From Flavimaricola sp. (lineage in GTDB: Bacteria; Pseudomonadota; Alphaproteobacteria; Rhodobacterales; Rhodobacteraceae): a DNA stretch of 64,000 bases. The notes beneath the pieces are model-generated. The model searched no databases. It saw only the letters and a list, made by a program, of their open reading frames with translations, and was not told where the DNA came from. Positions 1-64,000 of the stretch are shown one piece after another; within the stretch, counting starts at the first letter, position 1; each line of letters begins with the position of its first letter. The translations under genes were made by a program, and so were the position numbers. The stretch lies in contig JAQWWH010000065.1 of assembly GCA_029255105.1 (NCBI GenBank), positions 3,670-67,669 of the forward strand, read 5' to 3'.

Positions 1-869
1 GTGTAGGTCTGGTTCTGGTCGACAAAGGGCGTTGTCGTGTTCTCTGCGTTGTTGTCCGCGTCAACTTTGGCGCGTGTGACGGCCATGAAACGCAGGTGGG
101 TCGGCAGGTCGTCGCCCTGAGCCACTCCGTTCACGACGCCACTATACATACCATCATCACCCAGGACGAGCGGATCGTCGATGTTCAGCGGGATATAGAC
201 GGTGCCGTTTTCAGCCTTTGGGATCAGGTCGAGGCCGTGATCGAAGAACTGACCAAAGAAGGTCATCCAGCTGTTGTAGCTAGGCGACAGGCCGATGTCG
301 GGCGACAGGTTGGGAATGTAGGTGATGTCGTCGTTGGTGACGTAGACCCCGTTTGTGGCCATCGCTTCACCCGGACGCAGCGGGATGGCATCTGCCCCGT
401 GGACCTCTTGGAACTTGGCCAGGGAAAGCGGGTTGTTGAACCAGGCATCAACGGCGGCCGGGTTGTCGACGGTCTGGTTGACCACAAGGTTGGAAATCGT
501 CCGCGGGGACGAGTCGACGACGTTGCCGGCAACGCCATAGTCACCTTGGACCAATGGGTCCATGCTGCCGGGAGCCGGACCGTCAAAGTCGATCGAACCG
601 ACACCAATGTCCCGGAAGTCCGGCGTGCTCAGACGCGGGATCGGTTGATCGGCGGCACCCCAATTCGGGTTGGCCAGATTGTTCAGCGTGCCCGATACCG
701 TCCGCAGACCGACGGGCAGAATATTGGCGTCCCCAGCGGACACGCCGTATTCGGCCATGATAGCCTCAACCAGATCCGTACCATTTGAATGCGCTTCGGA
801 AACTCTGATTTGGCGAAGAATGAATTCCAGGTCAGCCTGGTTCACGTGAAAGAAGGTGTTGCCGGCCAT
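1..869 (-). CDS. animal-type heme peroxidase family protein, N-terminal part (gene runs off the left edge)
   Basis: I translated the minus strand from the ATG (complement of 867-869): MAGNTFFHVNQADLEFILRQIRVSEAHS...SYNSWMTFFGQFFDHGLDLIPK...TTTPFVDQNQTYT. The FGQFxDHxLD and VDxxQxY motifs are signatures of the peroxidase-cyclooxygenase superfamily. The gene is absent from the ORF track because it has no stop in the window. The + ORF 96..788 is its antisense shadow. Confidence 0.8.
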   Translation of the reverse strand, partial: MAGNTFFHVNQADLEFILRQIRVSEAHSNGTDLVEAIMAEYGVSAGDANILPVGLRTVSGTLNNLANPNWGAADQPIPRLSTPDFRDIGVGSIDFDGPAPGSMDPLVQGDYGVAGNVVDSSPRTISNLVVNQTVDNPAAVDAWFNNPLSLAKFQEVHGADAIPLRPGEAMATNGVYVTNDDITYIPNLSPDIGLSPSYNSWMTFFGQFFDHGLDLIPKAENGTVYIPLNIDDPLVLGDDGMYSGVVNGVAQGDDLPTHLRFMAVTRAKVDADNNAENTTTPFVDQNQTY

Positions 870-1281
870 AATGTCGTCCCCCATTGGATGCGCCGCCTTT
901 GGCGTCGCGAGATTTTTGTGGCCGCTGCGGCGCACACAGAATTGTTATCGGTCTTGTCTGGACGTCGCGTGCTGGGCAGCCAGCTTAAGTGCGACGGACA
1001 ATGCGACCCTATGGCCTACAACCTATCGACCCCGGGGCTGGGACATCAGGCCGCGAAGTTGGACAAAATTTGGGACCAAGTGCGCGAAAGAAATTGGACC
1101 TTAGTCTGATGGAATCGTTGGGCCTATAGCTGAGCCGCGCAGAAACGACGGCCAGAAATTAACGTAGCCCTTTGATTTCACTTATGTTACTGACGAAGTA
1201 TATATTTCGGCCCTTGACCCACGCATGGTCGAGGTCAGACCTTTCGGACTGCCACATTTTGAAAATGATTAAGGTATTGAG

Positions 1282-2694
1282 ATGGCGATTCTTGGCCAAG
1301 CCCCCGAGGTCCAATCGGCCCTCGTCGATGATGAGAAAGCCAGGCCACTGGATGCGCCAACTCCTCAATCCAAGCTGATCAGCGTTGAGGATGTATTTTA
1401 CCTTCTCGCGGCGATCATCGCGTTTGGTCTCATTCTTTATCTGTTGGGTCTGTCCATCGTTCAGCAATTTCGCGACGCAGAATCCCGGTCCGCCGCAATG
1501 GCGAACAAGGCCTATACTCAAGGCATCCTGGACCCGCTTGTCACAGAATTGGCCGAAGAAGGGACTTTGACGTCGGCTCATAACGACAGGGTCAATGAAG
1601 TTCTTGGCAATACGTCGCTTGGGAAACACTTGATCGGATTGGTGATCTGGGACCTCAAGGGAGAGGTGGCCTTTACAACTCTGGAAGGCCGATTTGAGAG
1701 CGCCTTGGGCAGCGAAGAGTTTCAAGCAGCCCTGAACGGCGATCTCGGGATCGAATTGCACCTTGAGAACGTCGAAAATCCGGGCGTTCCGATCCCGGTT
1801 CCCTACTTTGAAGTCTACGTGCCGCTTTACGGTGCAAACAGCACGACGCCAGTTGCCATTGGTGAAGTCTACACCGACGCGACCGCCATGCTGGAAGAGA
1901 TGGCATCGGCAGAGGCGACCGTCTGGTGGTCGCTTGGTGGCGGTCTCTTGGGGCTATCCGCACTCGCCTTCATCGCCATGCTACTTCGCTCGCGCCTTGC
2001 GCACCAGCTTGAGGTGGCGCGAAACCTTGCCAAGCTTAACAAGCACTACCGCGAGCGTGCGGTGCGCGAAAGGATTGCCGCCACTCAGTCGAACGAACAG
2101 CTTCTGAACATTCTAGGCGCCGAAATCCATGACGGACCTGTCCAGATGCTAAGCCTGTTGATGCTGACCCTTGGCCGTGGCGATGGGCCGCCACCAAAGA
2201 ACATCGCGATGGACAAACGAGATCTGGCAGAACACATCATGTCCGATCTTCGGGCCATCTCGGGCGGATTGATCCTACCTGAAATCCGCAACCTGAGCCT
2301 GAGCAACGCCCTGAGGTTGGCCGTGACGCGACACCAGAAGATGACAGGTGATACGATCGTGGCGGATGTTGCCCACTTGCCGACCAAAGTTGACGCGGGT
2401 CTTGCCATTTGCCTTTACAGGTTCGTGCAAGAGGGGCTGAGCAATTCCTATAAATACGCCTCGCCGGGCGGCGTCACAGTGGTTGCGACAGCAGACGACA
2501 AGACGATCGACATCACGATCAGTGACCAAGACACCAAGGCCGACACGCCAAAGTCGTCCATGACCAAAAACAGCGGCCTCGGACTACAGGGCATCCGTAA
2601 CCGGTTGGCTGTCTATGGTGGTGTCATTTCGCTGACCGACAACGATCGCGGTGGAAAGGATCTTCACTTGACGGTCGAGCTTTTGCCCCAGTAG
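1282..2694 (+). CDS. sensor histidine kinase, NarL/HisKA_3 class, with two TM segments flanking a periplasmic domain
   Basis: 470-aa ORF. TM helices VFYLLAAIIAFGLILYLLGL and WWSLGGGLLGLSALAFIAML. Phospho-His box LGAEIHDGPVQMLSLL. ATPase boxes VQEGLSNSYKYA and GLGLQGIRNRLAVYGG. Confidence 0.85.
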   Translation: MAILGQAPEVQSALVDDEKARPLDAPTPQSKLISVEDVFYLLAAIIAFGLILYLLGLSIVQQFRDAESRSAAMANKAYTQGILDPLVTELAEEGTLTSAHNDRVNEVLGNTSLGKHLIGLVIWDLKGEVAFTTLEGRFESALGSEEFQAALNGDLGIELHLENVENPGVPIPVPYFEVYVPLYGANSTTPVAIGEVYTDATAMLEEMASAEATVWWSLGGGLLGLSALAFIAMLLRSRLAHQLEVARNLAKLNKHYRERAVRERIAATQSNEQLLNILGAEIHDGPVQMLSLLMLTLGRGDGPPPKNIAMDKRDLAEHIMSDLRAISGGLILPEIRNLSLSNALRLAVTRHQKMTGDTIVADVAHLPTKVDAGLAICLYRFVQEGLSNSYKYASPGGVTVVATADDKTIDITISDQDTKADTPKSSMTKNSGLGLQGIRNRLAVYGGVISLTDNDRGGKDLHLTVELLPQ

Positions 2695-2763
2695 CAGGAT
2701 GGCCGGCCCAAACGGGCGACCAAAGCCATCGATGAGGACTTTGTCCGGATCAGGACAGGCCGA

Positions 2764-3438
2764 TCAGGCCACCCCTGTACCATGACCGGTCGCGGTATCC
2801 GCCAACCCAAGTTCCTGGGCGGCAAGCACGACTTCGATCCGGTTGCGGACGTTCATCTTTTGCATGATGACCGTCATGTAGTGTTTGACTGTCTTGTCGC
2901 TGATCGCAAGGACATCAGCGATTTCCTTGTTCGTCTGGCCCTGCAACAGCAGGCGCAGCACTTGCTCTTCGCGGACGCTGAAACGGCAGGCCTCGCGTGC
3001 TGTCCGCCGCAAGGATGCAGAGCGAAGGCCCGACACCACCTTGGAGGCAAAGCTTGGCGAAATATAGCTTTCTCCGCCGTGCACCTGTTCGATAGCCTCT
3101 TTGAGATCGGTGATGCTGCTGCCCTTCAATACGTATCCGGCAGCCCCCGCTTCAAGCGCCGCGATGGCATAGTCAACACCCGTGACGGCGGTGAAGGCCA
3201 GAACCTTCGTCTTGGCACCGCTCGTCGAGATTTGCTTGATGGTGTTAAGCACATCCCCAGGCATGTTCAGGTCCATCAACATGATGTCGGGCGTGTGCTT
3301 CTTGCTAAGCGCCAGGGCGCTACTCGCATCGCCCCCAGTCCCGACAACCCTGAGATTTGGCTCTGAATTCAACAATGAAACGATGCCCAACAGCAGAACC
3401 GGGTGGTCGTCGGCAAGACAGATTTCAATAGGCTTCAT
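2764..3438 (-). CDS. response regulator, REC + LuxR/NarL-type HTH
   Basis: 224 aa. The receiver domain has DDHPV...IMLMDLNMPG. The C-terminal HTH is LLLQGQTNKEIADVLAISDKTVKHYMTVIMQKMNV. It is convergent with the kinase. Confidence 0.9.
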   Translation of the reverse strand: MKPIEICLADDHPVLLLGIVSLLNSEPNLRVVGTGGDASSALALSKKHTPDIMLMDLNMPGDVLNTIKQISTSGAKTKVLAFTAVTGVDYAIAALEAGAAGYVLKGSSITDLKEAIEQVHGGESYISPSFASKVVSGLRSASLRRTAREACRFSVREEQVLRLLLQGQTNKEIADVLAISDKTVKHYMTVIMQKMNVRNRIEVVLAAQELGLADTATGHGTGVA

Positions 3439-4130
3439 GAATTCACTTCCATCAAATAAGGCAGCACAACAAATAATCGACGCGTTGTAGTCTCAACTTA
3501 GGCTAGAATCCGCCTAAGTACACCGGCTTCTTTGTGCTTGCAGGCGAGCAAATTTGTAAAGACCAACCGGAAAGGTCTGCGAATCGCCACGCCGACGCAG
3601 GGCGACTTAATGGCCCCGGATCGGCAAAACCAAACAAACTCAATTTATTAGGTATGCCATTGTCGAGATTGGGCGTTGATGCGCTTCGTTGACAAAGAGG
3701 GATAGTTCAAAATCGAAACAGTGTGTTCCTTTATCCAAATGCGCCATCAATAGCCACAATGAGGGTATTTTGACACAGTTTACTCTCCTTTAAGTTGTGT
3801 TATTCCCAGCAACTCGCCCATTTCTGGGCCTCAGATGGCCTGAATCCGATTCGTCCACAGGTAGAATGTGTCCTTCCCGTGGCACCATCATGTAGAGGTC
3901 CGTCAGGCTTATCCAATTGGAACGAACAGGGCGGAGCTGGTATGATCCAGACGCTCCAGGGTAGATGTGCGGTTTCCGGCCCAATGCCTGTCAAACAATG
4001 AGTGAAAATCACAGTTGAGGCCTCTCGGGGTGCAAACTTCAGCAATTCCGCACAGGAAACGAAGGGGGCGTCGGGTAAAACAAAATCCGCTGAAACTGCA
4101 AAAACAATTGCTTAGCAAAGTCCTAATTCT

Positions 4131-4194
4131 ATTGTTTCCATATTGGAAACTTGATACTTTATTGTTTCGTATTTGGAAACAATAAAGTATCAAG
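4131..4194. promoter_or_regulatory. two related palindromic sites, candidate tandem operators and/or a long hairpin, upstream of the sugar-kinase operon
   Basis: Site 1 at 4134-4150 is GTTTCCA-TAT-TGGAAAC. Site 2 has perfect 19-bp arms: 4150-4168 CTTGATACTTTATTGTTTC and 4176-4194 GAAACAATAAAGTATCAAG, with a 7-nt spacer. The ATTGTTTC...GGAAAC core recurs 30 bp apart (4131 and 4161). The sites lie about 160 bp upstream of the ATG at 4357. Confidence 0.6.
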
Positions 4195-4356
4195 ACAACC
4201 GATGCCTTTCGACCGGCAGATTGATGCCTTGCGCGAGGCCAAGTCGCCCGTCCTCGATCGTGGCAACAAGATACTGACGGCAATGGAAGTTTGGTGTGTA
4301 CGTCTGTATGGGTATTGGGCGGTCTACAGGACGGCAAGGCACACTCCGAGGGACCC

Positions 4357-5277
4357 ATGATCATCACCGGTGGCGAACTGTTGGTAGAGTTCGTGTCGCA
4401 TGCGCCCGGCTGCGGTCTGGCCAGAACGGTCGCGTTTTCAGGTCCTTACCCCAGTGGCGCCCCGGCGATCTTTGCCGATCAAGCAGCCCGGGTCGGGGCG
4501 GAAGTGCAGCTGTTCGGCTGTGTCGGGCGCGATCCGTTCGGGGATTTGTTGATCGACCGCCTAAGGCCAGACGGGGTTGACGTCCGTCAGGTTGCGCGCA
4601 GCACTGGCAAAACGACAGGAACTGCTTTCGTTTCGTACCACCCGGACGGAAGCCGGGTGTTTGTGTTCCATCTTGACGGCACGGCGGCAGATCAGATCGA
4701 GGCAGTGCCCGTCATCATGCCCGGCGCCCTCTTCCATGTCTCGGGCGCATCGCTTGGCAATCCCCACCTGCGGGCCGTCATCCTTGAGGCTGTCGATCAG
4801 GCCCGGTCCGTAGGTCGCGTCAGCTATGACCCCAACATCCGACCGGAATTGATGCAAGATCCGTTGATCCGGCCGTACATCGACCAGATCGTGGCCGCAT
4901 CCGACATCCTTCTTCCCAGCCAGGAGGACCTTGAGGCCCTCTATCCCGGAACCACGCCTGAGGCATTCATCCGCGACATGCTTGGCGCTGGGAAAAAGGT
5001 GGTTGTGGTCAAGCGCGGGGCCATGGGCGCGATCGGGTCGAACGGCGGCCCCTTGATCACGGTGCCGCCCCTTTTGGTGGACGAGGTCGATCCGACAGGG
5101 GCCGGAGACTGCTTTTGCGGCACTCTTCTGGGTCTGCTCGACCAGGGGCGGGACTTCGAATATGCCTTGAGGGCGGCCAATGTGGCTGGGGCCCTTCACG
5201 TCACACGGCGCGGTCCGATGGAGTGGAACCCCACCCTGAACGACATTCGTCCGTATCTTGAACCTGCAGGAGTTTGA
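4357..5277 (+). CDS. PfkB-family sugar kinase (ribokinase-like)
   Basis: Motifs GAPAIFADQAARVG near the N-terminus and DPTGAGDCFCG near the C-terminus. I chose the internal ATG at 4357 (MIITGGELLVEF), which follows GAGGG, over the track start at 4291. Confidence 0.85.
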   Translation: MIITGGELLVEFVSHAPGCGLARTVAFSGPYPSGAPAIFADQAARVGAEVQLFGCVGRDPFGDLLIDRLRPDGVDVRQVARSTGKTTGTAFVSYHPDGSRVFVFHLDGTAADQIEAVPVIMPGALFHVSGASLGNPHLRAVILEAVDQARSVGRVSYDPNIRPELMQDPLIRPYIDQIVAASDILLPSQEDLEALYPGTTPEAFIRDMLGAGKKVVVVKRGAMGAIGSNGGPLITVPPLLVDEVDPTGAGDCFCGTLLGLLDQGRDFEYALRAANVAGALHVTRRGPMEWNPTLNDIRPYLEPAGV

Positions 5278-5279
5278 TC

Positions 5280-6530
5280 ATGGACCTCAAGAAACTCGTC
5301 GCCCTGAACCGGTCCGGAACCCCGCAGGCCTTGCCAAGCTTCTGTACCGCCAACGCCTATGTCCTGGACGATCTTCTGGGCTTTGCCGCCTCGCGCAACC
5401 TGCCCGTGCTGATCGAGGCGACCTGCAATCAGGTCAATCAGTTCGGGGGCTATACCGGCCTGACCCCGGCCGCCTACGCGGCGAGTATCCGTCAAAAGGC
5501 CCACGCGGCCGGATTGGCCGCAAACCAGCTTATCCTTGGCGGCGATCATCTGGGCCCCAATCCATGGAAGCATTTGCCTGCCGCGGACGCGATGGAAAGG
5601 GCCCTCGCACTGGTCAAAGCCTATGTCGAGGCTGGTTTTACCAAAATCCACCTGGACGCCAGCATGCCCTGCGGGGGCGAGCCTGTGCCCAGCTTTGAGC
5701 AGGTTGCTGAACGGTCAGCCGACCTTTGCGCTGTGGCTGAAGCCCATGCACCCGACCCCGGCCTTCTAAGCTATGTCATCGGAACGGAGGTTCCGGTGCC
5801 GGGTGGGGAGGCTGATGATATGGCAGGCATCGCGGTCACATCCCCGGCCCGGCTGGCAGAGACGATTGACACTCACAAGATCGCGTTTGCTGCGCGGGGG
5901 GTCCCGCAGGGGATCGATCGGGCGATCGCCGTGGTGGTCCAGCCCGGCGTCGACTTTTCCCACGACAGCATATTTCACTACGATGGCGACAAGGCCGCCG
6001 GCCTTGCCAAGGCTATCGGACAATATGACGGCCTCGCGTTCGAGGCGCATTCGACCGACTATCAAGCCACCGACAGCCTTGCCGCTCTGGTCGCGGACCA
6101 TTCCGTCATCCTCAAGGTCGGGCCCGAGATCACCTTTCGCTTTCGCGAAGGGATCATGGCCCTCGACCAGATCGAGGCGCTTCTTGGCCTGCCTGATCCC
6201 GCCCGCGTGATGGAGGCCGTTGTCCGGGCCATGCAGGACGCCCCTTCGGACTGGTCGAACTATTATCAGGGCACGCCCGAAGCCATCCGCATCCTGCAAT
6301 TGTTCAGCTATAGCGACCGCATTCGCTACTATTGGGACAAGCCCGCCGTTTCCGAGGCGCTTCGCAAGTTGATCGCGAACCTGACCATTGCCGGGCTGCC
6401 TGCTGCCATCGCCACCCAGTTCGGCACCGACTTCCCCATCCGTGCGGACAGCGTCGACCCACGAAGCCTTGTCACCCAGCGCGTCGCCACCACAGCAGAG
6501 CGGTACTACCGCGCGTGCGGCTGGCTGTAG
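5280..6530 (+). CDS. GatZ/KbaZ-family protein (class II tagatose-bisphosphate aldolase accessory / tagatose-6-phosphate epimerase family)
   Basis: About 416 aa, starting MDLKKLVALNRSGTPQALPSFCTANAYVL, with an overall GatZ/KbaZ-like layout. It is translationally coupled to the kinase (the TGA at 5275-5277 lies just before the ATG at 5280; GCAGGAG RBS). Confidence 0.75.
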   Translation: MDLKKLVALNRSGTPQALPSFCTANAYVLDDLLGFAASRNLPVLIEATCNQVNQFGGYTGLTPAAYAASIRQKAHAAGLAANQLILGGDHLGPNPWKHLPAADAMERALALVKAYVEAGFTKIHLDASMPCGGEPVPSFEQVAERSADLCAVAEAHAPDPGLLSYVIGTEVPVPGGEADDMAGIAVTSPARLAETIDTHKIAFAARGVPQGIDRAIAVVVQPGVDFSHDSIFHYDGDKAAGLAKAIGQYDGLAFEAHSTDYQATDSLAALVADHSVILKVGPEITFRFREGIMALDQIEALLGLPDPARVMEAVVRAMQDAPSDWSNYYQGTPEAIRILQLFSYSDRIRYYWDKPAVSEALRKLIANLTIAGLPAAIATQFGTDFPIRADSVDPRSLVTQRVATTAERYYRACGWL

Positions 6531-6751
6531 CGCCCCTTTCGCCAGCGGGCGACATGTTTGCCGATTGCCCAATAAACCGCCGTCCTTGACGCCCAATTGG
6601 CTGAATTGACCCATTCGGCGCCTGGTCCGGCCGAGCCGATTGAATTTGGGCGTGGTTCTGACTGTTGCGCCTTTCGTTGGTGCAGCTTCGTTGCTCAAAC
6701 TCGCAACCGAGGGGGCCGTTTTTGCCCGTATCTTACCAAAAGGACATTCTG

Positions 6752-7141
6752 ATGCTTGAGATCATGCGACACCTTGTGGACGGCGGGCCGAAGACGGTCG
6801 GCCCGTTTCATCATGCGGTCAGCGCGGGCGACTTTCACTTTATCACCGGCCAGATGCCGACCCTGCCCGACGATCCGACCAAGGTTGTCGCTGGCGGGAT
6901 CGAGGAACAGACCGCCCGCGTTATGGACAATCTCGCGCTGGTGCTTGACGGGCTGGGCAGCGGCTTTGATCGGGTCGTCTTTGCCCGCGTCTATCTGGTC
7001 AACTTTCAGGACCTGTACCGTATGAACGCGGTCTATACCCGCTATTTCCAATCCGACCAATTACCGGCCCGGACCTGCATCGGAGTGACCGGCCTTGCCG
7101 TCGGCGCGCTGGTCGAGGTCGATCTGATCGTGGCCCGCTAG
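6752..7141 (+). CDS. RidA/YjgF/L-PSP family protein
   Basis: MLEIMRHLVDGGPKTVGPFHHAVSAGDFHFITGQMP...ARTCIGVTGLAVGALVEVDLI is the typical RidA fold sequence. I chose the internal start at 6752 rather than 6665. Confidence 0.85.
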   Translation: MLEIMRHLVDGGPKTVGPFHHAVSAGDFHFITGQMPTLPDDPTKVVAGGIEEQTARVMDNLALVLDGLGSGFDRVVFARVYLVNFQDLYRMNAVYTRYFQSDQLPARTCIGVTGLAVGALVEVDLIVAR

Positions 7142-7206
7142 GGTCCAAAGGGGCAGAGGCAAAGCGTACGGCGCCGCCGCGACACAAACAGACAGGAGGT
7201 TGCCCG

Positions 7207-8646
7207 ATGATGCCCCCCCTCAGGATCGCGCAGACCAAGGTTGCCCTTGTCGACCCCCACGACTGCACCGACGCCTCCGATGTCCTGACGCTGTTGCAGG
7301 CCCTGTGCGACAGCCTTGTCCGGCGGCACGGTGCAGGCTTCGCACCGCGACTGGCGCAAAGCTGGACAGTCTCGGACGACGCCTGCCACTTTACCTTTGT
7401 CCTGCGCCCCGGGCTAGTGTTCCACGATGGCAGCCCCCTGACGGCTGAGGACGTCTGCGCAAACCTCAGGCGGATGGCTCGTCCCGACAAGGGCTACACC
7501 CTTGGCGCGCCCGGCGTCTGGCATCAGTTTCTGGGCGACGCCATAATCGAGGCGACCGATGCGCGGACCCTGACCATCGCCCTATCCCGCCCGATCGCGG
7601 ATCTTCTCGATATCCTCGCGCAGGGGTTCATCGTGGCCCCGTCCTGCCTGCCCCGGCTCGACGCAGGCCATCTTGATGCCCTGATCGGTTCTGGGCCCTA
7701 CCGGCTATCGGACCAAACGGCGGACCATGTCACGGCCATCGCCCATGACGGTCACTTTGCCGGTCCCCCGCCCCATCCAATTGTCGAATGGACTGCCGTA
7801 CCCGACCCAGCGACGCGTCTTGCCCTTTTGCAGGATGGCAAGGTCGACGTGGCAAGCCGGGTCAGCGGTACTGCGAAACCAACGCAGGTGATCCTGACCA
7901 ATCATGTCGACCCCGTCGCGATCATCTACCTGTTCAACACAGCACGCGGTCCGCTTGCCTCGGCCGACCTGCGCCGTGCGCTGCATCTGGCGGTGGACCG
8001 CCCTGCCCTGATCCGCAACGTGCTTGGCGGCGCGGCGGTTCCGCTGCATGGCTTTGTCAGCGACGTCCACTTTGGAGCCGTGCCCGGCACACCGGCCCCC
8101 TATGACCCCGAAACCGCCCGCGCCCTTTTGGCCAAGGCGGGCTACGGCGGCGGGCTGACGCTCAAGGTGGATTGCCCGACCCGACTGCCGGACGAGGCCG
8201 TTGCCCTGACCGGCGTCCTCGCCGAACAACTGGCCAAGGTCGGGGTCACCCTTGACGTCACCTATCACGAGGACCGCGAAGCCTACGCCCATATGGTGCG
8301 CCGCAAAGAGATCGGGGACATGTGCGTCTTTGATTCCAGCCCGATGAGCACCTTTCGGGTGATCTATGAAAAGCTCGACGCCCGCGTCGCGGGGTCATGG
8401 TGGCAGGGCTATCACAATCCAGCGGTTGAGGCCTGCCTGGACGAAGCGCGCGGAACCACCGATGACGCGGCCCGCGCGGTGATCTACCAAAGGGCCTATG
8501 CCGCGCTGCAGGAGGACCCGCCTTGGCTGTATCTGTACAACCCCGTGCGCACGATAGGCCTTGCGCCCGCATTGGCCGGTTTCACCATGGCCCCCGATGG
8601 CGTTCTTGATGTCACCGCGCTGCCATCCCCGGAAGCCTCTCCCTAA
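7207..8646 (+). CDS. family-5 (peptide/nickel type) solute-binding-protein homologue lacking a signal peptide
   Basis: 479 aa. SBP_bac_5-like motifs LAQSWTVSDDACHFTFVLRPGLVFHDGSPLTAEDV. A strong AGGAGG RBS sits 8 nt upstream of the ATG. The protein starts directly at the mature-domain sequence (MMPPLRIAQTKVALVDPHD). Confidence 0.75.
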   Translation: MMPPLRIAQTKVALVDPHDCTDASDVLTLLQALCDSLVRRHGAGFAPRLAQSWTVSDDACHFTFVLRPGLVFHDGSPLTAEDVCANLRRMARPDKGYTLGAPGVWHQFLGDAIIEATDARTLTIALSRPIADLLDILAQGFIVAPSCLPRLDAGHLDALIGSGPYRLSDQTADHVTAIAHDGHFAGPPPHPIVEWTAVPDPATRLALLQDGKVDVASRVSGTAKPTQVILTNHVDPVAIIYLFNTARGPLASADLRRALHLAVDRPALIRNVLGGAAVPLHGFVSDVHFGAVPGTPAPYDPETARALLAKAGYGGGLTLKVDCPTRLPDEAVALTGVLAEQLAKVGVTLDVTYHEDREAYAHMVRRKEIGDMCVFDSSPMSTFRVIYEKLDARVAGSWWQGYHNPAVEACLDEARGTTDDAARAVIYQRAYAALQEDPPWLYLYNPVRTIGLAPALAGFTMAPDGVLDVTALPSPEASP

Positions 8647-10055
8647 CCCTCAAGCCGCTGGCCGGACAAGGCCCGGCCCTGATAGGCGCCGACGCCCTTG
8701 TCCTGCATCAGCGTCCCGTCCGCGACAAGGGTCTTGCCCCGCAGGATCGTGCGGACCGGCCAGCCGGTCACCTCGATCCCTTCGTAGGGGGTGTAATCCG
8801 CGCCGTGGTGCAGGATCTCCTGGCGCAGGGTCTCTTGCCGCGTGGGATCCCACAGGGTGATATCGGCATCGGAGCCCACGGCAATCGTGCCCTTCTTGGG
8901 GTAAAGGCCATACATCTTGGCATGGTTGGTCGAGGACAGGGCGACAAAGCGTTGCAGGTCTATGCGGCCCTTGGACACTCCTTCCGAAAACAGGATCGGC
9001 AGGCTCGTCTCGACCCCCGGGATGCCGTTGGGCACCCATTTGAAGCTTTTGAGCCCGTCAGGATGCTTCTTGCCTTCGCTGTCATCGTAGCGAAACGGGC
9101 AATGGTCCGAGGAATAGACGTCAAATACCCCCTGCTCGATCCCTGCCCAGCAGGCGACCTGGCTGGCGGTGTCGCGGGGCGGTGGAGAGCAGACGAATCT
9201 CGCCCCGTCAAAGCCGTCCGTGTCCAGATCGTCGGCGGTCAGAACCAGATACTGGGGGCAGGTTTCGGAAAACACCTTGCTGCCCCGGGCGCGGCCTGCC
9301 TTGATCTCGTCGATCGCATCGCCGTTCGAGACGTGGACGATCATGATCGGCACATCGATGATCTCGGCCAGCGCGATGGCGCGGTGGGTCGCCTCACGCT
9401 CGGCCGGGATGGGCCGGGTGGTGGCGTGATACTTGGGCGCAGTCTCGCCCCGGTCGGCGGCGACATCGCGCAGGTAGGAAATGGCGTCGTCGTTTTCGGC
9501 ATGCACCATGGCCAGCGCCCCGCTGCTTTTGGCGGCGGCAAGCGTTTGCAGGATTTCCTTGTCGGTCAGCTTCATCCCCTCGTAGGTCATGAACACCTTG
9601 ACCGAGGTGTAGCCATCCGCGACCAGCGCAGGCAGGTCCTGATTGAGCGCCTGCGGCGTCGGATCAGTGATGATCAGGTGAAAGCTGACGTCGGTATAGC
9701 AATTCCCCTCGGCCAGGCCGTGATACCATGACACGGCGTCGCGCAGGCTTTGCCCCCGGGTTTGCAGGCAAAACGGCAAGAGCGTCGTGTGCCCGCCAAA
9801 GGCCGCCGAACGGGTGGCGCTTTCAAAATCGTCAGCCATGGTGATCCCATCGCCCGAGGGCTGGGCGATATGGACGTGGCTGTCGATCCCGCCGGGCATC
9901 ACCAGAAGACCGGTCGCGTCGATGACCTCGGCCGCGTCGGTCAGGTCTGCCGCAATGATGGTGATCCGCCCGTCCTTGATGCCCACGTCGGCCTTGTAGG
10001 TGTCCGCAGCGGTGACGACGGTGCCGCCTTTGATGATGGTGTCGAGCATGGTCAA
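8643..10055 (-). CDS. D-hydantoinase / dihydropyrimidinase (cyclic amidohydrolase)
   Basis: 470 aa. Starts MTMLDTIIKGGTVVTAADTYKADVGIKDGRI. Metal site GGIDSHVHI. Carboxylated-Lys context TSVKVFMTYEG. Confidence 0.9.
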   Translation of the reverse strand: MTMLDTIIKGGTVVTAADTYKADVGIKDGRITIIAADLTDAAEVIDATGLLVMPGGIDSHVHIAQPSGDGITMADDFESATRSAAFGGHTTLLPFCLQTRGQSLRDAVSWYHGLAEGNCYTDVSFHLIITDPTPQALNQDLPALVADGYTSVKVFMTYEGMKLTDKEILQTLAAAKSSGALAMVHAENDDAISYLRDVAADRGETAPKYHATTRPIPAEREATHRAIALAEIIDVPIMIVHVSNGDAIDEIKAGRARGSKVFSETCPQYLVLTADDLDTDGFDGARFVCSPPPRDTASQVACWAGIEQGVFDVYSSDHCPFRYDDSEGKKHPDGLKSFKWVPNGIPGVETSLPILFSEGVSKGRIDLQRFVALSSTNHAKMYGLYPKKGTIAVGSDADITLWDPTRQETLRQEILHHGADYTPYEGIEVTGWPVRTILRGKTLVADGTLMQDKGVGAYQGRALSGQRLEG

Positions 10056-11275
10056 GCCGCCTCCAGCGCGGCGATAAGGCGGTCGATTTCGTCGATTGTG
10101 TTGTAGTGGACAGCGGACACCCGGATCACCCCGTCCGGGTTATCCAGCCCAAGGTCGTCGACCAACCCGCGGGAATAGAAGTCGCCATAACGGATGCCAA
10201 GACCGGTAGGGTCTACGGCCTCGACCACCTCGCGCGAGCTGCGGCCGTGAATGGCGAAAGAGATCGTCGGCACCCGGCGCGCCTTGTCAGCCACCTCGGC
10301 CCCGACAATCGTCAAGTCGGGCCGACCGCGCAGATAGGACAAAAGCCTGCCCGACAACGCCTCTTCATGGTCCGCGATCAGGCCAAACGCCGCCTCTACC
10401 GCGGCCCGCCCTTCGGAGTTGATGCCGTGGGCCTGCGCAAAGGCCTCAAGGTAGTCGATCACGCCAAGGCAGGAATAGGCCAGTTCGTAGCTGGCATTCC
10501 CCGGCTCCATCTTTTGCGGAACTTTGGCGCGGGTAAAGAAGCGGTGGTTGATGTTGCCCGCCGCCAAAAGCGCGTCATAGCGCCCGTAAAGGGCGGCGAA
10601 ATGGGGGCCATAGGTCTTGTAGACCGAAAAGGCATAGAAATCGCAGTCCAGCGCCTGAACATCAATGGCGCGGTGGGGGGCAAAGGCCACCCCGTCTACA
10701 CAGATCAGGGCGCCGGCCTTGTGCACAAGATCGGCCATCTCGCGGACCGGGTTGATCGTGCCGTAAATGTTGGAGGCATGGGTGACCGCCAAAAGCTTGG
10801 TCTTGTCTGACAACAGGGCCGCCAGATCATCAAGGTTGGGCACATGTTCGCCCGGCCGCATCTTCCATTCGCGGATCACGATCCCTTTGCCCGCCAGTTT
10901 GGTCCAGGGGCCGATATTGGCCTCGTGATCGAAATTGGTGACGATCACCTCGTCCCCCGGCCCCCAGTCCTGCGAAAGGGCCTGCGCCAGCTGACCCAAA
11001 AGCTGGGTGGTGGTCGCCCCCATCACCACTTCCTCCGGACGGCTGGCGTTGAACAGCGTCGCCAAGGCCGAGCGGCCTGCATGGACCATCTCGCCCGCCT
11101 TGACCGAGGCGGGGTAGCTGGCCCCCAACTGGACGTTGGCCGTGAACAGATATTCGGTCAGACGATCCGCCACCTGACGGGCAACCTGCGATCCGCCTGC
11201 ATTGTCGAGGAACACTTGAGAGCCACCAAGTGCAGGAAAGGACCTGCGCAGGAAATCCAAATTCAATTGAGACAA
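10052..11275 (-). CDS. class-V aminotransferase-fold PLP enzyme (cysteine desulfurase-like family)
   Basis: 407 aa. FLDNAGGSQV near the N-terminus and HASNIYGTINP, with an SVYKTYGP lysine region. It overlaps the hydantoinase start by 4 nt, so the two form an operon. Confidence 0.75.
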   Translation of the reverse strand: MSQLNLDFLRRSFPALGGSQVFLDNAGGSQVARQVADRLTEYLFTANVQLGASYPASVKAGEMVHAGRSALATLFNASRPEEVVMGATTTQLLGQLAQALSQDWGPGDEVIVTNFDHEANIGPWTKLAGKGIVIREWKMRPGEHVPNLDDLAALLSDKTKLLAVTHASNIYGTINPVREMADLVHKAGALICVDGVAFAPHRAIDVQALDCDFYAFSVYKTYGPHFAALYGRYDALLAAGNINHRFFTRAKVPQKMEPGNASYELAYSCLGVIDYLEAFAQAHGINSEGRAAVEAAFGLIADHEEALSGRLLSYLRGRPDLTIVGAEVADKARRVPTISFAIHGRSSREVVEAVDPTGLGIRYGDFYSRGLVDDLGLDNPDGVIRVSAVHYNTIDEIDRLIAALEAA

Positions 11276-11553
11276 AGGGTATTCTCCATTGTGGCCACTG
11301 TTGGCCTGATCCGACCCTAGACAGCACCACGGGCCGACCCAATGGGCGACGGTCCGACAGCCCCGGAACTCTGCAAATTTGATTCAAGAGGGGTCAATTT
11401 TTGGGCAAATGCCTAGGCAAAAGCAAAAACAAGGCGCGAAATCGATTTCCAAACCCGGGAATGCCCTCTCAAACCTTTGGATAATGAGCACCCATGCCGA
11501 GGTTGTTGTGTCTGCGGGCCAAAAGAGCCGGCACTAACCACAGGGGTAATTTA

Positions 11554-12576
11554 ATGAGACTAAATACTCTAGCGATTGCAGCAACCGTGGCCGTCGGTAC
11601 CGCCGCGCCGGTGTTTGCACAAGAAACGCTGGCCGCCGTGCAAGAACGGGGCATGTTGAACTGCCAGGTGGGTCTGCCCACCCCCGGCTTTTATGCGCTT
11701 GCCGATGACGGCACATGGTCCGGTATGGACGTCGATCTGTGCCGTGGCGTGTCAGCTGCCATCTTTGGCGACCCGGACATGGTGGAATACCAGTCGGTGA
11801 CCTCGGCGGTCCGCTTTACCGCGCTGGCCAACTCGGAAAGCGACATGCTGTCCCGCACCACCACCTGGACTGCCGTGCGCGACACCCAACTTGGCCTCGA
11901 TTTCACGACAGTGAACTTTTACGACGGTCAGGGCTTTCTTGTCCCGGCCGACAGCGGCATCACCTCGGCGCTTGAACTGGACGGGGCGACCATCTGCGTT
12001 CTGACCGGCACCACGACCGAGCTGAACCTGGCCGACTACTTCCGCGCCAATGGCATGAGCTTTACGCCTGTCACCAACGAGAACGTCAACGTTCTGGTTG
12101 AAACCTACCTTGGCGGCGGCTGCGATGCCTATACCAACGACAAGTCCGGTCTGGCCGCTCGCCGGTCCGCCTTCCCGGATCCGACGGCACACGCGCTGCT
12201 GCCCGAAACCGTCTCGAAAGAGCCGCTGGGCCCGGTGGTCCGGCAGGGCGATGACGCCTGGGCGAACCTCGTACGCTGGGTCGTCTTTGGCATCATCAAC
12301 GCCGAAGAACTGGGTATCACCTCTGAGAACGTCGAAGAGATGATGACCTCTGCCGATCCCAACATCGCCCGTCTTCTGGGGTCCGAAGGCAACATCGGCG
12401 AAGGCCTTGGCCTGAGCCCGACCTTCATGGTCGATGTGATCAAGTCGGTCGGCAACTACGGCGAGATCTACGAAGCACACGTCGGCGCCGACACGCCCAT
12501 CGGCATCCCGCGTGAGGGCACATTGAACGCCCTGTGGACCCAAGGTGGGATCATCTACGCACCGCCCTTCCGGTAA
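11554..12576 (+). CDS. aapJ: general L-amino-acid ABC transporter, periplasmic binding protein
   Basis: Signal peptide MRLNTLAIAATVAVGTAAPVFAQ. Polar-amino-acid SBP body. Followed by two large permeases and an ATPase in the AapJQMP order. Confidence 0.8.
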   Translation: MRLNTLAIAATVAVGTAAPVFAQETLAAVQERGMLNCQVGLPTPGFYALADDGTWSGMDVDLCRGVSAAIFGDPDMVEYQSVTSAVRFTALANSESDMLSRTTTWTAVRDTQLGLDFTTVNFYDGQGFLVPADSGITSALELDGATICVLTGTTTELNLADYFRANGMSFTPVTNENVNVLVETYLGGGCDAYTNDKSGLAARRSAFPDPTAHALLPETVSKEPLGPVVRQGDDAWANLVRWVVFGIINAEELGITSENVEEMMTSADPNIARLLGSEGNIGEGLGLSPTFMVDVIKSVGNYGEIYEAHVGADTPIGIPREGTLNALWTQGGIIYAPPFR

Positions 12577-12585
12577 GTAGACCGC

Positions 12586-12630
12586 GAGCGCCGCCCTTTA
12601 TCCTCCCTTAAAAGGGCGGCGCTCTTTCCT
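12586..12630 (+). terminator. intercistronic stem-loop (partial terminator/attenuator) after aapJ
   Basis: 14-bp perfect stem GAGCGCCGCCCTTT (12586-12599) / AAAGGGCGGCGCTC (12611-12624), followed by TTTCC. Confidence 0.55.
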
Positions 12631-12657
12631 GATCTTCCCCGAAAGGCCAACTGTCCC

Positions 12658-13857
12658 ATGGCAATAACCGAGACCGCTCGCAATTCGGATGCGCGCAGCC
12701 GATTCAGCCGCGCGCTTTATGACGCCCGCATCCGGGCGATTGTGCTTCAGGTGCTGACCTTTGTTCTGGTTGTGGGGACCTTGATCTGGTTGACCAACAA
12801 CACGATGGTCAATCTTCAGGCCCGCAACATGTCTGCGGATTTCGGGTTTCTTGACGTGTCGGCCGGCTTTGGCATCGGCTTTACACTGATCCCCTATCAG
12901 GAAGGCGACACCTATCTTCGGGTCTTCTTTGTCGGGATCATGAATACGCTTCTGGTTGCCGTTGTCGCAATCTTTTTTGCCACCATCCTTGGCCTGATTG
13001 TCGGCCTTGCCCGACTGTCCAATAACTGGATTATTGGCGTTGTCGCACGGTCGTATATCGAGGTGATGCGCAACACCCCCCTATTGCTGCAAATCATCGC
13101 CTGGTATTTCGGGGTCTTCAACCTTTTGCCGCGCCCAAGGGACAGCGTCGAAATCCTGAATGGCCTCGTCCTGAACAACCGCGGCTTTTACCTGCCAGCC
13201 CCAGTCCCCGAGACCGGCTTTGCCATCCTTATGTGGGTGCTTCTGGCTTCTGTGATTGGCGCCATCGCACTGCATATCTGGGCCAGCCGCCGTTTGGAAA
13301 AGACCGGCAAAGCCTTTCCCTCGATCCTGAGCGGCATTGCTATCGTCATAGGCGTGCCCACGATTGGCTATGCCTTCCTGGGACAGCCGCTCAGCTGGGA
13401 TATGCCGGTCCTGCAGGGGTTCAACTACGTCGGCGGGATGAGCGTTCCACCCAGCTTCTGCGCCCTGATCGTGGCCCTCTCGGTCTACACCTCGTGCTTT
13501 ATCGCCGAGATTGTCCGTTCTGGCATCCAGTCGGTGTCCAAGGGTCAGCTTGAGGCGGCAGGCGCATTGAACCTGCCCGCCAACTGGACCCTGCGCAGCG
13601 TTGTCCTGCCGCAGGCGATGCGGGTCATCATACCGCCGCTGATCAGCCAGTACCTGAACGTCACCAAGAATTCGTCGCTCGCCATCGCCATTGGGTTCCC
13701 CGATCTGGTCAGCGTCTGGATGAACACTTCTTTGAACCAGTCGGGCCGCGCCATTCCCATCGTGGCGATGACCATGGGGTTCTACTGCGCCGTCAGCCTG
13801 TCGGTGTCCGCGATCATGAACGTCTACAACAAACGCGTTCAGCTGAAGGAGCGATAG
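12658..13857 (+). CDS. aapQ: amino-acid ABC transporter permease
   Basis: 399-aa polytopic membrane protein at the position and size of AapQ. EAA-like loop SKGQLEAAGALNL. Confidence 0.8.
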   Translation: MAITETARNSDARSRFSRALYDARIRAIVLQVLTFVLVVGTLIWLTNNTMVNLQARNMSADFGFLDVSAGFGIGFTLIPYQEGDTYLRVFFVGIMNTLLVAVVAIFFATILGLIVGLARLSNNWIIGVVARSYIEVMRNTPLLLQIIAWYFGVFNLLPRPRDSVEILNGLVLNNRGFYLPAPVPETGFAILMWVLLASVIGAIALHIWASRRLEKTGKAFPSILSGIAIVIGVPTIGYAFLGQPLSWDMPVLQGFNYVGGMSVPPSFCALIVALSVYTSCFIAEIVRSGIQSVSKGQLEAAGALNLPANWTLRSVVLPQAMRVIIPPLISQYLNVTKNSSLAIAIGFPDLVSVWMNTSLNQSGRAIPIVAMTMGFYCAVSLSVSAIMNVYNKRVQLKER

Positions 13858-13858
13858 G

Positions 13859-15196
13859 GTGCCCAACGATCTGCAAGTCTTTGTTCCCGCCCCCGACCGC
13901 CCTGCCCCGCTGGATAGCACCGGGGTCGTCGGCTGGATCCGCAAGAACCTGTTTCGGGACATCCCCAACACGCTGATGACCATCCTGGGGGCCTACATCC
14001 TGTTTGTCGTCGTCGGCGCGGTCCTGAACTGGGCGATCTTCAACGCGGTCTGGAGCGCGAACAGCCGCCGCGAATGCCTGGATGCTGTGGGCCGGTCCGG
14101 CGCCTGCTGGCCGGGCGTCTTTGTCTGGTTCGAGAACCTGATTTACGGGCTCTACCCCAAGGATCAGGTCTGGCGCATCAATGTCGGCGTCCTGGCGCTG
14201 GTCCTGTGGATGGTGCCCCTGTGGATGCCCCGCGTTATGTCCAAGGTCGCAATCGGCCTGAGCGCCGTCGCCCTTTACCCTTTGCTGGCAAGCTACTTTT
14301 TTCTGGGGGGCGACAAGGGGATCATCTGGACCGCCCTTATCGCTGCCGGTCTGACCGGCCTGATCTGGGTCTGGGCCACCGCGTTAAGTGAGACGTTCAA
14401 GGGCAAGACCATTGGCGTCCTTGTGGTCGACAGCCTTGGGCAGGCCGACGCGGACGAGGCGCGGCAACGCCTGACCCGGCGGATGGCAACACTGGCGGTG
14501 TTCATCATTGCCTGCCTCATCATCTCATCCCTGTCGTTTGTTGAGGTGCGGACACGCTTTTGGGGCGGGCTGTTCCTGACGCTGGTCATTTCGGGCATCG
14601 GCATCACTTTTTCCCTGCCTGCCGGGATCATGCTGGCGCTGGGGCGGCGGTCGAACCTGCCGGTGATCGCGATGTTCTCGACACTGTTCATCGAGCTGTT
14701 CCGCTCAGTCCCGTTGATCACCATCCTGTTCATGTTCAACACGATGCTGCCCCTGTTCATGCCCGCCGGGACAGAGGTGAACCAGCTTTTGCGCGCCATT
14801 GTCGCGGTTTGCCTGTTTGCCGCCGCCTATATGGCGGAAATCATCCGCGGGGGGCTTCAGGCGATCCCCAAGGGCCAGTACGAGGCCGCAGATGCATTGG
14901 GTCTGACCTATTGGCAGACGACATCGCAGGTCGTTCTGCCGCAGGCCCTCAAGATCATGATCCCGGCGATCGTCGGCAACTTTATCGGCCTGTTCAAGGA
15001 CACGACCCTTGTGTCGATCATCGGCCTGTTTGACCTGATGAACATGGCCCGCGCCATCGGGGAAGACACCGACTGGCTGGGTCTTTTCATTGAGCCCTTC
15101 TTCGTGGTGTCGCTGATCTACTTCGTCTTCTGCTTTGCCATGTCGTCCTATTCGATAGGGCTGGAAAAGAAACTTGCCGCAGGACGGGACCGCTGA
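13859..15196 (+). CDS. aapM: amino-acid ABC transporter permease
   Basis: 445-aa polytopic membrane protein. EAA loop [20 protein letters not shown] start. Confidence 0.8.
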
Positions 15197-15936
15197 TGAC
15201 CAAGCCGGGGCGCATGATCGAGATCGTCAAACTAAACAAATGGTTCGGGCAGTTCCACGTCCTCAAGGACGTCAGCCTGAGCGTGCGCGAGGGCGAGAAG
15301 TTCATCATTTGCGGCCCGTCCGGGTCGGGCAAATCCACGCTGATCCGCTGCATCAACCAGCTTGAGACGCATCAGGAGGGCAGCATTGTCGTTGACGGGG
15401 TCGAAGTTGATCCAAAGGGCAGAAACCACCGCGAAGTCCGGTCCCGGATCGGGATGGTGTTCCAGAACTTTAACCTATTTCCGCATCTTAGCGTTCTGGA
15501 CAATTGCACCCTTACCCCCCGGCTGGGCCTTGAGATGCCACGTGCCGAGGCGGAAGAGATAGCCATGACCCACCTGTCGCGGGTGGGTATTGCCGAACAG
15601 GCGCTGAAGTATCCCCTGCAATTGTCCGGTGGTCAGCAACAGCGGGTCGCCATCGCCCGGGCGCTTTGCGTCAAGCCCAAGATCATGCTGTTTGACGAAC
15701 CAACCTCCGCGCTGGACCCAGAGATGATCAAGGAGGTCCTTGATGTGATGGTCGAACTGGCCGAAGGTGGCATGACCATGATCTGTGTCACCCATGAGAT
15801 GGGCTTTGCCCGTCAGGTGGCCGACAAGGTGATCTTTATGGATCAGGGCGAAATCGTCGAGACGAACGAGCCCAACGCCTTCTTCTCAAACCCCCGCTTT
15901 GACCGAAGCGCGGATTTCCTGTCCCATATCCTCTAG
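15196..15936 (+). CDS. aapP: amino-acid ABC transporter ATP-binding protein
   Basis: Walker [10 protein letters not shown], signature [15 protein letters not shown], Walker [13 protein letters not shown]. Its ATG overlaps the aapM TGA. Confidence 0.9.
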
Positions 15937-16501
15937 CCGGTTCCTGAAGGCCCTGTTCGCGACCCGTTGCGCAAGCGGTTGCATCACCTGGCAGGCACAG
16001 CGCCCAGAGCGTAGCCATAGTGCGCCGCAAGACCCGCCCAACGCTGCCAAACAATGTCCTGTTCATCCCGATCAAGGACCGCAAGACGATGATTTTGTTC
16101 CACTCGAACGCGACTTGCGGCACAAAATCCGGCTGCCACGCCAAGGCGCGGGGCGGTTTCACGGACGACCATCCCGCTTCGATCCAAGAATTGCAGGCGG
16201 CGTGAATCTCATGCGACGCTGGACAAGTACGAGACTGGGCCCAGACTGGCTGCATGCCAGGGCGAGGACGCCACCCAATACCATCGCCGCAAAACCGCCT
16301 TGTTGTTAGGGGATCGTCCAGTGAAGAAAGGCCACCATGACCGCATCGTGGCGACTTCGAACCGATGTCATCTGATGCAAGTGCCGTCTTGGCCCGAAAG
16401 ACAAAGGGATCGGCCCCACGTCTGCGCCGAACCAATTCGAAGATAAGTCGCGCCGTGTCAGTCCTACCTGTCATGGTCACCAAACCGTTCGAGAGGTGGA
16501 T

Positions 16502-17473
16502 ATGCGCATCATTGCCGTCGATGACGACCCCTACATCATCGAGGTGCTGCCCAGAATCTGCGCCAAGCTTGGCTTTACCGACATCGACACCACGATGTCA
16601 GCGGCTCAGGCGCTTAGCATGGCCGCCGCCGCTGGTCCGCGATGCGGCTGCTTTCTGCTCGACATCAACATGCCCGAGATGGACGGCATAGAGCTTTGCC
16701 GCAAAATCCGGGCAATGCCTGCCCATCGCCGAACCCCGATCATCATGCTGTCCGGGATGGTCGAGCGCGGCTTTGTCGACCGGGCCTTCGAGGCGGGGGC
16801 CACCGACTGCGCAACCAAGCCATTCGACCTGGTCGAGCTTGGCGCGCGTCTACGCGCAGCCAAATCGCTGAACGAAGCCTGGGACACCGCGGTCTTTGCC
16901 GATCCGGTCGAAGACCCCGAGATTGACGAACGCGTTGAGTGGGCCAGCTACCGGTCGCCCCTTGAGGTCGGCGGCAACGGGCGTTTCCTCGACCCCGTGG
17001 CCGCCTGCAACTACCTGACCCAATTGTCACGAATGGGCCTTGGCGGCATTCAGGTCATTGGGGCCAAGCTGGACGGAGCCGAGGCAATCTGCGCCAAGGC
17101 GGGCCGAAGCGGTTTTCTGAATGTCCTGTCCGAGGTTGGCGATGCGCTGGACGACGCGTTTCGACGGGCCGGTTATGTGATGACCTATCTGGGCCGGGGC
17201 AATTTCGTCATCGTCTCGAAACAGGCGAGACCCATGGCGCCCAACAGGCTCGAGGCCGATGTCCAGGATATTCTGGACGAGCGGATGGCGGAACATGCCG
17301 ACGGCACCCCTTTTGATCTGGAGGTTTCGGTGGGAATACCGATCCGCCCGATCCTGGCCGAGATGGGTGACGTCAATCAGGTGTTCGAGCGGGCGGTGAC
17401 CCGTGCCGAACAACGGTTTTCTTCCAAGCAGAAGTCGACCAGCCGCTTGAACTTCTTTGCCCGCCGCTTCTGA
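16502..17473 (+). CDS. response regulator: REC domain + degenerate GGDEF-like domain
   Basis: REC domain: IIAVDDDPYI...FLLDINMPEMDG...ATKPF. The C-terminus aligns by eye to GGDEF, but the signature is replaced (YLGRGNFVIVS instead of R-GGDEF). EVSVGI and a VFERAVTRAEQ tail are present. GAGAGG RBS before the ATG at 16502. Confidence 0.7.
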   Translation: MRIIAVDDDPYIIEVLPRICAKLGFTDIDTTMSAAQALSMAAAAGPRCGCFLLDINMPEMDGIELCRKIRAMPAHRRTPIIMLSGMVERGFVDRAFEAGATDCATKPFDLVELGARLRAAKSLNEAWDTAVFADPVEDPEIDERVEWASYRSPLEVGGNGRFLDPVAACNYLTQLSRMGLGGIQVIGAKLDGAEAICAKAGRSGFLNVLSEVGDALDDAFRRAGYVMTYLGRGNFVIVSKQARPMAPNRLEADVQDILDERMAEHADGTPFDLEVSVGIPIRPILAEMGDVNQVFERAVTRAEQRFSSKQKSTSRLNFFARRF

Positions 17474-17654
17474 CGCAAGGACAGTATCGATCCGGCGGGC
17501 ACCTCAACGTCTGTGACCGCTGTATCCCTGTCGTCGCGCCACCCAACCAAGCCCGGTTTTCAACGCCCAGCGGTCGTTCCTGACGGCCTTTCTGTCCGAG
17601 ACAGTCATCGGTGAGGATGGATCTCGCAATCCCCAGGCGGCAGGTTTTCTTGCT

Positions 17655-17676
17655 AATAACTGACTGGTCAGTTATT
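17655..17676. promoter_or_regulatory. candidate TetR operator
   Basis: AATAACTGAC-TG-GTCAGTTATT has perfect 10-bp arms and ends 8 nt before the TetR ATG. Confidence 0.6.
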
Positions 17677-17684
17677 TATTGCGC

Positions 17685-18329
17685 ATGTCAAGCAGCGACT
17701 CACCCCTTCCAAAGTTCCGCCGCCGGGCCGAAGCCCGGCCTGACGAAGTTCTGGACGCGGCCCTTTCCCTCTTTATGGAACAAGGGTTTGCACGAACGAG
17801 TGTTGAGCAGGTCGCCCGACGTGCCGGCATTTCGAAAGGCGCGGTCTATCTGTATTTTGAATCGAAAGAGGCGATCCTTGTCGGCCTTGTGAACCGGGCC
17901 ATCGCGCCCCTTTCCGAAGTCCTGTTCGAGAATATCACCAGCTTCGAAGGCGACCCAAGACCTGCCTTGGCGCAAATCCTGCGCCTGATGGGGCAGGTCA
18001 TGGGGCAGCAGCGAAATCGAGCGGTGCCGCTGATTGTCCTGCACGAAGCACCCGCAGCCCCGAATATTGCCGCCCTGTTCCGCGAGGCGGTTCTTGACCG
18101 CTCAATCCCCGCCATCTCGGCCCTTTTGGCACAGGGGGTCGCGGGGGGATATATCAGGTCAGTGGACCCCGAAATGACGGCACGGACCGTTATCGGTCCG
18201 ATCCTCGCCCATATCATCCTGTTCGAGATCTTTGGGATCGCCAAGGACGACGGACTGCAAATGGACCGGCTGATCGAAAATCACATCACAATTCTGATGG
18301 CCGGGCTCGAACCGCAGAAAGAGCACTGA
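17685..18329 (+). CDS. TetR/AcrR family transcriptional regulator
   Basis: HTH SVEQVARRAGISKGAVYLYFESKEAI. First gene of the efflux operon. Confidence 0.9.
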   Translation: MSSSDSPLPKFRRRAEARPDEVLDAALSLFMEQGFARTSVEQVARRAGISKGAVYLYFESKEAILVGLVNRAIAPLSEVLFENITSFEGDPRPALAQILRLMGQVMGQQRNRAVPLIVLHEAPAAPNIAALFREAVLDRSIPAISALLAQGVAGGYIRSVDPEMTARTVIGPILAHIILFEIFGIAKDDGLQMDRLIENHITILMAGLEPQKEH

Positions 18330-18330
18330 A

Positions 18331-19281
18331 ATGAGTACGTTGCCGCAATGGGTGATCGCGATTGTCGGCTCTGTCTTTTCGGGTTTCGGGGATCCGGTGG
18401 TGGTTGAGTACAACGGCTATGCGGAAGGCGACTATGTCTATGTCGCCCCCGCCGCGACTGGCCGGATCGTCACGATCCAGGCCGAGGAAGGCACAACCGT
18501 CCAGGCCGGTCAGACCCTGTTCCAAAGCGACGACACCCACCAGACCGCCGCCCTGCGTTCGGCACGGGCGCAGGTTGCCGTCGCGCAGGCGAACCTTGAG
18601 AACCTCGAAACCGGCAGCCGGGCGGCCGAGATCGACGTGATCGTTGCATCGCTGGATCAGGCAAAATCGGATCAGCAGCTGGCCAGATCGACGCTTGAAC
18701 GGTCACGCCAACTTCTTGTCAGCGGCTCAATCTCGCAGGCCCGTGTCGATGCGGATACCGCCGCCCTTCAAAGCGCGGACGCCAAGGTGGCCCAGCTTCA
18801 GGCCCAGTTGCTAGTCGCGGAATTACCTGCCCGCAGTTCCCAAAGGATAGCGGCAGAAGCCACACTCGAGGCGGCGCAGGCGCTGTATGATGACGCCCGC
18901 TCTGCGCTTGAGGATCGGGCGGTCGAAGCCCCCGTAAGTGGTCGGATCGAAAGGGTATTTTACGAAGAGGGCGAAGTTGCCGTAGCCGGCGCGCCGGTGG
19001 TGTCGATCCTTCCCCATGACAGCCTTATCGCCCTGTTCTTTGTACCGGAAAGCGATCGGGCCAGCATCGCACTTGGTGCGGCCTTTGATGTGGACTGCAA
19101 CGGATGCCCCGACGATATTGTCGCGCATCTGACCCGCATTGCGGCGACACCCCAGTACACGCCTCCCATCATCTACAGCAGCGAAGAACGCGCCCGCCTT
19201 GTGTTTCGGGCCGAAGCGACAATCGACAATGCCGGTGAATTGTTACCCGGCCAACCCCTTACGCTGAGACCGCAAGAGTGA
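18331..19281 (+). CDS. HlyD-family membrane-fusion/secretion protein
   Basis: 316 aa. N-terminal TM, lipoyl-like hairpin GRIVTIQAEEGTTVQAGQTLFQSDD, long coiled-coil, then a beta-barrel region. Confidence 0.8.
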   Translation: MSTLPQWVIAIVGSVFSGFGDPVVVEYNGYAEGDYVYVAPAATGRIVTIQAEEGTTVQAGQTLFQSDDTHQTAALRSARAQVAVAQANLENLETGSRAAEIDVIVASLDQAKSDQQLARSTLERSRQLLVSGSISQARVDADTAALQSADAKVAQLQAQLLVAELPARSSQRIAAEATLEAAQALYDDARSALEDRAVEAPVSGRIERVFYEEGEVAVAGAPVVSILPHDSLIALFFVPESDRASIALGAAFDVDCNGCPDDIVAHLTRIAATPQYTPPIIYSSEERARLVFRAEATIDNAGELLPGQPLTLRPQE

Positions 19282-20216
19282 CTGCTGAACTGGCCATTTC
19301 TGTCAGGGGCCTGACCAAGATCTTTGATGGGCGAAAGGTCGTCGACGACTTTGACATGGAGGTTCCAAAGGGGGCCATCTACGGCTTTCTCGGGCCGAAC
19401 GGATCGGGCAAGACGACCACCATCCGCATGATGTGCGGCCTGCTGACCCCTGATGCCGGCGCGGGGCATTGCCTCGGCTTCGACATCCTTTCCGAACAGA
19501 ACAGCATCAAGGAAAACGTCGGCTACATGACGCAGCGGTTTTCGCTTTATGCGGACCTAACCATTCGCGAGAACCTCGACTTTATCGCCCGGATGTACCG
19601 GCTCAACTCTCGCAAGTCCCGGGTCAGCGAGGCGCTGGTCAATCTGGGGCTAGCGGATCGTGCGAACCAGTTGGCCGGAACACTTTCGGGCGGCTGGAAG
19701 CAGCGGTTGGCTCTTGCCGCATGTATGATCCACAAGCCTGCCTTGCTGCTGCTGGACGAACCGACCGCAGGTGTCGATCCGAAGGCACGCCGCGACTTCT
19801 GGGACGAGATCCGCAAGCTGTCTGCCCAAGGCGTGACCGTACTGGTATCGACCCACTACATGGACGAAGCAGTCCAGTGCGATTTCATCGCTTATATCGC
19901 CTATGGCAAAAAGCTGATTGCCGGACCGGCCAGTGACATCCCCGGCATGATCGGCCTGCACACATGGCGTGTCACCGGTCCCGCGCTGGCCGATCTTGAG
20001 CTGGCGTTGCGCAAGGACCCCGATGTCGGACAGGTGGCGCGGTTTGGGGCGGTTTTGCACCTCTCGGGCACGGACAAGGCCAAGCTTCTGGCCCTCGCCA
20101 CCCGCTACAACGCTGAGGGCGTCTACACCTGGGTCCATAAAGAAGCAGAGTTGGAAGAGGCGTTCATCTACCTGATGACCGGCGTCGAAGACAACTTCGT
20201 CAGCACCAAGTCATGA
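19278..20216 (+). CDS. ABC transporter ATP-binding protein (ABC-2 type)
   Basis: Walker A GPNGSGKTT, signature LSGGWKQRLALA, Walker B LLLLDEPTAGVD. Confidence 0.9.
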   Translation: MTAELAISVRGLTKIFDGRKVVDDFDMEVPKGAIYGFLGPNGSGKTTTIRMMCGLLTPDAGAGHCLGFDILSEQNSIKENVGYMTQRFSLYADLTIRENLDFIARMYRLNSRKSRVSEALVNLGLADRANQLAGTLSGGWKQRLALAACMIHKPALLLLDEPTAGVDPKARRDFWDEIRKLSAQGVTVLVSTHYMDEAVQCDFIAYIAYGKKLIAGPASDIPGMIGLHTWRVTGPALADLELALRKDPDVGQVARFGAVLHLSGTDKAKLLALATRYNAEGVYTWVHKEAELEEAFIYLMTGVEDNFVSTKS

Positions 20217-21349
20217 GGTGGCGGTTCTCCCCTGCCCGTCTGTTCGCTGTTCTGAGCAAAGAGTTCGTTCAGATGCGTCGGGACAAGATCACATTCGTGA
20301 TGATGATCGGCGTCCCGATCATGCAGCTTTTGATATTTGGATACGCCATCAACTCTGACCCGCGCCACCTGCCGACACTGGTCGAGATGGCCGACGAGGG
20401 CCCGGTGACGCGGGCGATCCTGTCTGGGATGCAAAGCTCGACCTATTTTGACTTCCAAGGTATCGTGACCAGCCCCGAGGCTGGCGACAAGGCGCTGCGC
20501 GATGGGTCGGCGAACTTTGTCGTGGTGGTGCCGCCCAACTTCGAGCGGGACATCCTGCGCGGGCTGTCGCCCGAGATTTTGCTGTCTGCCGATGCCTCGG
20601 ATCCGACCGCTGTTGGCGGCGGGGCGGCGGCGATGGCCAGTATCATAAACACCGCTGTCACTCAGACCCTGACCGGCCCGTTGAGCTATGCCGCAGGCAC
20701 CCCTCCTCCGATCAGTGTCGTGATCCACCGGCAGTACAATCCCGAAGGCAACACCTCGATCAACATCGTGCCGGGGCTTTTGGGGGTCATCCTGTCCCTG
20801 ACCATGGTGATGATCACGGCCGTCGCCATCGTCCGGGAAACCGAAAAGGGCACGATGGAGGCCCTGATCGCGACCCCGGTGCGCCCGCTCGAAGTCATGC
20901 TGGGCAAGATCCTGCCCTATGTCCTTGTCGGCTACGTCCAGACAATCGTTTTTCTGATCGCCTCGCAGGTCCTATTTGGGGTCCCGTTCATCGGGTCGCG
21001 GCTTGCGTTCTTTGTAGGGTTCAACCTCTACATCGTCGTCAACCTGGCATTGGGGTTCCTGATTTCGACCGTCGCCAGAAGCCAGATGCAGGCGATGCAG
21101 ATTTCGTTCTTCACGCTTTTGCCGACGATCCTGCTGTCCGGGTTCATGTTCCCTTTCGCCGCCATGCCGGGATGGGCGCAGGCCATCGGCAGCGCGATCC
21201 CGGCGACGCATTTCCTGCGCCTCGTGCGCAAGGTGATGTTGAAGGGGGCTGATATCACTGACATCCTTGGGGATCTGACGAACATTTCCCTGATCATGCT
21301 GGTCATCGTGGCCGTCGCGCTAAAGCGGTATCGACAGACTTTGGATTAG
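20213..21349 (+). CDS. ABC-2 type transporter permease
   Basis: 378 aa. One N-terminal TM, a large loop, then 5 C-terminal TMs. Coupled to the ATPase by a 4-nt overlap. Confidence 0.85.
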   Translation: MRWRFSPARLFAVLSKEFVQMRRDKITFVMMIGVPIMQLLIFGYAINSDPRHLPTLVEMADEGPVTRAILSGMQSSTYFDFQGIVTSPEAGDKALRDGSANFVVVVPPNFERDILRGLSPEILLSADASDPTAVGGGAAAMASIINTAVTQTLTGPLSYAAGTPPPISVVIHRQYNPEGNTSINIVPGLLGVILSLTMVMITAVAIVRETEKGTMEALIATPVRPLEVMLGKILPYVLVGYVQTIVFLIASQVLFGVPFIGSRLAFFVGFNLYIVVNLALGFLISTVARSQMQAMQISFFTLLPTILLSGFMFPFAAMPGWAQAIGSAIPATHFLRLVRKVMLKGADITDILGDLTNISLIMLVIVAVALKRYRQTLD

Positions 21350-21622
21350 CCTTCTAGCGCGGGCCGCATCGCGTTGACTGACCATGGTGTTGCAGTCAGA
21401 TCGGGGGGGACCCGGGTCTGCAGGGCGTGGCCGTCAAAGCCGACCGGACAGCACGCAAAGACGATCAAGCGACGTTGGGCCGAAAGGTTCCGCACCGAAA
21501 CCGATGCCGACCATCATGGGTGAACCGGGTCGAGACCCACCCGATCGGCCCTCTGCGAAAGGCATTGACAACCCCTTTCAGCATGACATCGTGCTAGACA
21601 TGCCGAACCAACGTGAGAGCTC

Positions 21623-21907
21623 ATGACGCAAACTTATGATAAAATTGTGGAAATTGTCATCAAGACCTCCGATCTTGATCCTCTTTCCATCACTCCGGCC
21701 AGCCGTCTGGTGGAGGATCTTGGTTTGGACTCCGTCGACATGTTTGATCTGGTCTTCGCGCTGGAGCAAGAGTTCGACATTGATCTGCCGATTGAGGCCT
21801 GGGGCGAAGAGAGCGATGGGCAGGAACCGTTGCAGATGACCGACATCACCATGCAAAGCTTTGGCGCGCGGATCGAATTGCTCATATCCCAAAAAAGCGC
21901 GGCATAG
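21623..21907 (+). CDS. acyl carrier protein
   Basis: 94 aa with the phosphopantetheine site LGLDSVDMFDLVFALEQEF. Confidence 0.85.
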   Translation: MTQTYDKIVEIVIKTSDLDPLSITPASRLVEDLGLDSVDMFDLVFALEQEFDIDLPIEAWGEESDGQEPLQMTDITMQSFGARIELLISQKSAA

Positions 21908-21993
21908 ATGCCGCCCCGGCCAAGGATGCGTCTGGCACGCCCCCTGAGGTCGGCACGACCCACCTGCAACGCGACCCTGCCTGCGCACTCAGG

Positions 21994-23115
21994 GTGAGGC
22001 GAGATGTGGTTATCACGGGCGTCGGATTGCTGTCGGCCTGCGGATCAAACGAGGATGTCCATCTTGCAGCTCTTCTGGATGAAAAGCGACCGGTTGCGGA
22101 TGGCGTGTCCTTTGCGCCGTTCCACCTGGTCAAGGCCGCCCCGTTCGACGCCGAGGACTTTGTTCCGGGGCGAAGCGATCGGCGGCAAATGGAGCCCTGG
22201 CAGCTTTTGGGTGTTGCGGCTGCAAAACTTGCCCTCGACAGCGCCGGGATACCGCCCGGAGACGAACGAGACAGCCTTTGCCTGAACCTCGCCGCGAATG
22301 GCGGCGGACGCGAGCACGACATGGACCTGGCAGTCCTCGACGAACTTCTGGTCCGGGGGGACCCTCAGGCGGGGCTTGTCGAAAGTATGTCGAAACGTAT
22401 CCGCCCCTCCTTTTTGCTGGGCCAGTTGGCCAATCTGCTGGCGGGCAACATCGCCATCGTTTTGGGCGTCGGCGGCGGGGCGAGGACCTTCATGGGCGAG
22501 GAACACGCCGGGGTCGAGGCGCTTGAGGACGCGGTGTCCCGGATCGTGGCGGGCCAATCGGATCGCATCCTTGTCGGGGGCGTTCTGGATGCTGACCGGG
22601 CCGAGTTGATGTTTGCGCTGGCCACGGGCGGGCTGCTGCATGCCGGGACCATGCCCGCGGTATTCAACCCGGACCGCAACGGCCTTTGCCCCGGCAGCAT
22701 GGCCGCATTTGTGCTGGTCGAGGCCGAGGAGGTGGCGCGTGCGCGGGCTGTCCCGCCCTTGGCAAGGATCACCGGGATCAAAGCCGCCTGGACCGGAGGG
22801 GTCGACGGGCAGGACGCTTTGAGAGGGTGCATCTCTGCCCTGCCCCACGGCGGCGACGCCACCCTGATCCTTTCCGGGGCATCCGGTGCCCAACCTTCGA
22901 CCACCGAGGAATGGGCCGCGCTTGAAGGACGGTCAAAGGACGCCCGCATTCTGGCCACCGCTGACGTTGCAGGGCACGGTCTTGAGGCATCGTTTCCATT
23001 TGCAGTGGCTTTGGCCGCACTCAGCATTCAGGCCGGGGCGGCAGAGCGGGTTCTGACCACGACAGGCAGCGACCGCTGCGGTGTCGCCGCCGCTCTGCTA
23101 GAGGCCGCCCCATGA
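21994..23115 (+). CDS. beta-ketoacyl synthase-like protein without the catalytic Cys (chain-length-factor-like partner)
   Basis: 373 aa. KS N-terminus VVITGVGLLSACG. Where KS enzymes carry xACxSG, the sequence reads TFMGEEHAGVEAL. GTG start. 4-nt overlap with the next KS. Confidence 0.7.
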   Translation: MRRDVVITGVGLLSACGSNEDVHLAALLDEKRPVADGVSFAPFHLVKAAPFDAEDFVPGRSDRRQMEPWQLLGVAAAKLALDSAGIPPGDERDSLCLNLAANGGGREHDMDLAVLDELLVRGDPQAGLVESMSKRIRPSFLLGQLANLLAGNIAIVLGVGGGARTFMGEEHAGVEALEDAVSRIVAGQSDRILVGGVLDADRAELMFALATGGLLHAGTMPAVFNPDRNGLCPGSMAAFVLVEAEEVARARAVPPLARITGIKAAWTGGVDGQDALRGCISALPHGGDATLILSGASGAQPSTTEEWAALEGRSKDARILATADVAGHGLEASFPFAVALAALSIQAGAAERVLTTTGSDRCGVAAALLEAAP

Positions 23116-24374
23116 ACAGGCCGGACAACAGCAGCATTGCGGTGACAGGGATGGGAATGGTAACATCCCTTGGCCAGGGCATCGCGGCAAACTGGGCGGC
23201 GATGCTGGCCGGGCAATCGGGCGCGGCCCTGGTCCGACGCTTTGCAACCGACGGCCTGCGGACCCGATTTGCGGCAACGGTCGAAAGTATCTGCGACCCG
23301 ACCCTGCGGCCAACGGACCGGACCGAACATCTGGCCATGCTGGCGATGACAGAGGCGCTGGCCCAAAGCGGCCATGCCGCTGGCCCGCGTTTTCCCGGAA
23401 AGCTGATCGTGGGGGTCCCGCCGGTTCAGATGGAATGGCCCGACCGCATCGACATGGCGTCCCGTTGCGACGATGGGGACATCAACGATCGCGCCCTGAT
23501 CCGCGCTGCCGCGGATCAGCAGATGCGCCCGCTGTTCGCAAAGCTGCGCTTTGGCAAAACGGCCGAGCATTTGGCACGGCATCTGCGGCCCTTGGGAATG
23601 CCCGTCACCATCTCTACCGCCTGTTCCTCGGGGGCGAGCGCCATCCAGATCGGGGTCGAGACGATCCGGCGTGGCGACGCCGACGCCGCAATCGTCATAG
23701 GCGCGGACGCATCGGTGAGCCCCGAGATGTTGCTACGCTTTGGCCTGCTGTCCGCCTTGTCCCGCCGGAACGAGACGCCGGAAACCGCCTCGCGCCCGTT
23801 CGACAAAACCCGGGACGGGTTCGTTCCCGGAGAAGGCGCGGCCGCACTTGTGCTGGAGCGTGGGACCGTCGCGGCGCAGCGTGGTGCAAATATCCTTGGC
23901 TACATTCGGGGCGTCGGCGAAAGACTGGACGCCTACCACCGCGTTCGCCAACGCCCTGATGCCGGCCCCGTTGGCGAAGCGATGGCGGCCGCCATTCGGG
24001 ATGCTGGACTTGAGCCCGACGACATCGACTATGTCAGTGCGCATGGCACCTCGACCGGAGACAACGACCGGGTGGAAAGCCTGGGCCTGCACCACGTCTT
24101 TGGTCAAAGGACCAACAAACTGCCCGTGTCGTCGATAAAATCCATGATCGGCCACACCATGAGTGCGGCCGGAGCGATCGAGGCTGTAGCCTCCTTGCTG
24201 ATGATGCAGCATCAAACGCTGCTTCCGACCATCAACTTTGATACACCCGACCCCGATGCCCCGCTCGATGTTGTGCCAAACACCGCGCGCGCGGCTAAGG
24301 CCCACCATGTCCTCAGCAATTCGTTCGGGTTTGGAGGGCAGAATGTCTGTATTGTCTTGTCTGACACACCCTGA
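23112..24374 (+). CDS. beta-ketoacyl-ACP synthase, FabF/KAS-II type, catalytically complete
   Basis: 420 aa. Cys in TISTACSSGASAI, His in YVSAHGTSTGDND, His in IKSMIGHTMSAAGA. Confidence 0.9.
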   Translation: MNRPDNSSIAVTGMGMVTSLGQGIAANWAAMLAGQSGAALVRRFATDGLRTRFAATVESICDPTLRPTDRTEHLAMLAMTEALAQSGHAAGPRFPGKLIVGVPPVQMEWPDRIDMASRCDDGDINDRALIRAAADQQMRPLFAKLRFGKTAEHLARHLRPLGMPVTISTACSSGASAIQIGVETIRRGDADAAIVIGADASVSPEMLLRFGLLSALSRRNETPETASRPFDKTRDGFVPGEGAAALVLERGTVAAQRGANILGYIRGVGERLDAYHRVRQRPDAGPVGEAMAAAIRDAGLEPDDIDYVSAHGTSTGDNDRVESLGLHHVFGQRTNKLPVSSIKSMIGHTMSAAGAIEAVASLLMMQHQTLLPTINFDTPDPDAPLDVVPNTARAAKAHHVLSNSFGFGGQNVCIVLSDTP

Positions 24375-24413
24375 CACGCCCATCTGGGTAGAGTTCGGGG
24401 GATTTGCCCTGTG

Positions 24414-24461
24414 CAGAGGCCCGTCCAGAGGCCCGTCCGGTGGCTCGTCCAGAGGCCCGTC
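24414..24461. repeat. four tandem 12-bp units in the KS-to-PKS spacer
   Basis: CAGAGGCCCGTC at 24414, 24426 and 24450. The third unit (24438) is CGGTGGCTCGTC. Confidence 0.9.
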
Positions 24462-24499
24462 ACGGTATGTCACCAACAACAAGCAACAAAGGGGGCGGC

Positions 24500-25582
24500 A
24501 TGGCAGTATATCTCAATGAGATCGGAACCGGTGTTCCGGCCTATGACGTGCACGAAAGCTATCTGCGGATCGCGCCACGGTTTCTGAACTCCGAGGCTGA
24601 AAGCAAGACCTTTGCCAAGATGGCCCGCCGCTCTGGCATCTCGCATCGTTATTCAAGCCTTGAACCGGCCGACCCGACCACCTGGGGCAACCGCTACGAT
24701 GCCGAAGGGTTTTTCCGGCCGGGGGCCTTTCCGACGACCGGTCAACGGATGCAACGTTATTCGCAAGATGCCCCCCAACTGGTCGACCGCGCGATCGAGA
24801 ATCTGGCCCGTCGTCAGGGGCCCGACTGGAAGCGCGGCATCACCCATCTGGTGATCTGCAGTTGTACGGGGTTCGCGGCTCCCGGCCTAGACCACCACAT
24901 GATCACGCACCACCAGCTTAGCCCGACTGTCGAGAGGACGATGATCGGCTTTATGGGCTGCAATGCCGCCATGAACGGCTACAAGACCGCACACCACATC
25001 GTCCTTGCCGACCCAAAGGCGCGTGTTCTGGTCCTGAACGTAGAGCTTTGCGGCCTGCACTTTCAGGAATCTGCCCCGCTCACAACCGCCCTGATGTTCA
25101 TGTTGTTTGCCGACGGGGCCTCTGCCGCGCTGATCAGCGCAGACCCCAAAGGGTTTGCGCTTGATGCCTTTCGGTCTGACATGATCCCCGACAGCCGGGA
25201 CCACATCACCTGGGATATTGGCGACAACGGGTTTGATATGTGGCTGTCTGGACGGGTGCCCCGCGCCATCACCAAGAACCTGCCCGGTCATTTCAAGGTG
25301 CTGCAAGAGGCGGCACAGGGGCGCGCCATCGACCTTTGGGCGATACATCCCGGTGGGCGGACAATTCTGGACGCCGTCGAGGTGAGCCTGGGCCTTGAAC
25401 CCGCCGATCTTGCCACCTCGCGCGGGGTCCTGAACGACTTTGGCAACATGTCATCCGCAACCCTTCCCTTTGTCTTGCAACGCATGCTGTCCGCACCGCC
25501 CCAAGGGCGCACCGGCGTCTCCATCGGGTTTGGTCCGGGCATCAGCGTCGAAAGCATGGTGTTTCGCGAGGCTCAGCCATGA
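24500..25582 (+). CDS. type III polyketide synthase (chalcone/stilbene synthase superfamily)
   Basis: Catalytic Cys LVICSCTGFAAPG, His WAIHPGGRTILD, Asn FGNMSSATLPFVL. I chose the ATG at 24500 (MAVYLNEIG), which follows AAAGGGGG, over the track start at 24404. Confidence 0.9.
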   Translation: MAVYLNEIGTGVPAYDVHESYLRIAPRFLNSEAESKTFAKMARRSGISHRYSSLEPADPTTWGNRYDAEGFFRPGAFPTTGQRMQRYSQDAPQLVDRAIENLARRQGPDWKRGITHLVICSCTGFAAPGLDHHMITHHQLSPTVERTMIGFMGCNAAMNGYKTAHHIVLADPKARVLVLNVELCGLHFQESAPLTTALMFMLFADGASAALISADPKGFALDAFRSDMIPDSRDHITWDIGDNGFDMWLSGRVPRAITKNLPGHFKVLQEAAQGRAIDLWAIHPGGRTILDAVEVSLGLEPADLATSRGVLNDFGNMSSATLPFVLQRMLSAPPQGRTGVSIGFGPGISVESMVFREAQP

Positions 25583-26301
25583 CCGACGTCAAGCTCGTTC
25601 TGGCCGGCCGTGTGCATCGCGACGAATTGATGGATATCGAAGAGGTCTCCGACGCCGACCTCGCCCGGTGCCTGCGCGACCTGGAACGGGTCAACCTTGT
25701 CAGTCTTGGCTATAGGCCAACCCTACGCTGGCTGGACGATGTCGCCGCAGGCAAGGACCGGATTTCGCTCCTTGATGTTGGGTGTGGGCATGGCGACATG
25801 CTGCGACGGATAAAAGCCTGGGGCAAACGTCGCGGGATCGAGACCGACTTGCTGGGAATTGACCTGAACCCGTCGACCATACTGGCCGCAAAGGCCGCCA
25901 CAGATACCAAGGACGGCATCGCATTCGAGGTGCTCGATCTGTTTGACATACCCGCCGACAGATACCCGGATATCATCATCAGCTCATTGTTCGCGCACCA
26001 CCTCGACGATGCCGACCTTGTCCGTTTTGTAGGCTGGATGGAGCAGACCGCCCGCCTGGGCTGGTTCATCAACGATCTGCATAGACATCCCGTTTCGGCA
26101 TACGGGCTAAAGCTGATCTTTGCGATCTGGCCGGTGCACAGGTTCGTCCGCTACGACGGCCCTGTCTCGGTCTGGCGCGCCTTCAGCCGAGCCAATCTTG
26201 AGGCGGCGGTCCGCGCGGCGGGAGTGCCCCCTGGTGGGGTCAAGATTTCGTGGTGGTTCCCCTTTCGCTGGGGTGTCGGACGACGCAAAGCCGATGGTTG
26301 A
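25579..26301 (+). CDS. class I SAM-dependent methyltransferase
   Basis: 240 aa. Motif I LLDVGCGHGDM. 4-nt overlap with the PKS stop. Confidence 0.85.
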   Translation: MTDVKLVLAGRVHRDELMDIEEVSDADLARCLRDLERVNLVSLGYRPTLRWLDDVAAGKDRISLLDVGCGHGDMLRRIKAWGKRRGIETDLLGIDLNPSTILAAKAATDTKDGIAFEVLDLFDIPADRYPDIIISSLFAHHLDDADLVRFVGWMEQTARLGWFINDLHRHPVSAYGLKLIFAIWPVHRFVRYDGPVSVWRAFSRANLEAAVRAAGVPPGGVKISWWFPFRWGVGRRKADG

Positions 26302-27400
26302 CAGAACCGCAGAGGTCCTGGTCATCGGCGGCGGGCTGGCAGGTGCCGCGACGGCGGCGCATCTGGCTCGGGCCGGTCGATCGGTCGTCGTCTTGGAACG
26401 CGATGCCGAACCCACTCACAAAGTCTGTGGTGAGTTTCTGGGGCGCGCGGCCTGCCGGGAACTGGAAGGCCTCGGCGTCGATCTGGAGTCGCTCGGCGCA
26501 AGATGGATCGAGCATTGCACCCTGTTCTCGGGCGACAGATCGGCCCAGGCCCCCTTGCCCTTTCGTGCAGCGGGGCTGTCGCGCCGGACCCTTGACCCCG
26601 CTTTGCGCGACCATGCGGCGTGGGCGGGTGCCGACATCCGGCTGGGCGTCCGGTCAACGGCCGTCCGGGGCGGGCAGGTTGATCTTGCCAATGGCGAAAG
26701 TCTTTCGGCAAATGCGATTGTCATCGCGACAGGAAAACACGAAGTCCGGGGCCTTACCCGGCGCAGCGTCCTGAAAAGAAAGGATGCCAAGATCGGAATC
26801 AAAGAGCATCTCAGCCTGACCCCCAGTGCGATGGCAGACCTTGGCAACAGCGTTGAATTGCACTTTTTCGAAGGCGGCTATGCCGGGTTGATGCCAACCG
26901 GTGATGGGGTTGCCAATCTTAGCATCGCAATGGACCCCGCCGTCTGGCGGGCCCGCGAATTGACCCCCGCAACCTACCGCGACTGGCTGCAACGCTATGT
27001 CCCTTCCTTGCAGGATCGACTGACCGGGGCCCGGTCGCTTTTCCCCAAACCCCTCACCGTCAGCGCTGTCCCCTATGGCTACCGCCTGTGGAGCGCGCCC
27101 GACGACGAACCCAGCCTGTGGCGGGTGGGTGAGCAGGCCATCGTCACCCCTTCGCTGACCGGTGAAGGGATGTCACTTGCCCTTGGGTCGGCCCGGTGTC
27201 TGGGGGAATGCCTCCTGGCAGGCCGATCTCAGACCGAGTATCGCCAATCGCTGCGACGGCACTTCAATCGACAGATCCTTGCCGCCCGCAGTTTCGAAGC
27301 TCTCTTGGAAGGGAGTATGACCCGGGGAGGCATCATGCGACTGCTGGCCGTTCTGCCAAGTGCCCTGGGGGTTGCAGCGCGGCTGACCCGAAGTGCCTGA
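26294..27400 (+). CDS. FAD-dependent oxidoreductase / flavoprotein monooxygenase-like
   Basis: Dinucleotide fold VLVIGGGLAGAATAAHLARAGRSVVVLERD. I chose the ATG at 26294 (it overlaps the methyltransferase stop as ATGGTTGA) over the track start at 26120. Confidence 0.85.
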   Translation: MVDRTAEVLVIGGGLAGAATAAHLARAGRSVVVLERDAEPTHKVCGEFLGRAACRELEGLGVDLESLGARWIEHCTLFSGDRSAQAPLPFRAAGLSRRTLDPALRDHAAWAGADIRLGVRSTAVRGGQVDLANGESLSANAIVIATGKHEVRGLTRRSVLKRKDAKIGIKEHLSLTPSAMADLGNSVELHFFEGGYAGLMPTGDGVANLSIAMDPAVWRARELTPATYRDWLQRYVPSLQDRLTGARSLFPKPLTVSAVPYGYRLWSAPDDEPSLWRVGEQAIVTPSLTGEGMSLALGSARCLGECLLAGRSQTEYRQSLRRHFNRQILAARSFEALLEGSMTRGGIMRLLAVLPSALGVAARLTRSA

Positions 27401-27421
27401 CCTGCATCCATCGGACAAGTC

Positions 27422-28309
27422 CTAGCGGCGCAACTCTTTGGCAAGAAAATCATAAACCCGACGCACGCGGCGACTGGTCGTGACATCGCGATGCGCGACA
27501 AGCCAGATCGGAAAGGCCAGCGGTTCCAGATCGGGGAGGACACGGACCACGCCCGGTTCAGCGTCCCCGATATAGGCATCGAGAATACCAATCGCCGCAC
27601 CCTGTTTGACCAGTTCCCACATCACCAGATAGCTTTCTGTCAGCAGGGGAAAGTTGGCCTCGGTCAACCCAAGACCAAGGCTGTTCAACCCCTTCAGCAT
27701 CATTCCGGTGCGATCCATGTTGACAAAGTCCGCGTGGCGCAGGTCGAAGGGGGTTGAGGGGTGCCCAAGTTCGGCGAGGTAGTCGGGCGCGGCATATAAG
27801 ACCGCCTCTGCCATCCCGATCTTTTTGGCGACCAGATCGGGCTCGGTCGGGCGAAAGTTGCGAATGGCTATGTCGGCCTCGCGGCGCAGCAGATCGCTTG
27901 CGTGATTTGCGACCACGATCTCGACCTGGATGCCGGGCTCTTCGCGGCGCAGTTTCGCGACGATCGGTGGCAGCAGGACTGCGGCATATGTCTCGCTTGC
28001 TGAAATGCTGATCTTACCTTCCAGCGCTTGCGATTGGCCGAGGGCCGCCAACGATACGCGGCCAGCAGCCTCTCCCATTTCGCGTACATGTTCCAGCAAT
28101 TCCAACCCGCTGGGCGTCAGGGTCAACCCGCGCCCAACGCGTTCGAACAGAACGATCCCCAGTTCCTGTTCAAGCCCGTCAACCTGTCGGCCAAGAGTAG
28201 GCTGCGCCATCCCCAAGGCGCGGGCAGCGGCGGACAGCGATCCTTCCTCGGCCGTCACCAGAAACGCCCGCGCCTTGTTCCAGTCAAATTTCACTGCGCG
28301 CCAATCCAT
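27422..28309 (-). CDS. LysR family transcriptional regulator
   Basis: HTH AFLVTAEEGSLSAAARALGMAQPTLGRQVDGLEQELG. I chose the start at MDWRAVKF (28309); 28321 is also possible. The track start at 28435 would overlap the divergent gene. Confidence 0.85.
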   Translation of the reverse strand: MDWRAVKFDWNKARAFLVTAEEGSLSAAARALGMAQPTLGRQVDGLEQELGIVLFERVGRGLTLTPSGLELLEHVREMGEAAGRVSLAALGQSQALEGKISISASETYAAVLLPPIVAKLRREEPGIQVEIVVANHASDLLRREADIAIRNFRPTEPDLVAKKIGMAEAVLYAAPDYLAELGHPSTPFDLRHADFVNMDRTGMMLKGLNSLGLGLTEANFPLLTESYLVMWELVKQGAAIGILDAYIGDAEPGVVRVLPDLEPLAFPIWLVAHRDVTTSRRVRRVYDFLAKELRR

Positions 28310-28416
28310 GCGGATATGCATATCAAAATTAGAAAATTGGTCAATTCGCATAGGACGCGTCACAGCGTAGACCTGCCGCATCAACCGATCCCAATCCCGT
28401 ACAGAAAGGAACCAAG

Positions 28417-29133
28417 ATGACCGACCCGAATACATGGGATGCCACCGGAGCCCGCATGGCAGGTGCGCTATATCTTGCCATCGCAGTCTGCGGTGGCTTC
28501 AGCATTGCATATGTGCCTGCCCAGATCGTTGCCGCCGACGGGGCGACATCTGCGGCCAACCTCCTTGCCAATACGGGCCTGTTCCGGCTGGGCGTGCTGG
28601 CCGACTGCGCCGTGATCCTGTTCGAACTTGCCATCACGGTCATCCTTTACCAACTGTTCCGCGCCACGGGGCCCAGAATGGCGATGGTCGCCCTGATCTC
28701 GCGCCTCGGGATGATCGGTGTGATGGGGATCAACATTTTGCTCTGGGTGATGCCCTACGGCCTGTTGACTTCGACGACGCTAGATACGGCCACGCTACAC
28801 GCCCTTGTTCAATACAGTCTTGATGCGCATGCGATGGGCGTTTTCGTCTGGCAATTGTTCTTCGGGATGCATCTTCTTGCCCTCGGCTGGTTGGTCCTGA
28901 ACTCCGGCAATGTCCCAAACCTTTTGGGCTGGGGCCTGTTCATCGGGGCCTTTGGATACCTGGTCCAGGGGATCGTCGAACTGACCTACACCGATGTCGC
29001 CCTGCTTGACGCCGCCATCATCGGCCTGCTTGTCATCGTGTCGATCGCAGAAATAGGCTTTGGCCTCTGGCTCTTGATCAGAGGCGGGCGCATCCCTTCC
29101 AAAATTCTCACATCCACGGCCGCAAGGGCCTGA
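28417..29133 (+). CDS. DUF4386-like integral membrane protein
   Basis: 238 aa, about 6 TM. The N-terminus ARMAGALYLAIAVCGGFSIAYVP is typical of that family. The family assignment is from memory. Confidence 0.6.
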   Translation: MTDPNTWDATGARMAGALYLAIAVCGGFSIAYVPAQIVAADGATSAANLLANTGLFRLGVLADCAVILFELAITVILYQLFRATGPRMAMVALISRLGMIGVMGINILLWVMPYGLLTSTTLDTATLHALVQYSLDAHAMGVFVWQLFFGMHLLALGWLVLNSGNVPNLLGWGLFIGAFGYLVQGIVELTYTDVALLDAAIIGLLVIVSIAEIGFGLWLLIRGGRIPSKILTSTAARA

Positions 29134-29145
29134 AGGAGACTGCTC

Positions 29146-30216
29146 ATGCTTGCCTATACATACGCCCGCTACGGCGCGCCCGAGGTCCTGACCAAAGTCG
29201 AAGTCCCGACCCCAACGCCAAAACCCGGCGAAGTCCTGATCAAGGTCTTTGCCACGACCGTAAGTGCCGGTGACTGGCGGGCCCGAAGCCTGACTTTGCC
29301 AAGGGGCATGGGCCTGATTGGCCGGTTGGTGTTCGGTATAAGACGCCCCCGCAAACCGATCCTTGGGACAGAACTTTCCGGGGTCATCGAAAGCGTCGGT
29401 GCCGGGGTTGCGACCTACGAGCCCGGCGATGCGGTCATCGCATTTCCAGGGGCCGGTTTCGGCGCACATGCAGAATACATCGTGATGCCTGCGACCGGAA
29501 ACCTGGTTCCGAAACCGGACGCCATCAGCTTTGAAGAGGCCGCAGCCATCCCCTTCGGAGGGACGACAGCCTACGACTTTCTCGTCAACAAGGCCCCGCT
29601 GCATGCTGGTGAGAAGGTGCTGATCAACGGGGCCTCTGGGTCCGTCGGATCGGCCTGTATTCAGATCGCCCGGGCTTTGGGGGCCGACGTGACCGGGGTT
29701 TGCGGCAGCGCGAATGCACCGATGGTCATGGCCCTTGGGGCGGACCGGGTGATCGATTACAACCGTGTGGACTTTGAACACGAAGGCATCCGTTACGACA
29801 TGGTCGTCGACACCATCGGCAACGTACCTTTTGCCCGGGCCAACAAGGCCCTTCGGCCCGGCGGACGCATGGTTCTGATTGCCGGGAAAACGTCAGACAT
29901 GATCTTTGGAGGGCTGAAGGCCCGCCTGAAGGGAAAACGCTTGATCGGTGGGGTGGCCAAGGAAAGCCGCGCAGCCCTTGAAGCGGTCGTCACTTTGGCT
30001 GCCGAGGGTCGGTTCAAGCCGGTCATCGACAGTTGCTACCCCTTTGTCGAAATGCGGGCCGCGCATGGTCATGTCGACACCGGTCACAAAAAGGGGAACG
30101 TAGTCGTTCAGATTGACCAAGGCAGTCGGCAACAACACTCTTTTGGTGCCGTGGCCCGCGCCAAGTCAACGCGCCACACAGGCCTGCCCGGATCTGCTGC
30201 CGCCCTGATGGGGTAG
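29146..30216 (+). CDS. NAD(P)-dependent zinc-type alcohol dehydrogenase / quinone oxidoreductase (MDR superfamily)
   Basis: GEVLIKVFATTVSAGDW and the cofactor site INGASGSVGSACIQIARALGA. GAAGGAG RBS. Confidence 0.85.
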   Translation: MLAYTYARYGAPEVLTKVEVPTPTPKPGEVLIKVFATTVSAGDWRARSLTLPRGMGLIGRLVFGIRRPRKPILGTELSGVIESVGAGVATYEPGDAVIAFPGAGFGAHAEYIVMPATGNLVPKPDAISFEEAAAIPFGGTTAYDFLVNKAPLHAGEKVLINGASGSVGSACIQIARALGADVTGVCGSANAPMVMALGADRVIDYNRVDFEHEGIRYDMVVDTIGNVPFARANKALRPGGRMVLIAGKTSDMIFGGLKARLKGKRLIGGVAKESRAALEAVVTLAAEGRFKPVIDSCYPFVEMRAAHGHVDTGHKKGNVVVQIDQGSRQQHSFGAVARAKSTRHTGLPGSAAALMG

Positions 30217-30223
30217 CACCCTA

Positions 30224-31024
30224 TCAAAGCTTGATAAGCAGAGGGTTCACCCCATCCTCAAACCGGTAATTGGGGCGCGCCGCCACAAATTCGTCCGCGG
30301 CCGCCCTGCACCCGCCATAGTCATTATAGTCGTCCAACAGGATCTGCCCCTGCGGCGAAAGAAGCGGATCCAAAGCTTCAAGGCAATACTTGACCGGATC
30401 GTACCAATCGCAATCGATGTGGGCAAAGGCGATCGGGCCAGTGGTCACATGAGGCCAGGTTTCCTCGAACAGGCCCTTGTGCAGCATCACACGCTCCGGG
30501 CTGCAACCGACCCCATAACGTTCAAAGGTCTGGCACACCTGACCATACAGATCCTCGACATAGCCGTAGTAGGCGTCGCCGCCGATCCCCTTGCTTTGGC
30601 CTTGCGAGATGATCTTGTAACGCTCTTTGGACTTTGCATCGTCCTTTTGGGACGTCGGTGGCGGGATCATGCCAAAGACGTCAAAGCCATGAAACGGGCG
30701 GCCTGCCTCGGTGGCGGATTTCGCGATCAGGATGCCGGACCCGCCAAGTGCGACGCCGAATTCAACAAAGCCGCCCGGCACCTTTTCCCTATTCAGGTCG
30801 CGCAGCGCCGTTTCGAGGCGATAGATCTTCTTGTGAGAAAGGTAGGTCAGCCGGTCAGCCCTGACTTTCCGGGCAAGGTTGCTGATCAGGAGGCGTGAAC
30901 TGACAATTCTTTCAATATTGCCTTTGGATAACAGCATCCTGACCAAATCGCGCATCGGTTTTGTCCTTAATTTGGGCAGGCTGCATGAATGAAATCTCAG
31001 TGATCTTCGCTGAAATCCGACCAT
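30224..31024 (-). CDS. TylF/MycF-family class I O-methyltransferase
   Basis: GFVEFGVALGGSGILIA (SAM site) and HIDCDWYDPVKYCLEAL (metal/active-site region) are typical of macrocin-O-methyltransferase-like proteins. The start may be the internal MRDLVRML at 30955. Confidence 0.75.
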   Translation of the reverse strand: MVGFQRRSLRFHSCSLPKLRTKPMRDLVRMLLSKGNIERIVSSRLLISNLARKVRADRLTYLSHKKIYRLETALRDLNREKVPGGFVEFGVALGGSGILIAKSATEAGRPFHGFDVFGMIPPPTSQKDDAKSKERYKIISQGQSKGIGGDAYYGYVEDLYGQVCQTFERYGVGCSPERVMLHKGLFEETWPHVTTGPIAFAHIDCDWYDPVKYCLEALDPLLSPQGQILLDDYNDYGGCRAAADEFVAARPNYRFEDGVNPLLIKL

Positions 31025-31223
31025 GTGGCCAGTCGATAGATGTTTCGAGCTTCGATCAGGTCCTTCCCCGCTGGCGGCATATCCAACTTTTCTGAATTTG
31101 ATTCCTCGGGATATGTTCTATACCCTAAACGGTCGCCTTTGTCTTGTGTCGCCCACCCGAAGCTGAAACGTTCAGAATCGTGGTCTAGGGGCTAACGTTT
31201 TGGTGGGTTGGGACAATTTTGGC

Positions 31224-34200
31224 ATGGCAAATATTGTAGTCATAAGCGTTGACGATCTGGCCCACTGGATTGGTCCGAATACGGTCTATTCCGCAAATGT
31301 GCATACGCCCAACCTGAAGCGGCTTGCCGAAGCGGGTGTGACATTCGAAAATGCCTATACCCCGGAGGCGATCTGCAATCCGGCCCGAACTAGCACGTTC
31401 ACCGGGCAGGATCCCAATACGACCGGAGTTCATGCCAACGATCAAAGCTGGGAAGAATTCGTAGATCCGGCGATCACCTACCCTGCCCATTTCCTGCAAG
31501 CGGGTTGGGACGTGGCCGGGTACGGCAAGAACTTGCACCCCTTCAACATTCCGGCCGCCATTCACGAACAGCTCTTTTCGCACTATGAGGTTCTTGGCGG
31601 TTACCGGGAGGACCCGCCGAACACAAAGTTCGTCCAGGCCCTGCCCGAGGGCGTTGACCCCGACAGTCTGGCCGATCACCAGACAGTAAACGATGCGATC
31701 CGTTTCCTGGCCAGCCAAGATCCGGACAAGTCATTCCTTCTGAACCTTGGCCTCCTTAAGCCGCATCTCGACTGGATCGTCCCGCAGGAATACTTTGACC
31801 TCTATCCCCTTGAGGACATCGTGGTGCCCGGACTTGTCGGTGACGACATGTCCAACGTTCCGGCCTTCATCCGCGACCAGTTACAAGACTCGCGCAAGCA
31901 TCCCACACCAAACAGTCCTGACGCCGCCAAGGTCTTTATGCAGGGCTACCTGGCGAGTGTGTCCTATATGGACGCCGAACTCGGCCGTCTTCTTGACGTG
32001 CTTGACGCAGGTGGAAACTTTGACACCACCAACATCGTGTTGTGGAGCGATCACGGCTATCATCTGGGCGACCGCGAGGGCCTCTGGGGGAAGTTCACGC
32101 TGTGGGAAGAGGCCACCAAAGTGCCGCTGATCATCAAGTCGGCCGCCAACGACAACCCTGGCACCATCGTCAGCGACATCGTCAACCTGATCGACATTTA
32201 TCCAACCCTGACCGAGATGGGCGGTCTGACCCCGCCGTCGCATCTCGAAGGCGACAGCCTCATGCCGCTTGTGACCGGGACCGGCCCGGCCAATGGTGAC
32301 GGCATCTCGATGACCTGGATGTTTGGCAGCGTGATGATGCGAACGCCGCAGTTCGCTTTCATGGCCTATGAGGATGGGTCGGAAGAACTTTACGACATGC
32401 TGATCGACCCCGATCAGCTCAATAACCTGGCGCTTTTGCCCGAATTCGACGGGACCAGGGACGCACTGCGTGAGACCCTTGTCGAAAAGGCCAATATTGC
32501 AACGGGGCCCATCGGAACCGGGCAAAGCGATGCCTTCTACCTTAATCAGGACGGGGACATCGCGCAGGGTCTGGACGGAGATGACCGATACTATGTGAAC
32601 GCCGACGGCGTCACGATCTGTGAAAGCCCGGATGAAGGGCGCGACATTGTCTATTCGACAAGCAGCTTTGCCTTGCCGGACAATGTCGAGGATCTAATAG
32701 CCCCCTATTACACAACCCCCGACGGCATCGTGCTGACCGGCAATGGCCTGAACAACGTCATCATCGGGTCAGGGTCATCCGAGATGCTGTTTGGAGGAGC
32801 GGGGGACGACACCATTCGCGGCGGGTGGGGGCGGGCCGATACGATCTACGGCGGTGACGGCAATGACGCCATCCTTGGATGGGTCGGCGCGGACCTTATT
32901 CACGGCGACAGCGGCAACGACATTATCCGTGGAATCCGGGGGAACGACACGATTTTCGGAGGCGAGGGCGACGACACACTGATTGCTGGCGCTGGCGACA
33001 ATGTGCTGCTGTATGGCGGCGCGGGGCGGGACACGCTCCAAGCCGACAGTGGAACGGCATTTCTGGATGGCGGAGCGGGCGCTGACCGTCTTGTGGCAAA
33101 CGGGGGAACCGGATTTGCCTCTTACCGGACTGCAACGGTCGGCGTGCGTGCCGATATGTCGGATCAAAGATCCAACAGGGGCGATGCGATGGGCGATAGC
33201 TATCGAAATCTGCAAGGACTGGTGGGCAGCGATCACAACGACGCATTGACTGGTGACAACGCCGACAATCACCTGATCGGAATGGCGGGGGCAGACCGGC
33301 TTCTGGGCAAGGACGGCACCGATCGGGCCGCCTATTGGGCCAGCGCTGAGGGCGTATTAGCCGACCTGCGCTACATACGGTTCAACACCGGCGATGCGAT
33401 GGGCGATATCTACGGCTCGATCGAGGATCTGCAGGGCACCGCTTTCGCGGATGACTTGCGCGGAGATTCCGCGGCCAACCTGCTGTTGGGCGACGCCGGG
33501 AACGACACCTTCTTTGGACGCGACGGCGATGACACCCTGCGGGGTGGCGATGGGGACGACTTTCTCGTCGGCAATGCCGGATCGGACCTTCTGGACGGCG
33601 GGTCCGGTCACGACTGGGCGTCCTACTGGAACAGCGCCGCCTGCATCGTGGCGGACCTGCAATTTACCGACCTCAATCAAGGGGATGCCGCCGGAGACAC
33701 CTACAGTTCGATCGAGGGTTTGCAGGGCACGGAGTTTGATGACGACCTGCGTGGGAACGATCTGGCCAACCTCATCTATGGCGGGGGCAACCAGGATACG
33801 CTTTCCGGACGGGGCGGGGATGACACCCTTCAGGGCGCGGACGGCGACGATACCCTTGTCGGCGGCGCAGGGGCGGACCGCCTTCAGGGTGGCGAGGGAT
33901 TCGACCTGGCGTCATACTTGGACAGTGCAGAGGGCGTTCTTGCCGACCTTGCGCGAGCGGCCTTCAATACCGGCGACGCAGCTGGCGATATCTACAGTTT
34001 GATCGAGAGCCTGCAAGGCAGCCAGTTCAATGACGACCTGCGCGGGGATGCGAACGCCAACCGGATCCTTGGGGGTGACGGTCAGGATATCCTTTTGGGA
34101 CGCGGCGGGGCCGACATTCTGGACGGCGGCACAGGCACAGACCGCGCGACATATGAGGACAGCCTGACGGGGATCTTGGCCGACCTGGGCTACGCGATCC

Positions 34201-34910
34201 ACAATACCGGCGACGCCGCAGGCGACACCTTCCTGTCGATAGAACAGGTGCAGGGCACACAGCTGAGCGACGACCTGAGAGGCGACGCACTGGCCAACCG
34301 CCTGATCGGCGACGCGGGGCACGACACGCTTTATGGCCGCGCGGGCGATGACGTCCTGTTGGGTGGGGCTGGAAATGACATTCTGCTTGGCAACACCGGG
34401 GCGGACAGGATTGATGGCGGCACCGGCACCGACCGCGCCTCTTACTGGAACAGCACCGAGGGCATTCTGGCTGACCTGGCGACGGCGGGCCTGAACACCG
34501 GTGACGCTGCGGGGGACAGCTACAGTTCGATAGAAGATTTGCAAGGCACGGACTTTGACGACGATCTGCGAGGCGATAGCGGGGCGAACATCCTATACGC
34601 CGGGACAGGCAACGACACCCTGACAGGGCGCGACGGCAATGACAGATTGTTCGGAGGCGAAGGTGCCGATTCATTCGTTTTCAGCGCCGGCGCCGACGTC
34701 ATCCGGGATTTCGGCATGGCGGAAGGCGATCGCCTCCTCCTCGATGTGCTGGCATTGGGACTTGGCGGCCTGACAGGGGCCGAGATCGTGGCAACGTTTG
34801 CCGATGCATCCCCGACAAGGGTTGAGTTTGACTTTGGCAATGACAACCGCCTGACGCTTGAGGGGCTGACCGACCTGACGGATATCGAAAGCCGCCTGTT
34901 CCTGTTCTGA
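31224..34910 (+). CDS. sulfatase (formylglycine type) fused to a long RTX/hemolysin-type calcium-binding repeat region
   Basis: N-terminal MANIVVISVDDL...TPEAICNPARTSTFTGQ (CxPxR sulfatase signature) and WSDHGYHLGD. From about aa 524 onward, GGxGxDxUx nonapeptides and 6 longer super-repeats run to the C-terminus. Confidence 0.85.
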   Translation: MANIVVISVDDLAHWIGPNTVYSANVHTPNLKRLAEAGVTFENAYTPEAICNPARTSTFTGQDPNTTGVHANDQSWEEFVDPAITYPAHFLQAGWDVAGYGKNLHPFNIPAAIHEQLFSHYEVLGGYREDPPNTKFVQALPEGVDPDSLADHQTVNDAIRFLASQDPDKSFLLNLGLLKPHLDWIVPQEYFDLYPLEDIVVPGLVGDDMSNVPAFIRDQLQDSRKHPTPNSPDAAKVFMQGYLASVSYMDAELGRLLDVLDAGGNFDTTNIVLWSDHGYHLGDREGLWGKFTLWEEATKVPLIIKSAANDNPGTIVSDIVNLIDIYPTLTEMGGLTPPSHLEGDSLMPLVTGTGPANGDGISMTWMFGSVMMRTPQFAFMAYEDGSEELYDMLIDPDQLNNLALLPEFDGTRDALRETLVEKANIATGPIGTGQSDAFYLNQDGDIAQGLDGDDRYYVNADGVTICESPDEGRDIVYSTSSFALPDNVEDLIAPYYTTPDGIVLTGNGLNNVIIGSGSSEMLFGGAGDDTIRGGWGRADTIYGGDGNDAILGWVGADLIHGDSGNDIIRGIRGNDTIFGGEGDDTLIAGAGDNVLLYGGAGRDTLQADSGTAFLDGGAGADRLVANGGTGFASYRTATVGVRADMSDQRSNRGDAMGDSYRNLQGLVGSDHNDALTGDNADNHLIGMAGADRLLGKDGTDRAAYWASAEGVLADLRYIRFNTGDAMGDIYGSIEDLQGTAFADDLRGDSAANLLLGDAGNDTFFGRDGDDTLRGGDGDDFLVGNAGSDLLDGGSGHDWASYWNSAACIVADLQFTDLNQGDAAGDTYSSIEGLQGTEFDDDLRGNDLANLIYGGGNQDTLSGRGGDDTLQGADGDDTLVGGAGADRLQGGEGFDLASYLDSAEGVLADLARAAFNTGDAAGDIYSLIESLQGSQFNDDLRGDANANRILGGDGQDILLGRGGADILDGGTGTDRATYEDSLTGILADLGYAIHNTGDAAGDTFLSIEQVQGTQLSDDLRGDALANRLIGDAGHDTLYGRAGDDVLLGGAGNDILLGNTGADRIDGGTGTDRASYWNSTEGILADLATAGLNTGDAAGDSYSSIEDLQGTDFDDDLRGDSGANILYAGTGNDTLTGRDGNDRLFGGEGADSFVFSAGADVIRDFGMAEGDRLLLDVLALGLGGLTGAEIVATFADASPTRVEFDFGNDNRLTLEGLTDLTDIESRLFLF
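32793..34680 (+). repeat. coding RTX nonapeptide array organised in about 6 super-repeats
   Basis: Recurrent blocks A(S/A/T)Y(W)xSxEG(V/I)LADL....NTGDAAGDxYxSIExLQGTxFDDDLRGDxxAN. The blocks start near 33116, 33328, 33618, 33908, 34146 and 34437. Confidence 0.85.
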
Positions 34911-35066
34911 CGGACCGCATAAGGGCCACTGCCGTGACCGGCGAACAGGCAAAGCGGCAAGGCGAAGCCCCGCCCGTTTGCGACAACACCCTTGACCCGA
35001 CGGACCTGTAGCGGGACAGTTGTGCGGCCCCGGGGCCAACGCTGGTCTTCCGGGCGGAGCCTGAAC

Positions 35067-37457
35067 ATGGACACCCGTTTTCCAGGATCATCACGATTAT
35101 CCCGCGATGGGCTGATCGCCCGTATCGCCGGTCTCACATTCCCGGTCGTGGTGATCGACGCCCCGGCCGGAACCGGCAAATCGTGGCTGCTGGAGGATCT
35201 GTCCCGCGCCCTTGGCCTGCCGATATGGCAGGGCAGCACGGCACCGGCGGACCCTGCCCTGTGGGACGTGCCGCACCAGGAGCTGACGGGCCCCCTGCCC
35301 GACGACATCTCGCGCCTGATCCTTGCCAAGCGTCCTGCCACGGCGATCCCCGGCCTTGCCCGGGCCGAGGTCTATGGCAAGGTCGCCCGTCTGACCGGGA
35401 CTGACCTGCTGTTCGACGCGCCCGAAGTGCAATCAGGCTATGATCTGACCGAGGCAGAGGCAGAAGGCATCATTGCAAAGACCGGCGGCTGGCCCTGCCT
35501 GATGCCTGCCACGCAGGGTAGCGCCGCCATGGACGTGGCGCTGAGTGCGTTTCTGCGCGATGATCTTTTGCGGCCCTTGGCATCGGCCCGGCTTGTCGCA
35601 CTTGACGCAGCGCTAAAGGGCAAGGCTGTGGACCACGCCGCCCTTCAGGGCATCCCGTTTCTGGAAGACGGGACCGGTCCCGGCCCGCTTAACCTGCCGC
35701 TGACCCTACCACGGCCGCTGGCCGCCTGTGTCGGCCCCCTGCGCCGCGCCATCAGCGACCTGCTGGCAGAGCGTAGTCAGGACCCCACACAGGCCCGCGC
35801 CATCGCCACGGCGCTTGCGGCCATTGGCGAGCTGCCAGAGGCCATCAGCATCTTTCAGTCGCTGGGCGCATGGCAGGCGGCAAGCGACACGCTGCGACAG
35901 GCCCGCGGCCCCTTTGCGATCCATTTGTTCGGGTCAGAGGCACTTGACCGGATATTGGCAGGCTTCCCCCCCGACATGGCCCGGCAGGACGAGCTGATCG
36001 TGCATTGCCGGGCGATCCAGGCGATCAAGCGTGGCGATGTCTCGCTGACCCACCGCATCCTTCGGGACCGCTATGGGGACGAGGCCAACGATCCCCGCAA
36101 GGTGGTTGGCAATGCCCAGCGCTACAGCCTTGAGTTTCGGCTGTTCCGGGTTCTGCTGCAAACCTGGGAGGACATCGACCTTGACGCGCATCTGCTGGAC
36201 GACGCCTACCAGATGCTGGGCGAGCTTCCGGCGGATGACGACCTGCGGCGCGGGTCCTTCTACAACGCGGTCCTCGAATTCTACATCCGCGCCCGCCGCT
36301 TTGCCGAGGCCGATCATACGGCGGTCCTTGCTGGCGCCCATTATTCCCGCGCAAACGTCCCGATCCTGTCGTTCTACATTGATCTGCACCGGGCGATCAT
36401 CCAGCTGCTTCTGGGCGATGCCGGGACCGCCCGCAAGCGTGCGGCCAGTGCCGCCGCCCATATGGCGCGGGTGCCGTATGACAGTCCGGGCGATACCCGC
36501 CTGCTAGGCCTTTTGACCGCCTGCATTGCCTATGAGGGGGGCGAGGCAGAACCGCTAAGCCGGTTTCTGTCGCTTGACCTTGACGATCTGGCCAGTGGCG
36601 AGATCTGGCCAACCCTGATCGAAATGGTCCTGATCTACGGCAGTCAGGCTTTGGCCGAACATTATTCGACCGTCGCCGCCCGCAGCTTTCTCGACCGGTG
36701 GCGGGTCCGGCAGGAGCGATCGGACCAGTTCGGCATGTTGATCGACATCCGCGATATCGTCGTCCTGCAGAACGGCAATCGCTGGCAAGAGGCGATGGTC
36801 AAGGCCGCCGGGCTGGACACCCGGATCTCGCTGGCCTGGGTCGAGGAAGGTGGCCCCCGGCTGGCCACCTTGCAGGACCGGGACGAGGTTGCCCTGGCCC
36901 TCGTCTGGCTGCGCCATCTGGCGCAGGTCACACCGACACGGGCCCGGCTCGATCGCTGGATCGGCGGCATGCTCGACAATCCCCACCTGACCGGGCGGCA
37001 AAGGATCGGGGCCGAGGTTTGGCTGGCCCATGTCCTGCACCGCCAGCGCCGGCTCCCCGAGGCGCAGGCCCAGTTGCGCAAGACACTGTCGACCGCCGCC
37101 AGCCTTGGCAGCATCGCCACGCTTAGCGAAGAACGGGTCTTTCTGGCCGAACTCACCTCGACCCGACGCGTCAAGGACGGGTTGGAGCGGAATGACATAC
37201 TGCGCCGTGTCCTGCGCCAGGTGCAGGAGGCCGGACCCGGCCGGGCGCGGCGCGGCAAGGCCCATGGGCTGACCCGGCAGGAAACCCGCATCCTGCATGC
37301 CCTTGCTGAAGGGGCGACCAACAAGATGATCGCCAATATCATGGGGTTAAGCGAGGCGACGGTAAAGTTTCACCTGTCCAACCTGTACCGCAAGCTGGGC
37401 TGCGCCAACCGGAGCGAGGCGATCAGGTCGGCAGAGGCCCTGCGCATCGTGTCGTGA
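35067..37457 (+). CDS. large ATP-binding LuxR-family regulator (LAL/MalT-like)
   Basis: P-loop VVVIDAPAGTGKSWLL, a long helical middle region, and the C-terminal HTH LTRQETRILHALAEGATNKMIANIMGLSEATVKFHLSNLYRKLG. I chose the ATG at 35067. Confidence 0.8.
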   Translation: MDTRFPGSSRLSRDGLIARIAGLTFPVVVIDAPAGTGKSWLLEDLSRALGLPIWQGSTAPADPALWDVPHQELTGPLPDDISRLILAKRPATAIPGLARAEVYGKVARLTGTDLLFDAPEVQSGYDLTEAEAEGIIAKTGGWPCLMPATQGSAAMDVALSAFLRDDLLRPLASARLVALDAALKGKAVDHAALQGIPFLEDGTGPGPLNLPLTLPRPLAACVGPLRRAISDLLAERSQDPTQARAIATALAAIGELPEAISIFQSLGAWQAASDTLRQARGPFAIHLFGSEALDRILAGFPPDMARQDELIVHCRAIQAIKRGDVSLTHRILRDRYGDEANDPRKVVGNAQRYSLEFRLFRVLLQTWEDIDLDAHLLDDAYQMLGELPADDDLRRGSFYNAVLEFYIRARRFAEADHTAVLAGAHYSRANVPILSFYIDLHRAIIQLLLGDAGTARKRAASAAAHMARVPYDSPGDTRLLGLLTACIAYEGGEAEPLSRFLSLDLDDLASGEIWPTLIEMVLIYGSQALAEHYSTVAARSFLDRWRVRQERSDQFGMLIDIRDIVVLQNGNRWQEAMVKAAGLDTRISLAWVEEGGPRLATLQDRDEVALALVWLRHLAQVTPTRARLDRWIGGMLDNPHLTGRQRIGAEVWLAHVLHRQRRLPEAQAQLRKTLSTAASLGSIATLSEERVFLAELTSTRRVKDGLERNDILRRVLRQVQEAGPGRARRGKAHGLTRQETRILHALAEGATNKMIANIMGLSEATVKFHLSNLYRKLGCANRSEAIRSAEALRIVS

Positions 37458-37641
37458 TCGTCCTGGCCCAGCGCCTGCCGACCGTCAAAAAGGCATATTC
37501 CAACAGGCCGCACAGAACCTAGCCAAATGGTGCAAAAACCTAGACTCCAATCCCATTGATGCAGAGGCCCCCAAGGGCAGAGGCTTGACCCATCAGAGGG
37601 CCGCGCGACCGGTCCCGCAGGTTTGTCCAATGGGGGATACC

Positions 37642-39204
37642 ATGACCACACGACTTTTGACGACGACAGCGGCGACAGCCTTGTCGGTAGCTTTGCTTGC
37701 TGCGGGGGCGGCCAACGCCCAGACCGTGGTGACAATGAACACCGTGCAGATCTTTGGCACCATCGATCCGGCCAAGATCAGCGACTACACCGACTATATG
37801 GCGGCGGTGAACCTTTATGACGGGCTGGTGACGGTCGATGGATCGGGCAACCTTGTCCCACAGCTGGCCGAAAGCTGGGTGGTGTCGGATGACGCCAGCG
37901 AAGTGACCTTTACCCTGCGCTCGGATGCCACCTTCAGCGATGGATCGCCGGTCGAGGCATCTGATGTGGTCTATTCGTTCGAGCGGTTGTTGCGCATCAA
38001 CCAAGGCCCCGCCAACCTTTTTGCAGGTGTGGTCGAGTCCGGCAGCGTCGTTGCCGTTGACGCGCAGACGGTGTCCTTCACCCTGTCCAAGACCTTTGCC
38101 CCCTTCATGGCAACGGTCCCGGCGCTGATGATCGTCAACGAAGAGGTGGTCGAGGCCAACCTTGGCGATGACGACGGTCAGACCTACCTGTCGGCCAATG
38201 TCGCAGGCTCTGGCGCCTATCTGCTGGACAGCTGGGATCGCGGATCGCGGATGATCATCAAACGCGACCCCAACTACTATGGCGAAATGCCGGAAAGCCC
38301 CATCGACGAGGTCCGCTGGATCGTCACCAATGACGAAGCCACCGTGCGTGCCCTTGCCGCGTCCGGCGAATTGACGATGTCGAGCCAGTTCCAGTCCCCC
38401 GATACCTATGCCGCCCTTGTCGACATGGGCCGGTTCCGGGTGGTCAGCCAGCCGACCGCGACTGCATTCTACTTCAAGCTCAACAGCCAGGTCGCCCCGA
38501 CCGATGACGTGCACATTCGCCGCGCCATCGCCTATGCAACGGACTTTGAGACCATCCGCGAGGTCATCTTTCCGGGTGATCCAATGACCACCGTCCTGCC
38601 CGAAGCCTTCGCAGACTTCCACGCAGGCGATGTTGAAGGCCCGTCCTACAACCTTGAGATGGCCGCCGCCGAAGTGGCGCAATCGGCCTATGCCGGTCAG
38701 GAGATCCCACTGACGCTGGGCTATGTGGCCGGGACCCTGTTCGAGGAAGAGATCAGCCTTCTGATGCAGGCCAATCTTGAAACGCTGGGCTTTGTCATCA
38801 CTCAGCAGCCTGACCCCTGGAACCGGGTGACCGAGATCGCAAGCCAGGTCGAAACCACCCCCAACCTGAACCAGATCTTCTTTGGACCCACCTACCCAAG
38901 CCCGGATTCGATGTTCTTTACCCAGTACCATTCAGACGCCGCAGGCACCTGGGCGTCGATGGAGTGGTTGCAGGACCCCGAGATCGACGCCCTGATCGAC
39001 GCAGCCCGCGCCACCGGCGACGTCGCCGAACAGGCCGAGCTTTACAAGCAAGTGCAGCGCAACCTGGCCGAACAGATGGTCAGCGTCCCGCTATTGGCCC
39101 AGACGGTTCAGCACGCGATGGACAACTGCCTGGACGGGTTCAACGCCGTTCCCATGCAGTCGTTTGACTACGACTTCTCTCGCTACAGCTGGACCTGCAT
39201 GTAA
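37642..39204 (+). CDS. ABC transporter substrate-binding protein, family 5 (peptide/opine/nickel type)
   Basis: Signal peptide MTTRLLTTTAATALSVALLAAGAANAQ. LAESWVVSDDASEVTFTLRSDATFSDGSPV. Confidence 0.85.
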   Translation: MTTRLLTTTAATALSVALLAAGAANAQTVVTMNTVQIFGTIDPAKISDYTDYMAAVNLYDGLVTVDGSGNLVPQLAESWVVSDDASEVTFTLRSDATFSDGSPVEASDVVYSFERLLRINQGPANLFAGVVESGSVVAVDAQTVSFTLSKTFAPFMATVPALMIVNEEVVEANLGDDDGQTYLSANVAGSGAYLLDSWDRGSRMIIKRDPNYYGEMPESPIDEVRWIVTNDEATVRALAASGELTMSSQFQSPDTYAALVDMGRFRVVSQPTATAFYFKLNSQVAPTDDVHIRRAIAYATDFETIREVIFPGDPMTTVLPEAFADFHAGDVEGPSYNLEMAAAEVAQSAYAGQEIPLTLGYVAGTLFEEEISLLMQANLETLGFVITQQPDPWNRVTEIASQVETTPNLNQIFFGPTYPSPDSMFFTQYHSDAAGTWASMEWLQDPEIDALIDAARATGDVAEQAELYKQVQRNLAEQMVSVPLLAQTVQHAMDNCLDGFNAVPMQSFDYDFSRYSWTCM

Positions 39205-39210
39205 CTTCGG

Positions 39211-39256
39211 CCCTGCCCAAAGCCTCGCCCCGACCGCCCTAAGGCAGGGGCGAGGC
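39211..39256 (+). terminator. intercistronic stem-loop after the SBP gene
   Basis: GCCTCGCCCC (39222-39231) pairs with GGGGCGAGGC (39247-39256). An alternative outer pairing is CCCTGCC/GGCAGGG. There is no clear T-tract. Confidence 0.35.
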
Positions 39257-39284
39257 ATCCTGAAACCCCCCATTGGTGGATGCC

Positions 39285-40310
39285 ATGGAATTCCTCGGCT
39301 TCCTTGTCAGACGGCTGCTTTGGTCGCTTCTGGTGCTGTTCGGGCTGTCGATCGTGATCTTCACGATTGCCCGGATCGTGCCGGGCGATCCGGCCCGCAT
39401 GGCCCTTGGCCCCACCGCAAGCGCCGAGCAGGTGGCAGACCTGCAAGAAAAGCTGGGCCTGAACAAGCCGATGGTCGAACAATACGGCCTGTTCCTGACC
39501 GGCCTGACACGAGGCGAGCTGGGGCGTTCACTCCTGACCGAACAATCGGTCAACTCCGACATCCGCAAGACCTTTCCCGCAACGCTTGAGCTGGTGATCT
39601 CAACCATCCTCTTTGCCTTTGTCCTTGGTGTTCCCCTCGGGGTGGCGGCGGCGCGATGGAAGGACCGATGGCCCGATACCCTTGTGCGCGCCATCGCCAT
39701 CTTTTCCGCCGTTCTGCCCGCCTTCTTCCTCGCGCTTCTGCTGCAAATTCTGGCGGGCTATGTCCTCAATATCCTGCCCACCACCGGGCGACTCCCGGCG
39801 AGCATGTCGTTTGACGCCGATATCACCGGGCTGATCCTGATCGACAGCCTTCTGAAGGGCCGGCTCGACGTGATGGGCGAAGCCGCGCGGCATCTGTTGC
39901 TGCCCACCCTCGCCCTTGGTCTAGCCACGATGGGCCAGATCGCCCGGATCACCCGCGCCTCGATGATCGACGTCAGCCGGCAGGACTATATCGAGGCCGC
40001 CCGCGCCTTTGGCGTGCCGGACCGGCTGCGGATGTTCAAATACATGCTGCGCCCCGCCTTTGTCCCGCCCCTGACGATCACCGGGCTCGAATTTGCCTCT
40101 CTCATCGGCAACGCCTTTGTGGTCGAGCTGATCTTTTCCTGGCCGGGCATGGCCTCTTACGGGATCCGGGCCATCGTCCAGAAGGACCTGAACGCCATCA
40201 TGGGTGTTGTCATGGTGTCGGGGGCGTTCTTTGTCTTCGTCAACCTTTTGATCGATGTGCTTGTCGGCGTCGTGGACCCCCGCGTCCGGATCAGGGGAAG
40301 CCGGACATGA
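39285..40310 (+). CDS. ABC transporter permease (DppB/OppB-like)
   Basis: MEFLGFLVRRLLWSLLVLFGLSIVIFT is the typical N-terminus. 6 TM. Confidence 0.85.
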   Translation: MEFLGFLVRRLLWSLLVLFGLSIVIFTIARIVPGDPARMALGPTASAEQVADLQEKLGLNKPMVEQYGLFLTGLTRGELGRSLLTEQSVNSDIRKTFPATLELVISTILFAFVLGVPLGVAAARWKDRWPDTLVRAIAIFSAVLPAFFLALLLQILAGYVLNILPTTGRLPASMSFDADITGLILIDSLLKGRLDVMGEAARHLLLPTLALGLATMGQIARITRASMIDVSRQDYIEAARAFGVPDRLRMFKYMLRPAFVPPLTITGLEFASLIGNAFVVELIFSWPGMASYGIRAIVQKDLNAIMGVVMVSGAFFVFVNLLIDVLVGVVDPRVRIRGSRT

Positions 40311-41173
40311 GCCAGCAGGAAGCCCTGTCCAACGCCTGGCAGAACTGGTTCCGGTTCTCGCGCAATCCGACGGCCGTGATCGGGGCGATCATCGTGATCA
40401 GCTCGGTCTCGCTGGCGTTGCTGGCGCCCTACATCACCCCCTTTCCAGACCATGTTGGCGCGGTCGTCGATTTCCGCAACCGTCATCAGCCCCCGTCCGC
40501 GGTGCATTGGTTTGGCACTGACAACGTGGGGCGGGACATCTTTACGCGCGTCATCTTTGGCCTGCGGGTGTCGCTGCTTCTGGCTGTCGTGGTGCTGGGC
40601 ATCGCGATCCCGGTTGGCGTGGTCCTTGGCCTGCTCGCTGGATACTTTGGCGGCTGGGTCGAGATTGTGATCATGCGGATCACCGATATTGCCCTGGCCA
40701 TTCCGCCCCTTGTCATGGCGCTGGCGGTCGCCGCAGTGCTCACCCCGTCGCTGACAAACTCCATGCTCGCCATCGCCCTTCTCTGGTGGACCTGGCACAC
40801 CCGGCTGATCTATTCGCTGACCCGGCAATTGCGCAGTCAGGAGTTTGTCGAGGCGGCCGAAACGCTGGGCGCGTCAAAGGCGCATATCCTGTTTCGCGAA
40901 ATCCTGCCCAATTGCGTGTCGGCCATTGCGGTCAAGACATCGCTGGACGCGGGGTTCGTGATCCTGATCGGGGCGGCGCTGTCGTTTCTGGGGCTGGGCA
41001 TCCAGGCGCCCACCCCCGACCTTGGGACGATGGTCGCCTCGGGCGCGTCGTTCCTGCCCGACTACTGGTGGGAAAGCGTCCTGCCCGGCTGCGCGATCCT
41101 GTTTGTTGCCCTTGGCTTCAACCTTCTGGGCGACGGCTTGCGCGACATGTTCGATGTCGAGGACGTGCGATGA
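40307..41173 (+). CDS. ABC transporter permease (DppC/OppC-like)
   Basis: 288 aa. HWFGTDNVGRDIFTRVIFG motif. Confidence 0.85.
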   Translation: MSQQEALSNAWQNWFRFSRNPTAVIGAIIVISSVSLALLAPYITPFPDHVGAVVDFRNRHQPPSAVHWFGTDNVGRDIFTRVIFGLRVSLLLAVVVLGIAIPVGVVLGLLAGYFGGWVEIVIMRITDIALAIPPLVMALAVAAVLTPSLTNSMLAIALLWWTWHTRLIYSLTRQLRSQEFVEAAETLGASKAHILFREILPNCVSAIAVKTSLDAGFVILIGAALSFLGLGIQAPTPDLGTMVASGASFLPDYWWESVLPGCAILFVALGFNLLGDGLRDMFDVEDVR

Positions 41174-41988
41174 CAGCGCTTCTGTCCGTCCAGAACCTGA
41201 GCGTGTCCTTCACCACCTATGGCAGGCGGGTCGAGGTGCTAAAGTCGGTTTCGCTTGACGTGCCCGAAGGGGCGCAGATCGCGCTGGTGGGCGAAAGCGG
41301 GTCGGGCAAGTCGGTGACCATGAAGACGATCATGGGCATCCTGCCCCAGCCCCCGGCCAGGATTGACGGCGGCTCGATCCTCTTTGACGGGCGCGACCTT
41401 CTGACCCTGCCCGAACGCGAAAGGCTCAAGCTGCGGGGCACCGCGATGAGCATGGTGTTTCAGGACCCGATGTCCTCGCTTAACCCGGTGTTCACGATCT
41501 ACGACCAGCTTGGGACGATCCTGAAATACGCCGACCGCCGCCTTGGCCGGAACCGGTCCGGCAAAGAGCGTAAGGCAAGGGTCCTCGACGTCCTTGCCCA
41601 GGTGCGCATGCGCGAGCCTGAGCGGGTCGCGGCCTCCTTTCCCATCATGCTGTCGGGGGGGATGCGGCAGCGGATCCTGATCGCGATGGCGCTTCTGTCC
41701 GAACCCCGCCTTCTGATCGCGGATGAGCCGGGGACGGCGCTGGATGTCACAACGCAGGCCCAGATCCTCAAACTGTTGAAAGACCTTGTCACCGAAAAGG
41801 GTCTGGCCCTTTTGATGATCACCCACAACCTGGGGGTCGTGCGCGAGACCTCTGGCTACACTTACGTGATGAACAAGGGCGAGATTGTCGAACACGGGCC
41901 AACCGCCGGGATCTTCGAGGCCCCGCGGCAGGCTTATACCCGCGACCTGATCGCCGCCGTGCCGCGCCTGACCGGGAGGGACCGATGA
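41170..41988 (+). CDS. ABC transporter ATP-binding protein (DppD-like)
   Basis: MTALLSVQNLSVSF, Walker A GESGSGKS, signature LSGGMRQRILIAMAL. The ATG at 41170 overlaps the permease TGA. The track start at 40786 lies inside the permease gene. Confidence 0.85.
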   Translation: MTALLSVQNLSVSFTTYGRRVEVLKSVSLDVPEGAQIALVGESGSGKSVTMKTIMGILPQPPARIDGGSILFDGRDLLTLPERERLKLRGTAMSMVFQDPMSSLNPVFTIYDQLGTILKYADRRLGRNRSGKERKARVLDVLAQVRMREPERVAASFPIMLSGGMRQRILIAMALLSEPRLLIADEPGTALDVTTQAQILKLLKDLVTEKGLALLMITHNLGVVRETSGYTYVMNKGEIVEHGPTAGIFEAPRQAYTRDLIAAVPRLTGRDR

Positions 41989-42872
41989 CCGCTCCGGTTC
42001 TGGAACTGCGCGACGTGGTCAAGACCTATGCCCTAAAGGGGGCCTTTGGCCGCTCTGCCGGAGAGGTGCGGGCGGTGGACGGGGTGTCCTTTGCGATCCA
42101 GAAGGGCGACGTCTACGGCCTTGCAGGCGAAAGCGGATCGGGCAAGTCCACCATTGCGCGGATGATCATGGGGCTGACACCGCCCACATCCGGCGACATC
42201 CTGATCGACGGGCAAAGCATCCTAGGGCGGCAGGCGACGCTGGCCCATCGCCAGCAGGTCCAGATGGTGTTCCAGAACCCCGGCGCGTCGCTGAACCCGC
42301 GCCGGACCGTGGGGCAATCCATTCGCGTGGCGCTGGATGCCCATCATTATGCCGATGACCGCAAGGCGCGCGTGGCCGAGCTTTTGGAAATGGTGCAGAT
42401 GCCACGCCACTTTGCCGACCGCTATCCCCACGAGCTTTCGGGTGGGCAAAAACAGCGCGTCGCCATCGCCCGCGCCCTTGCCGTTGAACCCCGCCTTCTG
42501 GTGCTGGATGAGCCGACATCGGCACTTGATGTGTCGGTCCAGGCCCGCGTGATCGAGCTTTTGGAGGGCCTCGTCGACCAGCTTGGCCTGACCTACCTTT
42601 TCATCAGCCATGACCTGAGCCTGATGCGCAACTTTGCCCAGGACGTCGGTGTCCTTTACCTTGGCAAGATCGTCGAGACGGGCCCGGTGGCTTCGGTCTT
42701 TGCCGATCCCCGACACGACTACACCCGCCTCTTGCTCGCCTCTGTCCCAGTCATTTCGGCCGAGGAAGAGGCGCTGAGGCCCAAGATCCCCCTCATTAAC
42801 GGCGAGATACCAACCGCCGAAGACCTGCTTGCATTGCGCACCCAGGCCCAATCGAAGGAACCACAGACATGA
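41985..42872 (+). CDS. ABC transporter ATP-binding protein (DppF-like)
   Basis: Walker A GESGSGKST, signature [15 protein letters not shown], Walker [13 protein letters not shown]. Confidence 0.9.
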   Translation: MTAPVLELRDVVKTYALKGAFGRSAGEVRAVDGVSFAIQKGDVYGLAGESGSGKSTIARMIMGLTPPTSGDILIDGQSILGRQATLAHRQQVQMVFQNPGASLNPRRTVGQSIRVALDAHHYADDRKARVAELLEMVQMPRHFADRYPHELSGGQKQRVAIARALAVEPRLLVLDEPTSALDVSVQARVIELLEGLVDQLGLTYLFISHDLSLMRNFAQDVGVLYLGKIVETGPVASVFADPRHDYTRLLLASVPVISAEEEALRPKIPLINGEIPTAEDLLALRTQAQSKEPQT

Positions 42873-44416
42873 TCCGGATCGGCATAGACGTGGGCGGCAC
42901 CAATACCGATGCCGTCGTGATGGATGGCAACACGGTCATCGCAGGCGTAAAGGCCGCGACCAGCAAGGATGTGATGACCGGCGTGGTCAACGCCCTGCGC
43001 AAGGTCCTTGACGCCGCCGGGATGGAGGCCTCTGCCGTTGACGTGGTCATGATCGGGACGACCCATTTCACCAACGCCGTCGTACAGCGCCGCGACCTTG
43101 CACCGACCGCCGCTGTCCGCCTGTGCCTGCCCGCCACCGCGTCCCTGCCCCCGATGGTCGACTGGCCCGAGGACCTGCGCGACGTGATCGGTAACCACTG
43201 GTTTCTGGCCCATGGCGGCAATGAATTCGACGGGCGCGTCATCTCGCCGATCGACGAGGCAGAGCTTGTCCACATCGCGGACCAGATCCGGGAACGGGGT
43301 GTGAATTCGGTCGCCGTGACGGCGGTCTTTTCCCCCGTCTCTACCGACTTTGAGCGGCAGGCTGGTGAGATCCTGGCCAAGGCCCTGCCCGATGCGCATA
43401 TCACCCTGTCCTCGGACATCGGCCGCATCGGCCTGCTCGAGCGTGAGAATGCCGCCATCATGAACGCCTGCCTGCGCGACCTGTCGCGCGATGTGGTCGC
43501 GGCGTTTCGCGGTGCGCTGGCCGATGTAGGCTTTACCGGCCGGTTCTACCTGACCCAGAACGACGGCACCCTGATGGATGCCGAATTTGCCGAAAGGTTC
43601 CCGGTTCTGACCTTTGCCTCCGGCCCCACCAACTCTATGCGGGGGGCAGCGTTTCTGTCCGGCGTGCAGGACGCCATCGTCGTCGACATCGGCGGCACGA
43701 CCTCGGACGTGGGGTCCTTGCAAAAGGGCTTTCCGAGGCAGGCCACCGTCGCGGTTGAGGTTGGCGGCGTGCGCACCAACTTTCGCATGCCGGACGTCTT
43801 TTCCATCGGGCTGGGGGGCGGATCGCTTGTCGTCGATGGTCCGGACGCGCTGACGGTCGGTCCGCAGTCCGTGGGCTACAGGATTGTCACCGAGGCGCTG
43901 ATTTTCGGGGGAGAGACGCTGACAACCTCTGACATCATCGTGGCCGATGGGGCCGCCGACCTTGGTGACAAGAGCAAGGTCGCGGGCCTCAGCCCGGACT
44001 TGATCCGCAAGGCGCGGGACCGCATTGCCTTTATGCTCGAGGATTCGGTGGAACGCGCCCGCATCTCGGCTGACCCCCTGCCCGTCATCGTGGTTGGTGG
44101 CGGCTCGATCCTGGTTGAGGGGCCGATTGCGGGGCTTGAGCTGATCATGCCCAACCATTTCGCCGTGGCCAATGCGGTGGGGGCCGCCATCGCCCAGGTC
44201 AGCGGTGAGGTTGATCGGGTCTATTCCCTGGCCGAGATTGGCCGCGACGAGGCGCTGAACGATGCCAAGGCCCGCGCGACCGAAGCGGCCGTGGCCGCAG
44301 GGGCCCGCCGCGATACGATCGAGATCGTCGATGTGGAGGATGTCCCGCTGGCCTACCTGCCCGGCAACGCGACCCGCGTGCGGGTCAAGGCGGTGGGTGA
44401 ACTTCATGTCGGTTAA
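42869..44416 (+). CDS. hydantoinase/oxoprolinase family protein (HyuA-like, ASKHA fold), with no HyuB partner
   Basis: MIRIGIDVGGTNTDAVVMDG...VVDIGGTTSDVG (two actin-fold phosphate motifs). 515 aa. Its ATG overlaps the upstream ATPase stop. Confidence 0.8.
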   Translation: MIRIGIDVGGTNTDAVVMDGNTVIAGVKAATSKDVMTGVVNALRKVLDAAGMEASAVDVVMIGTTHFTNAVVQRRDLAPTAAVRLCLPATASLPPMVDWPEDLRDVIGNHWFLAHGGNEFDGRVISPIDEAELVHIADQIRERGVNSVAVTAVFSPVSTDFERQAGEILAKALPDAHITLSSDIGRIGLLERENAAIMNACLRDLSRDVVAAFRGALADVGFTGRFYLTQNDGTLMDAEFAERFPVLTFASGPTNSMRGAAFLSGVQDAIVVDIGGTTSDVGSLQKGFPRQATVAVEVGGVRTNFRMPDVFSIGLGGGSLVVDGPDALTVGPQSVGYRIVTEALIFGGETLTTSDIIVADGAADLGDKSKVAGLSPDLIRKARDRIAFMLEDSVERARISADPLPVIVVGGGSILVEGPIAGLELIMPNHFAVANAVGAAIAQVSGEVDRVYSLAEIGRDEALNDAKARATEAAVAAGARRDTIEIVDVEDVPLAYLPGNATRVRVKAVGELHVG

Positions 44417-45512
44417 AGACGCCTACCCCCTGCTGGAAGCGGACCTTTTGCCGCTTTCGATCGGGGCGGCCCTTCTGGGCACCGGCGGCGGGGGAAACCC
44501 CTATGTCGGCATGCTACGATCCCGCGAACTGCTGCGCAAAGGGGCGACGGTCGACATCCTGCCACTTGAGGCGCTGCCGGATGACGCCTGGATCGGCGAG
44601 GTCGGCGGCATTGGCGCCCCCGTTGTCGGCGTTGAAAAGATCGAACAGGGCGAGGAATGCTACCGCGCCATGCGCGCCGTCGAAGACGTTGCCAACGTCA
44701 AGATGTCGGCGCTGATCTGCGCCGAGATCGGCGGGGCCAATTCGATGGAGCCGGTGATCACGGCCGCACAGGCGGGCCTGCCCGTCATCGATGGGGACGG
44801 CATGGGCCGGGCCTTTCCCGAAGTGCAGATGACGACGTTCTTCATCTACGGGGCAAAACCTGCCCCCGCCGCCATCGCGGACGACAAGGGCAATACGGTC
44901 GTGTTCCGCGATGTGGTCGACATGTACTGGCTGGAACGGTTCGCCCGCGACACCTCTGTCGCGATGGGGGCGGCGGCAGGTCTGGCGATTGCGCCGATGC
45001 GGATGGACTTCGTCCGGCGCACAGCGGTGCCCAACACGATGACACAGGCCCTGCAGATCGGGCGGACCGTGCTTGATGCCCGCGCCCGCAGGCTGAACGT
45101 GGTCGACCGGGTGATCGCGACCACCGGGGCCACGCTGTTCTTTACCGGCAAGATCACCGACATCCGGCGCGAGCTGAAGGGCGGTTTTGCCCGGGGCGAG
45201 GCCAAGATCGCAGGCTCAGGCGACTGGCAGGGCTGCGAAGGGCGGATCGCCATCCAGAACGAGAACCTTGTCCTCTGGGTCGACGGCACGCCCGTCATCA
45301 TGGTTCCCGACCTGATCATCAACCTTGACCTGGAAACCGGGGAACCGATCACCACCGAGATCCTGCGCTACGGCCAGCGGGTCGCGGTGATCGGCCTGCC
45401 CGTCCACGACCTGATGAAAACGCCCGAGGCGATGGCGGTCGTCGGCCCTCAGGCCTTTGGCTATCCCGACCTCACATTCACCCCCCTGGCCCTTGGCCCG
45501 GTGCACGGCTGA
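44406..45512 (+). CDS. DUF917 family protein, copy 1
   Basis: LGTGGGGNPYVG, IDGDGMGRAFPEVQMTTF, GGFARGEA. I chose the ATG at 44406 (MSVKDAYPLL), which overlaps the HyuA-like stop. The track start at 44262 lies inside the upstream gene. Confidence 0.75.
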   Translation: MSVKDAYPLLEADLLPLSIGAALLGTGGGGNPYVGMLRSRELLRKGATVDILPLEALPDDAWIGEVGGIGAPVVGVEKIEQGEECYRAMRAVEDVANVKMSALICAEIGGANSMEPVITAAQAGLPVIDGDGMGRAFPEVQMTTFFIYGAKPAPAAIADDKGNTVVFRDVVDMYWLERFARDTSVAMGAAAGLAIAPMRMDFVRRTAVPNTMTQALQIGRTVLDARARRLNVVDRVIATTGATLFFTGKITDIRRELKGGFARGEAKIAGSGDWQGCEGRIAIQNENLVLWVDGTPVIMVPDLIINLDLETGEPITTEILRYGQRVAVIGLPVHDLMKTPEAMAVVGPQAFGYPDLTFTPLALGPVHG

Positions 45513-45523
45513 AAGGAGCTGAC

Positions 45524-46609
45524 ATGACCATTCTGCGCAAAATCGACGTGGCCGACATGGAGGACATCGCCATTGGCGGGGCGGTTCTTGGCACCGGCGG
45601 CGGAGGTGACCCTTATGTGGGCAAGCTGATGGCCCAGCAGGCCATTCGCCAGTACGGGCCGGTCAACCTCATGGATGTCTCGGAACTGGACGACGACGCC
45701 CTCGTTGTCCCGGTCTGCATGATGGGGGCCCCCACTGTCATGACCGAGAAGCTGCCCCAGGGCGACGAGTTGATGAACGCCTTTCGGGCGCTTGAAAAGG
45801 TGATGGGCCGCAAGATCGACGCAGTCCTGTGCGGCGAGGCGGGGGGCGTCAATTCGACCACGCCCTTTGTCGTTGCGGCCGCCTCTGGCCTGCCGCTCAT
45901 TGACGGCGACGGCATGGGCCGGGCCTTTCCGGAATTGCAGATGGTGACCTTTACACTGTCGGGTGTCTCCGCAACACCGATGGTCCTATGCGATGACAAG
46001 GGCAATTCCCTCGTCCTTGATACCGTGTCAAACGCCTGGACAGAGCGGCTGGCCCGGGCGGCCACGATCGAAATGGGGGGATCGGCGCTGCTGGCGTTTT
46101 ACCCGATGTCGGGCAAGGTCGCCAAAGAGGCGGTGGTGCGGGGGACCCTGTCGCTTTGCGCCAAAGTGGGGGAAACCCTGCGCAGCGCCCGCGCCGCACA
46201 CGCCGATCCTGTCGCCGCATTGGCAGAGCTGCTGGGGGCGCAGATCCTGTTCCATGGCCGGATCATGGACATCGAACGACGCACTGAAGGCGGCTTTGCC
46301 CGGGGCAAGGCCACTGTGTCGGGGGTAGAAGAGTATCGCGACCAGACCCTCCGCCTTGATTTTCAGAACGAATTTCTGATTGCCGAACGGGACGGAACGG
46401 TCCTTGCGACCACCCCCGACCTGATCTCCCTTGTCGAGGCGGACAGCGGCGATCCGGTGACCACCGATTCCCTGAAATACGGCCAACGGCTGATCACCCT
46501 TGCCTGGCCCTGCAACCCGCTCTGGCGGACGCCCGAAGGGATCAAGCTGGTCGGCCCGCGCTACTTCAAATACGACCGGGATTATGTGCCCTTGGCGGGG
46601 TCCGCCTGA
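45524..46609 (+). CDS. DUF917 family protein, copy 2 (paralogue of copy 1)
   Basis: LGTGGGGDPYVG, IDGDGMGRAFPELQMVTF, GGFARGKA. AAGGAG RBS. Confidence 0.75.
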   Translation: MTILRKIDVADMEDIAIGGAVLGTGGGGDPYVGKLMAQQAIRQYGPVNLMDVSELDDDALVVPVCMMGAPTVMTEKLPQGDELMNAFRALEKVMGRKIDAVLCGEAGGVNSTTPFVVAAASGLPLIDGDGMGRAFPELQMVTFTLSGVSATPMVLCDDKGNSLVLDTVSNAWTERLARAATIEMGGSALLAFYPMSGKVAKEAVVRGTLSLCAKVGETLRSARAAHADPVAALAELLGAQILFHGRIMDIERRTEGGFARGKATVSGVEEYRDQTLRLDFQNEFLIAERDGTVLATTPDLISLVEADSGDPVTTDSLKYGQRLITLAWPCNPLWRTPEGIKLVGPRYFKYDRDYVPLAGSA

Positions 46610-46868
46610 CCCGGCCGCTGTCCCATCCGGTAACAAGCTGAACCAAGCATACAGTGTCGCCGCAAGCCGCTTTGAGAGGGACCTGCGGCAAAGGTCGTGG
46701 ACGCGCCTGAAGTAGGGACAAGGCGTCGACGTTCGCAAAACTTGGGAATCGGACCTTTGCGGCGCACTTCAGCTAATTCGGCCAGGCGGACGAAGCAGGC
46801 ATTGACTGCCATTGCGGCAATGACAGTTATCGGGATGCTGGCGTGTTGCGAATGGTCGAAGCCATGTC

Positions 46869-48032
46869 TCAGTTTTTTGCGGCGAGTACTGTCGTGCACT
46901 CTGTCAAAGCGTCATCGAGTGTAGGCAATCTTGAAAATTCATCAGCGGCCTGTTCGGCGGCCATCTTTCTCTCAGGGGCATTTAGAACGTCCAAGATTCT
47001 TGAGCCAAGCATTCCAATATCCTGATCCTCTACCGTTATGCTCAGACCTGCTGCTGCCAAGCATCGGGCGTTGTCGGGTTGATCGGCAAACATTGGCACC
47101 ACAATCATCGGCACACCCGCGGCCAACCCTCCCAGAACGGTTCCGGAGCCGCCATGGCAGACCATCAAATCCACGTAGTTGAGCACCCATGCCTGATCTA
47201 CAAAGTCCCTCACGACAACGTTTTCGGGTACGTTCTTTATCAGATCGGGCGGTGCGTCCTTTCCAGTAGTCATAAGAACTGTAATCGGCAGATTTGCGAC
47301 TGCTTTCAGGCTTGCATCATAGATATGTCTGGCACGACCCTCGCCCGCGGTCACCGTCCCAAAGGTCATGTAAACCAAAGGTACGTTGCGATCCAGAAGC
47401 CATTCGGGGCGACCTGCCACTGGTACTTTGGGCAGCGCGGAGGTTCTGAAACGGTACGGTTCCCGACTGTTTATCCTCATAGTATCGTCGAGAACTTTGG
47501 GATGGGCGCTGAGGGCCGGTTCGTCTCTAAGGTAACCTTCTCCGATTGCAGGCAATGACACACTGGTTCGCAGCGCGTCCATTTCCGTCGCATAATTTGA
47601 AGCGATAGACTCTTCGGACTCGCCATTCACGATCTCGAAGCGGACATGATGGATGCCCAGTTTCTTGGCTGCGATCAAGCCTGCGAACTCGGTCGACTCG
47701 CGGAATAGCAGGTCAGGACGCCATTTCTCTAATTCCGTCAACAATCCGGGAATCGCAGAACGTGCCGCCAAGCCCATGAAGAATTGAGACATAAAGAGCT
47801 TGCCCTCGTCTTCACGCCTGACTTTTTGGGCCCGCCGGTTCAGGTCTTCAAACTCCGGATCTGTCCACCCATTGAACTCTAGATGATCAAAGCCATGCTT
47901 CCTGATTTCGGCACCAAGTTCAGGAACAGCCGCCACGCGAACATCATGGCCCCGTTCCTTCATCTTCTGTGCGATTGGCATCAAAGGAAGAAAATGGCTG
48001 ACCAGGGCGTTGGTTGTTACCAGAATTCGCAA
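46869..48032 (-). CDS. GT1-family (UDP-glycosyltransferase / MGT-like) glycosyltransferase
   Basis: MRILVTTNALVSHFLPLMPIAQKMKERGHDV and the C-terminal donor-binding motif CHGGSGTVLGGLAAGVPMIVVPMFADQPDNA. TTG start. G+C is visibly lower than in upstream genes. Confidence 0.8.
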   Translation of the reverse strand: MRILVTTNALVSHFLPLMPIAQKMKERGHDVRVAAVPELGAEIRKHGFDHLEFNGWTDPEFEDLNRRAQKVRREDEGKLFMSQFFMGLAARSAIPGLLTELEKWRPDLLFRESTEFAGLIAAKKLGIHHVRFEIVNGESEESIASNYATEMDALRTSVSLPAIGEGYLRDEPALSAHPKVLDDTMRINSREPYRFRTSALPKVPVAGRPEWLLDRNVPLVYMTFGTVTAGEGRARHIYDASLKAVANLPITVLMTTGKDAPPDLIKNVPENVVVRDFVDQAWVLNYVDLMVCHGGSGTVLGGLAAGVPMIVVPMFADQPDNARCLAAAGLSITVEDQDIGMLGSRILDVLNAPERKMAAEQAADEFSRLPTLDDALTECTTVLAAKN

Positions 48033-48523
48033 AACAACTTGATTCCTATGACTTGACGCGACCTTTTCACAAAGTCTGTCGATGTTACCCGGATTTCAAT
48101 TGGTTGTCTCACACCGTTTTTGGTATTCATGCAATGCACAGCATCCGCTACTTTGGGCTCGAAGGCTGATTTCGCTGCAGTCACCGTGACGGCCTGCAAC
48201 AGGCCAATGGCATGACATCCCCTGACTGTGGCAATCGAAGTTGCAATTCCGCGACGCGCGTTTCACCTTGTGGCCGTTCACCTGTAGCGCGGCGCCTCAA
48301 TTCCAGCAAAGCAGACTTGAGCGCGCTCCTCCACCTCATCCCTTTCCGGTCTCAGGCCCGACCCGTCAGTCCTCGTACCCCTCACCCTTGCAGGACAACG
48401 GCAGAGCCGCAGGCACAGCTATCGGCGGGGTGAACGGAACCAATCCCGCTCCAGCCCCCAATACCCTTAGACCGATAGAAAGGCGTCCCCGCCAGCACGG
48501 TCAGACAAACCGGGATCAATGTC

Positions 48524-48775
48524 GTGCATCGGACAGACGCCGAAATGAAGCCCGGCCCGGTTGTCGGATATGCCCCGCTGCGGATGGGTGACAACGTGGA
48601 CGTTGCTGCGATCCTGACCGAAGAAGTCGCACCGGGCGAGATGTTGATGCTGATGGTGCACTCCGAAGCCGGCGGCATGATGACGGGCGGGTTCGAATAC
48701 ACACTCGGCTCGGTAGAGGATGGCCCGATCCGCATGGATGGGCAGCTCGTCATAACCGTGATCACCGCGCAATAG
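48524..48775 (+). CDS. small hypothetical protein (76-83 aa)
   Basis: Third codon positions are mostly G/C, as in the neighbouring genes. I recognise no family. The start is either the GTG at 48524 or the ATG at 48545. Confidence 0.4.
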   Translation: MHRTDAEMKPGPVVGYAPLRMGDNVDVAAILTEEVAPGEMLMLMVHSEAGGMMTGGFEYTLGSVEDGPIRMDGQLVITVITAQ

Positions 48776-49053
48776 TTTTGACGGAGGTCCAGGTAGGCCT
48801 ACCCCCAATCGCGGGTTACCAGTATCGGACCAACGTCAAACCATCGCCCGCACCTCGGCCCGGGGTTGCGGGCGATGTCGTTTTGGCGGTCCAGATGATG
48901 AAGCCAAAGTGCTAACTCGCACCCTGCCCCGCCTCTGGCCAAATGACTCTGATATCAAGATTGGATACTCTGCAGTTCATGTGCAAAGATGAATTGCGAC
49001 TCTGGTCGCAATTAACCGGATTATCGCGTTGGAATAGCTGCGAGCGTGTCATT

Positions 49054-50556
49054 ATGCGAGAGACGTTTTTGTCGTCCGATACTGCGAAGCAGCACGTTGC
49101 AGATGTTTGCCTCATTTTGGAGGGGTCTTACCCCTTCGTGCAAGGCGGGGTGAGCAGTTGGTGCCACACGCTTATGCGTTCACTACCAGAGACGACATTC
49201 CATATTGTTTCGATCCAACCCTCCGACGCTGATCTGAAATCAAAATACGAGACTTTGCCGAATATAACGGGGCACACGACGATCGTATTCAAAGGAGAGC
49301 GTCAGCTGCCAAAGGCCTTGTTTCAGGGCAAGCGACCGCTTGCGGAATTGCTGCGCAAATCCTTTTTTGAGGCGTCTTTGGAGGATTTCGGGGATTTCGT
49401 AGCGTTGATGTCGACATCCAGCCATCAACAGCCCGTCAGCGATCGTGAATACTGGGATCTCACGCGCGAAATGTACGACAGCCTCGCACCTGCGACGTCC
49501 TTTCAGCAATTCTTCTGGGTCTGGCATTCGCTTCTGAACAGCGTGGCAGAGGTACTCAGCTGCCCGGCACCACCTGCACGGGTCTATCACACCATCTCAA
49601 CCGGGTACGCGGGACTGTTCGGAGCAGCCGCCCGGCAGCGGACCGGACGGCCCCTGCTTTTGACCGAGCATGGCATCTACACGAATGAGCGAACGGTCGA
49701 ACTTATGGCGTCCAGTGCCCTGCATGACAGCTTTGGGAACGCCCCGTATCTGTCGGATCACCGGCGGGATGCGCGGGATGTCTGGGTCCGGGCATTCGAG
49801 TGCATGGGGATCCTGTGCTACGAAAGCAGCGACCGGATCATCAGCCTCTCCCAAAGTGGCCAAACCGCGCAGCGCGGCCTAGGCGCTCCTTTCGAAAAGA
49901 CGCAGGTGATTGCCAATGGTATAGACCTTGATCGGTTCACAAGCATATCCCTCAAACCACCGGGTGGCCGCCAGATCATCACCTTTATCGGCCGTGTGGT
50001 GCGGATCAAGGACGTTGAGACGTTCATCCGGGCCATGGATATTGTGTTTAAGTCTGATCCCAACGTCGCGGCCTGGATCGTGGGGCCGGATGACGAAGAG
50101 CCGGACTACGCCCGTCAATGTTACAAACTGGTGTCGTCGCTTGGGATCGGAGAGCGGCTCGAGTTTCTGGGTATGCGCGAGGTGGTGCAGATCCTGGGAC
50201 AGGTGGACATGGTCGTCCTGACAAGCCTGAGCGAGGGTCAACCTCTTACTCTTTTAGAGGCGGGAGCTGCCGGATTGCCCTGTGTGGCCAGCGATGTTGG
50301 CAGTTGCCGTGACATTCTTCTGGGTGGCGATGCACCCGCCTCGGGGGGCTACGTGACCGCGCTTATGTCGCCTCAGGACACCGCGACAGCGATCCTGAAA
50401 CTGCTTGCCGATCCAGCAGACGCGCGGGCCAAAGGCGCTGCACTCAGGGCCCGCGTGTGCGAGAGCTACAGCCTCGACCTGATGCGCGAAGCCTATGCCG
50501 GTTTGTATCACAAGTATGCGAACGCCCCAACGTGTTCGGACCGGGCAAAGGTGTAA
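49054..50556 (+). CDS. pelF: Pel polysaccharide glycosyltransferase PelF (DUF3492 + GT4)
   Basis: VADVCLILEGSYPFVQGGVSSWCHTLMRSLPETTFHIVSI closely resembles the PelF N-terminal domain. The C-terminal GT4 motif is SLSEGQPLTLLEAGAAGLPCVASDVG. I chose the ATG at 49054. Confidence 0.85.
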   Translation: MRETFLSSDTAKQHVADVCLILEGSYPFVQGGVSSWCHTLMRSLPETTFHIVSIQPSDADLKSKYETLPNITGHTTIVFKGERQLPKALFQGKRPLAELLRKSFFEASLEDFGDFVALMSTSSHQQPVSDREYWDLTREMYDSLAPATSFQQFFWVWHSLLNSVAEVLSCPAPPARVYHTISTGYAGLFGAAARQRTGRPLLLTEHGIYTNERTVELMASSALHDSFGNAPYLSDHRRDARDVWVRAFECMGILCYESSDRIISLSQSGQTAQRGLGAPFEKTQVIANGIDLDRFTSISLKPPGGRQIITFIGRVVRIKDVETFIRAMDIVFKSDPNVAAWIVGPDDEEPDYARQCYKLVSSLGIGERLEFLGMREVVQILGQVDMVVLTSLSEGQPLTLLEAGAAGLPCVASDVGSCRDILLGGDAPASGGYVTALMSPQDTATAILKLLADPADARAKGAALRARVCESYSLDLMREAYAGLYHKYANAPTCSDRAKV

Positions 50557-50557
50557 C

Positions 50558-51976
50558 GTGGCGGGTATCGGATTCAGACTAGAACGGTTGGCGATCGAAG
50601 GCGGGCTCGCCGGCGGCCTGACGGCTGTCTTTACCGGAGCCCTTTTGGCGTCAGGGCATTGGCTCTTGACCATCTTCGGAGTCGGGGTAAGCGGCGCGGT
50701 CTCGCGCGCAATCGGAAGTCCGGACGTGGCAGAGGACTTCCGGCTCATCACGATCTACGTTTTTGCGATCGCCTCGATTGCAAGCGCGGCAGTCCTGCTG
50801 CCTGCCACCCGGTATTTTGCCGATGCGCTTTACAGTCGGGAACCGCAGAAAGCGCCAGATCTTCTTTTCGCCAGCTTCGTGATAACAGCTGCGTTTGCAG
50901 CACTTCTGGCCGTAATCGTCTTCGGCGTGATCCTTCGCCAACCGCAAGAAACGGTCTTCGTCGGCACCTTATACGCTGCGCTTGTCGCCATGATTTGGAC
51001 GGTTTCGACCTTTTGCAGCGCCGTGTTCGCAGTCCGCGGCGTGCTCCTGAGCTACTTTGTTGGCACCCTTGCCGGAGTTCTTGGGACCATCGCCGTCAGC
51101 CTGTGGATGGGCGAGGCAACGACAATGGCGCTGGCCTATGCCGCTGGGCTCGCGATCAGCCTTGGCGCGCTGACCGCCATATTTCTCGCGGCCTTCCCCT
51201 TTCCTAGGACGTCGATCAAGAGGGCTGTCAGAAACTTGTTCAAAAGCATGTCTCAGTTCCGGTACCTTTCAGGCGGTGCCTTCATGGGCACACTTGCGAT
51301 CTGGTCGAGTACACTTGTCATCTGGCTATCAGAGTATGGCGAGACCAATCCTTCGGGGTTCCGGGCAGCAGAGCTATACGACACGCCACATTTTTTTGGT
51401 CTCTTGGCGCTCATCCCGGGCTTTGCGCTTATTATCGTCTTCTTTGAGACCTCGGTCTTTCGGTCGCTCAAGCGGCATCACATTCTGATCGAGGGCCATG
51501 CCGCGCTTCAGGAACTCGAGATGTCAGCGAAGGAGTTGCAGGCAACGACAATGAGGGGGGTCACGATCCTTACCGCGATGCAGGTCGTGATTGCGACTGC
51601 ATTCGTTTTCGGGGCTCCGTTCTTGGCGGCGACGAACCTCCTTCAATTGCGTCAGGTCTCGGTCATGCAGATCGCCGCCTTGGGATCGGTCATGCACCTG
51701 ATCATCATCTTGTCGTCAATGGTGCTTATTTTTCTGGATGCGAGACGTCTGTTCTGTTTCGTGCAGGCCGCGTTTCTGTTCGGGACTGTCGTCGCCTCAC
51801 TGCTCGCGCTGCCGCTGGGGGACCGTTATTTTGGTTTTGGCTACCTTGCCGGCGCGTCCGTAGGCGCTTTGGCAGGGCTGCTCGCCGCCCAGTCCGTTCT
51901 GGCGCGTCTCAATGCGCACATATTCATGAGCGCGACGAGGGGTGGTCACTCCCGCGCGGGAAGGTTGCGGAGCTGA
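50558..51976 (+). CDS. pelG: Pel polysaccharide export membrane protein PelG
   Basis: A GTG at 50558, 1 nt after the pelF TAA, gives (M)AGIGFRLERL. This resembles the PelG N-terminus (MAGIGFEL...) as I recall it. About 12 TM segments. Confidence 0.8.
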   Translation: MAGIGFRLERLAIEGGLAGGLTAVFTGALLASGHWLLTIFGVGVSGAVSRAIGSPDVAEDFRLITIYVFAIASIASAAVLLPATRYFADALYSREPQKAPDLLFASFVITAAFAALLAVIVFGVILRQPQETVFVGTLYAALVAMIWTVSTFCSAVFAVRGVLLSYFVGTLAGVLGTIAVSLWMGEATTMALAYAAGLAISLGALTAIFLAAFPFPRTSIKRAVRNLFKSMSQFRYLSGGAFMGTLAIWSSTLVIWLSEYGETNPSGFRAAELYDTPHFFGLLALIPGFALIIVFFETSVFRSLKRHHILIEGHAALQELEMSAKELQATTMRGVTILTAMQVVIATAFVFGAPFLAATNLLQLRQVSVMQIAALGSVMHLIIILSSMVLIFLDARRLFCFVQAAFLFGTVVASLLALPLGDRYFGFGYLAGASVGALAGLLAAQSVLARLNAHIFMSATRGGHSRAGRLRS

Positions 51977-52998
51977 TTAACCGCATTCGCCCCTGCGGGG
52001 ATCGGGAGCGTCGGCCGCGCCAGGTCGCGGGGACCAAAGGTTCCCAATAGGCGGTTCTCTTGCAGCCGGTCCACGACGTAGCGTCTTTGCCCGGGATCAT
52101 TGACGTATTCGATCACAAGCACCGGAAGGCCATCGTTTGTCGCCAGCCTGAGCTGCCCGAGTGACCAGTTGACAAGACCTGGATCGTTCGGTCGCCCCTC
52201 CCCCCCGACACCGAAGAAAAGATCCTCTTTCACGATGGCGTCGATCGTGGATCGATATCCAGCATTGTCGAGGAGATCCTCGGCATTGTTCGGGATGACG
52301 AGGAAGCCGGGCGTCCGCGCCCGCGTGTAATTCGCGATCCGGTCCACCAGTACGTACATGTCCCTTTTGGAACGTTCGACGCGGTTCGGCCAGACCATGT
52401 ATTTGTCGACGCCATCCATGAACACGCCGTCAAAACCGACAGCGAGTATGCGGTCTAGAATGGAGCCTGGCGTCCCGAAAAGGATGGCCTGCCATTCAGC
52501 TTCCCAATAGGCGGTGTAGTAGTGGTTCGCCCAATCGGGGTTCTCGGCCCCCAACCAGCGGGGCGGGCGGGAGTTCCACTCGCTCCGCCAATAATCACGG
52601 TAAGTCTCGGCCTCACCGATGTTGATGTAGGCCACCACTGCCCGCCGGGACCCGTCCGGTTGGACCCTGAGCCGTTCGATGTCCATCCGGTCGATCCCCG
52701 TCGGATCGATAATGACAAGTTCCGTGTCAGAACGGTCGATGGCAGCAAGATTTGTATTGGTCAATTGAACCGAGAATTGCCGGATCTCGAGGTTTGTCGC
52801 CCGCATCATGCTGACCTCAGGAGAGGTGGTTTCAAGCAATGGTTGCACGACCTGATGGCTCGCATCACCGGAAGCGCTGGTCGTGTTGACGCATCCTGCG
52901 GCAATGGTGACGGCAACCAACGGCAAGACACCAACAAAGTCCCCGGCCCGCTCCCAAAGTCGCTTGAATTGAGTACCGACATCTATGTTCCAAGGCAC
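51946..52998 (-). CDS. GH114 / TM1410-family glycoside hydrolase (PelA hydrolase-domain-like), exported, possibly a lipoprotein
   Basis: VVAYINIGEAETYRDYWRSEW...AVGFDGVFMDGVDKY are family motifs. The N-terminal hydrophobic segment ends in IAAGC. GTG start. Its 3' end overlaps pelG by 31 nt. Confidence 0.7.
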   Translation of the reverse strand: MPWNIDVGTQFKRLWERAGDFVGVLPLVAVTIAAGCVNTTSASGDASHQVVQPLLETTSPEVSMMRATNLEIRQFSVQLTNTNLAAIDRSDTELVIIDPTGIDRMDIERLRVQPDGSRRAVVAYINIGEAETYRDYWRSEWNSRPPRWLGAENPDWANHYYTAYWEAEWQAILFGTPGSILDRILAVGFDGVFMDGVDKYMVWPNRVERSKRDMYVLVDRIANYTRARTPGFLVIPNNAEDLLDNAGYRSTIDAIVKEDLFFGVGGEGRPNDPGLVNWSLGQLRLATNDGLPVLVIEYVNDPGQRRYVVDRLQENRLLGTFGPRDLARPTLPIPAGANAVNQLRNLPARE

Positions 52999-53280
52999 GG
53001 GCGTTGCTCCGATCGTTTCGGTGTGCGCGCTGCCCGGCCGAGGCTTGTCAGCACGTGTGAACTACATGTGGTAGAAACATAAGTGGTATAGGCCCTGGTG
53101 CCAACGTCCATCCTATCACTATACTATTAGCTCCCACTATCTTTCGGACCGGTCATTGGCCGAAAACCCGGGCGCATTGCGTTCCATGACAAATGTCTTG
53201 AGGAAAGCCTGCTCAAACAGGGTTTTGGGCAACTGTCTGGCGTATTGTCAAAGCCACCGACCTTCCCTCATTGTGGCGGC

Positions 53281-53937
53281 CTACTCCGTGCTGCTGATTT
53301 GATTAAGGAGTGCCTGAAATTGCTGTCGTGCAACCGGGTCGATGAGCTCGCCATTGTCGTCCAGTGTTCGGTAAACTCTCAGGCTCGCCTCGAGATCGCC
53401 GTTTGCTGCAAGAAGCGCCGCGTAGCGTTGCCCTGCGGCGAGGTCGAGGCTCTCTTCGTTCCAGAGCGCGGCGAGGAACCTGAGTTCTGTTTCCGTGTCG
53501 CGCCCTGCGCGAAGCCAGCCCGCGACATAGCGTTGTTCTTCCTCGGTCAGATTATGCGGAGGCAGAGCCAGAAAAAGCGCGATCGCCTGCTCGGGTCTGG
53601 CCATCGAAAGGTGGTGCCTTGCAAGATCATGGATCGCCGCCTGCGAGCCACCGCTGGTTTCCAATCGTTCTTGCAAAGTCGTTTCGGCGGCGTCGGTCAG
53701 GCCCATATGGGTCTGGATCAATGCCAGAACCCATGCTGACCGCTCGTCCAACGGCGCCTCGGCCCGTGCGGCCTCTGCTGCCACAAGGGCAGCCTCGGGG
53801 TTACCGTCTCTCAATAGAAACCAAGCGTGATCTGTGCGGCCCGGCACCAGCAGGATTGCTGCAAGCCCCAGCGTAGCCGCCAGGATCACAACGAAAAATC
53901 CGCCGCCCATACGCATCAAACTCTTTATTCCCGGCAT
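53281..53937 (-). CDS. membrane-anchored TPR-like helical-repeat protein
   Basis: 218 aa. One N-terminal TM (GGGFFVVILAATLGLAAILLV), then Ala/Leu-rich helical repeats. The upstream gene's 3' end overlaps this gene's 5' end by 13 nt. Confidence 0.55.
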   Translation of the reverse strand: MPGIKSLMRMGGGFFVVILAATLGLAAILLVPGRTDHAWFLLRDGNPEAALVAAEAARAEAPLDERSAWVLALIQTHMGLTDAAETTLQERLETSGGSQAAIHDLARHHLSMARPEQAIALFLALPPHNLTEEEQRYVAGWLRAGRDTETELRFLAALWNEESLDLAAGQRYAALLAANGDLEASLRVYRTLDDNGELIDPVARQQFQALLNQISSTE

Positions 53938-56192
53938 CGAATGGTGAGGGCGGTCGTCTGGTCGATGGCGGTCGGTAACCTGACATCCAGTTGACCGTTC
54001 TCGGTCATCACGTCCTCATCCACCATAATCCCACCATCCCTTCTGGCAACCACATTGACCTTGGGGGCGTCAATTCCGTCGATCCGAATAAGGCCGGCGC
54101 CAAAGCCCTTGGCCGTGATGTCGATATCGCATCCATCGACGGCAAAGCGCGTGACCTCCCAACTGGCTTCAATCAGGTTCGGGACCAGGCTATCTGGCTC
54201 TGAATTGGTCAGTTTCAGGCGTGGGGTCTCGTTGCCGGGATCCAGACTCACATAAAGCGCATCACCGATCATTCGCTGTCCGATCACGCCCGAACTCGAT
54301 GAGAAATCCACCCTGAGTGCGCCTGGCCGGTCTATCCGAAGAGTCTGGAGGCCTCCTCTATCGCCGATCGTCCATTCGTTCTCGCCGGTCCTTGTGATCT
54401 CGGCGGAATAGAACCCATTGGCGACATCGATATAGCGCGAGGGGAATACATGAATGAACTCGTCCGACGCGGCCACTCCATAAAGATGGACGATCGCTTC
54501 GAGGCTCGCATACCGCTCACCAGTAAAGCTATGGTAATAAATGTCGAACGGCTTCAGTCGCCTTGGGGCACCCGTGTGCTTCACCGTCTCTTCGACCAGG
54601 CGCATTGCGTGGTAGTTCTGGGTCCAGCCATCGGTGTAGGTGTTGTCGTTGGCGTTGCCCGAATAGATTTGCCAATAGGCGCCAACAGGTCGTCCGACGG
54701 GCGACACATAGGCCATTGAGGGAAATTGATTGTCGAAGCGACTATCGCCCCCGTTGATATTGCGGATCCCGGCCGCGACAGTGCCCGCCATCGCCTCTGG
54801 GAAAGGGCGTGTGTCTCCGGTCCAGTAATAGACCTGTGCGGTCTTTCCTTCGGGCGCGAGCGAATTGGCGCGCGCAATGGCCCCATCAATCTCTTCCGCG
54901 AGGGTAAACGGCCGCTGAAGGTAAGCGCGCGGAAGGAAGATGTCGTATGTCAACAGCGCTGCAAGGCTCGTGTTATCCTGCTCTCCCCCGAACCATTGAA
55001 ACAGATCGTCGATGGGAGCGCCTTCCAGCTCCTGTATCTGTTCATCGACGAGGTCGAGTTCGGCCTGACGGTCGTACTCCCGGAAATACCACCAGTAGAA
55101 CGGATGGGTGTATCCATGCACAGCGATTTCGACGTTCGGCAACGCAAAGGCCTCACGTGCCAAACGGGTTGCATCTTCACTCGCACCGAAAGCGGGATCA
55201 ACGTCGGCGCCAATGACCCCGACACCGACCGGAATCTCTGGATAGGCCCGCAAGAGGTGTTCGTTGACGATCTCGGCCGAGAGCGGCCGTTCATTCCACG
55301 GCAACGGGATCTCGGACACATTGTTCCAGCCGTCACCATCAATATGACTGAAAAAGATCCGGCGTCCCGAAAGCGTCGTTGTGTCGGGTACGGGCCGAAC
55401 CTCAAGGTCAAAGGCCCGTTCAAAAAAGGCGAATGGATCGACAAGCCATTGAACCCGGTTGAGTTCGGGTAGCAAACAAATAGCGTAGTTCGCGTGGGCA
55501 AAGCCCCCGGCGTCGCTGATCGTGACAAGGCTGCTTTCGCCTTTGTCGCCCTCCAGACCAGAACGAAGTGTCAAATAGCTCGTAACATCTTCTCTTGTCG
55601 GGACCAGAACCGGAAACGGCGGCAGCACTGCATCAGGCGAGCATTCGAAACCAACGACGTCCTCGTCAAAGTGAGAGACGGAGGCGTCGAATGTTACCAA
55701 CACGAAGTCGCGTTGCGCCAAACCATGAATTTCATAGAAATCGTTGGCGACAGCCTCGCCGCCGGACGCGGGCATGCCAGATAGGCCCATGGATGCGATG
55801 GGGATGCCCCGCTGCCATGCCTCGCGCATCCAGGCAAGGTAGGGTTCGGGCTGTGCCACAGGTTCCCGAAACCACGAGACGACATAGTCGGACCGGAAAT
55901 CCGACCAGTCGGGCATACCTTGCGCGACATCCCAGTAAGTGAGCCTCAAACCCATGTGATTGAGGGGAAGCTCGAGGAAGCGGTGGACGTAAGTTTCCGC
56001 CACGCTCTCCTCGTGCACACTATCGTACAGGGCGAGGACATCCCGACCCGCAGACTGCGCTAAAGCCGCTGGCGGCAAACAGATCGACGATAAGACGAGG
56101 ATCAGCCTCGCACACAATGTGGGCAGCCAGAGGACAGATCGCTGATTTTCGCGGACTGAATACGAGCGCATCGAAATAGGTTGGACCATCAT
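53925..56192 (-). CDS. exported multidomain protein with a polysaccharide deacetylase (CE4)-like core (PelA deacetylase-domain-like)
   Basis: Signal peptide LILVLSSICLPPAALAQ. FFSHIDGDGWN (Asp-Asp metal motif context) and IAVHGYTHPFYW (HxxH-type motif) are CE4-like. 755 aa. Confidence 0.6.
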   Translation of the reverse strand: MMVQPISMRSYSVRENQRSVLWLPTLCARLILVLSSICLPPAALAQSAGRDVLALYDSVHEESVAETYVHRFLELPLNHMGLRLTYWDVAQGMPDWSDFRSDYVVSWFREPVAQPEPYLAWMREAWQRGIPIASMGLSGMPASGGEAVANDFYEIHGLAQRDFVLVTFDASVSHFDEDVVGFECSPDAVLPPFPVLVPTREDVTSYLTLRSGLEGDKGESSLVTISDAGGFAHANYAICLLPELNRVQWLVDPFAFFERAFDLEVRPVPDTTTLSGRRIFFSHIDGDGWNNVSEIPLPWNERPLSAEIVNEHLLRAYPEIPVGVGVIGADVDPAFGASEDATRLAREAFALPNVEIAVHGYTHPFYWWYFREYDRQAELDLVDEQIQELEGAPIDDLFQWFGGEQDNTSLAALLTYDIFLPRAYLQRPFTLAEEIDGAIARANSLAPEGKTAQVYYWTGDTRPFPEAMAGTVAAGIRNINGGDSRFDNQFPSMAYVSPVGRPVGAYWQIYSGNANDNTYTDGWTQNYHAMRLVEETVKHTGAPRRLKPFDIYYHSFTGERYASLEAIVHLYGVAASDEFIHVFPSRYIDVANGFYSAEITRTGENEWTIGDRGGLQTLRIDRPGALRVDFSSSSGVIGQRMIGDALYVSLDPGNETPRLKLTNSEPDSLVPNLIEASWEVTRFAVDGCDIDITAKGFGAGLIRIDGIDAPKVNVVARRDGGIMVDEDVMTENGQLDVRLPTAIDQTTALTIRCRE

Positions 56193-56248
56193 TCTCTTGA
56201 TTCAAATAACGAATCGCCAAAAGCTAACACGCGTGGGGAGAATTGGTT

Positions 56249-57175
56249 ATGACAAAGTCGACATTCGGCCACCAACCAGCATTGCGCGCCGTTGCATATA
56301 GCATACTGACCCTGATTGTTCTTTACGGGGTGCCCTGGCTGCTTTGGGGCGAGATCGGCTACGAAGCTGCTACATTTCATCCTATGCTGATCGTTTGTGC
56401 GGTAGCTGCGGCGTATCACGGCGTTGTGTCCGGCCTGACCGTTCTCGCTTTGTTGATTGCTCCATATGCGGCATTTGACGTGCCTTCGCGGGGGGTCGAC
56501 GAGATGCTTCACCTCTATTCTCTGCAGGTTCTTTTCTGGCCTGCCCTCTCTGCAATTGCGGTCGCAATATTCGGAAGTGTCCGAGACCTGCGCGAAGGAG
56601 AACTCTCAGCTGCCCGGTCAACCATCGACCGGCTTCGTGGCGACCTCACAATGGTACAAAAGGCGGCTGACGCTGCACTCCTAGCGCTCAAGCGGAACGA
56701 GGCCGAGATTGCGATGCGCGGGGATATGACACCCTTGGTGGTGATCAAAGCCCTCAAGCGGCTAAGCAAATCCGAACCAACCAGCTTCGCCGGAGATCTT
56801 GAACGGGTCTTTTGGCTTATCGCGCCGTCTGCAGACTTTGTCCTTTTCTCCGGCGACGCTGAGCCGATTGCAGCCTCTTCCAACATTCGTTCAATCACGA
56901 TTGATCAAATGCGTCGCTCCATTTCGAGCGCGTCTGCCGAGGGCGTCGTCTTGAAACCGGCGGCAAAGCAAGGCTTTGACCCAGAGGCCATGACAATTGT
57001 GGCTTACCGGGCCAACTGCAAACCCGAGCTTGTGTTTTGCGTTGCTTGCCGAAACGACATGGAGGCCGACGAAATCATGGAGTATCTGCCGGAGGTCAGC
57101 GAGGCGATCGGCAAAACGGCCAGTTCGATAAAGCCCAAGCGACGTTCAAAACCATTCAAGCAAGCAGTGGCATGA
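56249..57175 (+). CDS. 4-TM membrane protein with coiled-coil and a cytoplasmic domain; possible short PelD analogue
   Basis: About 308 aa. Four N-terminal TM helices, a coiled-coil at ELSAARSTIDRLRGDLTMVQKAADAALLALKRNEAE, then an alpha/beta-looking region of about 150 aa. It is divergent from the deacetylase gene (56-bp spacer). The PelD link is based on topology and context only. Confidence 0.45.
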   Translation: MTKSTFGHQPALRAVAYSILTLIVLYGVPWLLWGEIGYEAATFHPMLIVCAVAAAYHGVVSGLTVLALLIAPYAAFDVPSRGVDEMLHLYSLQVLFWPALSAIAVAIFGSVRDLREGELSAARSTIDRLRGDLTMVQKAADAALLALKRNEAEIAMRGDMTPLVVIKALKRLSKSEPTSFAGDLERVFWLIAPSADFVLFSGDAEPIAASSNIRSITIDQMRRSISSASAEGVVLKPAAKQGFDPEAMTIVAYRANCKPELVFCVACRNDMEADEIMEYLPEVSEAIGKTASSIKPKRRSKPFKQAVA

Positions 57176-57744
57176 TCCCGTTGGCCCCGGTTTTCATCCT
57201 GGTAAGCGGAGGTCTTTGGACCGCGACCTTTATGGCAGCGAGCAGCAACCAACAGATCGCTTTCGTTTATTTCGGCATCATCGTCCTTTCAGCACTTGTC
57301 CGCTTTAGCGTGGACGAGGCCGAAGCCCTCGACTGGTATCTCTTGCCGATTGCCTTGCTGGGGCCACTTGGCGTTATCGCAGCCACAACGACATACATCA
57401 CTGGAAGGTTTCACAGTATCGAAGGCGAGCAGCTCAAGGAATGGTATGAAGAGCTTCGAGGAGACCCGGATGCCATGCTTCCCCGGAACTTTGCAAACGA
57501 CGTTTCCCTTGGTCGCATAAGCCCGCAAGCTTCCGCCAGCATGCGCTCTGCGGTCGAGATTTTCCGTGAAGGAACATTTCAGGACCGCCAGAAGGTGCTT
57601 TTGTGGATTGCCCGGCGCAAAGACCCCGCACTGAAATCGCTGCTAGAGCATGCGATCCGTTGCGATGACACGATCATTCGTAGCCAGGCGGCGTCTTTAA
57701 TCGTGCACTTCGAGACCACTGCCCGCTCCCGTCCCGCTGAATAG
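57172..57744 (+). CDS. small polytopic membrane protein with a helical C-terminal domain; possible PelE analogue
   Basis: About 190 aa. Its ATG overlaps the upstream TGA (ATGA). 3 TM, then a helical tail KVLLWIARRKDPALKSLLEHAIRCDD. The call is from context only. Confidence 0.4.
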   Translation: MIPLAPVFILVSGGLWTATFMAASSNQQIAFVYFGIIVLSALVRFSVDEAEALDWYLLPIALLGPLGVIAATTTYITGRFHSIEGEQLKEWYEELRGDPDAMLPRNFANDVSLGRISPQASASMRSAVEIFREGTFQDRQKVLLWIARRKDPALKSLLEHAIRCDDTIIRSQAASLIVHFETTARSRPAE

Positions 57745-58855
57745 CCCCACTAAGCGGTCCCTGTCCGGGCTCAAAAAGGGCAGAGCTGAGCCTCGAAGTT
57801 TTGGGCTCTACAATGATCGGGCGTGGATCATCCGCCCCTGACGTATCGACGCCAACTTCCTGACTGTAATAGCGCCAGCTGCTCCGACACATTTCGGCAA
57901 GCCCTTGCTCTGCCTCGAAGCCGAGGATTTGTTTTGCCTGCCTTATGTCGGCATAGGAAACCGCAGCGTCCCCCGCCCGGCGATCGACAATGCGATACGG
58001 CAAATTCCGACCAACCGCGCGGCCGTAGGCCTCCAGCATCTCCAAGACGCTGTATCCCCGCCCGGTGCCGAGGTTCACAAGATGGCTTTGTTTATCGCGC
58101 AGAAGCGCCTTGAGAGACAACGCATGGCCCTTCGCGAGATCAATCACATGGATGTAGTCGCGGATCGCTGTGCCATCCCTTGTTGAATAGTCGCCGCCAA
58201 AAACCTTCAGCTCATCGAGCTGACCAGTCGCCACCCTGGCAAGGACGGGAACAAGGTTGCTTGGGGGTTGGGCGGGCGCCTCACCAATCACGCCCGATGG
58301 ATGCGCACCGACGGGGTTGAAATAACGCAGAACACCTACCCTCATTTCGGGGTGGGCCCGGGCCACGTAACGAATGAAATCCTCAGCCGCACGTTTGGTT
58401 TCCGCATAGGCGTTCAGCGGCGCCAAAGGAGTGGTTTCCGCAATTGGCACATTTGTCGTCGCACCATAGACAGCCGCGCTTGAGGAAAACACGAGGTTCC
58501 GCACCCCGGCACCCCGCATGCCGTCAATCAGGTTCACGAGACCCACGACGTTGCTACGGTAGTAACCGATTGGATTGGTTTCGCTTTCGGGAACACTTTT
58601 GCGCGCGGCGAAATGCACAACGGCGTCGAAATGGGCCGAACCCAATACCGCCTTGATACTATCGTAATCCCGCAGGTCACATCTGATGATGCGTGGCGCC
58701 TCGCCTACCAGCGACGCTAGTCGATCAGGTATATCCTCGCTCGCATTCTCAAAGTTATCGACGATCCAAACATCATAACCCGTTTCCACGAGTTTCACGT
58801 AGGTGTGAGAGCCGATGAACCCGGCTCCGCCGGTCAGTAGAATACGTTCCCGCAT
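57674..58855 (-). CDS. galE: UDP-hexose 4-epimerase (GalE family) with a C-terminal extension of about 55 aa
   Basis: LLTGGAGFIGSH and the catalytic YAETKRAAED. The typical GalE end lies near ...MCRSSWRYYSQ, followed by a low-complexity tail that overlaps the convergent gene by 71 nt. Confidence 0.85.
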   Translation of the reverse strand: MRERILLTGGAGFIGSHTYVKLVETGYDVWIVDNFENASEDIPDRLASLVGEAPRIIRCDLRDYDSIKAVLGSAHFDAVVHFAARKSVPESETNPIGYYRSNVVGLVNLIDGMRGAGVRNLVFSSSAAVYGATTNVPIAETTPLAPLNAYAETKRAAEDFIRYVARAHPEMRVGVLRYFNPVGAHPSGVIGEAPAQPPSNLVPVLARVATGQLDELKVFGGDYSTRDGTAIRDYIHVIDLAKGHALSLKALLRDKQSHLVNLGTGRGYSVLEMLEAYGRAVGRNLPYRIVDRRAGDAAVSYADIRQAKQILGFEAEQGLAEMCRSSWRYYSQEVGVDTSGADDPRPIIVEPKTSRLSSALFEPGQGPLSGAIQRDGSGQWSRSARLKTPPGYE

Positions 58856-60180
58856 AATAAATTGCCCACCTGATAAATGCTCATCGAACCACTAGAGAAA
58901 TGCTTTCGCGAACGAATGATCGTCGATTAATGCGCCAGAAAATCTGAGGCTTACAAATACAGAGAAACCAGAACCTCACGCCTTCCCCAACAAAGTAAAT
59001 CAGGCGCAATAGTGTTGTTGGCTATTTTCTTGATTGGACTGACTGCAACTTTCTCCCCTTTTTTTCGGAGCGATGGCCAAATAACTCAAAGTCACTTCAA
59101 ACTGGGAACTTATGCCACCCCAACCAGAAGCGCCCAAAATGCGCGGACAACGTCACCAAAATCCCAAAACCCATAACGTCAAAAACTTCGCATCTGCGCT
59201 GCAGGCAAGGTGAATTACAATCGCGCCACGACCAACGGCAGATCTTACCAATCATTTGCCGCCCCACCGGACAGCAAATCTGAATAATTCATATTTCTTT
59301 GATCAAACGTCTCACCTCTGACGTGTATTTGCTAGAGACCTAGGTCGAAGGCGCTTTTCGGACTAAAGTAGTAGAAGCAACTTGGCCAAGGATTGCATTC
59401 GCCCGGACAGGTCGGATCAGTTGGGTCCGACCAGGGTGTTGGAAGGTCCGAGAGAACCAAAAATTCATGTCTCATCGTCGCTCAGCTGCTTTGTCACGCG
59501 AGTCGAATTGGAGAATTCATGTTGTGATCCGGGCACAACAGTTGGGAAGCAGTGTCAGCGGAGGCCTGACGACCTTCGAGCCCGCAACCTGACCTTCCCA
59601 CTAAGACGGCATCTCGCCGGTCGCGTCGGTATCGACCCTCAGGCCACAACTGCGACAGGAGCACGCGGCCAATCTACCGATCAGCGCGACAGGCTCGCGC
59701 GGAGGCTCAAAGGCCACAGCTTACCAGAACGACGCATTTCCGCCTGAATTCCGGCGGGCTTCCTGGCGATTCGTGGGGGGTTGGCGTGGGTTTTGGCACC
59801 AATACATTACTTCTTCTTGAATTGATCCGGATACGGCAACCGGGCCGCGATCCATAGCAAACACAAGATCCCAACATTTCGTCCCGGCGCCATTGGGCCG
59901 GGCTAGGCAACAGTGGTCGGCCCCAAAACCCACGGCCTCCCCCAAAACAAGCGATACCAGAAATCTGGCAGGAGGCATCTGCAGCCATTCAGGAAACAAT
60001 GGGCCAAGATTCCTGTGAACGCAATGACGTCGCAATTGCCCCAATTCAGCCTTTATTGTCGCGTCGCAGCCCAATTTGCGTCACTTTCCCCTATGCCCCG
60101 CAACAAGCTGGCGGTAATCAATATCTCGTCCACTTTCGGGCCTTTCAAAACCAAGCATCTGATCTACAAGGAATTACCCA

Positions 60181-60378
60181 ATGCTGCACCTCATCAAAAC
60201 CTTCGTCACAGATGAGGCCGGCGTCGTGACCGCTGACTGGCTTCTTCTTACTGCGGCCATCGTGGTCCTTGGCGCAGTCGTTGTAGCCCCCGTTTCCACC
60301 GGTGCCGAGATCTTGGCATCGAACATTATCGAGATTGAGGCTGAACGTCCTGACGCCGGTGGTTGCGGAAGATTGTGA
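60181..60378 (+). CDS. Flp/Fap-family type IVb pilin-like peptide
   Basis: 65 aa. FVTDEAG-VVTADWLLLTAAIVVLGAVVV matches the Flp layout (F-x-x-DE-x-G / xTAxEY + hydrophobic helix), with D-W in place of E-Y. Confidence 0.5.
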   Translation: MLHLIKTFVTDEAGVVTADWLLLTAAIVVLGAVVVAPVSTGAEILASNIIEIEAERPDAGGCGRL

Positions 60379-60797
60379 TCCCGACAAGTGTGAAGGACAA
60401 CAAAAGCTGCCAGGCTTTGCAAAGGTCGTCGCATCGATAGCGGAACTCCTCACGCTAACGATCGACGCCAAGTGAACATAGGCCCGGAAGCAGCTCAGCG
60501 TCCGCATCCCCGCCGAAAATGTCGTGCTGTCAGAAATCGTTGACCAAAACTGGGGTGCTGCGACGATCGGGATAGTCTTGCCTAGCAAAAAATCTGGGTC
60601 TAAGGTCACCAAGCTTGCGCGCAACCAGTTTGCTTTGTCGGGGCTGAAACATCCGGACTGTGAAATCGCCCTGCCCGCCCCAGGTAACATGGCCTTTACG
60701 GCAGCAGGCCCTTCGCTCGGCCTACTGAAGTACGCCGCAAAGAATATGATTTGCCAATATTCTGCATTGATATAGCATCCTCTTAGGAGGATGAGCG

Positions 60798-61805
60798 ATG
60801 AATATCACGTTCCGATACCTCGAGCTCTTGAACGCGGTCGTCGTTGCAGGTTCAATCAGCAAAGCAACGCGTCTCACTGGACTTTCGCAGCCAACTATCT
60901 CGCAGCAGTTGGCAAAATTCGAAGAAGAGCTGGGAACCCAGCTCATCTACCGCCGGCGCGGCCAGAATGTTGAATTGACGCCAGCTGGCGACCATTAGTT
61001 TCGCGCATCCCTCGATTTGTTGAACCGTCGCAAGCAATACGAAACAGACCATACCCAAAGCTTTCGAAACGATCAGATCCTGCTGCGGTTCGGTGCCACA
61101 CCCTCCCTGCGTGGCAGGTTTACGGAGGCTGCGGCGGCAATCGCTGTTGAGATCGGCCAGTTCACCCGGTTTGAACATGTCTTTGCTCTCAACTCCGAAG
61201 ATATTGTTGAGATGATCGATGCGCATCAGCTGAACTGTGGCGTCGTAAGTGCTGCAAATGTAGAGGATCACAAGGCCACACTTTCGATCCGACATCTTTT
61301 TTATGACAGGATCATCTGGGCGGTCCCTAAATCGGTGCCGCCCGAACAGGTCTTTGACGCGCTCTGCAACCCGGCTCATACGTCAAATACCAACCATGCG
61401 CTTGATCGGCATGTCGAAGTCACCGCAGCTGTGCCATGGGGCAATCGAACCCAAGCCTGGTACCGCAACAACCTTCCCAGCTCGGCCCCATTCTTCCGTT
61501 CGTCAACACACCAGGTTGCAATTGATATTGTGGCGGCGGGGCTTGCGACCTGCCACTGCCCCTCCTCGCTCCTGCCCAATCTGACGAACCAGACCATGAA
61601 CCGTCTGCGATTTTACGATCTCGAACTCATCGGGCGCGACGCGGTTTTGATCATGCCGCGACACCTGACGTCGTTGCGACCGTTCCAGGAATTCCAGTCC
61701 CGGCTTTGTTCCTACGTCGACCAGAGCATTAATTGCCCTGCCTCCACGCTGCACTTCGAAAAATTGCCCGTGCCGACGGAATTGATGCCCGAAATCGCGA
61801 TGTAA
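60798..61805 (+). pseudogene. LysR-family regulator interrupted by one in-frame TAG
   Basis: ORFs 60798..60998 (HTH: AGSISKATRLTGLSQPTISQQLAKFEEELG) and 61017..61805 (effector domain) are in the same frame. The only break is the TAG at 60996-60998: ...TPAGDH*FRASLDLLNRRK... Confidence 0.7.
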
Positions 61806-62377
61806 CGCGTTCATCTGCGCGGCCGTGCTCCCGTCTGTGAGCAAGCGTCACAGCCCGTCACGGGACATGTATGACAGCACAATTGTACGGAACTGCCGGC
61901 AACTGAATGGGTGCCGCTATTGATGGCCCGCGCGAATACCATTTGCTTTTCCAATATACCAAATTGGCTTTAGGAACGGTCCATTGAAAGGTCGACAAGT
62001 GATGCAGATTGCCCGACTGAAAAGCCCGGTTCCAGCCATGCCATGAGAATGGGAAACGCCTTATTCTCGTCTCAACCAACCACCCCCAAGGTATTGAAAT
62101 AGAACAATACAAACCATCGGGTCGGCTGTGCCCGTCGCCTGTTCGTTCAAGGGTTCTCCACTGAATGTCGCTGTGACGACTGTCCCCGACTTGGGCTTTG
62201 ATCTGGTCCAAAGTCCTTTCGGGGCCGACTTCATCGCCGCGCCCGTGGCTTGACCCAATGAAAATTGCACTGCTACGCTTTGGTACGTCTGATCGGAAAT
62301 CGTACCAAAAACGATATGAATTCAGCACGATGAGCGCATGCCTATAGGTCGCTGAACAAGCGAGACTGGGAGGAATT

Positions 62378-62977
62378 ATGGCACAAACAGATGGGGTTTT
62401 GACTCTTGGTGGAGGTAGCGGAGCTTGGATTTTCCGTGTCCTGCTCGTGGCGGCGACGGCGTTCATGGTCTATTCATGGTTTCAGCCGTGGTGGGTCGCG
62501 GACGTTGCGGTAATCGAGGGCACCGATGACCTCGTTTTGCACCCTTGGGGTGTTGAAGTTGTTCGGCAGGTAAGGGTTCAGGCCGATCCGTCGCTTTATG
62601 CCATGCCCTCGTTCTTCACGCCGTTCGTATGGACCTATTTCGGCGTTGCCATGGCGGCTTTGTTCGCCAGTCTGTTCGTAAACATCAAGGTTTCGGTCGG
62701 CCGGATAAAGTTACCGCTTGCGGCGGTACTGATTGCGCTGGTCGGCCTGTCCTATCTGACGACGGTCGGTCTCGCTTACTGGATTGGCAATTTGAGAGCG
62801 GACGGGATCGGCGTCAGTTTCATCGGCGATTCCGAATTCGCCGATCCGATGTCGCATCGCAAGATGAAGATGGAGTCCGACCTGCGCGTCGGCTACTGGT
62901 ACGCGCTTTATGCGGGGGCGGCGTTGTTTGGCTTGTCCCTGATCCGCTTTCTCTTTGTGCGTGGATCGAAGGCTTAG
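62378..62977 (+). CDS. hypothetical 4-TM membrane protein
   Basis: 199 aa. GGGAGG RBS. Hydrophobic segments WIFRVLLVAATAFMVYSWF, FVWTYFGVAMAALFASLFV, LPLAAVLIALVGLSYLTTVGLAYWI and YWYALYAGAALFGLSLI. Confidence 0.55.
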   Translation: MAQTDGVLTLGGGSGAWIFRVLLVAATAFMVYSWFQPWWVADVAVIEGTDDLVLHPWGVEVVRQVRVQADPSLYAMPSFFTPFVWTYFGVAMAALFASLFVNIKVSVGRIKLPLAAVLIALVGLSYLTTVGLAYWIGNLRADGIGVSFIGDSEFADPMSHRKMKMESDLRVGYWYALYAGAALFGLSLIRFLFVRGSKA

Positions 62978-63339
62978 GAACGGCAACCTTCCGGCCTATC
63001 GTTGTCCGCAAGGCGACCAGGCCCGGCCCAACCCACGAAGCGGTGCGTGCGACCTGAGTCTCTTGGACCCTCGCGAAGCAATTCAAGCCTGACACAGGCC
63101 AGACGAAACTGAAGGCGCGGCCCGGGACGATCCCCGCGGCCGCGTTTTTCGTTTGCAGCGCTAAGGGACGCGACGCCTCTTTTGGACCCGTTAAAGCCGC
63201 TCCCATTCAGTGGCTGAGCCAAAGACCGGCCCGTTGCCGCGCCGGAAGCCAATAATGTGTATAGGAAAATCCAACACTCAATGATGCCAACATCCTCCCA
63301 CGTCTAATCTCAACTCAACTTTGTGCGGGGAGGCATCAA

Positions 63340-64000
63340 ATGAGTATGAAACATTGGATTGCCGGGGTGTCTGCGGCTACGGTCGTTGTCTCGGCAAGTG
63401 TCGGCTATGCTGAAGAAGTTACATTGGAGCGCCTGTTGGCAGCCGGGACAGAGGCTGAGGCCGGTAACTGGCTGATGGTCCACAAGACCTTCGATTCAAA
63501 CCGGTATTCGACCTTGAACGACATCAACGCCAGCAACGTTGCCGACCTGCGGCTTATCATGGCAGCGCCACTCGGCGGGACAGAACCCGCCGGTTTCGGC
63601 GTCGGCTCGATGGAAGCAACGCCTCTGGTCAACGATGGCTTTATCTATGTTTCGGACCCCTGGGGCACGCCCTACAAGTTCGATTTGTCCAGCGGCACAG
63701 CTGCGAGACCGGTCTGGATCTGCGACACCGGCATCGACAAGGACCCCAGCCGCGGCATCCTTCTGGCCAGCCGCGGCCTCGCACTGTCGGGGACCAATGT
63801 CATTACAGTGTTGAATGACGGACGTGTTGTGGCCTGCGACGATGAAACCGGCGATGTGGTCTGGGATGTGCAGGCCGCCACGGAGCCAGGCGAAGGCTTT
63901 ACCAACTCAGCTCAGGTTATTGGCGACAAGATCATCATTGGTCAGTCCTATGGTGACTGGGCGACCCGTGGTTGGATCGCGGCACTCGACGCCGAAAACG
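63340..64000 (+). CDS. PQQ-dependent dehydrogenase, methanol/ethanol family, N-terminal part (runs off the right edge)
   Basis: My translation gives MSMKHWIAGVSAATVVVSASVGYA (signal peptide) then EEVTLERLLAAGTEAEAGNWLMVHKTFDSNRYSTLNDINASNVADL...TPLVNDGFIYV...DETGDVVWD. This is the classic quinoprotein N-terminus. GGGGAGG RBS. It is absent from the track because it has no stop in the window. Confidence 0.8.
   Translation, partial: MSMKHWIAGVSAATVVVSASVGYAEEVTLERLLAAGTEAEAGNWLMVHKTFDSNRYSTLNDINASNVADLRLIMAAPLGGTEPAGFGVGSMEATPLVNDGFIYVSDPWGTPYKFDLSSGTAARPVWICDTGIDKDPSRGILLASRGLALSGTNVITVLNDGRVVACDDETGDVVWDVQAATEPGEGFTNSAQVIGDKIIIGQSYGDWATRGWIAALDAEN

What the first reader, a model, noticed from the sequence alone, without database searches (positions are those of the whole stretch)
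21623..27400. Type III PKS + methyltransferase + flavoprotein (srs-like) operon, preceded by its own ACP and a KS/CLF-like pair
Six tightly packed or overlapping same-strand genes make up the cluster:
- an ACP (LGLDSVD);
- a KS homologue that lacks the nucleophile Cys (reads FMGEEHAG at that position);
- a complete FabF-type KS (Cys/His/His present);
- a type III PKS with an intact Cys-His-Asn triad;
- a SAM methyltransferase;
- an FAD enzyme.

Established knowledge: the PKS-MT-flavoprotein trio mirrors Streptomyces griseus srsABC (alkylresorcinol to methylated alkylquinone phenolic lipids). Azotobacter ars and Myxococcus ftp show that type III PKSs can take starters from dedicated FAS or ACP systems.

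Inference: the ACP plus KS/CLF-like heterodimer is a minimal type-II-style elongation module. It would build or deliver a special acyl-ACP starter directly to the type III PKS. No KR/DH/ER, acyltransferase or PPTase is encoded in the cluster, so the chain chemistry is open. I do not know the product of this arrangement in an alphaproteobacterium.
Basis: partly seen in the sequence, partly recalled or inferred. Interest (0 to 1): 0.7.

Follow-up and report, generated by a model that had tools for sequence, protein, structure and literature searches.

The report
Phenolic-lipid operon with borrowed fatty-acid elongase
A marine Roseobacter-group bacterium carries a rare six-gene operon in which a common phenolic-lipid (alkylresorcinol-type) gene trio is joined to a carrier protein and a two-part chain-extending enzyme descended from the machinery that rhizobia use to build the very long fatty acid of their outer-membrane lipid A, so it probably makes an unusually long-tailed phenolic lipid that nobody has yet characterised.

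Summary
Six co-directional, partly overlapping genes at 21623-27400 encode an ACP, a Cys-less ketosynthase (KS'), a complete FabF-type KS, a type III PKS, a SAM methyltransferase and an FAD enzyme.

- The PKS-MT-flavoprotein trio is not srs-type. SrsB is an ICMT-family enzyme, while this MT is a class I Rossmann enzyme. The MT and flavoprotein are homologous to those of a planctomycete MT-oxidoreductase-PKS operon laid out like the hidABC (hierridin/alkylresorcinol) operons.
[quoted passage not shown] All three proteins best match those NCBIfam models but score below the cutoffs, and the window has no FabZXL or LpxXL.
- Cys->Glu in KS' is a family-wide trait, not local decay.
- The module is co-inherited with the PKS in seven distinct loci with unrelated flanks. 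Both KS paralogues form a PKS-linked clade. Two relatives still keep a FabZ-like gene.
- It is rare: 2 of the 80 best species-level genome loci.

Most likely function: a dedicated elongase builds a long acyl-ACP starter for a tailored alkylresorcinol or alkylpyrone. The product is unknown. This is a new variant of a known kind, of moderate interest.

The parts
21350..21622 (+). 273-nt non-coding leader upstream of the ACP gene; presumed promoter region. The 80-aa ORF 21384-21626 inside it is probably not a gene.
   Evidence: No Pfam or NCBIfam hit. No homologue in any related locus, and GC3 is 0.58 against 0.64-0.81 for the other genes measured. The promoter scan is at chance level. No Rfam match.
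21623..21907 (+). AcpXL-like acyl carrier protein, 94 aa. Phosphopantetheine attachment site Ser37 in LGLDSVD, with a C-terminal extension typical of AcpXL.
   Evidence: PP-binding E=9.8e-9. Best NCBIfam model is PRK06508 at 69 bits, below the cutoff of 83. Genuine acpXL-cluster ACPs score 171-174 on that model. 32% identical to the Bosea and L007 AcpXL, aligned over the full length.
21994..23115 (+). KS', the non-catalytic FabF2XL-like ketosynthase homologue (CLF-like), 373 aa. Glu170 sits at the Cys position and Ser297 at the first-His position; the Lys is lost and His328 is kept.
   Evidence: Only the KS N-terminal domain is detected. PRK06519 scores 312.5 against a cutoff of 320. Alignment to FabF 4jrh. 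Catalytic columns across 20 family members. 43-45% identical to the KS' of acpXL clusters.
23112..24374 (+). Catalytic FabF1XL-like beta-ketoacyl-ACP synthase, 420 aa, with Cys171, His311, Lys343 and His348. Translationally coupled to KS' by an ATGA overlap.
   Evidence: Both KS domains detected. PRK06501 scores 535 against a cutoff of 629. Catalytic columns. Overlap.
24414..24461 (.). 12-bp x4 tandem repeat (CAGAGGCCCGTC) inside the 125-nt KS-PKS spacer. Function unknown. It produces the spurious N-terminal extension of the raw PKS ORF.
   Evidence: Tandem Repeats Finder score 75. The corresponding spacer in Maritimibacter is only about 55 nt.
24500..25582 (+). Type III polyketide synthase, 360 aa, with Cys154, His283 and Asn316. 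Nearest solved relatives are Ectocarpus PKS1 and M. tuberculosis PKS18.
   Evidence: Pfam. 100% match to the deposited Flavimaricola sp. MAG protein. PDB hits 4b0n at 1.2e-42 and 1ted at 2.9e-39. Residue numbers.
25579..26301 (+). Class I SAM-dependent methyltransferase, 240 aa, of the kind found in hid-like operons.
   Evidence: Methyltransf_25/11/12 and no ICMT or PEMT domain. 31% identity, E=3e-21, to the MT of the Paludisphaera MT-oxidoreductase-PKS operon. All 28 plasmids that carry a homologue also carry a type III PKS hit.
26294..27400 (+). FAD-dependent oxidoreductase, 368 aa, of the kind found in hid-like operons. Geranylgeranyl-reductase / flavin-halogenase / PqsL fold, with invariant Cys45.
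   Evidence: TIGR02032 scores 96.6 bits, below its cutoff. Full-length alignment to 3oz2. 28% identity, E=1e-13, to the Paludisphaera oxidoreductase. AF2 model with pLDDT 91.8. Foldseek results. Family motifs.

Best explanation
This is a six-gene biosynthetic operon for a long-chain phenolic lipid, made of two parts of different origin.

Part 1 is the ACP, KS' and KS. It is a diverged paralogue of the AcpXL/FabF2XL/FabF1XL system that Hyphomicrobiales use to build the C26-C30 very-long-chain fatty acid of lipid A.
- The catalytic KS (Cys171/His311/His348) and the non-catalytic, Cys->Glu KS' probably act as a KS/CLF-like heterodimer (inferred).
- That pair would elongate an acyl chain held on the dedicated ACP by repeated malonyl condensations.
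- The ketoreduction, dehydration and enoyl-reduction steps would be borrowed from housekeeping FAS II (inferred; two relatives still carry their own FabZ).

Part 2 is the PKS, MT and FAD enzyme. It is a trio of the same kind as the hidABC-type operons.
- The type III PKS would take the long acyl thioester as starter, most simply straight from the dedicated ACP (inferred by analogy with Azotobacter ArsA to ArsB/C and with CylI).
- It would add malonyl-CoA units and cyclise to an alkylresorcinol, or less likely an alkylpyrone.
- The class I methyltransferase and the flavoenzyme would then methylate and most likely hydroxylate the ring.

Shown here: gene content, catalytic residues, homologies, co-inheritance and a single origin of the fusion.
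Inferred: the heterodimer, chain length, direct ACP-to-PKS hand-off, the ring chemistry and the product.
For: - Gene set and motifs.
- Module origin: the best NCBIfam models are PRK06508, PRK06519 and PRK06501. Genuine acpXL-cluster proteins pass those models at 171-174, 537-605 and 737-746 bits.
- The Bosea and L007 homologues sit in ACP-FabZ-KS'-KS-(SDR)-ADH-lipid A acyltransferase clusters.
- In 78 of the 80 best species-level loci the KS' sits in an acpXL-type neighbourhood. 76 have a FabZ hit and 62 also an LpxXL hit, under a 50%-coverage filter.
- Functional coupling to the PKS: the same ACP-KS'-KS-PKS-MT-FAD order occurs in the window and in Maritimibacter, L008 and L006. FabZ-containing versions occur in Paralimibaculum and L093, and L094 is a partial example. 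All have unrelated flanks.
- No locus has both a PKS and LpxXL.
- PKS-linked KS' and KS are each monophyletic (bootstrap 89 and 75), with broadly congruent trees. In the KS tree the FabZ-less subclade has bootstrap 98.
- The PKS tree groups the KS-linked PKSs together, and it correctly predicted linkage for P0008 and P0011.
- KS/CLF-like pair: Cys->Glu in 20 of 20 KS', full Cys/His/Lys/His in 19 of 19 KS partners, and an ATGA overlap between the two genes.
- Hid-like trio: MT 31% identity, E=3e-21; flavoenzyme 28% identity, E=1e-13, to the planctomycete MT-oxidoreductase-PKS operon.
- Planctomycete and cyanobacterial operons of this layout make C15/C17 alkylresorcinols, and HidA methylates pentadecylresorcinol (PMC10896814 and PMC6836626). 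The hidC>hidA>hidB order is a described variant (PMC8086630).
- Type III PKSs are known to accept ACP-bound starters (PMC8086630).
Against: - No biochemical data exist for any member of this cluster type.
- The window encodes no KR, DH, ER, malonyl transferase or PPTase. Reductive elongation therefore depends on untested cross-talk with housekeeping FAS II, and most members have lost FabZ.
- Chain length cannot be read from sequence.
- Direct homology to Cyanobium HidA and HidB was not tested. It was tested only against a planctomycete operon of the same layout, and that operon has not itself been characterised.
- The PKS's nearest solved relatives include a pyrone synthase (PKS18), so resorcinol versus pyrone is open.
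- The flavoenzyme fold is shared by reductases, hydroxylases and halogenases at similar scores, and the planctomycete oxidoreductase has no demonstrated role (PMC10896814).
- Support for monophyly of the KS-linked PKSs is weak (40%).
- The trees are NJ trees on few taxa.
Confidence: 0.6

Rival explanations
1. One reading: an srsABC-type operon (alkylresorcinol converted to a methylated alkylquinone, as in Streptomyces griseus) preceded by a generic minimal type-II-style ACP and KS/CLF module.
For: The trio has the same three functional classes: a type III PKS, a methyltransferase and a flavoprotein. srsABC alone makes tailored alkylresorcinols (PMC6669644).
Against: SrsB is an isoprenylcysteine carboxyl methyltransferase-family protein (PMC6669644). 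The window's MT has only class I Rossmann MT domains and is homologous to the MT of a hid-like planctomycete operon. The module is specifically AcpXL/FabF2XL/FabF1XL-derived, not generic.
Confidence: 0.1
2. [quoted passage not shown]
For: The best family matches are the acpXL-cluster models. The trio exists on its own in many Alphaproteobacteria.
Against: All three proteins score below the equivalog cutoffs that genuine members pass easily. There is no FabZXL or LpxXL anywhere in the 64-kb window. The linkage recurs in seven loci with different flanks, and the PKS-linked KS' and KS form their own clade. No locus combines a PKS with LpxXL.
Confidence: 0.05
3. The KS'/KS pair and ACP work as a type II PKS-like or partly reducing system. 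They would make an unsaturated, oxo- or hydroxy-substituted chain (for example a polyene or beta-functionalised starter) rather than a saturated very long fatty acyl chain, and the type III PKS would cap that chain with an aromatic ring.
For: It is a KS/CLF-like architecture with a non-catalytic partner. The window has no KR, DH or ER, and most members have lost FabZ. There are secondary matches to highly reducing type II KS families: the cispentacin AmcF model scores 233 bits for the KS, and the Iga ketosynthase 6kxd is a PDB hit for KS'. L093 carries an extra CMAS-family lipid methyltransferase.
Against: The closest relatives by a wide margin are fatty-acid elongation KSs of the acpXL cluster. 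The earliest-branching member in the KS tree retains FabZ. The ancestral system itself relies on housekeeping reductases.
Confidence: 0.15
4. The module has lost its function in this lineage: it is a decaying remnant of an acpXL cluster after loss of FabZXL, AdhA2XL and LpxXL. The PKS would use ordinary C14-C18 acyl-ACP or acyl-CoA, like HidC.
For: FabZ has been lost. The scores fall below the equivalog cutoffs. KS' lacks its Cys.
Against: The Cys->Glu change is ancestral and universal, not decay. All ORFs are intact, with conserved catalytic residues in the KS and Ser37 in the ACP, across loci that are only 45-69% identical. That pattern implies purifying selection. The genes are translationally coupled.
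Confidence: 0.07

Closest known systems
hidABC-type alkylresorcinol operons (hierridin cluster of Cyanobium sp. LEGE 06113; MT-oxidoreductase-PKS operons of Planctomycetota)
   Same: A three-gene set of type III PKS, SAM-dependent MT and FAD-dependent oxidoreductase. The window's MT and flavoenzyme are homologous to those of a planctomycete operon with this layout (31% identity at E=3e-21 and 28% at E=1e-13). The PKS-MT-FAD order corresponds to the described hidC>hidA>hidB variant (PMC8086630).
   Different: The hid and planctomycete operons have no dedicated ACP or KS genes and use ordinary C14-C16 acyl starters. The PKS here is only about 38% identical to the planctomycete one. Direct comparison with Cyanobium HidA, HidB and HidC was not possible.
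[quoted passage not shown]
   Same: An ACP with a C-terminal extension, a Cys->Glu KS' and a catalytic KS, in the same order and translationally coupled. Same best NCBIfam models. 32-34% (ACP), 40-45% (KS') and 50-53% (KS) identity.
   Different: All three proteins score below the equivalog cutoffs. The window has no FabZXL, AdhA2XL or LpxXL. The output is handed to a type III PKS instead of lipid A. The first-His position of KS' is Ser instead of Thr. The hosts are Rhodobacterales, not Hyphomicrobiales.
Azotobacter vinelandii arsABCD (from my own knowledge; Funa 2006 is cited in PMC8776678)
   Same: A dedicated fatty acid synthase makes long (C22-C26) acyl chains that pass directly from its ACP to type III PKSs, giving alkylresorcinols and alkylpyrones. 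The logic is the same: a private FAS feeding a type III PKS.
   Different: ArsA and ArsD are large type I multidomain FASs with their own reductive domains. Here the module is three discrete type II proteins of a different evolutionary origin, with no reductive enzymes. ArsC is only about 29% identical to alphaproteobacterial PKSs of this kind (PMC8776678).
Myxococcus xanthus ftp cluster and cylindrocyclophane CylA/B to CylI (ftp from my own knowledge; Cyl from PMC8086630)
   Same: A stand-alone ACP presents the starter acyl chain to a type III PKS.
   Different: Those systems load a pre-made fatty acid with an acyl-AMP ligase. The Cyl pathway additionally uses type I PKS modules. Neither has a KS/CLF-like elongating pair.
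Streptomyces griseus srsABC
   Same: A type III PKS with a methyltransferase and a flavoprotein that tailor an alkylresorcinol.
   Different: SrsB belongs to the ICMT family (PMC6669644), which is unrelated to the class I MT found here. srsABC has no ACP or KS genes. The relationship of the flavoenzyme to SrsC was not tested.
Type II PKS KS-alpha / chain-length-factor heterodimers
   Same: A catalytic KS paired with an adjacent, co-evolving paralogue that lacks the nucleophilic Cys.
   Different: Canonical CLFs carry Gln at that position (my own knowledge); this family carries an invariant Glu. By sequence the pair is nested in FabF-type fatty acid KSs, not in aromatic type II PKSs.

Membership tests
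hidABC-type alkylresorcinol operon | Type III PKS with an intact Cys-His-Asn triad | tested here: met
   Cys154, His283 and Asn316. Pfam Chal_sti_synt_N and _C.
hidABC-type alkylresorcinol operon | Adjacent SAM-dependent MT homologous to the MT of MT-oxidoreductase-PKS operons | tested here: met
   31% identity over 229 aa, E=3e-21, to the Paludisphaera borealis operon MT. All 28 plasmid-borne homologues occur in records that also carry a type III PKS hit. Not tested against Cyanobium HidA itself.
hidABC-type alkylresorcinol operon | Adjacent FAD-dependent oxidoreductase homologous to the one in those operons | tested here: met
   28% identity over about 349 aa, E=1e-13, with shared KVCG, GGYxGL and TGEGM stretches. 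Not tested against HidB itself.
hidABC-type alkylresorcinol operon | Product is a methylated and hydroxylated 5-alkylresorcinol | not testable with these tools
   Requires expression and LC-MS.
srsABC operon | SrsB-type ICMT-family methyltransferase | tested here: not met
   The window's MT matches only class I Rossmann MT families and has no ICMT or PEMT domain. The SrsB homologue is described as an isoprenylcysteine carboxyl methyltransferase (PMC6669644).
srsABC operon | SrsC-type flavoprotein monooxygenase | not tested
acpXL-lpxXL lipid A VLCFA cluster | ACP, KS' and KS reach the NCBIfam equivalog cutoffs (PRK06508 >= 83, PRK06519 >= 320, PRK06501 >= 629 bits) | tested here: not met
   The window scores 69, 312.5 and 535. 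Genuine cluster members score 171-174, 537-605 and 737-746.
acpXL-lpxXL lipid A VLCFA cluster | Adjacent FabZXL dehydratase and LpxXL lipid A acyltransferase | tested here: not met
   No FabZXL or LpxXL hit anywhere in the 64-kb window. 76 of the 78 acpXL-type loci have a FabZXL hit and 62 also an LpxXL hit.
KS/CLF-type heterodimeric ketosynthase | Catalytic KS plus an adjacent paralogue lacking the nucleophile Cys, the two co-evolving | tested here: met
   Cys->Glu in 20 of 20 KS'. Cys/His/Lys/His in 19 of 19 KS. ATGA overlap. Broadly congruent subtrees.
KS/CLF-type heterodimeric ketosynthase | Gln at the former Cys position (the canonical type II PKS CLF feature) | tested here: not met
   Glu170 here, and Glu is invariant across the family.
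KS/CLF-type heterodimeric ketosynthase | A physical heterodimer | not testable with these tools
   Only single-chain structure prediction was available.
Azotobacter ars-type FAS-to-type-III-PKS system | Type I multidomain FAS (ArsA/ArsD) that supplies the starter | tested here: not met
   The module consists of discrete 94-, 373- and 420-aa proteins.
Azotobacter ars-type FAS-to-type-III-PKS system | Direct transfer of the acyl chain from the ACP to the type III PKS | not testable with these tools
   Requires in vitro assays with acyl-ACP and acyl-CoA.

The most novel reading that the evidence does not exclude
[quoted passage not shown] In marine Rhodobacterales it would now produce C26-C30-tailed, possibly omega-1-functionalised, methylated alkylresorcinols or alkylquinones. 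That would be a previously unseen class of very-long-chain bacterial phenolic lipid. These lipids might serve as membrane-spanning outer-membrane stabilisers, taking the place of VLCFA-lipid A in lineages that lack it. As a corollary, rhizobial FabF2XL would be a chain-length-factor-like, non-condensing subunit, and its Glu residue and pocket would set the unusual C26-C30 length.
Probability: 0.3. Interest if true: 0.65.

Novelty: new variant of a known kind. Interest (0 to 1): 0.5.

Why it matters
**A new way of supplying the starter.** Dedicated starter supply decides what a type III PKS makes. The only well-studied bacterial case of a private FAS feeding a type III PKS is the type I ArsA/ArsD system of Azotobacter cysts. 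This cluster reaches the same logic by a different route, using a three-protein type II module recruited from lipid A biosynthesis. It predicts unusually long-tailed phenolic lipids in marine Roseobacter-group bacteria.

**A tractable test system.** The cluster is about 5.8 kb. It could be used to test whether a type III PKS takes acyl-ACP directly, and how a Cys-less (Glu) KS partner controls chain length.

**Relevance to rhizobia.** The second question also bears on how rhizobia make the symbiosis-relevant C28 lipid A fatty acid. The papers I could read describe both fabF-XL genes simply as 3-oxoacyl-ACP synthase II or 'fatty acid elongation proteins'.

**Annotation.** The result corrects the tempting 'srs-like' label for the widespread alphaproteobacterial PKS-MT-FAD trio. 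By homology it belongs with the hid-like operons.

Tried and rejected
- **Promoter and terminator scan of 21200-27700:** counts were at shuffle level, so it says nothing about operon boundaries.
- **Rfam scan of the cluster and its spacers:** no match at E<=0.1.
- **The 80-aa ORF 21384-21626 as a seventh gene:** rejected. It has no family hit, no homologue in related loci and a lower GC3 than the other genes.
- **The upstream TetR-HlyD-ABC-ABC2 genes as part of the cluster:** not supported, because they are absent from all related loci.
- **The convergent LysR (27422-28435) as the cluster regulator:** not supported. It is not conserved in relatives, and it is divergent from DUF4386 and a Zn-ADH instead.
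- **Flavoenzyme as a canonical flavin-dependent halogenase:** the top Foldseek hits were halogenases. I rejected the assignment because the WxWxIP Trp motif is absent in 35 of 36 family members.
- **Deciding reductase versus hydroxylase from the fold:** not possible. Both classes match at TM 0.7-0.8.
- **Deinococcus PKS-MT-FAD trio as an orthologue:** the MT is weakly homologous, but the flavoprotein is unrelated (E=0.08).
- **Reading Haag et al. 2011 (JBC) to see whether the Cys-less nature of FabF2XL was already noted:** the paper is not held.
- **Literature searches for the combination** ('type III polyketide synthase' with acpXL; acpXL with 'chain length factor'; type III PKS with Roseobacter or Alphaproteobacteria): nothing relevant was returned.
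- **A PPTase, FAS II or acyl-activating gene elsewhere in the window:** none found.

Full report
**1. What is in the sequence**

The + strand between 21623 and 27400 carries six genes (ORF list).

| Gene | Coordinates | Size | Main evidence (Pfam, unless stated) |
|---|---|---|---|
| ACP | 21623-21907 | 94 aa | PP-binding, E=9.8e-9 |
| KS' | 21994-23115 | 373 aa | KS N-terminal domain only, E=1.8e-18 |
| KS | 23112-24374 | 420 aa | complete KS, both domains |
| Type III PKS | 24500-25582 | 360 aa | Chal_sti_synt_N and _C |
| MT | 25579-26301 | 240 aa | class I SAM methyltransferase |
| FAD enzyme | 26294-27400 | 368 aa | DAO / FAD_binding_3 |

- The PKS start at 24500 is the one used in the deposited annotation. 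A 360-aa protein from a Flavimaricola sp. MAG matches it 100%.
- The longer raw ORF from 24404 translates a 12-bp x4 tandem repeat that lies in the KS-PKS spacer.
They are ACP Ser37; KS Cys171/His311/Lys343/His348; and PKS Cys154/His283/Asn316.
- In KS' the nucleophile position is Glu170, the second E of FMGEEHAG, which aligns with the C of FabF ISTACTTG.
- KS'/KS and PKS/MT overlap by ATGA, and MT/FAD overlap by 8 nt.

**2. Surroundings**

- Directly upstream on the same strand are TetR, HlyD-family adaptor, ABC ATPase and ABC-2 permease genes (17679-21349). They are followed by a 273-nt gap.
- Downstream a LysR gene converges on the operon. That LysR is divergent from DUF4386 and Zn-ADH genes.
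- None of these neighbours recurs in related loci, so I do not count them as parts of the cluster.
- The rest of the window holds no PPTase, FAS II or acyl-activating gene.
- Promoter and terminator scans were at chance level. No Rfam family matches.

**3. Origin of the ACP/KS'/KS module**

- In NCBIfam the three proteins best match PRK06508, PRK06519 and PRK06501. Each scores just below the curated cutoff: 69 against 83, 312.5 against 320, and 535 against 629.
- A homologue search with KS' led to Bosea, Methylobacterium and Microvirga proteins at 40-45% identity.
- In Bosea (L005) and L007 these proteins sit in ACP(93 aa)-FabZ-KS'-KS-(SDR)-Zn-ADH-lipid A acyltransferase clusters. [quoted passage not shown]
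- As a control, the Bosea and L007 proteins pass the same three models at 171-174, 537-605 and 737-746 bits.
- So the module is a diverged paralogue of AcpXL/FabF2XL/FabF1XL. It is not an orthologue.

**4. The Cys-less KS is an old, conserved feature**

- In a joint alignment of 20 KS' and 19 KS sequences from both genomic contexts, KS' has Glu at the Cys position in 20 of 20.
- KS' has Ser (PKS-linked) or Thr (acpXL-type) at the first-His position. It has lost the Lys and keeps the second His in 19 of 20.
- The partner KS keeps Cys/His/Lys/His in 19 of 19.
- Together with the translational coupling and broadly congruent subtrees, this is the pattern of a catalytic/non-catalytic heterodimer of the KS/CLF kind. 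The difference is Glu in place of the canonical Gln.
- The physical heterodimer is inferred, not shown.

**5.

- The order ACP-KS'-KS-PKS-MT-FAD recurs with unrelated flanks in Maritimibacter sp. (L001/L010, PKS 77% identical), L008 and L006.
- Paralimibaculum aggregatum (L009/L014) has ACP-FabZ-KS'-KS-PKS-MT, after which the contig ends.
- L093 has a CMAS-family MT followed by ACP-FabZ-KS'-KS-PKS-MT-FAD, followed in turn by an integrase and an IS1595 transposase.
- L094 begins inside what is probably KS'.
- Roseisalinus, Sabulicella and a Falsirhodobacter plasmid carry only PKS-MT-FAD. The trio is therefore the widespread core and the module is an add-on.
- I scanned one genome per species (GTDB) with a KS' profile and scored the neighbours of the 80 best loci.
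  - 78 loci are acpXL-type, and all are Hyphomicrobiales or unclassified MAGs.
  - 76 of those 78 have a FabZ hit, and 62 also have an LpxXL hit.
  - 2 loci are PKS-linked.
  - None has both a PKS and LpxXL.
- In an NJ tree the PKS-linked KS' and KS are each monophyletic (bootstrap 89 and 75) and sister to the acpXL clade.
- In the KS subtree the FabZ-retaining Paralimibaculum branches first, and the FabZ-less subclade has bootstrap 98. The branching order inside the KS' subtree differs.
- The PKS tree places the KS-linked PKSs together, but support is weak (40%).
- That tree predicted that P0008 and P0011 would also be KS-linked. Both predictions were confirmed.
- The fusion therefore looks like a single event followed by co-inheritance. 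FabZ was probably lost later within the clade.

**6. The trio belongs with the hid-like operons, not with srs**

- A 51-63%-identical srs operon is described as stilbene synthase, isoprenylcysteine carboxyl methyltransferase (SrsB) and monooxygenase (SrsC) (PMC6669644). The window's MT has only class I Rossmann domains.
- tblastn against annotated plasmids found homologues of this MT in 28 records, and each of those records also has a type III PKS hit.
- One is the planctomycete Paludisphaera borealis, with the MT-NAD(P)/FAD oxidoreductase-PKS order.
- The window's MT is 31% identical to that operon's MT (E=3e-21). The flavoenzyme is 28% identical over about 349 aa to its oxidoreductase (E=1e-13).
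- Operons with this layout occur for 58 of 96 planctomycete type III PKS genes, and their proteins are 48-55% identical to cyanobacterial HidA, HidB and HidC.
- The PKSs of such operons make pentadecyl- and heptadecylresorcinols. HidA methylates 5-pentadecylresorcinol. HidB is proposed to hydroxylate the ring, and the role of the planctomycete oxidoreductase is unresolved (PMC10896814 and PMC6836626).
- A hidC>hidA>hidB order is a known variant (PMC8086630).
- The Deinococcus radiodurans PKS-MT-FAD trio uses an unrelated flavoprotein (E=0.08).
- Caveat: I could not compare directly with Cyanobium HidA and HidB, and the Paludisphaera operon has not itself been characterised.

**7. The flavoenzyme**

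- It aligns over its full length to the archaeal prenyl reductase 3oz2. Its best NCBIfam match is the geranylgeranyl-reductase family, below the cutoff.
- An AlphaFold model built on 36 sequences is confident (pLDDT 91.8).
- Foldseek places it equally near three groups: phenol and pyrrole flavin halogenases (PltA, Bmp2, PltM, ChlB4), the monooxygenases PqsL and KMO, and 3oz2. All match at TM 0.7-0.8.
- The family lacks the WxWxIP halogenase motif. It has its own conserved KVCGEFLG, GGYAGL, TGKHELRG and GDQA..PSL.GDGM motifs, including an invariant Cys45.
- Ring hydroxylation is the most economical reading, given the homology to the oxidoreductase of hid-like operons. Reduction is not excluded.

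**8. Mechanism proposed**

- *Shown:* a conserved, co-inherited operon that joins an AcpXL-type elongase to a hid-like trio.
- *Inferred:* the steps below.
  1. KS'/KS elongate an acyl chain on the dedicated ACP, using malonyl-ACP and housekeeping FabG, FabZ and FabI.
  2. The type III PKS takes this long acyl thioester as its starter. ACP-bound starters are documented for several type III PKSs (PMC8086630).
  3. The PKS forms an alkylresorcinol, or possibly an alkylpyrone. Its nearest solved relatives are Ectocarpus PKS1 and the pyrone synthase PKS18.
  4. The MT and the flavoenzyme tailor the ring.
- Chain length, any omega-1 functionality and the final product are unknown.

**9. Novelty and score**

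- The principle of a private FAS feeding a type III PKS is known from Azotobacter arsABCD.
- ACP-presented starters are known from ftp and Cyl.
- The trio type and the acpXL cluster are each known separately.
- Their combination was not found in the literature I could search. It is rare in genomes: 2 of the 80 best species-level loci, plus a handful of metagenome contigs.
- I rate it a new variant of a known kind, with interest 0.5.
- It is real, coherent and experimentally tractable, and it comes with a specific, testable prediction of very long alkyl tails. It is not a new principle.

Noticed in passing
L005, L007 and 18 further loci from L011-L089 (KS' genes at about 10001-11130 in most loci): In every acpXL lipid A VLCFA cluster examined, the first KS gene (the fabF2XL position) has Glu in place of the catalytic Cys, Thr in place of the first His, and no Lys. 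The second KS is fully catalytic. The rhizobial VLCFA elongase therefore looks like a KS/CLF-type heterodimer. The open-access papers I could read describe both genes simply as 3-oxoacyl-ACP synthase II or 'fatty acid elongation proteins'.
   Followed up: partly
window 17679-21349: TetR, HlyD-family adaptor, ABC ATPase and ABC-2 permease genes form a tightly packed operon directly upstream on the same strand. It could export the lipid product, but it is absent from all related PKS loci, so the link is unsupported.
   Followed up: partly
window 24414-24461: A 12-bp x4 tandem repeat (CAGAGGCCCGTC) lies in the 125-nt KS-PKS spacer. It is absent from the much shorter Maritimibacter spacer. Its function is unknown; it could be a regulatory site or a slippage product.
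   Followed up: no
L093 4791-5639 and 12580-14405: One FabZ-containing version of the cluster is preceded by a CMAS-family (cyclopropane or mycolic-acid type) lipid methyltransferase. It is followed directly by a phage-type integrase and an IS1595 transposase. This suggests chain modification and horizontal mobility of the cluster.
   Followed up: no
window 26294-27400 (model m39df2cf8ac0f): The flavoenzyme's nearest solved structures are phenol and pyrrole flavin-dependent halogenases, including PltM, which halogenates phloroglucinol. The source of chlorination in hierridin C is reported as unknown, with no halogenase in that genome (PMC6836626). However, this family lacks the WxWxIP motif, so a halogenating role is speculative.
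   Followed up: partly
L092 4001-6960 (Deinococcus radiodurans plasmid): Deinococcus has a PKS - class I MT - FAD oxidoreductase trio in the same order. Its flavoprotein is not significantly similar to the one here (E=0.08), so it is a non-orthologous replacement within an otherwise parallel operon.
   Followed up: partly
window 21384-21626: An 80-aa Pro/Arg/Ser/Gly-rich ORF overlaps the ACP start by 4 nt. It has no family hit, no homologue in related loci, and a GC3 of 0.58 against 0.64-0.81 for the other genes measured. It is probably a spurious ORF in the leader.
   Followed up: yes
window 31200-34910 and 34992-37457: A 1236-aa protein combines an N-terminal sulfatase domain with C-terminal RTX calcium-binding repeats, which suggests a secreted sulfatase. 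It is followed by an 821-aa protein whose only recognised domain is a C-terminal LuxR/GerE HTH.
   Followed up: no
window 27422-31024: A LysR regulator is divergent from DUF4386 and Zn-dependent alcohol dehydrogenase genes. A convergent TylF-type (macrocin O-methyltransferase family) gene follows at 30224-31024 on the minus strand. This is a small neighbouring unit of unknown role, not conserved next to the PKS in relatives.
   Followed up: no
window 53925-56192 (-) and 37540-38931 (-): Two large ORFs (755 aa and 463 aa) have no Pfam match at E<=1e-5. The second overlaps a 539-aa ORF on the opposite strand (37585-39204), so it is unclear which of the two is the real gene.
   Followed up: no

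Follow-up and report, generated by a model that had tools for sequence, protein, structure and literature searches.

The closest described systems are N-methylhydantoinase (7hk5, 9h03), the 5-oxoprolinase OplAB and the caprolactamase CapAB (6yra), HyuA/HyuB-type systems in which a kinase subunit is encoded together with a partner protein, the metal hydrolase HyuB, and a transporter. For the kinase subunits of oxoprolinase, N-methylhydantoinase and caprolactamase, the first step that has been proposed is phosphorylation of a ring oxygen. For CapAB, the P1 (DxGGTxTD) and P2 (DxGGT) phosphate motifs and a lactim-phosphate mechanism have been described (PMC8453981).

The second family relevant here is DUF917, which Pfam now names S-Me-THD_N/C and for which NCBIfam holds the equivalogs thiohydantoin desulfurase and S-methyl thiohydantoin desulfurase (NF058529, NF058532), model names that give the family activities on thiohydantoins. 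Hydrolytic displacement of SH or SCH3 from C2 of a thiohydantoin, an sp2 carbon of an imidazolidinone, is the reaction of the DUF917 enzymes known so far, and the desulfurase genes neighbour those for ergothionase and thiourocanate hydratase. To our knowledge, the characterised DUF917 enzymes require neither ATP nor a partner. In a survey of non-CDPS cyclodipeptide oxidase (CDO) clusters, DUF917, hydantoin racemase, AroM and Dpp/Opp-type ABC transporters were enriched around the CDO genes; the survey leaves a HyuA-like partner unmentioned and only guesses that DUF917 proteins are hydantoinases (bioRxiv 10.1101/2023.09.25.559410).

The operon described here lies in a 64-kb window, by which we mean the whole stretch of DNA that was analysed. 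It shares with N-methylhydantoinase, OplAB and CapAB the Hydant_A_N/Hydantoinase_A domains, the fold and the P1/P2 motifs of the kinase subunit, whose gene again lies with those for a partner protein and a transporter, but an unrelated fold, that of DUF917, stands in place of HyuB.

Organization of the operon

The unit comprises nine genes on the same (+) strand, spanning 34992-46609, for a LAL-type LuxR regulator, an importer, a HyuA-like protein and two DUF917 paralogues:

34992..37457, + strand: LAL (MalT-like) LuxR-family transcription regulator; longest ORF from TTG 34992, probable start ATG 35067
37516..37542, + strand: candidate operator, direct repeat AACCTA-N15-AACCTA in the regulator-importer spacer
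37642..39204, + strand: family-5 (Dpp/Opp/Nik-type) periplasmic substrate-binding protein (SBP); SBP_bac_5, E = 5.6e-66
39273..40310, + strand: ABC permease, DppB-like; BPD_transp_1 and BPD_transp_1_N, syntenic in relatives
40307..41173, + strand: ABC permease, DppC-like; BPD_transp_1 and OppC_N, 4-nt overlap with the preceding gene
41170..41988, + strand: ABC ATPase, DppD-like; ABC_tran, with oligo_HPY sub-threshold; ATG 41170 overlaps the permease stop codon
41985..42872, + strand: ABC ATPase, DppF-like; ABC_tran and oligo_HPY
42869..44416, + strand: short HyuA-like ASKHA protein, 515 aa, putative ATP-dependent substrate kinase; Hydant_A_N and Hydantoinase_A
44406..45512, + strand: DUF917-A (S-Me-THD family), 368 aa; PF06032 and PF20906
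45524..46609, + strand: DUF917-B (S-Me-THD family), 361 aa; PF06032 and PF20906

Four junctions (40307, 41170, 41985, 42869) are 4-nt overlaps, and at 44406 the overlap is 11 nt long; DUF917-B, at 45524, follows after a gap of 11 nt. The + strand from the SBP gene to the end of the operon showed no terminator-like site. From the overlaps of 4-11 nt and the absence of a terminator, the genes of the operon are predicted to be one transcription unit. A preliminary description of this DNA had listed the same genes, start/stop overlaps at 41170, 41985, 42869 and 44406 and a five-gene Dpp-type importer; all were found in place, the overlaps measuring 4 nt except for the last, and the importer resolving by Pfam into an SBP, two permeases and two ATPases. 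Its HyuA-like gene without HyuB also held up, as the Pfam domains matched and tblastn across the whole 64-kb window returned no HyuB gene.

The HyuA-like protein

The protein matches Hydant_A_N (E = 3.6e-39) and Hydantoinase_A (E = 7.4e-32) in Pfam, the latter match covering only profile positions 1-170 of 291. Its sequence matches in the PDB are N-methylhydantoinase, the caprolactamase subunit CapA and the kinase subunits of the acetone and acetophenone carboxylases, enzymes that are more distant relatives. By Foldseek, with kinase-type references including 9h03, 6yra, 5l9w and 5svb, its AF2 model (pLDDT 91.5) gave TM values of 0.63-0.78 to N-methylhydantoinase, CapA and the carboxylase kinase subunits (0.72-0.78 in six of seven), and of about 0.3 to activases and sugar kinases. 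The P1 (DVGGTNTD, residues 7-14) and P2 (DIGGT, residues 273-277) motifs are invariant or nearly so in alignments of 29 and 34 sequences. Judged by the TM values of the model and these conserved motifs, the protein is predicted to be of the HyuA kinase type.

It differs from the HyuA/HyuB-type kinase subunits in its length, 515 residues against about 690, and in the absence of the adenosine motif GxxPGP: it reads SVGYRIV opposite GAVPGP of N-methylhydantoinase, and no conserved PGP was found in the alignment of the HyuA-like family. In NCBIfam it scores best with CapA, reaching 99.8 bits where 1000 are required, and it stays far below every equivalog cut-off. No more than four of the related loci have HyuB, in five copies, and four of these are accompanied by a canonical HyuA, of only 26-29% identity.

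Two DUF917 paralogues

Both DUF917 copies carry PF06032 and PF20906 (E 1e-56 to 1e-70) and thus share the two-domain family and fold of the (S-methyl)thiohydantoin desulfurases. They had been called diverged and moderately similar, which we can now express as 42% identity over 351 residues (E = 7e-90), and the three blocks then pointed out, LGTGGGGxPYVG, IDGDGMGRAFPExQMxTF and GGFARGxA, can all be read in both. DUF917-A retains 21 of 21 family-invariant residues, and the invariant E105, D127-x-D129, R133, E137, N282-E283 and D299 are kept in both copies, so that on the strength of their retained residues both look catalytic. The AF2 model of DUF917-B (pLDDT 86.5) has a single structural relative in the PDB, 2o3i (TM 0.79-0.81), the only solved structure of the family, which also has the acidic/arginine motif DxDGxGRA of the two copies. 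No invariant histidine was found in the DUF917 alignment, and the Asp-His-Asp-His metal site of HyuB can therefore not be reproduced in this fold.

DUF917-A and DUF917-B score 80.7-141.2 bits with NF058529 and NF058532, whose cut-offs are 440 and 450, and since this is far below the equivalog cut-offs we regard them as members of the family and not as desulfurases. The earlier statement that DUF917 has no broadly established function needs correction, since Pfam and NCBIfam now name the family after (S-methyl)thiohydantoin desulfurase; RefSeq still uses "DUF917 domain-containing protein". The two copies are further set apart from the desulfurases by their obligate link to an ATP-binding partner and by being two ancient paralogues. 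Genes resembling those for ergothionase, urocanase or thiourocanate hydratase were absent from the annotated ORFs of the window and from the conserved neighbours in 80 loci. Orthologues of clade A are found in Alphaproteobacteria and Deinococcota, with two copies from Chloroflexota as more distant members, and those of DUF917-B (55-90% identity) in Alphaproteobacteria, Deinococcota, Chloroflexota, Actinomycetota, Bacillota and one archaeon.

Conservation, neighbourhoods and gene fusions

Twenty-four close alphaproteobacterial loci had sufficient flanking sequence, and in every one of them the whole nine-gene unit is syntenic. More widely, 64 loci, from bacteria of several phyla and one archaeon, were eligible, and in 62 of them a HyuA-like gene lies within 3 kb of the DUF917-B orthologue; a second DUF917 gene is a neighbour in 51 of 57 loci and at least four ABC importer genes in 35 of 40. 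Being conserved in so many genomes, the arrangement is not a chance juxtaposition, and the HyuA-DUF917 pairing that the preliminary description had called recurrent is borne out by these counts. Even distant short HyuA-like proteins (n = 6) are paired with DUF917 in every readable context, and the distant pairs include Eubacterium, Haloferax, Lactiplantibacillus, Sodalis, Parageobacillus and Paenarthrobacter.

About 60 of the best 150 HyuA-like representatives measure 870-1090 residues, and each of the seven long proteins tested reads Hydant_A_N - Hydantoinase_A - S-Me-THD_N - S-Me-THD_C. These fusions come from animals and protists, among them starfish, abalone, coral and protists, and their HyuA part is 40-50% identical to the HyuA-like protein of the window over its full length. 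The minimal cassettes and the fusions define the core unit as a HyuA-like protein with one DUF917, making a two-copy heteromer an elaboration and not a requirement. The number of DUF917 copies per HyuA-like gene ranges from one to three or more, with up to seven paralogues around a single gene in some loci. Single-DUF917 systems exist, and Mesorhizobium japonicum pMLa is without the A copy; we count both against an A/B heteromer.

In Chloroflexota, a metagenomic contig (L083) and Rhizobium, the pair lies beside cyclodipeptide-oxidase pairs (PF00881 and PF19585), Asp/Glu/hydantoin racemases and AroM. This is the combination of the non-CDPS CDO clusters, of which the operon of the window has neither CDOA and CDOB nor racemase nor AroM, and these neighbours elsewhere point to cyclic amides. 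On one metagenomic contig the pair sits amid purine-biosynthesis genes (PurQ-like, PurK, PurE, PurC and PurF-like), a hint that the chemistry of some members, at least, is not hydrolytic.

Importer, regulator and candidate operator

Like DppABCDF and the opine systems, the importer is a five-component, family-5 ABC system, and its SBP, permeases and DppF-like ATPase score above the Pfam cut-offs expected of a Dpp/Opp-type (PepT family) importer; oligo_HPY on the DppD-like ATPase reaches 22.9 bits, short of the 27.1 required. The ATG of the SBP at 37642 is preceded by a longer ORF that begins at 37585, and the N-terminus, MTTRLLTTTAATALSVALLA, looks like a signal peptide. The best solved relatives of the SBP are AapF (7kz8, 118 bits), AgaA (6hlx, 107 bits) and E. 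coli DppA (101 bits), the ligand of AgaA being agropinic acid and that of AapF HEHEAA. In E. coli DppA, Asp408 and Arg355 (mature numbering) anchor the free termini of the dipeptide. Unlike DppA, the SBP lacks these residues, having Pro and Gly at the aligned positions, although an alignment of about 25% identity makes this weak evidence. As its closest solved relatives bind unrelated ligands and the similarity is low, the SBP does not constrain the substrate class.

The regulator has its GerE HTH at residues 760-814 of 821 (E = 1.6e-19), and it qualifies as LAL-type by this C-terminal LuxR/GerE HTH on a protein of at least 800 residues. Like MalT/LAL proteins it is a large LuxR-HTH protein, and near its N-terminus the translation reads a MalT-like, Walker-A-like DAPAGTGKS, a putative P-loop motif, while in Pfam the P-loop domains AAA_16 and AAA_22 are far below threshold (E 0.18-0.98) and TPR is sub-threshold as well. 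In 24 of 24 loci, the gene is the importer's immediate upstream neighbour, at 70% identity or more, in agreement with its initial description as an adjacent LAL-type LuxR regulator.

The spacer between regulator and SBP gene yielded a candidate operator, newly found here. The direct repeat AACCTA-N15-AACCTA has a 21-bp register, lies about 100 nt before the start codon of the SBP gene and occurs once in the 64-kb window against 0.01 expected matches. In a search of 80 loci (1.25 Mb), all 23 matches fell in the LuxR-SBP spacer on the + strand, and the AACCTA hexamers are the best-conserved blocks of that spacer in a four-way alignment. We take the repeat to be unlike MalT boxes.

Proposed function and alternatives

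From the gene structure, co-conservation, fusions, folds and motif conservation we infer ATP activation, a complex, ring opening and a class of substrate, and we propose, with somewhat less than even confidence, that the operon encodes an enzyme which opens, at the expense of ATP, the ring of an imported cyclic amide or ureide, and in which the DUF917 A/B pair replaces HyuB. The operon would be a substrate-inducible system to import a compound and open its ring. The LAL-type regulator probably binds AACCTA-N15-AACCTA and activates the importer promoter, and the Dpp-type importer would bring in a small peptide-like heterocycle. In the cytoplasm, the HyuA-like protein would use ATP to phosphorylate the carbonyl oxygen of the ring and so form a lactim or isourea phosphate, whereupon the DUF917 A/B pair, in the place of HyuB, would add water to the activated carbon, expel phosphate and open the ring; phosphate would thus be the leaving group, compared with SH or SCH3 in the known DUF917 enzymes. 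The unit contains no other conserved catabolic gene, and the product would therefore have to be an ordinary metabolite. As candidates for the substrate we consider cyclic dipeptides (2,5-diketopiperazines), hydantoins substituted at position 5, and further lactams with rings of five or six members, and the cyclic-amide or peptide-like substrate suggested at the outset is compatible with the present results. A search of the accessible literature gave no published function accounting for the three-gene HyuA-like/DUF917 unit; together with the co-conservation counts, both conditions by which the preliminary description could have been refuted turned out in its favour. The RefSeq names are generic ("hydantoinase/oxoprolinase family protein" and the DUF917 name given above).

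We count several observations against the proposed ATP-dependent ring opening: the absent GxxPGP motif, the lack of an invariant histidine in DUF917, the purine-gene contig, the unrelated ligands of the SBP relatives and the fact that characterised DUF917 enzymes are not known to need ATP or a partner.

The HyuA-like and DUF917 proteins could instead catalyse two consecutive, independent steps on free intermediates, with no complex and with DUF917 copies that differ in substrate. The presence of up to seven paralogues around one HyuA-like gene suggests diversifying specificity, and the variable copy number agrees with this; yet the fixed N-to-C order of the fusions in many eukaryotic lineages and the overlapping coding regions are typical of physically associated subunits, and a free lactim phosphate would presumably be labile, which makes this reading unlikely. 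We consider it quite unlikely that the pair performs an ATP-dependent group exchange or ring closure (C=O to C=N or C=S, or an iminophosphate cyclisation of the PurL-/PurM-type), by which the imported compound would be modified and not cleaved. In principle, addition-elimination at an activated amidine carbon could also take place with a nucleophile different from water, and the contig with PurQ-like, PurK, PurE, PurC and PurF-like genes would fit such chemistry, but in the window and in most other contexts the pair is accompanied by importers and substrate-type regulators (LAL, PucR, a sigma-54-dependent activator, Lrp) and not by biosynthetic genes, as would be expected for catabolism or salvage.

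That the HyuA-like protein is an ATP-driven activase or chaperone of the DUF917 enzyme (GlmL/MutL-type or BcrAD/BadFG-type), and not a substrate kinase, seems to us distinctly improbable. Weak Pfam and NCBIfam matches to BcrAD_BadFG, MutL/GlmL and CoA_E_activ, the missing adenosine motif and the lack of a known ATP requirement in DUF917 enzymes speak for it. The likeness to HyuA-type kinase subunits, however, extends over the whole protein, with TM values far from those to activases; the list of invariant residues contains no family-wide cysteine pair that could bridge an FeS cluster; and many polar residues away from the nucleotide site (ERE 191-193, N231, N255-S256, D309 and D355) are invariant, which suggests a second ligand site. 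Finally, it is highly improbable that DUF917-A and DUF917-B serve ergothioneine catabolism as ordinary (S-methyl)thiohydantoin desulfurases that work without ATP, beside an incidental HyuA-like protein: the Pfam domains carry that enzyme's name and the two desulfurase equivalogs are the only NCBIfam matches of both copies, but the scores miss the cut-offs widely, no ergothionase- or urocanase-like gene accompanies them in the annotated ORFs of the window or the conserved neighbourhood, and the HyuA-like protein is co-conserved with DUF917 and, in eukaryotes, fused to it.

Returning to the ATP-dependent ring opener, one could speculate further that a short HyuA-like protein with DUF917 constitutes a distinct, universally distributed architecture within the ATP-dependent lactamase superfamily whose natural substrates are 2,5-diketopiperazines, a more specific claim that we think fairly unlikely. 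If it were true, the HyuA-like/DUF917 pair would be the missing general opener of cyclic dipeptides in bacteria, archaea, protists and marine animals, and the operon of the window would be a complete system to sense, import and linearise cyclic dipeptides from the environment.

Gene order and boundaries of the operon

An ORF listing with translation places nine consecutive genes on the + strand at 34992-46609, where the preliminary description had put them; they are given here with their Pfam domains.

34992-37457, + strand: large LuxR-family regulator, probable ATG at 35067
ATG placed at 37642 in the preliminary description, + strand: family-5 binding protein (SBP; SBP_bac_5), with a signal-peptide-like N-terminus after the ATG
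3' of the SBP gene, + strand: two permeases (BPD_transp_1 with OppC_N), then two ATPases (ABC_tran with oligo_HPY)
42869-44416, + strand: HyuA-like gene, Hydant_A_N plus positions 1-170 of the 291 of Hydantoinase_A
44406-45512, + strand: DUF917-A, PF06032 plus PF20906
45524-46609, + strand: DUF917-B, PF06032 plus PF20906

The oligo_HPY match on the DppD-like ATPase lies below threshold, at 22.9 versus 27.1 bits. The start/stop overlaps measure 4 nt at 40307, 41170, 41985 and 42869 and 11 nt at 44406, and the start of DUF917-B is preceded by an 11-nt spacer. On the + strand, the promoter scan found no sigma-70-like promoter, and the terminator scan found no terminator-like site from the SBP gene to the end of the operon. 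The two DUF917 copies, judged moderately similar by eye, are 42% identical (E = 7e-90), both contain all three motif blocks that had been quoted for them, and the reported lack of a HyuB gene was reproduced by tblastn over the whole window. What had been observed from the sequence is confirmed, and its interpretation is supported once two points, set out below, have been corrected.

The downstream neighbour is a convergent GT1 glycosyltransferase (Pfam), the upstream side is occupied by a sulfatase-RTX protein, and further genes, of Pel type, follow beyond the operon, so that the unit is bounded as originally described. The sulfatase-RTX protein (31200-34910) has 1236 aa, an N-terminal sulfatase domain and at least 10 RTX calcium-binding repeats. 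The flanks of the operon (21994-31024 and 46869-48032) also hold a small biosynthetic-looking set, comprising two ketosynthase-like genes, a type III polyketide synthase, an FAD oxidoreductase, a LysR regulator, a zinc-dependent dehydrogenase, a TylF-type O-methyltransferase and a macrolide-type GT1 glycosyltransferase. A second family-5 SBP, 26% identical to that of the operon, is found at 7207-11275, adjoining a convergent amidohydrolase and a class-V aminotransferase. The GC content of the operon is 62-65%, compared with a window mean near 60%, and other window segments are just as GC-rich; we do not claim horizontal transfer.

Conservation across genomes

A scan with one genome per species gave 80 loci encoding relatives of DUF917-B at 55-99% identity, onto which the nine window proteins were mapped by tblastn; the counts that follow refer to loci with enough flanking DNA. 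The proposed co-conservation is borne out: 62 of 64 loci have a HyuA-like gene no more than 3 kb from the DUF917-B relative, 51 of 57 have a second DUF917 gene next to it, and 35 of 40 retain four or all five of the importer genes. The 24 loci with 70% identity or more all preserve the complete gene order, LuxR through DUF917-B; they belong to Rhizobium, Mesorhizobium, Devosia, Pleomorphomonas, Ferranicluibacter and Rhodobacterales. When all ORFs of the 80 loci were clustered, no further conserved catabolic gene beyond the nine emerged in the alphaproteobacterial unit; outside the nine, the clusters held only antisense shadow ORFs and racemase, CDO-like (cyclodipeptide oxidase-like) and HyuB genes, the last three confined to a few loci, mostly of Chloroflexota.

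In a distance tree, copies A and B form separate clades, clade B spanning Alphaproteobacteria, Deinococcota, Chloroflexota, Actinomycetota, Bacillota and one archaeon, and clade A spanning Alphaproteobacteria and Deinococcota, with two more distant copies from Chloroflexota. The separation of the clades indicates that the DUF917 duplication is old and that both copies have travelled together. An orthologous operon on pMLa of Mesorhizobium japonicum (L085:9001-11944) has lost DUF917-A; its gap of only about 310 nt between the HyuA-like and DUF917-B genes contains a 234-nt 'hypothetical' ORF. One locus, L001 (JAUREI010000109.1), is 99% identical to the operon, yet carries the label of a Prosthecobacter (Verrucomicrobiota) MAG. 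Since a flanking window gene (12658-13857) is closest to Paracoccaceae, Actibacterium and Jannaschia, and so places the window in Paracoccaceae, this label is probably a binning error; the same may hold for the locus labelled 'Limisphaerales' (L004).

A candidate operator

When the spacers between the LuxR and SBP genes were aligned, two conserved AACCTA hexamers stood out, with a spacing of 21 bp. The window has a single copy of the corresponding direct repeat, AACCTA-N15-AACCTA, at 37516-37542, against an expectation of 0.01, and the 80 fetched loci (1.25 Mb) have 23. All 23 sites lie in the LuxR-SBP spacer and on the same strand, and each of the loci concerned has the regulator gene. Being unique in the window and found at the same spacer position in every match, the repeat is a likely operator of the LAL-type regulator and the most evident candidate for its binding site.

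The HyuA-like and DUF917 genes form the core of the unit

Comparison of contexts shows that the HyuA-like and DUF917 genes are the core of the unit and that the transporter is replaceable. On plasmid pRlX3 of Rhizobium johnstonii, the HyuA-like gene, two DUF917 genes and a LuxR regulator are accompanied by a Pot-type ABC system, a racemase and a member of the nitroreductase family, while on pHM100 of Haloferax a Dpp-type system goes with a single HyuA-like gene and three DUF917 genes. A compact cassette of an NCS1 'cytosine permease', DUF917 and HyuA-like gene is found on small plasmids of Lactiplantibacillus plantarum (L169), Sodalis glossinidius (pSG2; L170) and Parageobacillus (L168), and in Eubacterium there is a PucR-type regulator, DUF917, HyuA-like and nothing more. 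The idea of a co-conserved unit stands; since its core is the HyuA-like protein plus one DUF917, a heteromer of two DUF917 copies would be an optional addition.

Some individual contexts may be recorded here. The hosts of the plasmid cassettes are lactic acid bacteria, insect symbionts (Arsenophonus too) and thermophilic bacilli. On a metagenomic contig (L083:1-13584), a single HyuA-like gene sits amid seven DUF917 paralogues, together with three genes for Asp/Glu racemases, one for AroM and one for a CDOA-like nitroreductase, after which comes a 93-aa ORF; on another (JGI 3300059473, encoding P0227), the pair stands within a row of PurQ-like, PurK, PurE, SAICAR synthase and PurF-like genes. 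On plasmid pYJN5-3 of the iprodione-degrading Paenarthrobacter sp. YJN-5 (L171:557-10735), DUF917 and HyuA-like genes are followed, in order, by those for an NTF2-family protein, an M19 'membrane dipeptidase', a regulator, an ABC transporter and an Asp/Glu racemase. According to a 2026 paper, iprodione, a hydantoin fungicide, induces hydantoinase genes; the paper does not distinguish which.

The short HyuA-like family is large, with 995 matches at E < 1e-30 in an exhaustive phmmer scan over 1.84 billion representatives clustered at 50% identity, and its carriers include rhizobial megaplasmids, haloarchaeal plasmids and small plasmids of lactobacilli and insect symbionts. Among the best 150 of the 995 matches, about 60 are 870-1090 aa long, with the HyuA-like part N-terminal. 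All seven that were scanned (P0212, P0216, P0389, P0392, P0207, P0229 and P0261; about 970-1070 aa) have the architecture Hydant_A_N - Hydantoinase_A - S-Me-THD_N - S-Me-THD_C, that is, a HyuA-like protein fused to DUF917, and Hydantoinase_A is shortened in them as in the window protein, to which the HyuA part is 40-50% identical along its full length. Going by their source names, these fusions come from animals, namely echinoderms (the crown-of-thorns starfish Acanthaster), molluscs (the abalones Haliotis) and cnidarians (the coral Oculina and the sea anemone Actinia), and from the protists Ancoracysta, Anaeramoeba and Pelomyxa; public annotation calls them uncharacterised or just 'hydantoinase'. 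One fusion protein of 2715 aa carries extra NB-ARC and TPR domains. These natural fusions are strong evidence that the HyuA-like and DUF917 proteins work together, and the two probably make contact.

Structural models and invariant residues

The AlphaFold model of the HyuA-like protein is confident (pLDDT 91.5) and is best matched by N-methylhydantoinase, by CapA of caprolactamase and by the kinase subunits of acetone and acetophenone carboxylase, with TM scores of 0.63-0.78 (0.72-0.78 for six of seven), as opposed to just about 0.3 for activases and sugar kinases. The phosphate motifs P1 (DxGGTxTD) and P2 (DxGGT) defined for the HyuA superfamily (PMC8453981) are present in the window protein and are invariant or near-invariant throughout the short family, in the alignment of which the adenosine motif GxxPGP shows no conservation. 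Many additional polar residues are invariant, in keeping with a second ligand site.

The DUF917-B model (pLDDT 86.5) has a single PDB relative by Foldseek, 2o3i, a structural-genomics entry without assigned function, all other hits having E > 0.1; structure therefore offers no mechanistic analogy. Both window copies keep all 21 columns that are invariant among 43 diverse DUF917 members, which include E105, D127, D129, R133, E137, N282, E283 and D299. No histidine is invariant among these 43 members, and a HyuB-type metal site is therefore not reproduced.

The view that DUF917 has no broadly established function needs correcting, as Pfam has now renamed its domains for S-methyl thiohydantoin desulfurase and two equivalog models for the family exist in NCBIfam. 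(S-methyl)thiohydantoin desulfurases exchange the SH or SCH3 group on C2 of a thiohydantoin for oxygen and are not known to need ATP, and thiohydantoin desulfurase is reportedly the subject of papers from the Seebeck laboratory. The window copies score 81-141 bits against the NCBIfam models, whose cut-offs are 440-450; with scores this low and no ergothioneine-pathway gene among the annotated window ORFs or the conserved neighbours, a role in ergothioneine catabolism was rejected, and the copies are relatives rather than orthologues of the desulfurases.

Proposed chemistry and substrates

In HyuA/HyuB enzymes, the A subunit has been proposed to phosphorylate the lactim oxygen, after which the metal-containing B subunit hydrolyses the activated ring (PMC8453981). 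The kinase-type HyuA is common to those enzymes and to the window operon, whereas in the latter the DUF917 pair would stand in for HyuB. By analogy, the short HyuA-like protein would put a phosphate leaving group on the ring carbonyl, and DUF917 would displace it at the activated carbon, as its relatives displace sulfur groups, the outcome here being ring opening. The unit is best filed with the ATP-dependent hydantoinases/oxoprolinases, with a DUF917 pair putatively in HyuB's place. On one contig the pair lies in a row of genes for purine biosynthesis, a hint that the chemistry of some members may be non-hydrolytic or non-catabolic.

Because no further catabolic gene is conserved in the alphaproteobacterial unit, the product of ring opening should be a common metabolite. 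The closest solved relatives of the operon SBP are AapF, AgaA and DppA (100-118 bits); two DppA residues that we take to anchor the dipeptide termini align with Pro and Gly in the window SBP, which is weak evidence. The NCS1 permeases of the compact cassettes point to small N-heterocycles. Elsewhere, the neighbours of the pair include CDO-like pairs (PF00881 + PF19585), Asp/Glu/hydantoin racemases, AroM and, once, an M19 dipeptidase, and a survey of CDO clusters found DUF917, racemases, AroM and Dpp/Opp transporters enriched (bioRxiv 10.1101/2023.09.25.559410). Possible substrates are cyclic dipeptides, 5-substituted hydantoins and other lactams.

Significance

A full-text literature search found neither a published function for the HyuA-like–DUF917 unit nor a DUF917 function relevant to the pairing, in which neither protein has an assigned function. 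The pairing can be seen in public annotation, which makes the finding a well-defined 'known unknown' and not a system of a categorically new kind. If the proposed mechanism is true, an oxoprolinase-type ATP-activation module has been recombined with a wholly different hydrolytic fold, and the ATP-free DUF917 branch would be explained by sulfur there already being a good leaving group. The alphaproteobacterial operon, with its dedicated binding protein, dedicated regulator and sharply defined candidate operator, is a handy entry point, found in culturable hosts (Rhizobium, Devosia and Mesorhizobium). Breadth, animal fusions and a tractable operon make the unit a worthwhile target, and its substrate, once found, could also explain CDO-associated clusters without a known role.

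Follow-up and report, generated by a model that had tools for sequence, protein, structure and literature searches.

A complete Pel-type cluster of eight genes spans positions 49054-58855 of the window, the whole 64-kb stretch of DNA from a marine alphaproteobacterium that was analyzed here. Judged from its sequence, the locus is an undescribed variant of the known Pel system and not a new kind of system, since the outer-membrane export proteins and the c-di-GMP sensor domain that are usual for Pel are both missing. It is considered probable that the locus is a functional alphaproteobacterial Pel variant, taking this reading as a whole with the steps, the history of reduction and the exit route proposed below.

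Gene content of the locus

All elements listed in a preliminary description of this DNA were found in place by profile and sequence searches (Table 1). The genes pelF and pelG lie on the forward strand, followed by the GH191 gene, the TPR gene and pelA' on the reverse strand, pelD' and pelE' on the forward strand and galE on the reverse strand. Gene starts were taken over from the gene calls of homologues, which shortened several ORFs. The revised starts are 49054 for pelF, whose longest ORF begins at 48943, 50558 for pelG, probably 53910 for the TPR gene, 56171 for pelA' and 57172 for pelE'.

Table 1. Genes of the Pel-type cluster, with their positions in the window and the matches on which the assignments are based.
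Gene and product	Position	Strand	Evidence
pelF, cytoplasmic GT4 glycosyltransferase, polymerase, 500 aa	49054..50556	+	NF038011, DUF3492 + Glyco_trans_1_4
pelG, polytopic inner-membrane protein, MATE-like PelG family, 472 aa	50558..51976	+	PF16933
GH191 (TM1410-family) predicted endo-alpha-1,4-(N-acetyl)galactosaminidase, predicted lipoprotein, 350 aa	51946..52998	-	TIGR01370, PDB matches
PelB-N-like protein, inner-membrane helix and short periplasmic TPR domain, 209-218 aa	53281..53937	-	TPR_19, hhalign
pelA', exported PelA homologue without hydrolase domain, 748-755 aa	53925..56192	-	phmmer and Foldseek against 9cgy
pelD', reduced PelD homologue without GGDEF, 308 aa	56249..57175	+	hhalign against alphaproteobacterial PelD family
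pelE', reduced PelE homologue, 190 aa	57172..57744	+	blastp and hhalign against PelE
galE, UDP-hexose 4-epimerase, 393 aa	57674..58855	-	TIGR01179

The adjacency of pelF and pelG noted in the preliminary description was confirmed. PelF reaches 400 bits (1.6e-119) against the NCBIfam PelF equivalog NF038011, which has a cutoff of 100, and combines the Pfam domains DUF3492 (PF11997, 2.7e-66) and GT4 (Glyco_trans_1_4). PelG matches Pfam PF16933 with 1.3e-69 and covers profile positions 2-452 of 452. Reading the junction directly, 1 nt separates the pelF stop codon (50554-50556) from the GTG start of pelG at 50558.

The exported protein of 755 amino acids has no match in Pfam or NCBIfam and had been described as a CE4-like deacetylase. 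Its nature as an exported deacetylase stands, but the family is CE21, which is distant from CE4. With phmmer, residues 54-679 aligned to residues 261-839 of PelA from Pseudomonas thermotolerans (PDB 9cgy, E=3.1e-57), and the AlphaFold model (pLDDT 68) retrieved the same entry as top Foldseek match (E=5.2e-39, 719 columns), with a runner-up of only 4e-6. The protein consists of a mixed alpha/beta domain, a CE21 deacetylase domain and a beta-rich domain. In an alignment of 11 homologues, residues H283, D285, D287, H359, H363 and H554 are invariant; they correspond to H515, D517, D519, H589, H593 and H750 of PtPelA, which are named as part of the CE21 catalytic set (PMC12022489). The motifs HxDxD (MT1) and HxxxH (MT2) and the catalytic-acid His are all present, and the MT4 Glu is replaced by Asp514. 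A cleavable Sec signal peptide ends at ALA-QS, and the mature N-terminus begins at the alpha/beta domain, through which Pseudomonas PelA contacts the TPRs of PelB. PelA' is not a bifunctional PelA with GH166 and CE21, as the match is restricted to PelA 261-839 and no GH166 was found.

It had also been proposed that the two activities of PelA are encoded by separate genes. The separation itself is real, but the hydrolase belongs to GH191, carries a conserved lipobox and is not a domain derived from PelA. An origin as a detached GH166 domain of PelA was therefore rejected. The hydrolase of 350 amino acids scores 193 bits against TIGR01370 (MJ1477/TM1410, cutoff 181) and 1.5e-23 against PF03537. 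Its best PDB matches are the TM1410 entries 9eux, 9euz and 2aam (about 3e-32), and the PelA hydrolase domain was not matched in the PDB. The earlier assignment as GH114/TM1410-type is correct with regard to the TM1410 kinship, and the current class is GH191 instead of GH114. D195 and E258 align with Asp156 and Glu225, the catalytic pair of TmGH191 (PMC12054363). Activity has been shown for only one GH191 enzyme, a distant relative, and none was seen with TmGH191 itself. A lipobox-like Cys was present in all four full-length homologues compared (IAAGC, VVAGC, ICAAC, IIAGC).

In the position of PelB, the preliminary description had placed a short membrane-anchored TPR protein, and this was borne out: the protein has one N-terminal transmembrane helix (residues 13-31) and weak matches to TPR_19 (1e-6) and TPR_14, and lacks a barrel. 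Using hhalign, the Rhodobacterales family of this protein aligned with the TPR proteins encoded after pelA' in other Alphaproteobacteria (99.0%, E=4.7e-18) over 218 columns from the membrane helix on, with controls below 1%. It aligns with the first 220 or so residues, helix and TPRs, of long alphaproteobacterial TPR proteins, and an exhaustive profile search matched the N-termini of proteins of 219-1611 aa. A direct sequence match to Pseudomonas PelB was not obtained, and the protein is linked to Pel only via alphaproteobacterial intermediates and synteny.

The two small, divergently transcribed membrane proteins are present as previously noted, but their identity as PelD and PelE homologues had been missed. 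The ATG of pelE' overlaps the stop codon of pelD' (ATGA, read directly at the junction). In PelD', four transmembrane helices are combined with a coiled coil and a small GAF-like domain. The protein aligned with the alphaproteobacterial PelD family (hhalign 98.3%, E=1.4e-14, columns 15-212), and the match covers the transmembrane part and the beginning of the GAF domain. AlphaFold modeled the C-terminal alpha/beta domain (residues 165-298) with a pLDDT of 70-88; the top Foldseek matches of the PelD' model were GAF and roadblock folds, none of them significant, and the PelD GAF domain was missing from the top 50. PelD' has no GGDEF domain and ends before the RxxD-containing tail of about 150 aa found in Azospirillum PelD, and tblastn matches of this tail were confined to Azospirillum loci. 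Because PelD' has no GGDEF/I-site domain, the known c-di-GMP-PelD mechanism cannot drive activation. PelE' consists of two to three transmembrane helices and a helical cytoplasmic domain, and matched Hyphomicrobiaceae PelE with blastp (2.7e-8) and the alphaproteobacterial PelE family with hhalign (99.0%, E=3.2e-18). No direct match of either protein to Pseudomonas PelD or PelE was obtained; their connection to Pel runs only through alphaproteobacterial intermediates and synteny. With these two homologues, the predicted inner-membrane synthase set is complete and not minimal.

At the end of the locus, the GalE-family epimerase named in the preliminary description matches TIGR01179 with 368 bits (3.2e-110). 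The nearest PDB entry is 3enk (2.8e-99), human GALE follows with 5e-89, and a C-terminal tail of about 60 aa is not conserved. Regarding kinship to PelX-type UDP-GlcNAc C4-epimerases, no entry named PelX occurs among the 32 PDB matches at E<=1e-40, all of which are named UDP-glucose/galactose 4-epimerase (GalE) or GAL10. Because of the gatekeeper Ser300, which aligns with the Cys position of 3enk, a function analogous to that of PelX-type epimerases is plausible, and the enzyme probably supplies UDP-GalNAc.

Distribution and conservation

The eight-gene module was found in at least six Rhodobacterales-like contexts, namely Citreimonas salinaria, Jannaschia ovalis and four metagenomic lineages, and its flanks differ in each of them. 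The module moves as a unit, and IS6-family transposases flank one copy on both sides. In Jannaschia ovalis, it adjoins lpxB, lpxI, lpxA, fabZ, skp and bamA, which indicates that the hosts are diderm. For each protein tested, the relatives are alphaproteobacterial or metagenomic sequences, with the closest ones all alphaproteobacterial. All eight genes, including the TPR gene, pelD' and pelE', are under purifying selection (dN/dS 0.08-0.34, in comparison with three homologous loci of 53-98% protein identity).

Related loci also occupy Hyphomicrobiaceae, Xanthobacteraceae and Pseudovibrio. In a set of 85 related loci, three features were confined to the eight Azospirillum loci and are therefore present or absent together, namely PelC, a barrel of PelB type (PF24604, E=2.4e-6) and the C-terminal tail of PelD. 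The window lacks all three, as do 55 other loci with pelA', pelF and pelG, which span four families and were inspected for as much as about 10 kb to each side of pelA'. The split architecture without a porin is lineage-wide and not peculiar to the source genome.

The preliminary description had reported neither a PelC-like gene nor a porin. In agreement with this, tblastn with alphaproteobacterial PelC and with the PF24604-bearing PelB-barrel protein gave no match in the entire 64-kb window; the PelC query from Azospirillum, which itself matches PDB PelC with 2.3e-14, was also negative in the non-Azospirillum loci. As PelC and the PelB barrel are missing from the locus, passage through the outer membrane is not encoded there, and the earlier statement that the genes of the locus leave this step unexplained is upheld. 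A dedicated outer-membrane component was absent from the module in all contexts inspected. On plasmids of Cereibacter azotoformans and Paracoccus liaowanqingii, a 500-aa gene product with Poly_export and coiled-coil regions (OPX-type) is encoded at the head of a pelD'E'FG unit, and a gene of the same kind stands after pelG in one Hyphomicrobiaceae locus. No OPX gene was found in the module of the window or within the 64 kb. In the Cereibacter locus, the GH191 enzyme is fused to RTX repeats, which suggests a secreted hydrolase and, in turn, an extracellular polymer.

Comparison with known systems

With pelABCDEFG of Pseudomonas aeruginosa, the locus shares PelF, PelG, a CE21 PelA with mixed alpha/beta and beta-rich domains, PelD- and PelE-like inner-membrane partners and a helix-plus-TPR protein after pelA. 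In PaPelB, residues 1-36 likewise form an inner-membrane helix (PMC12022489). The locus differs in lacking GH166 on PelA, the alpha-rich and beta-barrel part of PelB, PelC and the GGDEF domain of PelD with its RxxD I-site. Moreover, PelD' and PelE' are much shorter, the genes run in three transcription directions instead of a single operon, and a separate GH191 lipoprotein and galE are added.

In Bacillus cereus ATCC 10987, pelDEA(DA)FG is flanked by accessory pelA(H) and galE (PMC7112168). Here, the shared gene content comprises D, E, a deacetylase-only PelA, F, G, a separate hydrolase and galE; both loci are without PelB, PelC or any other outer-membrane component, and streptococcal PelD likewise lacks the GGDEF domain. 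The former label of a Gram-positive-style minimal Pel system is justified with respect to gene content, but "minimal" does not hold, since PelD' and PelE' complete the synthase set. A Gram-positive lineage was rejected because of the Sec signal peptide, the alpha/beta domain, the PelB-N-like protein and the alphaproteobacterial relatives, and the resemblance is one of analogy. The host is diderm, whereas the Gram-positive set resides in monoderm bacteria; in PelA', a cleavable signal peptide and a PelB-binding alpha/beta domain take the place of the N-terminal membrane anchor of PelA(DA); an anchored TPR protein is present and the hydrolase is from GH191. Unlike B. cereus PelD, which binds c-di-GMP, PelD' lacks a domain for binding, and the contiguous pelDEA(DA)FG operon contrasts with four blocks of alternating strand.

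The pel operon of Azospirillum shares GH191, a hydrolase-less PelA' (38-39% identity), galE and an anchored TPR protein after pelA' that is homologous over the N-terminal 220 or so residues. Only Azospirillum has a TPR protein of about 1000 aa, a second TPR protein with a PelB-type beta-barrel, PelC (PDB 9h80_C, 2e-14) and a PelD with the RxxD C-terminal tail. A similar arrangement is known from type III cellulose systems with BcsK in alpha-proteobacteria and cyanobacteria, whose outer-membrane route is stated to be unknown (PMC8892547). These are also diderm, synthase-dependent systems in which a TPR-only protein replaces the TPR-porin (BcsC) and no porin gene is nearby, but polymer and synthase are different.

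Proposed pathway and alternative explanations

Based on family membership, GalE would make UDP-GalNAc, which would be polymerised by PelF at an inner-membrane complex with PelD', PelE' and PelG, and this complex would hand the chain into the periplasm. There, the exported PelA' would de-N-acetylate the chain in part, and the lipid-anchored GH191 endo-galactosaminidase would trim the deacetylated polymer. PelA' probably docks on the short anchored TPR protein encoded directly downstream, because the genes are adjacent and PelA and PelB interact in Pseudomonas. The likeliest history is a reduction from a complete Azospirillum-type pel operon, with loss favored over gain by parsimony alone. The ancestral set presumably comprised galE, GH191, pelA', an anchored TPR protein, a TPR-plus-barrel protein, pelC, pelD with a GGDEF-like tail, pelE, pelF and pelG. 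Exit of the polymer from the periplasm most probably proceeds via an unlinked or non-dedicated outer-membrane component, for which an OPX/Poly_export-type protein as in the Cereibacter and Paracoccus versions would be the best candidate class.

Alternatively, the polymer may not be exported as a high-molecular-weight matrix but be periplasmic or envelope-associated, or be released as GH191-trimmed oligomers via general porins or vesicles. The loss of PelB-barrel, PelC and c-di-GMP switch would then reflect a changed function, e.g., envelope conditioning in place of a biofilm matrix. The lack of a dedicated outer-membrane component in every context, the strong constraint on a predicted lipoprotein hydrolase (dN/dS 0.08-0.23) and the co-occurrence or joint loss of export parts and GGDEF-like tail across the 85 loci fit this explanation. 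It is nevertheless unlikely, as deacetylase and anchored TPR scaffold, which in Pseudomonas both serve export-coupled modification, are conserved, and as related porin-less loci with an OPX-type gene and an RTX-tagged, probably secreted GH191 point to an extracellular polymer.

A canonical PelB-barrel and PelC could also be encoded elsewhere in the genome, making this an ordinary Pel system with scattered genes. The inspected DNA amounts to 64 kb of the source genome and, in the relatives, about 10 kb to each side, and a PelB split into an anchored TPR protein and a separate TPR-barrel protein does exist in Azospirillum. However, barrel and PelC genes lie inside the operon in all eight Azospirillum loci and are missing near pelA' in the 55 others, the module travels as a unit, and the TPR protein has become shorter in steps, from about 1000 to 500, 310, 270 and 210 aa, a trend difficult to square with bridging to a distant barrel, so that scattered genes are quite improbable. 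It is even harder to credit that the product is chemically unlike Pel and the family names mislead. The identity of PelF and PelA' to characterised proteins is only about 20-40%, and the sole GH191 enzyme with shown activity is distant, but four independent components, the equivalog-level PelF, the CE21 catalytic set, GH191 and a GalE with a small gatekeeper residue, converge on an alpha-1,4-GalNAc/GalN polymer.

Beyond the functional Pel variant favored here, a large alphaproteobacterial clade, including the Roseobacteraceae-like module, Hyphomicrobiaceae, Xanthobacteraceae, Pseudovibrio and Paracoccaceae plasmids, might run Pel without PelB porin, PelC and c-di-GMP binding by PelD, with the polymer reaching the surface by a route new for Pel. 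This broader claim is put forward tentatively and is rather doubtful at present. If true, a porin-free route, e.g., via a recruited OPX/Poly_export-coiled-coil protein, would be a hybrid of synthase-dependent and Wza-type export, and porin-free Pel would parallel the unsolved BcsK-type cellulose systems.

Composition of the pel module

The eight genes of the module lie within 48.9-58.9 kb of the window, and the family assignment is firm for six of them and indirect for the other two. The translational adjacency of pelF and pelG reported in the preliminary description was confirmed, with a single nucleotide between the pelF stop codon and the GTG of pelG.

Genes of the pel module in the window and plasmid loci of the second Rhodobacterales pel type
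Feature	Position	Arrangement	Product and evidence
pelF	49054-50556		NCBIfam PelF equivalog, 400 bits against a cutoff of 100; DUF3492 and GT4
pelG	GTG start at 50558, one nucleotide past the pelF stop		entire PelG Pfam model covered, 1e-69
GH191 gene		strand opposite to pelG, convergent with pelG	hydrolase, 350 aa; above TIGR01370 (MJ1477/TM1410) cutoff
TPR gene		same strand as GH191 gene, upstream	209-218 aa; short anchored TPR family
pelA'		same strand as GH191 gene, upstream	748-755 aa; match to PelA 9cgy
pelD'	56249-57175	divergent from pelA'	308 aa; good Shine-Dalgarno sequence
pelE'	57172-57744	divergent from pelA'	190 aa; ATG overlaps the pelD' stop
galE	57674-58855		canonical GalE; TIGR01179, 368 bits
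Second pel type, L091	1757-17642		C. azotoformans plasmid NZ_CP089967
Second pel type, L092/L093			P. liaowanqingii plasmid NZ_CP040764

In a PDB sequence search, TM1410 structures were the nearest solved relatives of the 350-aa hydrolase (~3e-32), and no similarity to the PelA hydrolase domain was detectable. Its residues D195 and E258 align with the Asp/Glu catalytic pair of TmGH191. A lipoprotein is predicted from the hydrophobic N-terminal segment, whose final Cys is shared by the four full-length homologues examined (IAAGC, VVAGC, ICAAC, IIAGC). Tandem sets of two or three GH191 paralogues occur in many pel loci of Hyphomicrobiaceae, downstream of pelG on the opposite strand (loci L011, L012, L036, L046, L052, L059, L064, L065 and L071).

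Pfam and NCBIfam gave nothing for the pelA' product, and an exact-sequence look-up returned no match. It aligns with 9cgy, the crystal-structure sequence of Pseudomonas thermotolerans PelA (PtPelA), at 3e-57 over residues 261-839, which comprise all of PelA but the N-terminal GH166 hydrolase domain. A Foldseek search with its AlphaFold model (pLDDT 68, from an 11-sequence alignment) ranked 9cgy first by a wide margin (5e-39 over 719 columns; runner-up 4e-6). The earlier reading as a CE4-like exported deacetylase is retained as to predicted activity and signal peptide (ALA-QS) but not as to family, as the protein is a predicted deacetylase of the PelA type and belongs to CE21, whose founding member is the deacetylase domain of PelA. 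The PtPelA residues H515, D517, D519, H589, H593 and H750 named in the literature (PMC12022489) correspond to H283, D285, D287, H359, H363 and H554, which are invariant in 11 homologues with identities down to 36%.

The TPR gene and pelA' overlap or abut. A phmmer search of the TPR protein against the PDB gave nothing useful, and a word-indexed homology search with the TPR alignment gave 13 matches swamped by generic TPR proteins. In a profile-profile comparison, the short TPR family matched the anchored TPR proteins encoded 3' of pelA' in other Alphaproteobacteria with a probability of 99.0% (E=4.7e-18) over 218 columns from the membrane helix. A direct tie to fused PelB was not obtained, since the four longest matches checked in an exhaustive TPR-profile search (931-1611 aa) were all-TPR with no detectable PelB barrel.

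No Pfam or NCBIfam family matched pelD' or pelE', and the 308-aa PelD' has just four close relatives among 5.8 billion clustered proteins. Homologues from six Rhodobacterales-like loci were compared by profile with proteins encoded between pelA' and pelF in other Alphaproteobacteria. The 308-aa family matched the PelD family (probability 98.3%, E=1.4e-14) and the 190-aa family the PelE family (99.0%, E=3.2e-18), while all four cross-family controls of the PelD, PelE and TPR comparisons stayed below 1%. Thus, the two genes formerly described as encoding small membrane proteins are divergent from pelA' as stated, but their products are now identified as PelD and PelE homologues. For PelD', PelE' and the TPR protein alike, the proposed link to their Pseudomonas counterparts is transitive, running through the alphaproteobacterial families and synteny.

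The alignment of PelD' to the PelD family spans four membrane helices and a coiled coil and reaches into the beginning of the GAF domain. Its AlphaFold model (5-sequence alignment, pLDDT 57) is poor and unreliable in the membrane part and reasonably confident in the C-terminal alpha/beta domain (residues 165-298, pLDDT 70-88). The nearest folds found by Foldseek were GAF, roadblock and LuxR-type ligand-binding (LuxR-LBD) domains, none of them significant (E>=0.02), and phmmer against the PDB gave nothing useful. PelD' ends where the PelD of Azospirillum runs on for ~150 residues; this tail contains an RDTD motif of the RxxD type and has marginal similarity to the GGDEF region of WspR (E 0.2-0.6). 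Judged by its sequence, PelD' is without the domain that bears the c-di-GMP-binding I-site.

According to its PDB matches, the module GalE is nearer to the Burkholderia and human enzymes than to E. coli GalE, and no PelX-named entry occurred among the matches at E<=1e-40. Its substrate-gating position is Ser300, aligned with a Cys in the Burkholderia enzyme (3enk); human GALE likewise has Cys at this position (C307), and E. coli GalE has Tyr299. A small gating residue in GalE admits UDP-GlcNAc/GalNAc, and the module GalE with Ser300 would admit them as well. All Rhodobacterales copies have a poorly conserved C-terminal extension of ~30-65 residues (57674-57860 in the window, ~60 codons), and galE runs 71 nucleotides into the 3' end of pelE', which lies on the other strand.

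Conservation and apparent mobility

A synteny comparison across Rhodobacterales, as suggested in the preliminary description, found the module also in Citreimonas salinaria (DSM 26880; PelA' identity 70%), on the chromosome of Jannaschia ovalis (CP122537; 63%), where galE is not adjacent, and in four metagenomic lineages (53-98%), with different flanks at every occurrence. Judged by its best matches, to Citreimonas and Jannaschia, the window belongs to Roseobacteraceae-like Rhodobacterales. The J. ovalis module adjoins lpxB, lpxI, lpxA, fabZ, skp and bamA, which identifies the host as a diderm. All eight genes have dN/dS values of 0.08-0.34 in three comparisons, and the module is therefore kept by selection. 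A decaying pseudo-operon is ruled out by these values together with reading frames that are intact throughout.

The module is apparently mobile. One copy on a JGI metagenome contig (L086/L087) is bracketed by genes for 234-aa IS6/IS240-family transposases (1651-2355, 13954-14658 and 15221-15925 in L086), adjoins resolvase, phage terminase and ParB-methylase genes, and looks like a composite-transposon-like mobile cassette. A megablast search of the locus against plasmids gave no match. For related contigs (95% and 91% nucleotide identity), the alignment with the window starts at 48521 and runs to the window's end, one of the contigs (L088) reaching only ~100 bases beyond this breakpoint. To the left of 48521, ECF sigma, anti-sigma and DUF7282 genes are present in the 95% contigs (L089, L090), in place of which the window carries a macrolide-type GT1 glycosyltransferase gene (46869-48032). 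The GC content of the window changes from ~0.65 to ~0.57 near 46 kb.

A probable reductive series in Alphaproteobacteria

A search with the PelA' alignment through GTDB, in which each species was represented by one genome, yielded 391 relatives, of which the best 80 loci were gene-mapped. Azospirillum loci have the order galE, GH191, pelA', TPR gene, barrel gene, pelC, tailed pelD, pelE and pelF. PelB is split there into a ~1000-aa inner-membrane-anchored all-TPR protein and a separate 579-aa protein, followed by PelC (L072 12228-17600 and seven other Azospirillum loci). Besides a signal peptide and TPRs, the 579-aa protein bears a beta-barrel of the PelB type at its C-terminus (PF24604, 2.4e-6; ending in SLVWRY), and the PelC homologue matches PDB 9h80_C at 2.3e-14. 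In Hyphomicrobiaceae the order is pelA', TPR gene, pelD (GAF only), pelE, pelF and pelG, usually with one to three GH191 genes downstream; the anchored TPR protein of ~500 aa has one helix, is all-alpha with a proline/arginine-rich tail and lacks a barrel. Xanthobacteraceae share this order with a TPR protein of ~310 aa, and in Pseudovibrio this protein has 272 aa and pelDEFG is divergent from pelA'.

Used as tblastn queries, the Azospirillum PelC, barrel protein and PelD tail matched all eight Azospirillum loci and neither the window nor any of 55 other loci with pelA', pelF and pelG. As all three are found in Azospirillum loci alone, the barrel, PelC and the GGDEF-like tail go together, and the anchored TPR protein is progressively shorter in lineages without them. 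The series is complete in Azospirillum, reduced in Hyphomicrobiaceae and Xanthobacteraceae, and minimal in Pseudovibrio and Rhodobacterales. Since canonical pel operons exist in Gamma- and Betaproteobacteria, parsimony favours evolution by loss rather than gain.

Comparison with known pel systems

The locus had been interpreted as a Gram-positive-style Pel machine in a diderm. Its gene content is indeed that of the Gram-positive pelDEA(DA)FG set with pelA(H) and galE. However, the order of the genes, the host envelope, the architecture of PelA' and the hydrolase family all differ from this set, a PelB-N-like protein is present, and the relatives of the locus are alphaproteobacterial. Compared with the canonical Gram-negative operon, four defining features are missing: PelA is not bifunctional, PelD has no GGDEF domain, and both the PelB barrel and PelC are absent.

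The literature search yielded neither a description of this architecture nor a paper joining pelF, pelG or pelDEFG with Rhodobacterales, Roseobacter, Azospirillum, Hyphomicrobium or Pseudovibrio. For Pseudovibrio sp. FO-BEG1, whose genome has the related Pseudovibrio-type locus, an operon catalogue of 2020 gives PelF, PelG and PelA only. Earlier surveys exclude this clade because one used PelC as BLAST probe (PMC7890745) and another retained full-length PelA homologues alone (PMC12022489).

Proposed mechanism and outer-membrane passage

We infer the identity of the polymer and the order of its processing from family membership. GalE would supply UDP-GalNAc, which PelF would polymerise in a complex with PelD', PelE' and PelG. 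The chain would pass into the periplasm, where PelA' may partially deacetylate it and the GH191 lipoprotein may trim the deacetylated stretches. The short TPR protein is proposed as an inner-membrane docking platform for PelA', because PelA' retains the alpha/beta and deacetylase domains through which it would contact the TPRs, the two genes adjoin or overlap, and PelB itself starts with an inner-membrane helix (PMC12022489). As a possible substitute for c-di-GMP control through PelD, a riboswitch was considered, but Rfam gave neither this nor another known RNA at E<=1 between 46 and 64 kb. Promoter and terminator scans were not above shuffled sequence.

The reported lack of PelC and of an outer-membrane export gene at the locus extends to the whole 64-kb window, in which no outer-membrane component was found. 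The rest of the window has no Wza, PelB, PelC or TolC-type gene and contains ABC transporters, hydantoinase-type enzymes, a type III PKS set, an HlyD/ABC-2 pair and an RTX-sulfatase. In the polyketide-type set (21994-27400), two ketosynthase-like genes (373 and 420 aa) stand with genes for a chalcone-synthase-like type III PKS (392 aa) and an FAD oxidoreductase, and the HlyD and ABC-2 exporter (18331-21349) precedes the set. The segment 31200-37457 encodes the 1236-aa RTX-sulfatase, whose N-terminal sulfatase domain and about ten RTX calcium-binding repeats make it a probable type I secretion substrate, and next to it an 821-aa LuxR-family regulator.

A second, porin-less Rhodobacterales pel type, ~29% identical in PelA', was found on plasmids of Cereibacter azotoformans, C. 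sphaeroides and Paracoccus liaowanqingii. In the loci of C. azotoformans and P. liaowanqingii, the two that were examined closely, the pelD'-pelE'-pelF-pelG unit is headed by a gene for a ~500-aa protein resembling OPX, the Poly_export-type outer-membrane polysaccharide export protein. It has an N-terminal (transmembrane) helix, a Poly_export domain and a long coiled coil; the Cereibacter protein scores above the Pfam cutoff and the Paracoccus protein, which has a weak SLBB match, just below. This gene is co-transcribed with pelE, pelF, pelG and a gene for a PelD cut down to membrane helices and coiled coil (189-226 aa). The annotated galE of Paracoccus encodes a 749-aa protein that resembles a hydrolase-epimerase fusion. 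An OPX-type gene also lies 3' of pelG in one Hyphomicrobiaceae MAG locus (L062 18693-20168). In the Cereibacter locus, a 485-aa fusion protein joins a GH191/TM1410-family hydrolase to five RTX calcium-binding repeats (L091 3317-4774, minus strand), which suggests a Pel hydrolase exported by type I secretion and hence a substrate outside the cell. In the type III cellulose systems found in alpha-proteobacteria and cyanobacteria, the TPR-only BcsK likewise stands in for the TPR-porin BcsC, with no porin nearby and an unknown export route (PMC8892547). Given this precedent, the OPX genes in related loci and the RTX-fused GH191, an OPX-type or other non-dedicated conduit is the most attractive hypothesis for outer-membrane passage, with no OPX-type gene in the window's own module.

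Implications

In current models, diderms need a TPR-porin to secrete a synthase-dependent exopolysaccharide, and Pel additionally depends on PelC and on c-di-GMP activation via PelD. The conserved, selected and apparently mobile module described here has none of the three. The series from Azospirillum to Rhodobacterales could show which role the TPRs of PelB have without the barrel, what turns on Pel synthesis in the absence of c-di-GMP control, and by which route polymers of this kind pass the outer membrane, a question shared with BcsK-type cellulose. Pel-type matrix may also be under-counted in marine Rhodobacterales and in Hyphomicrobiales of soil and wastewater.
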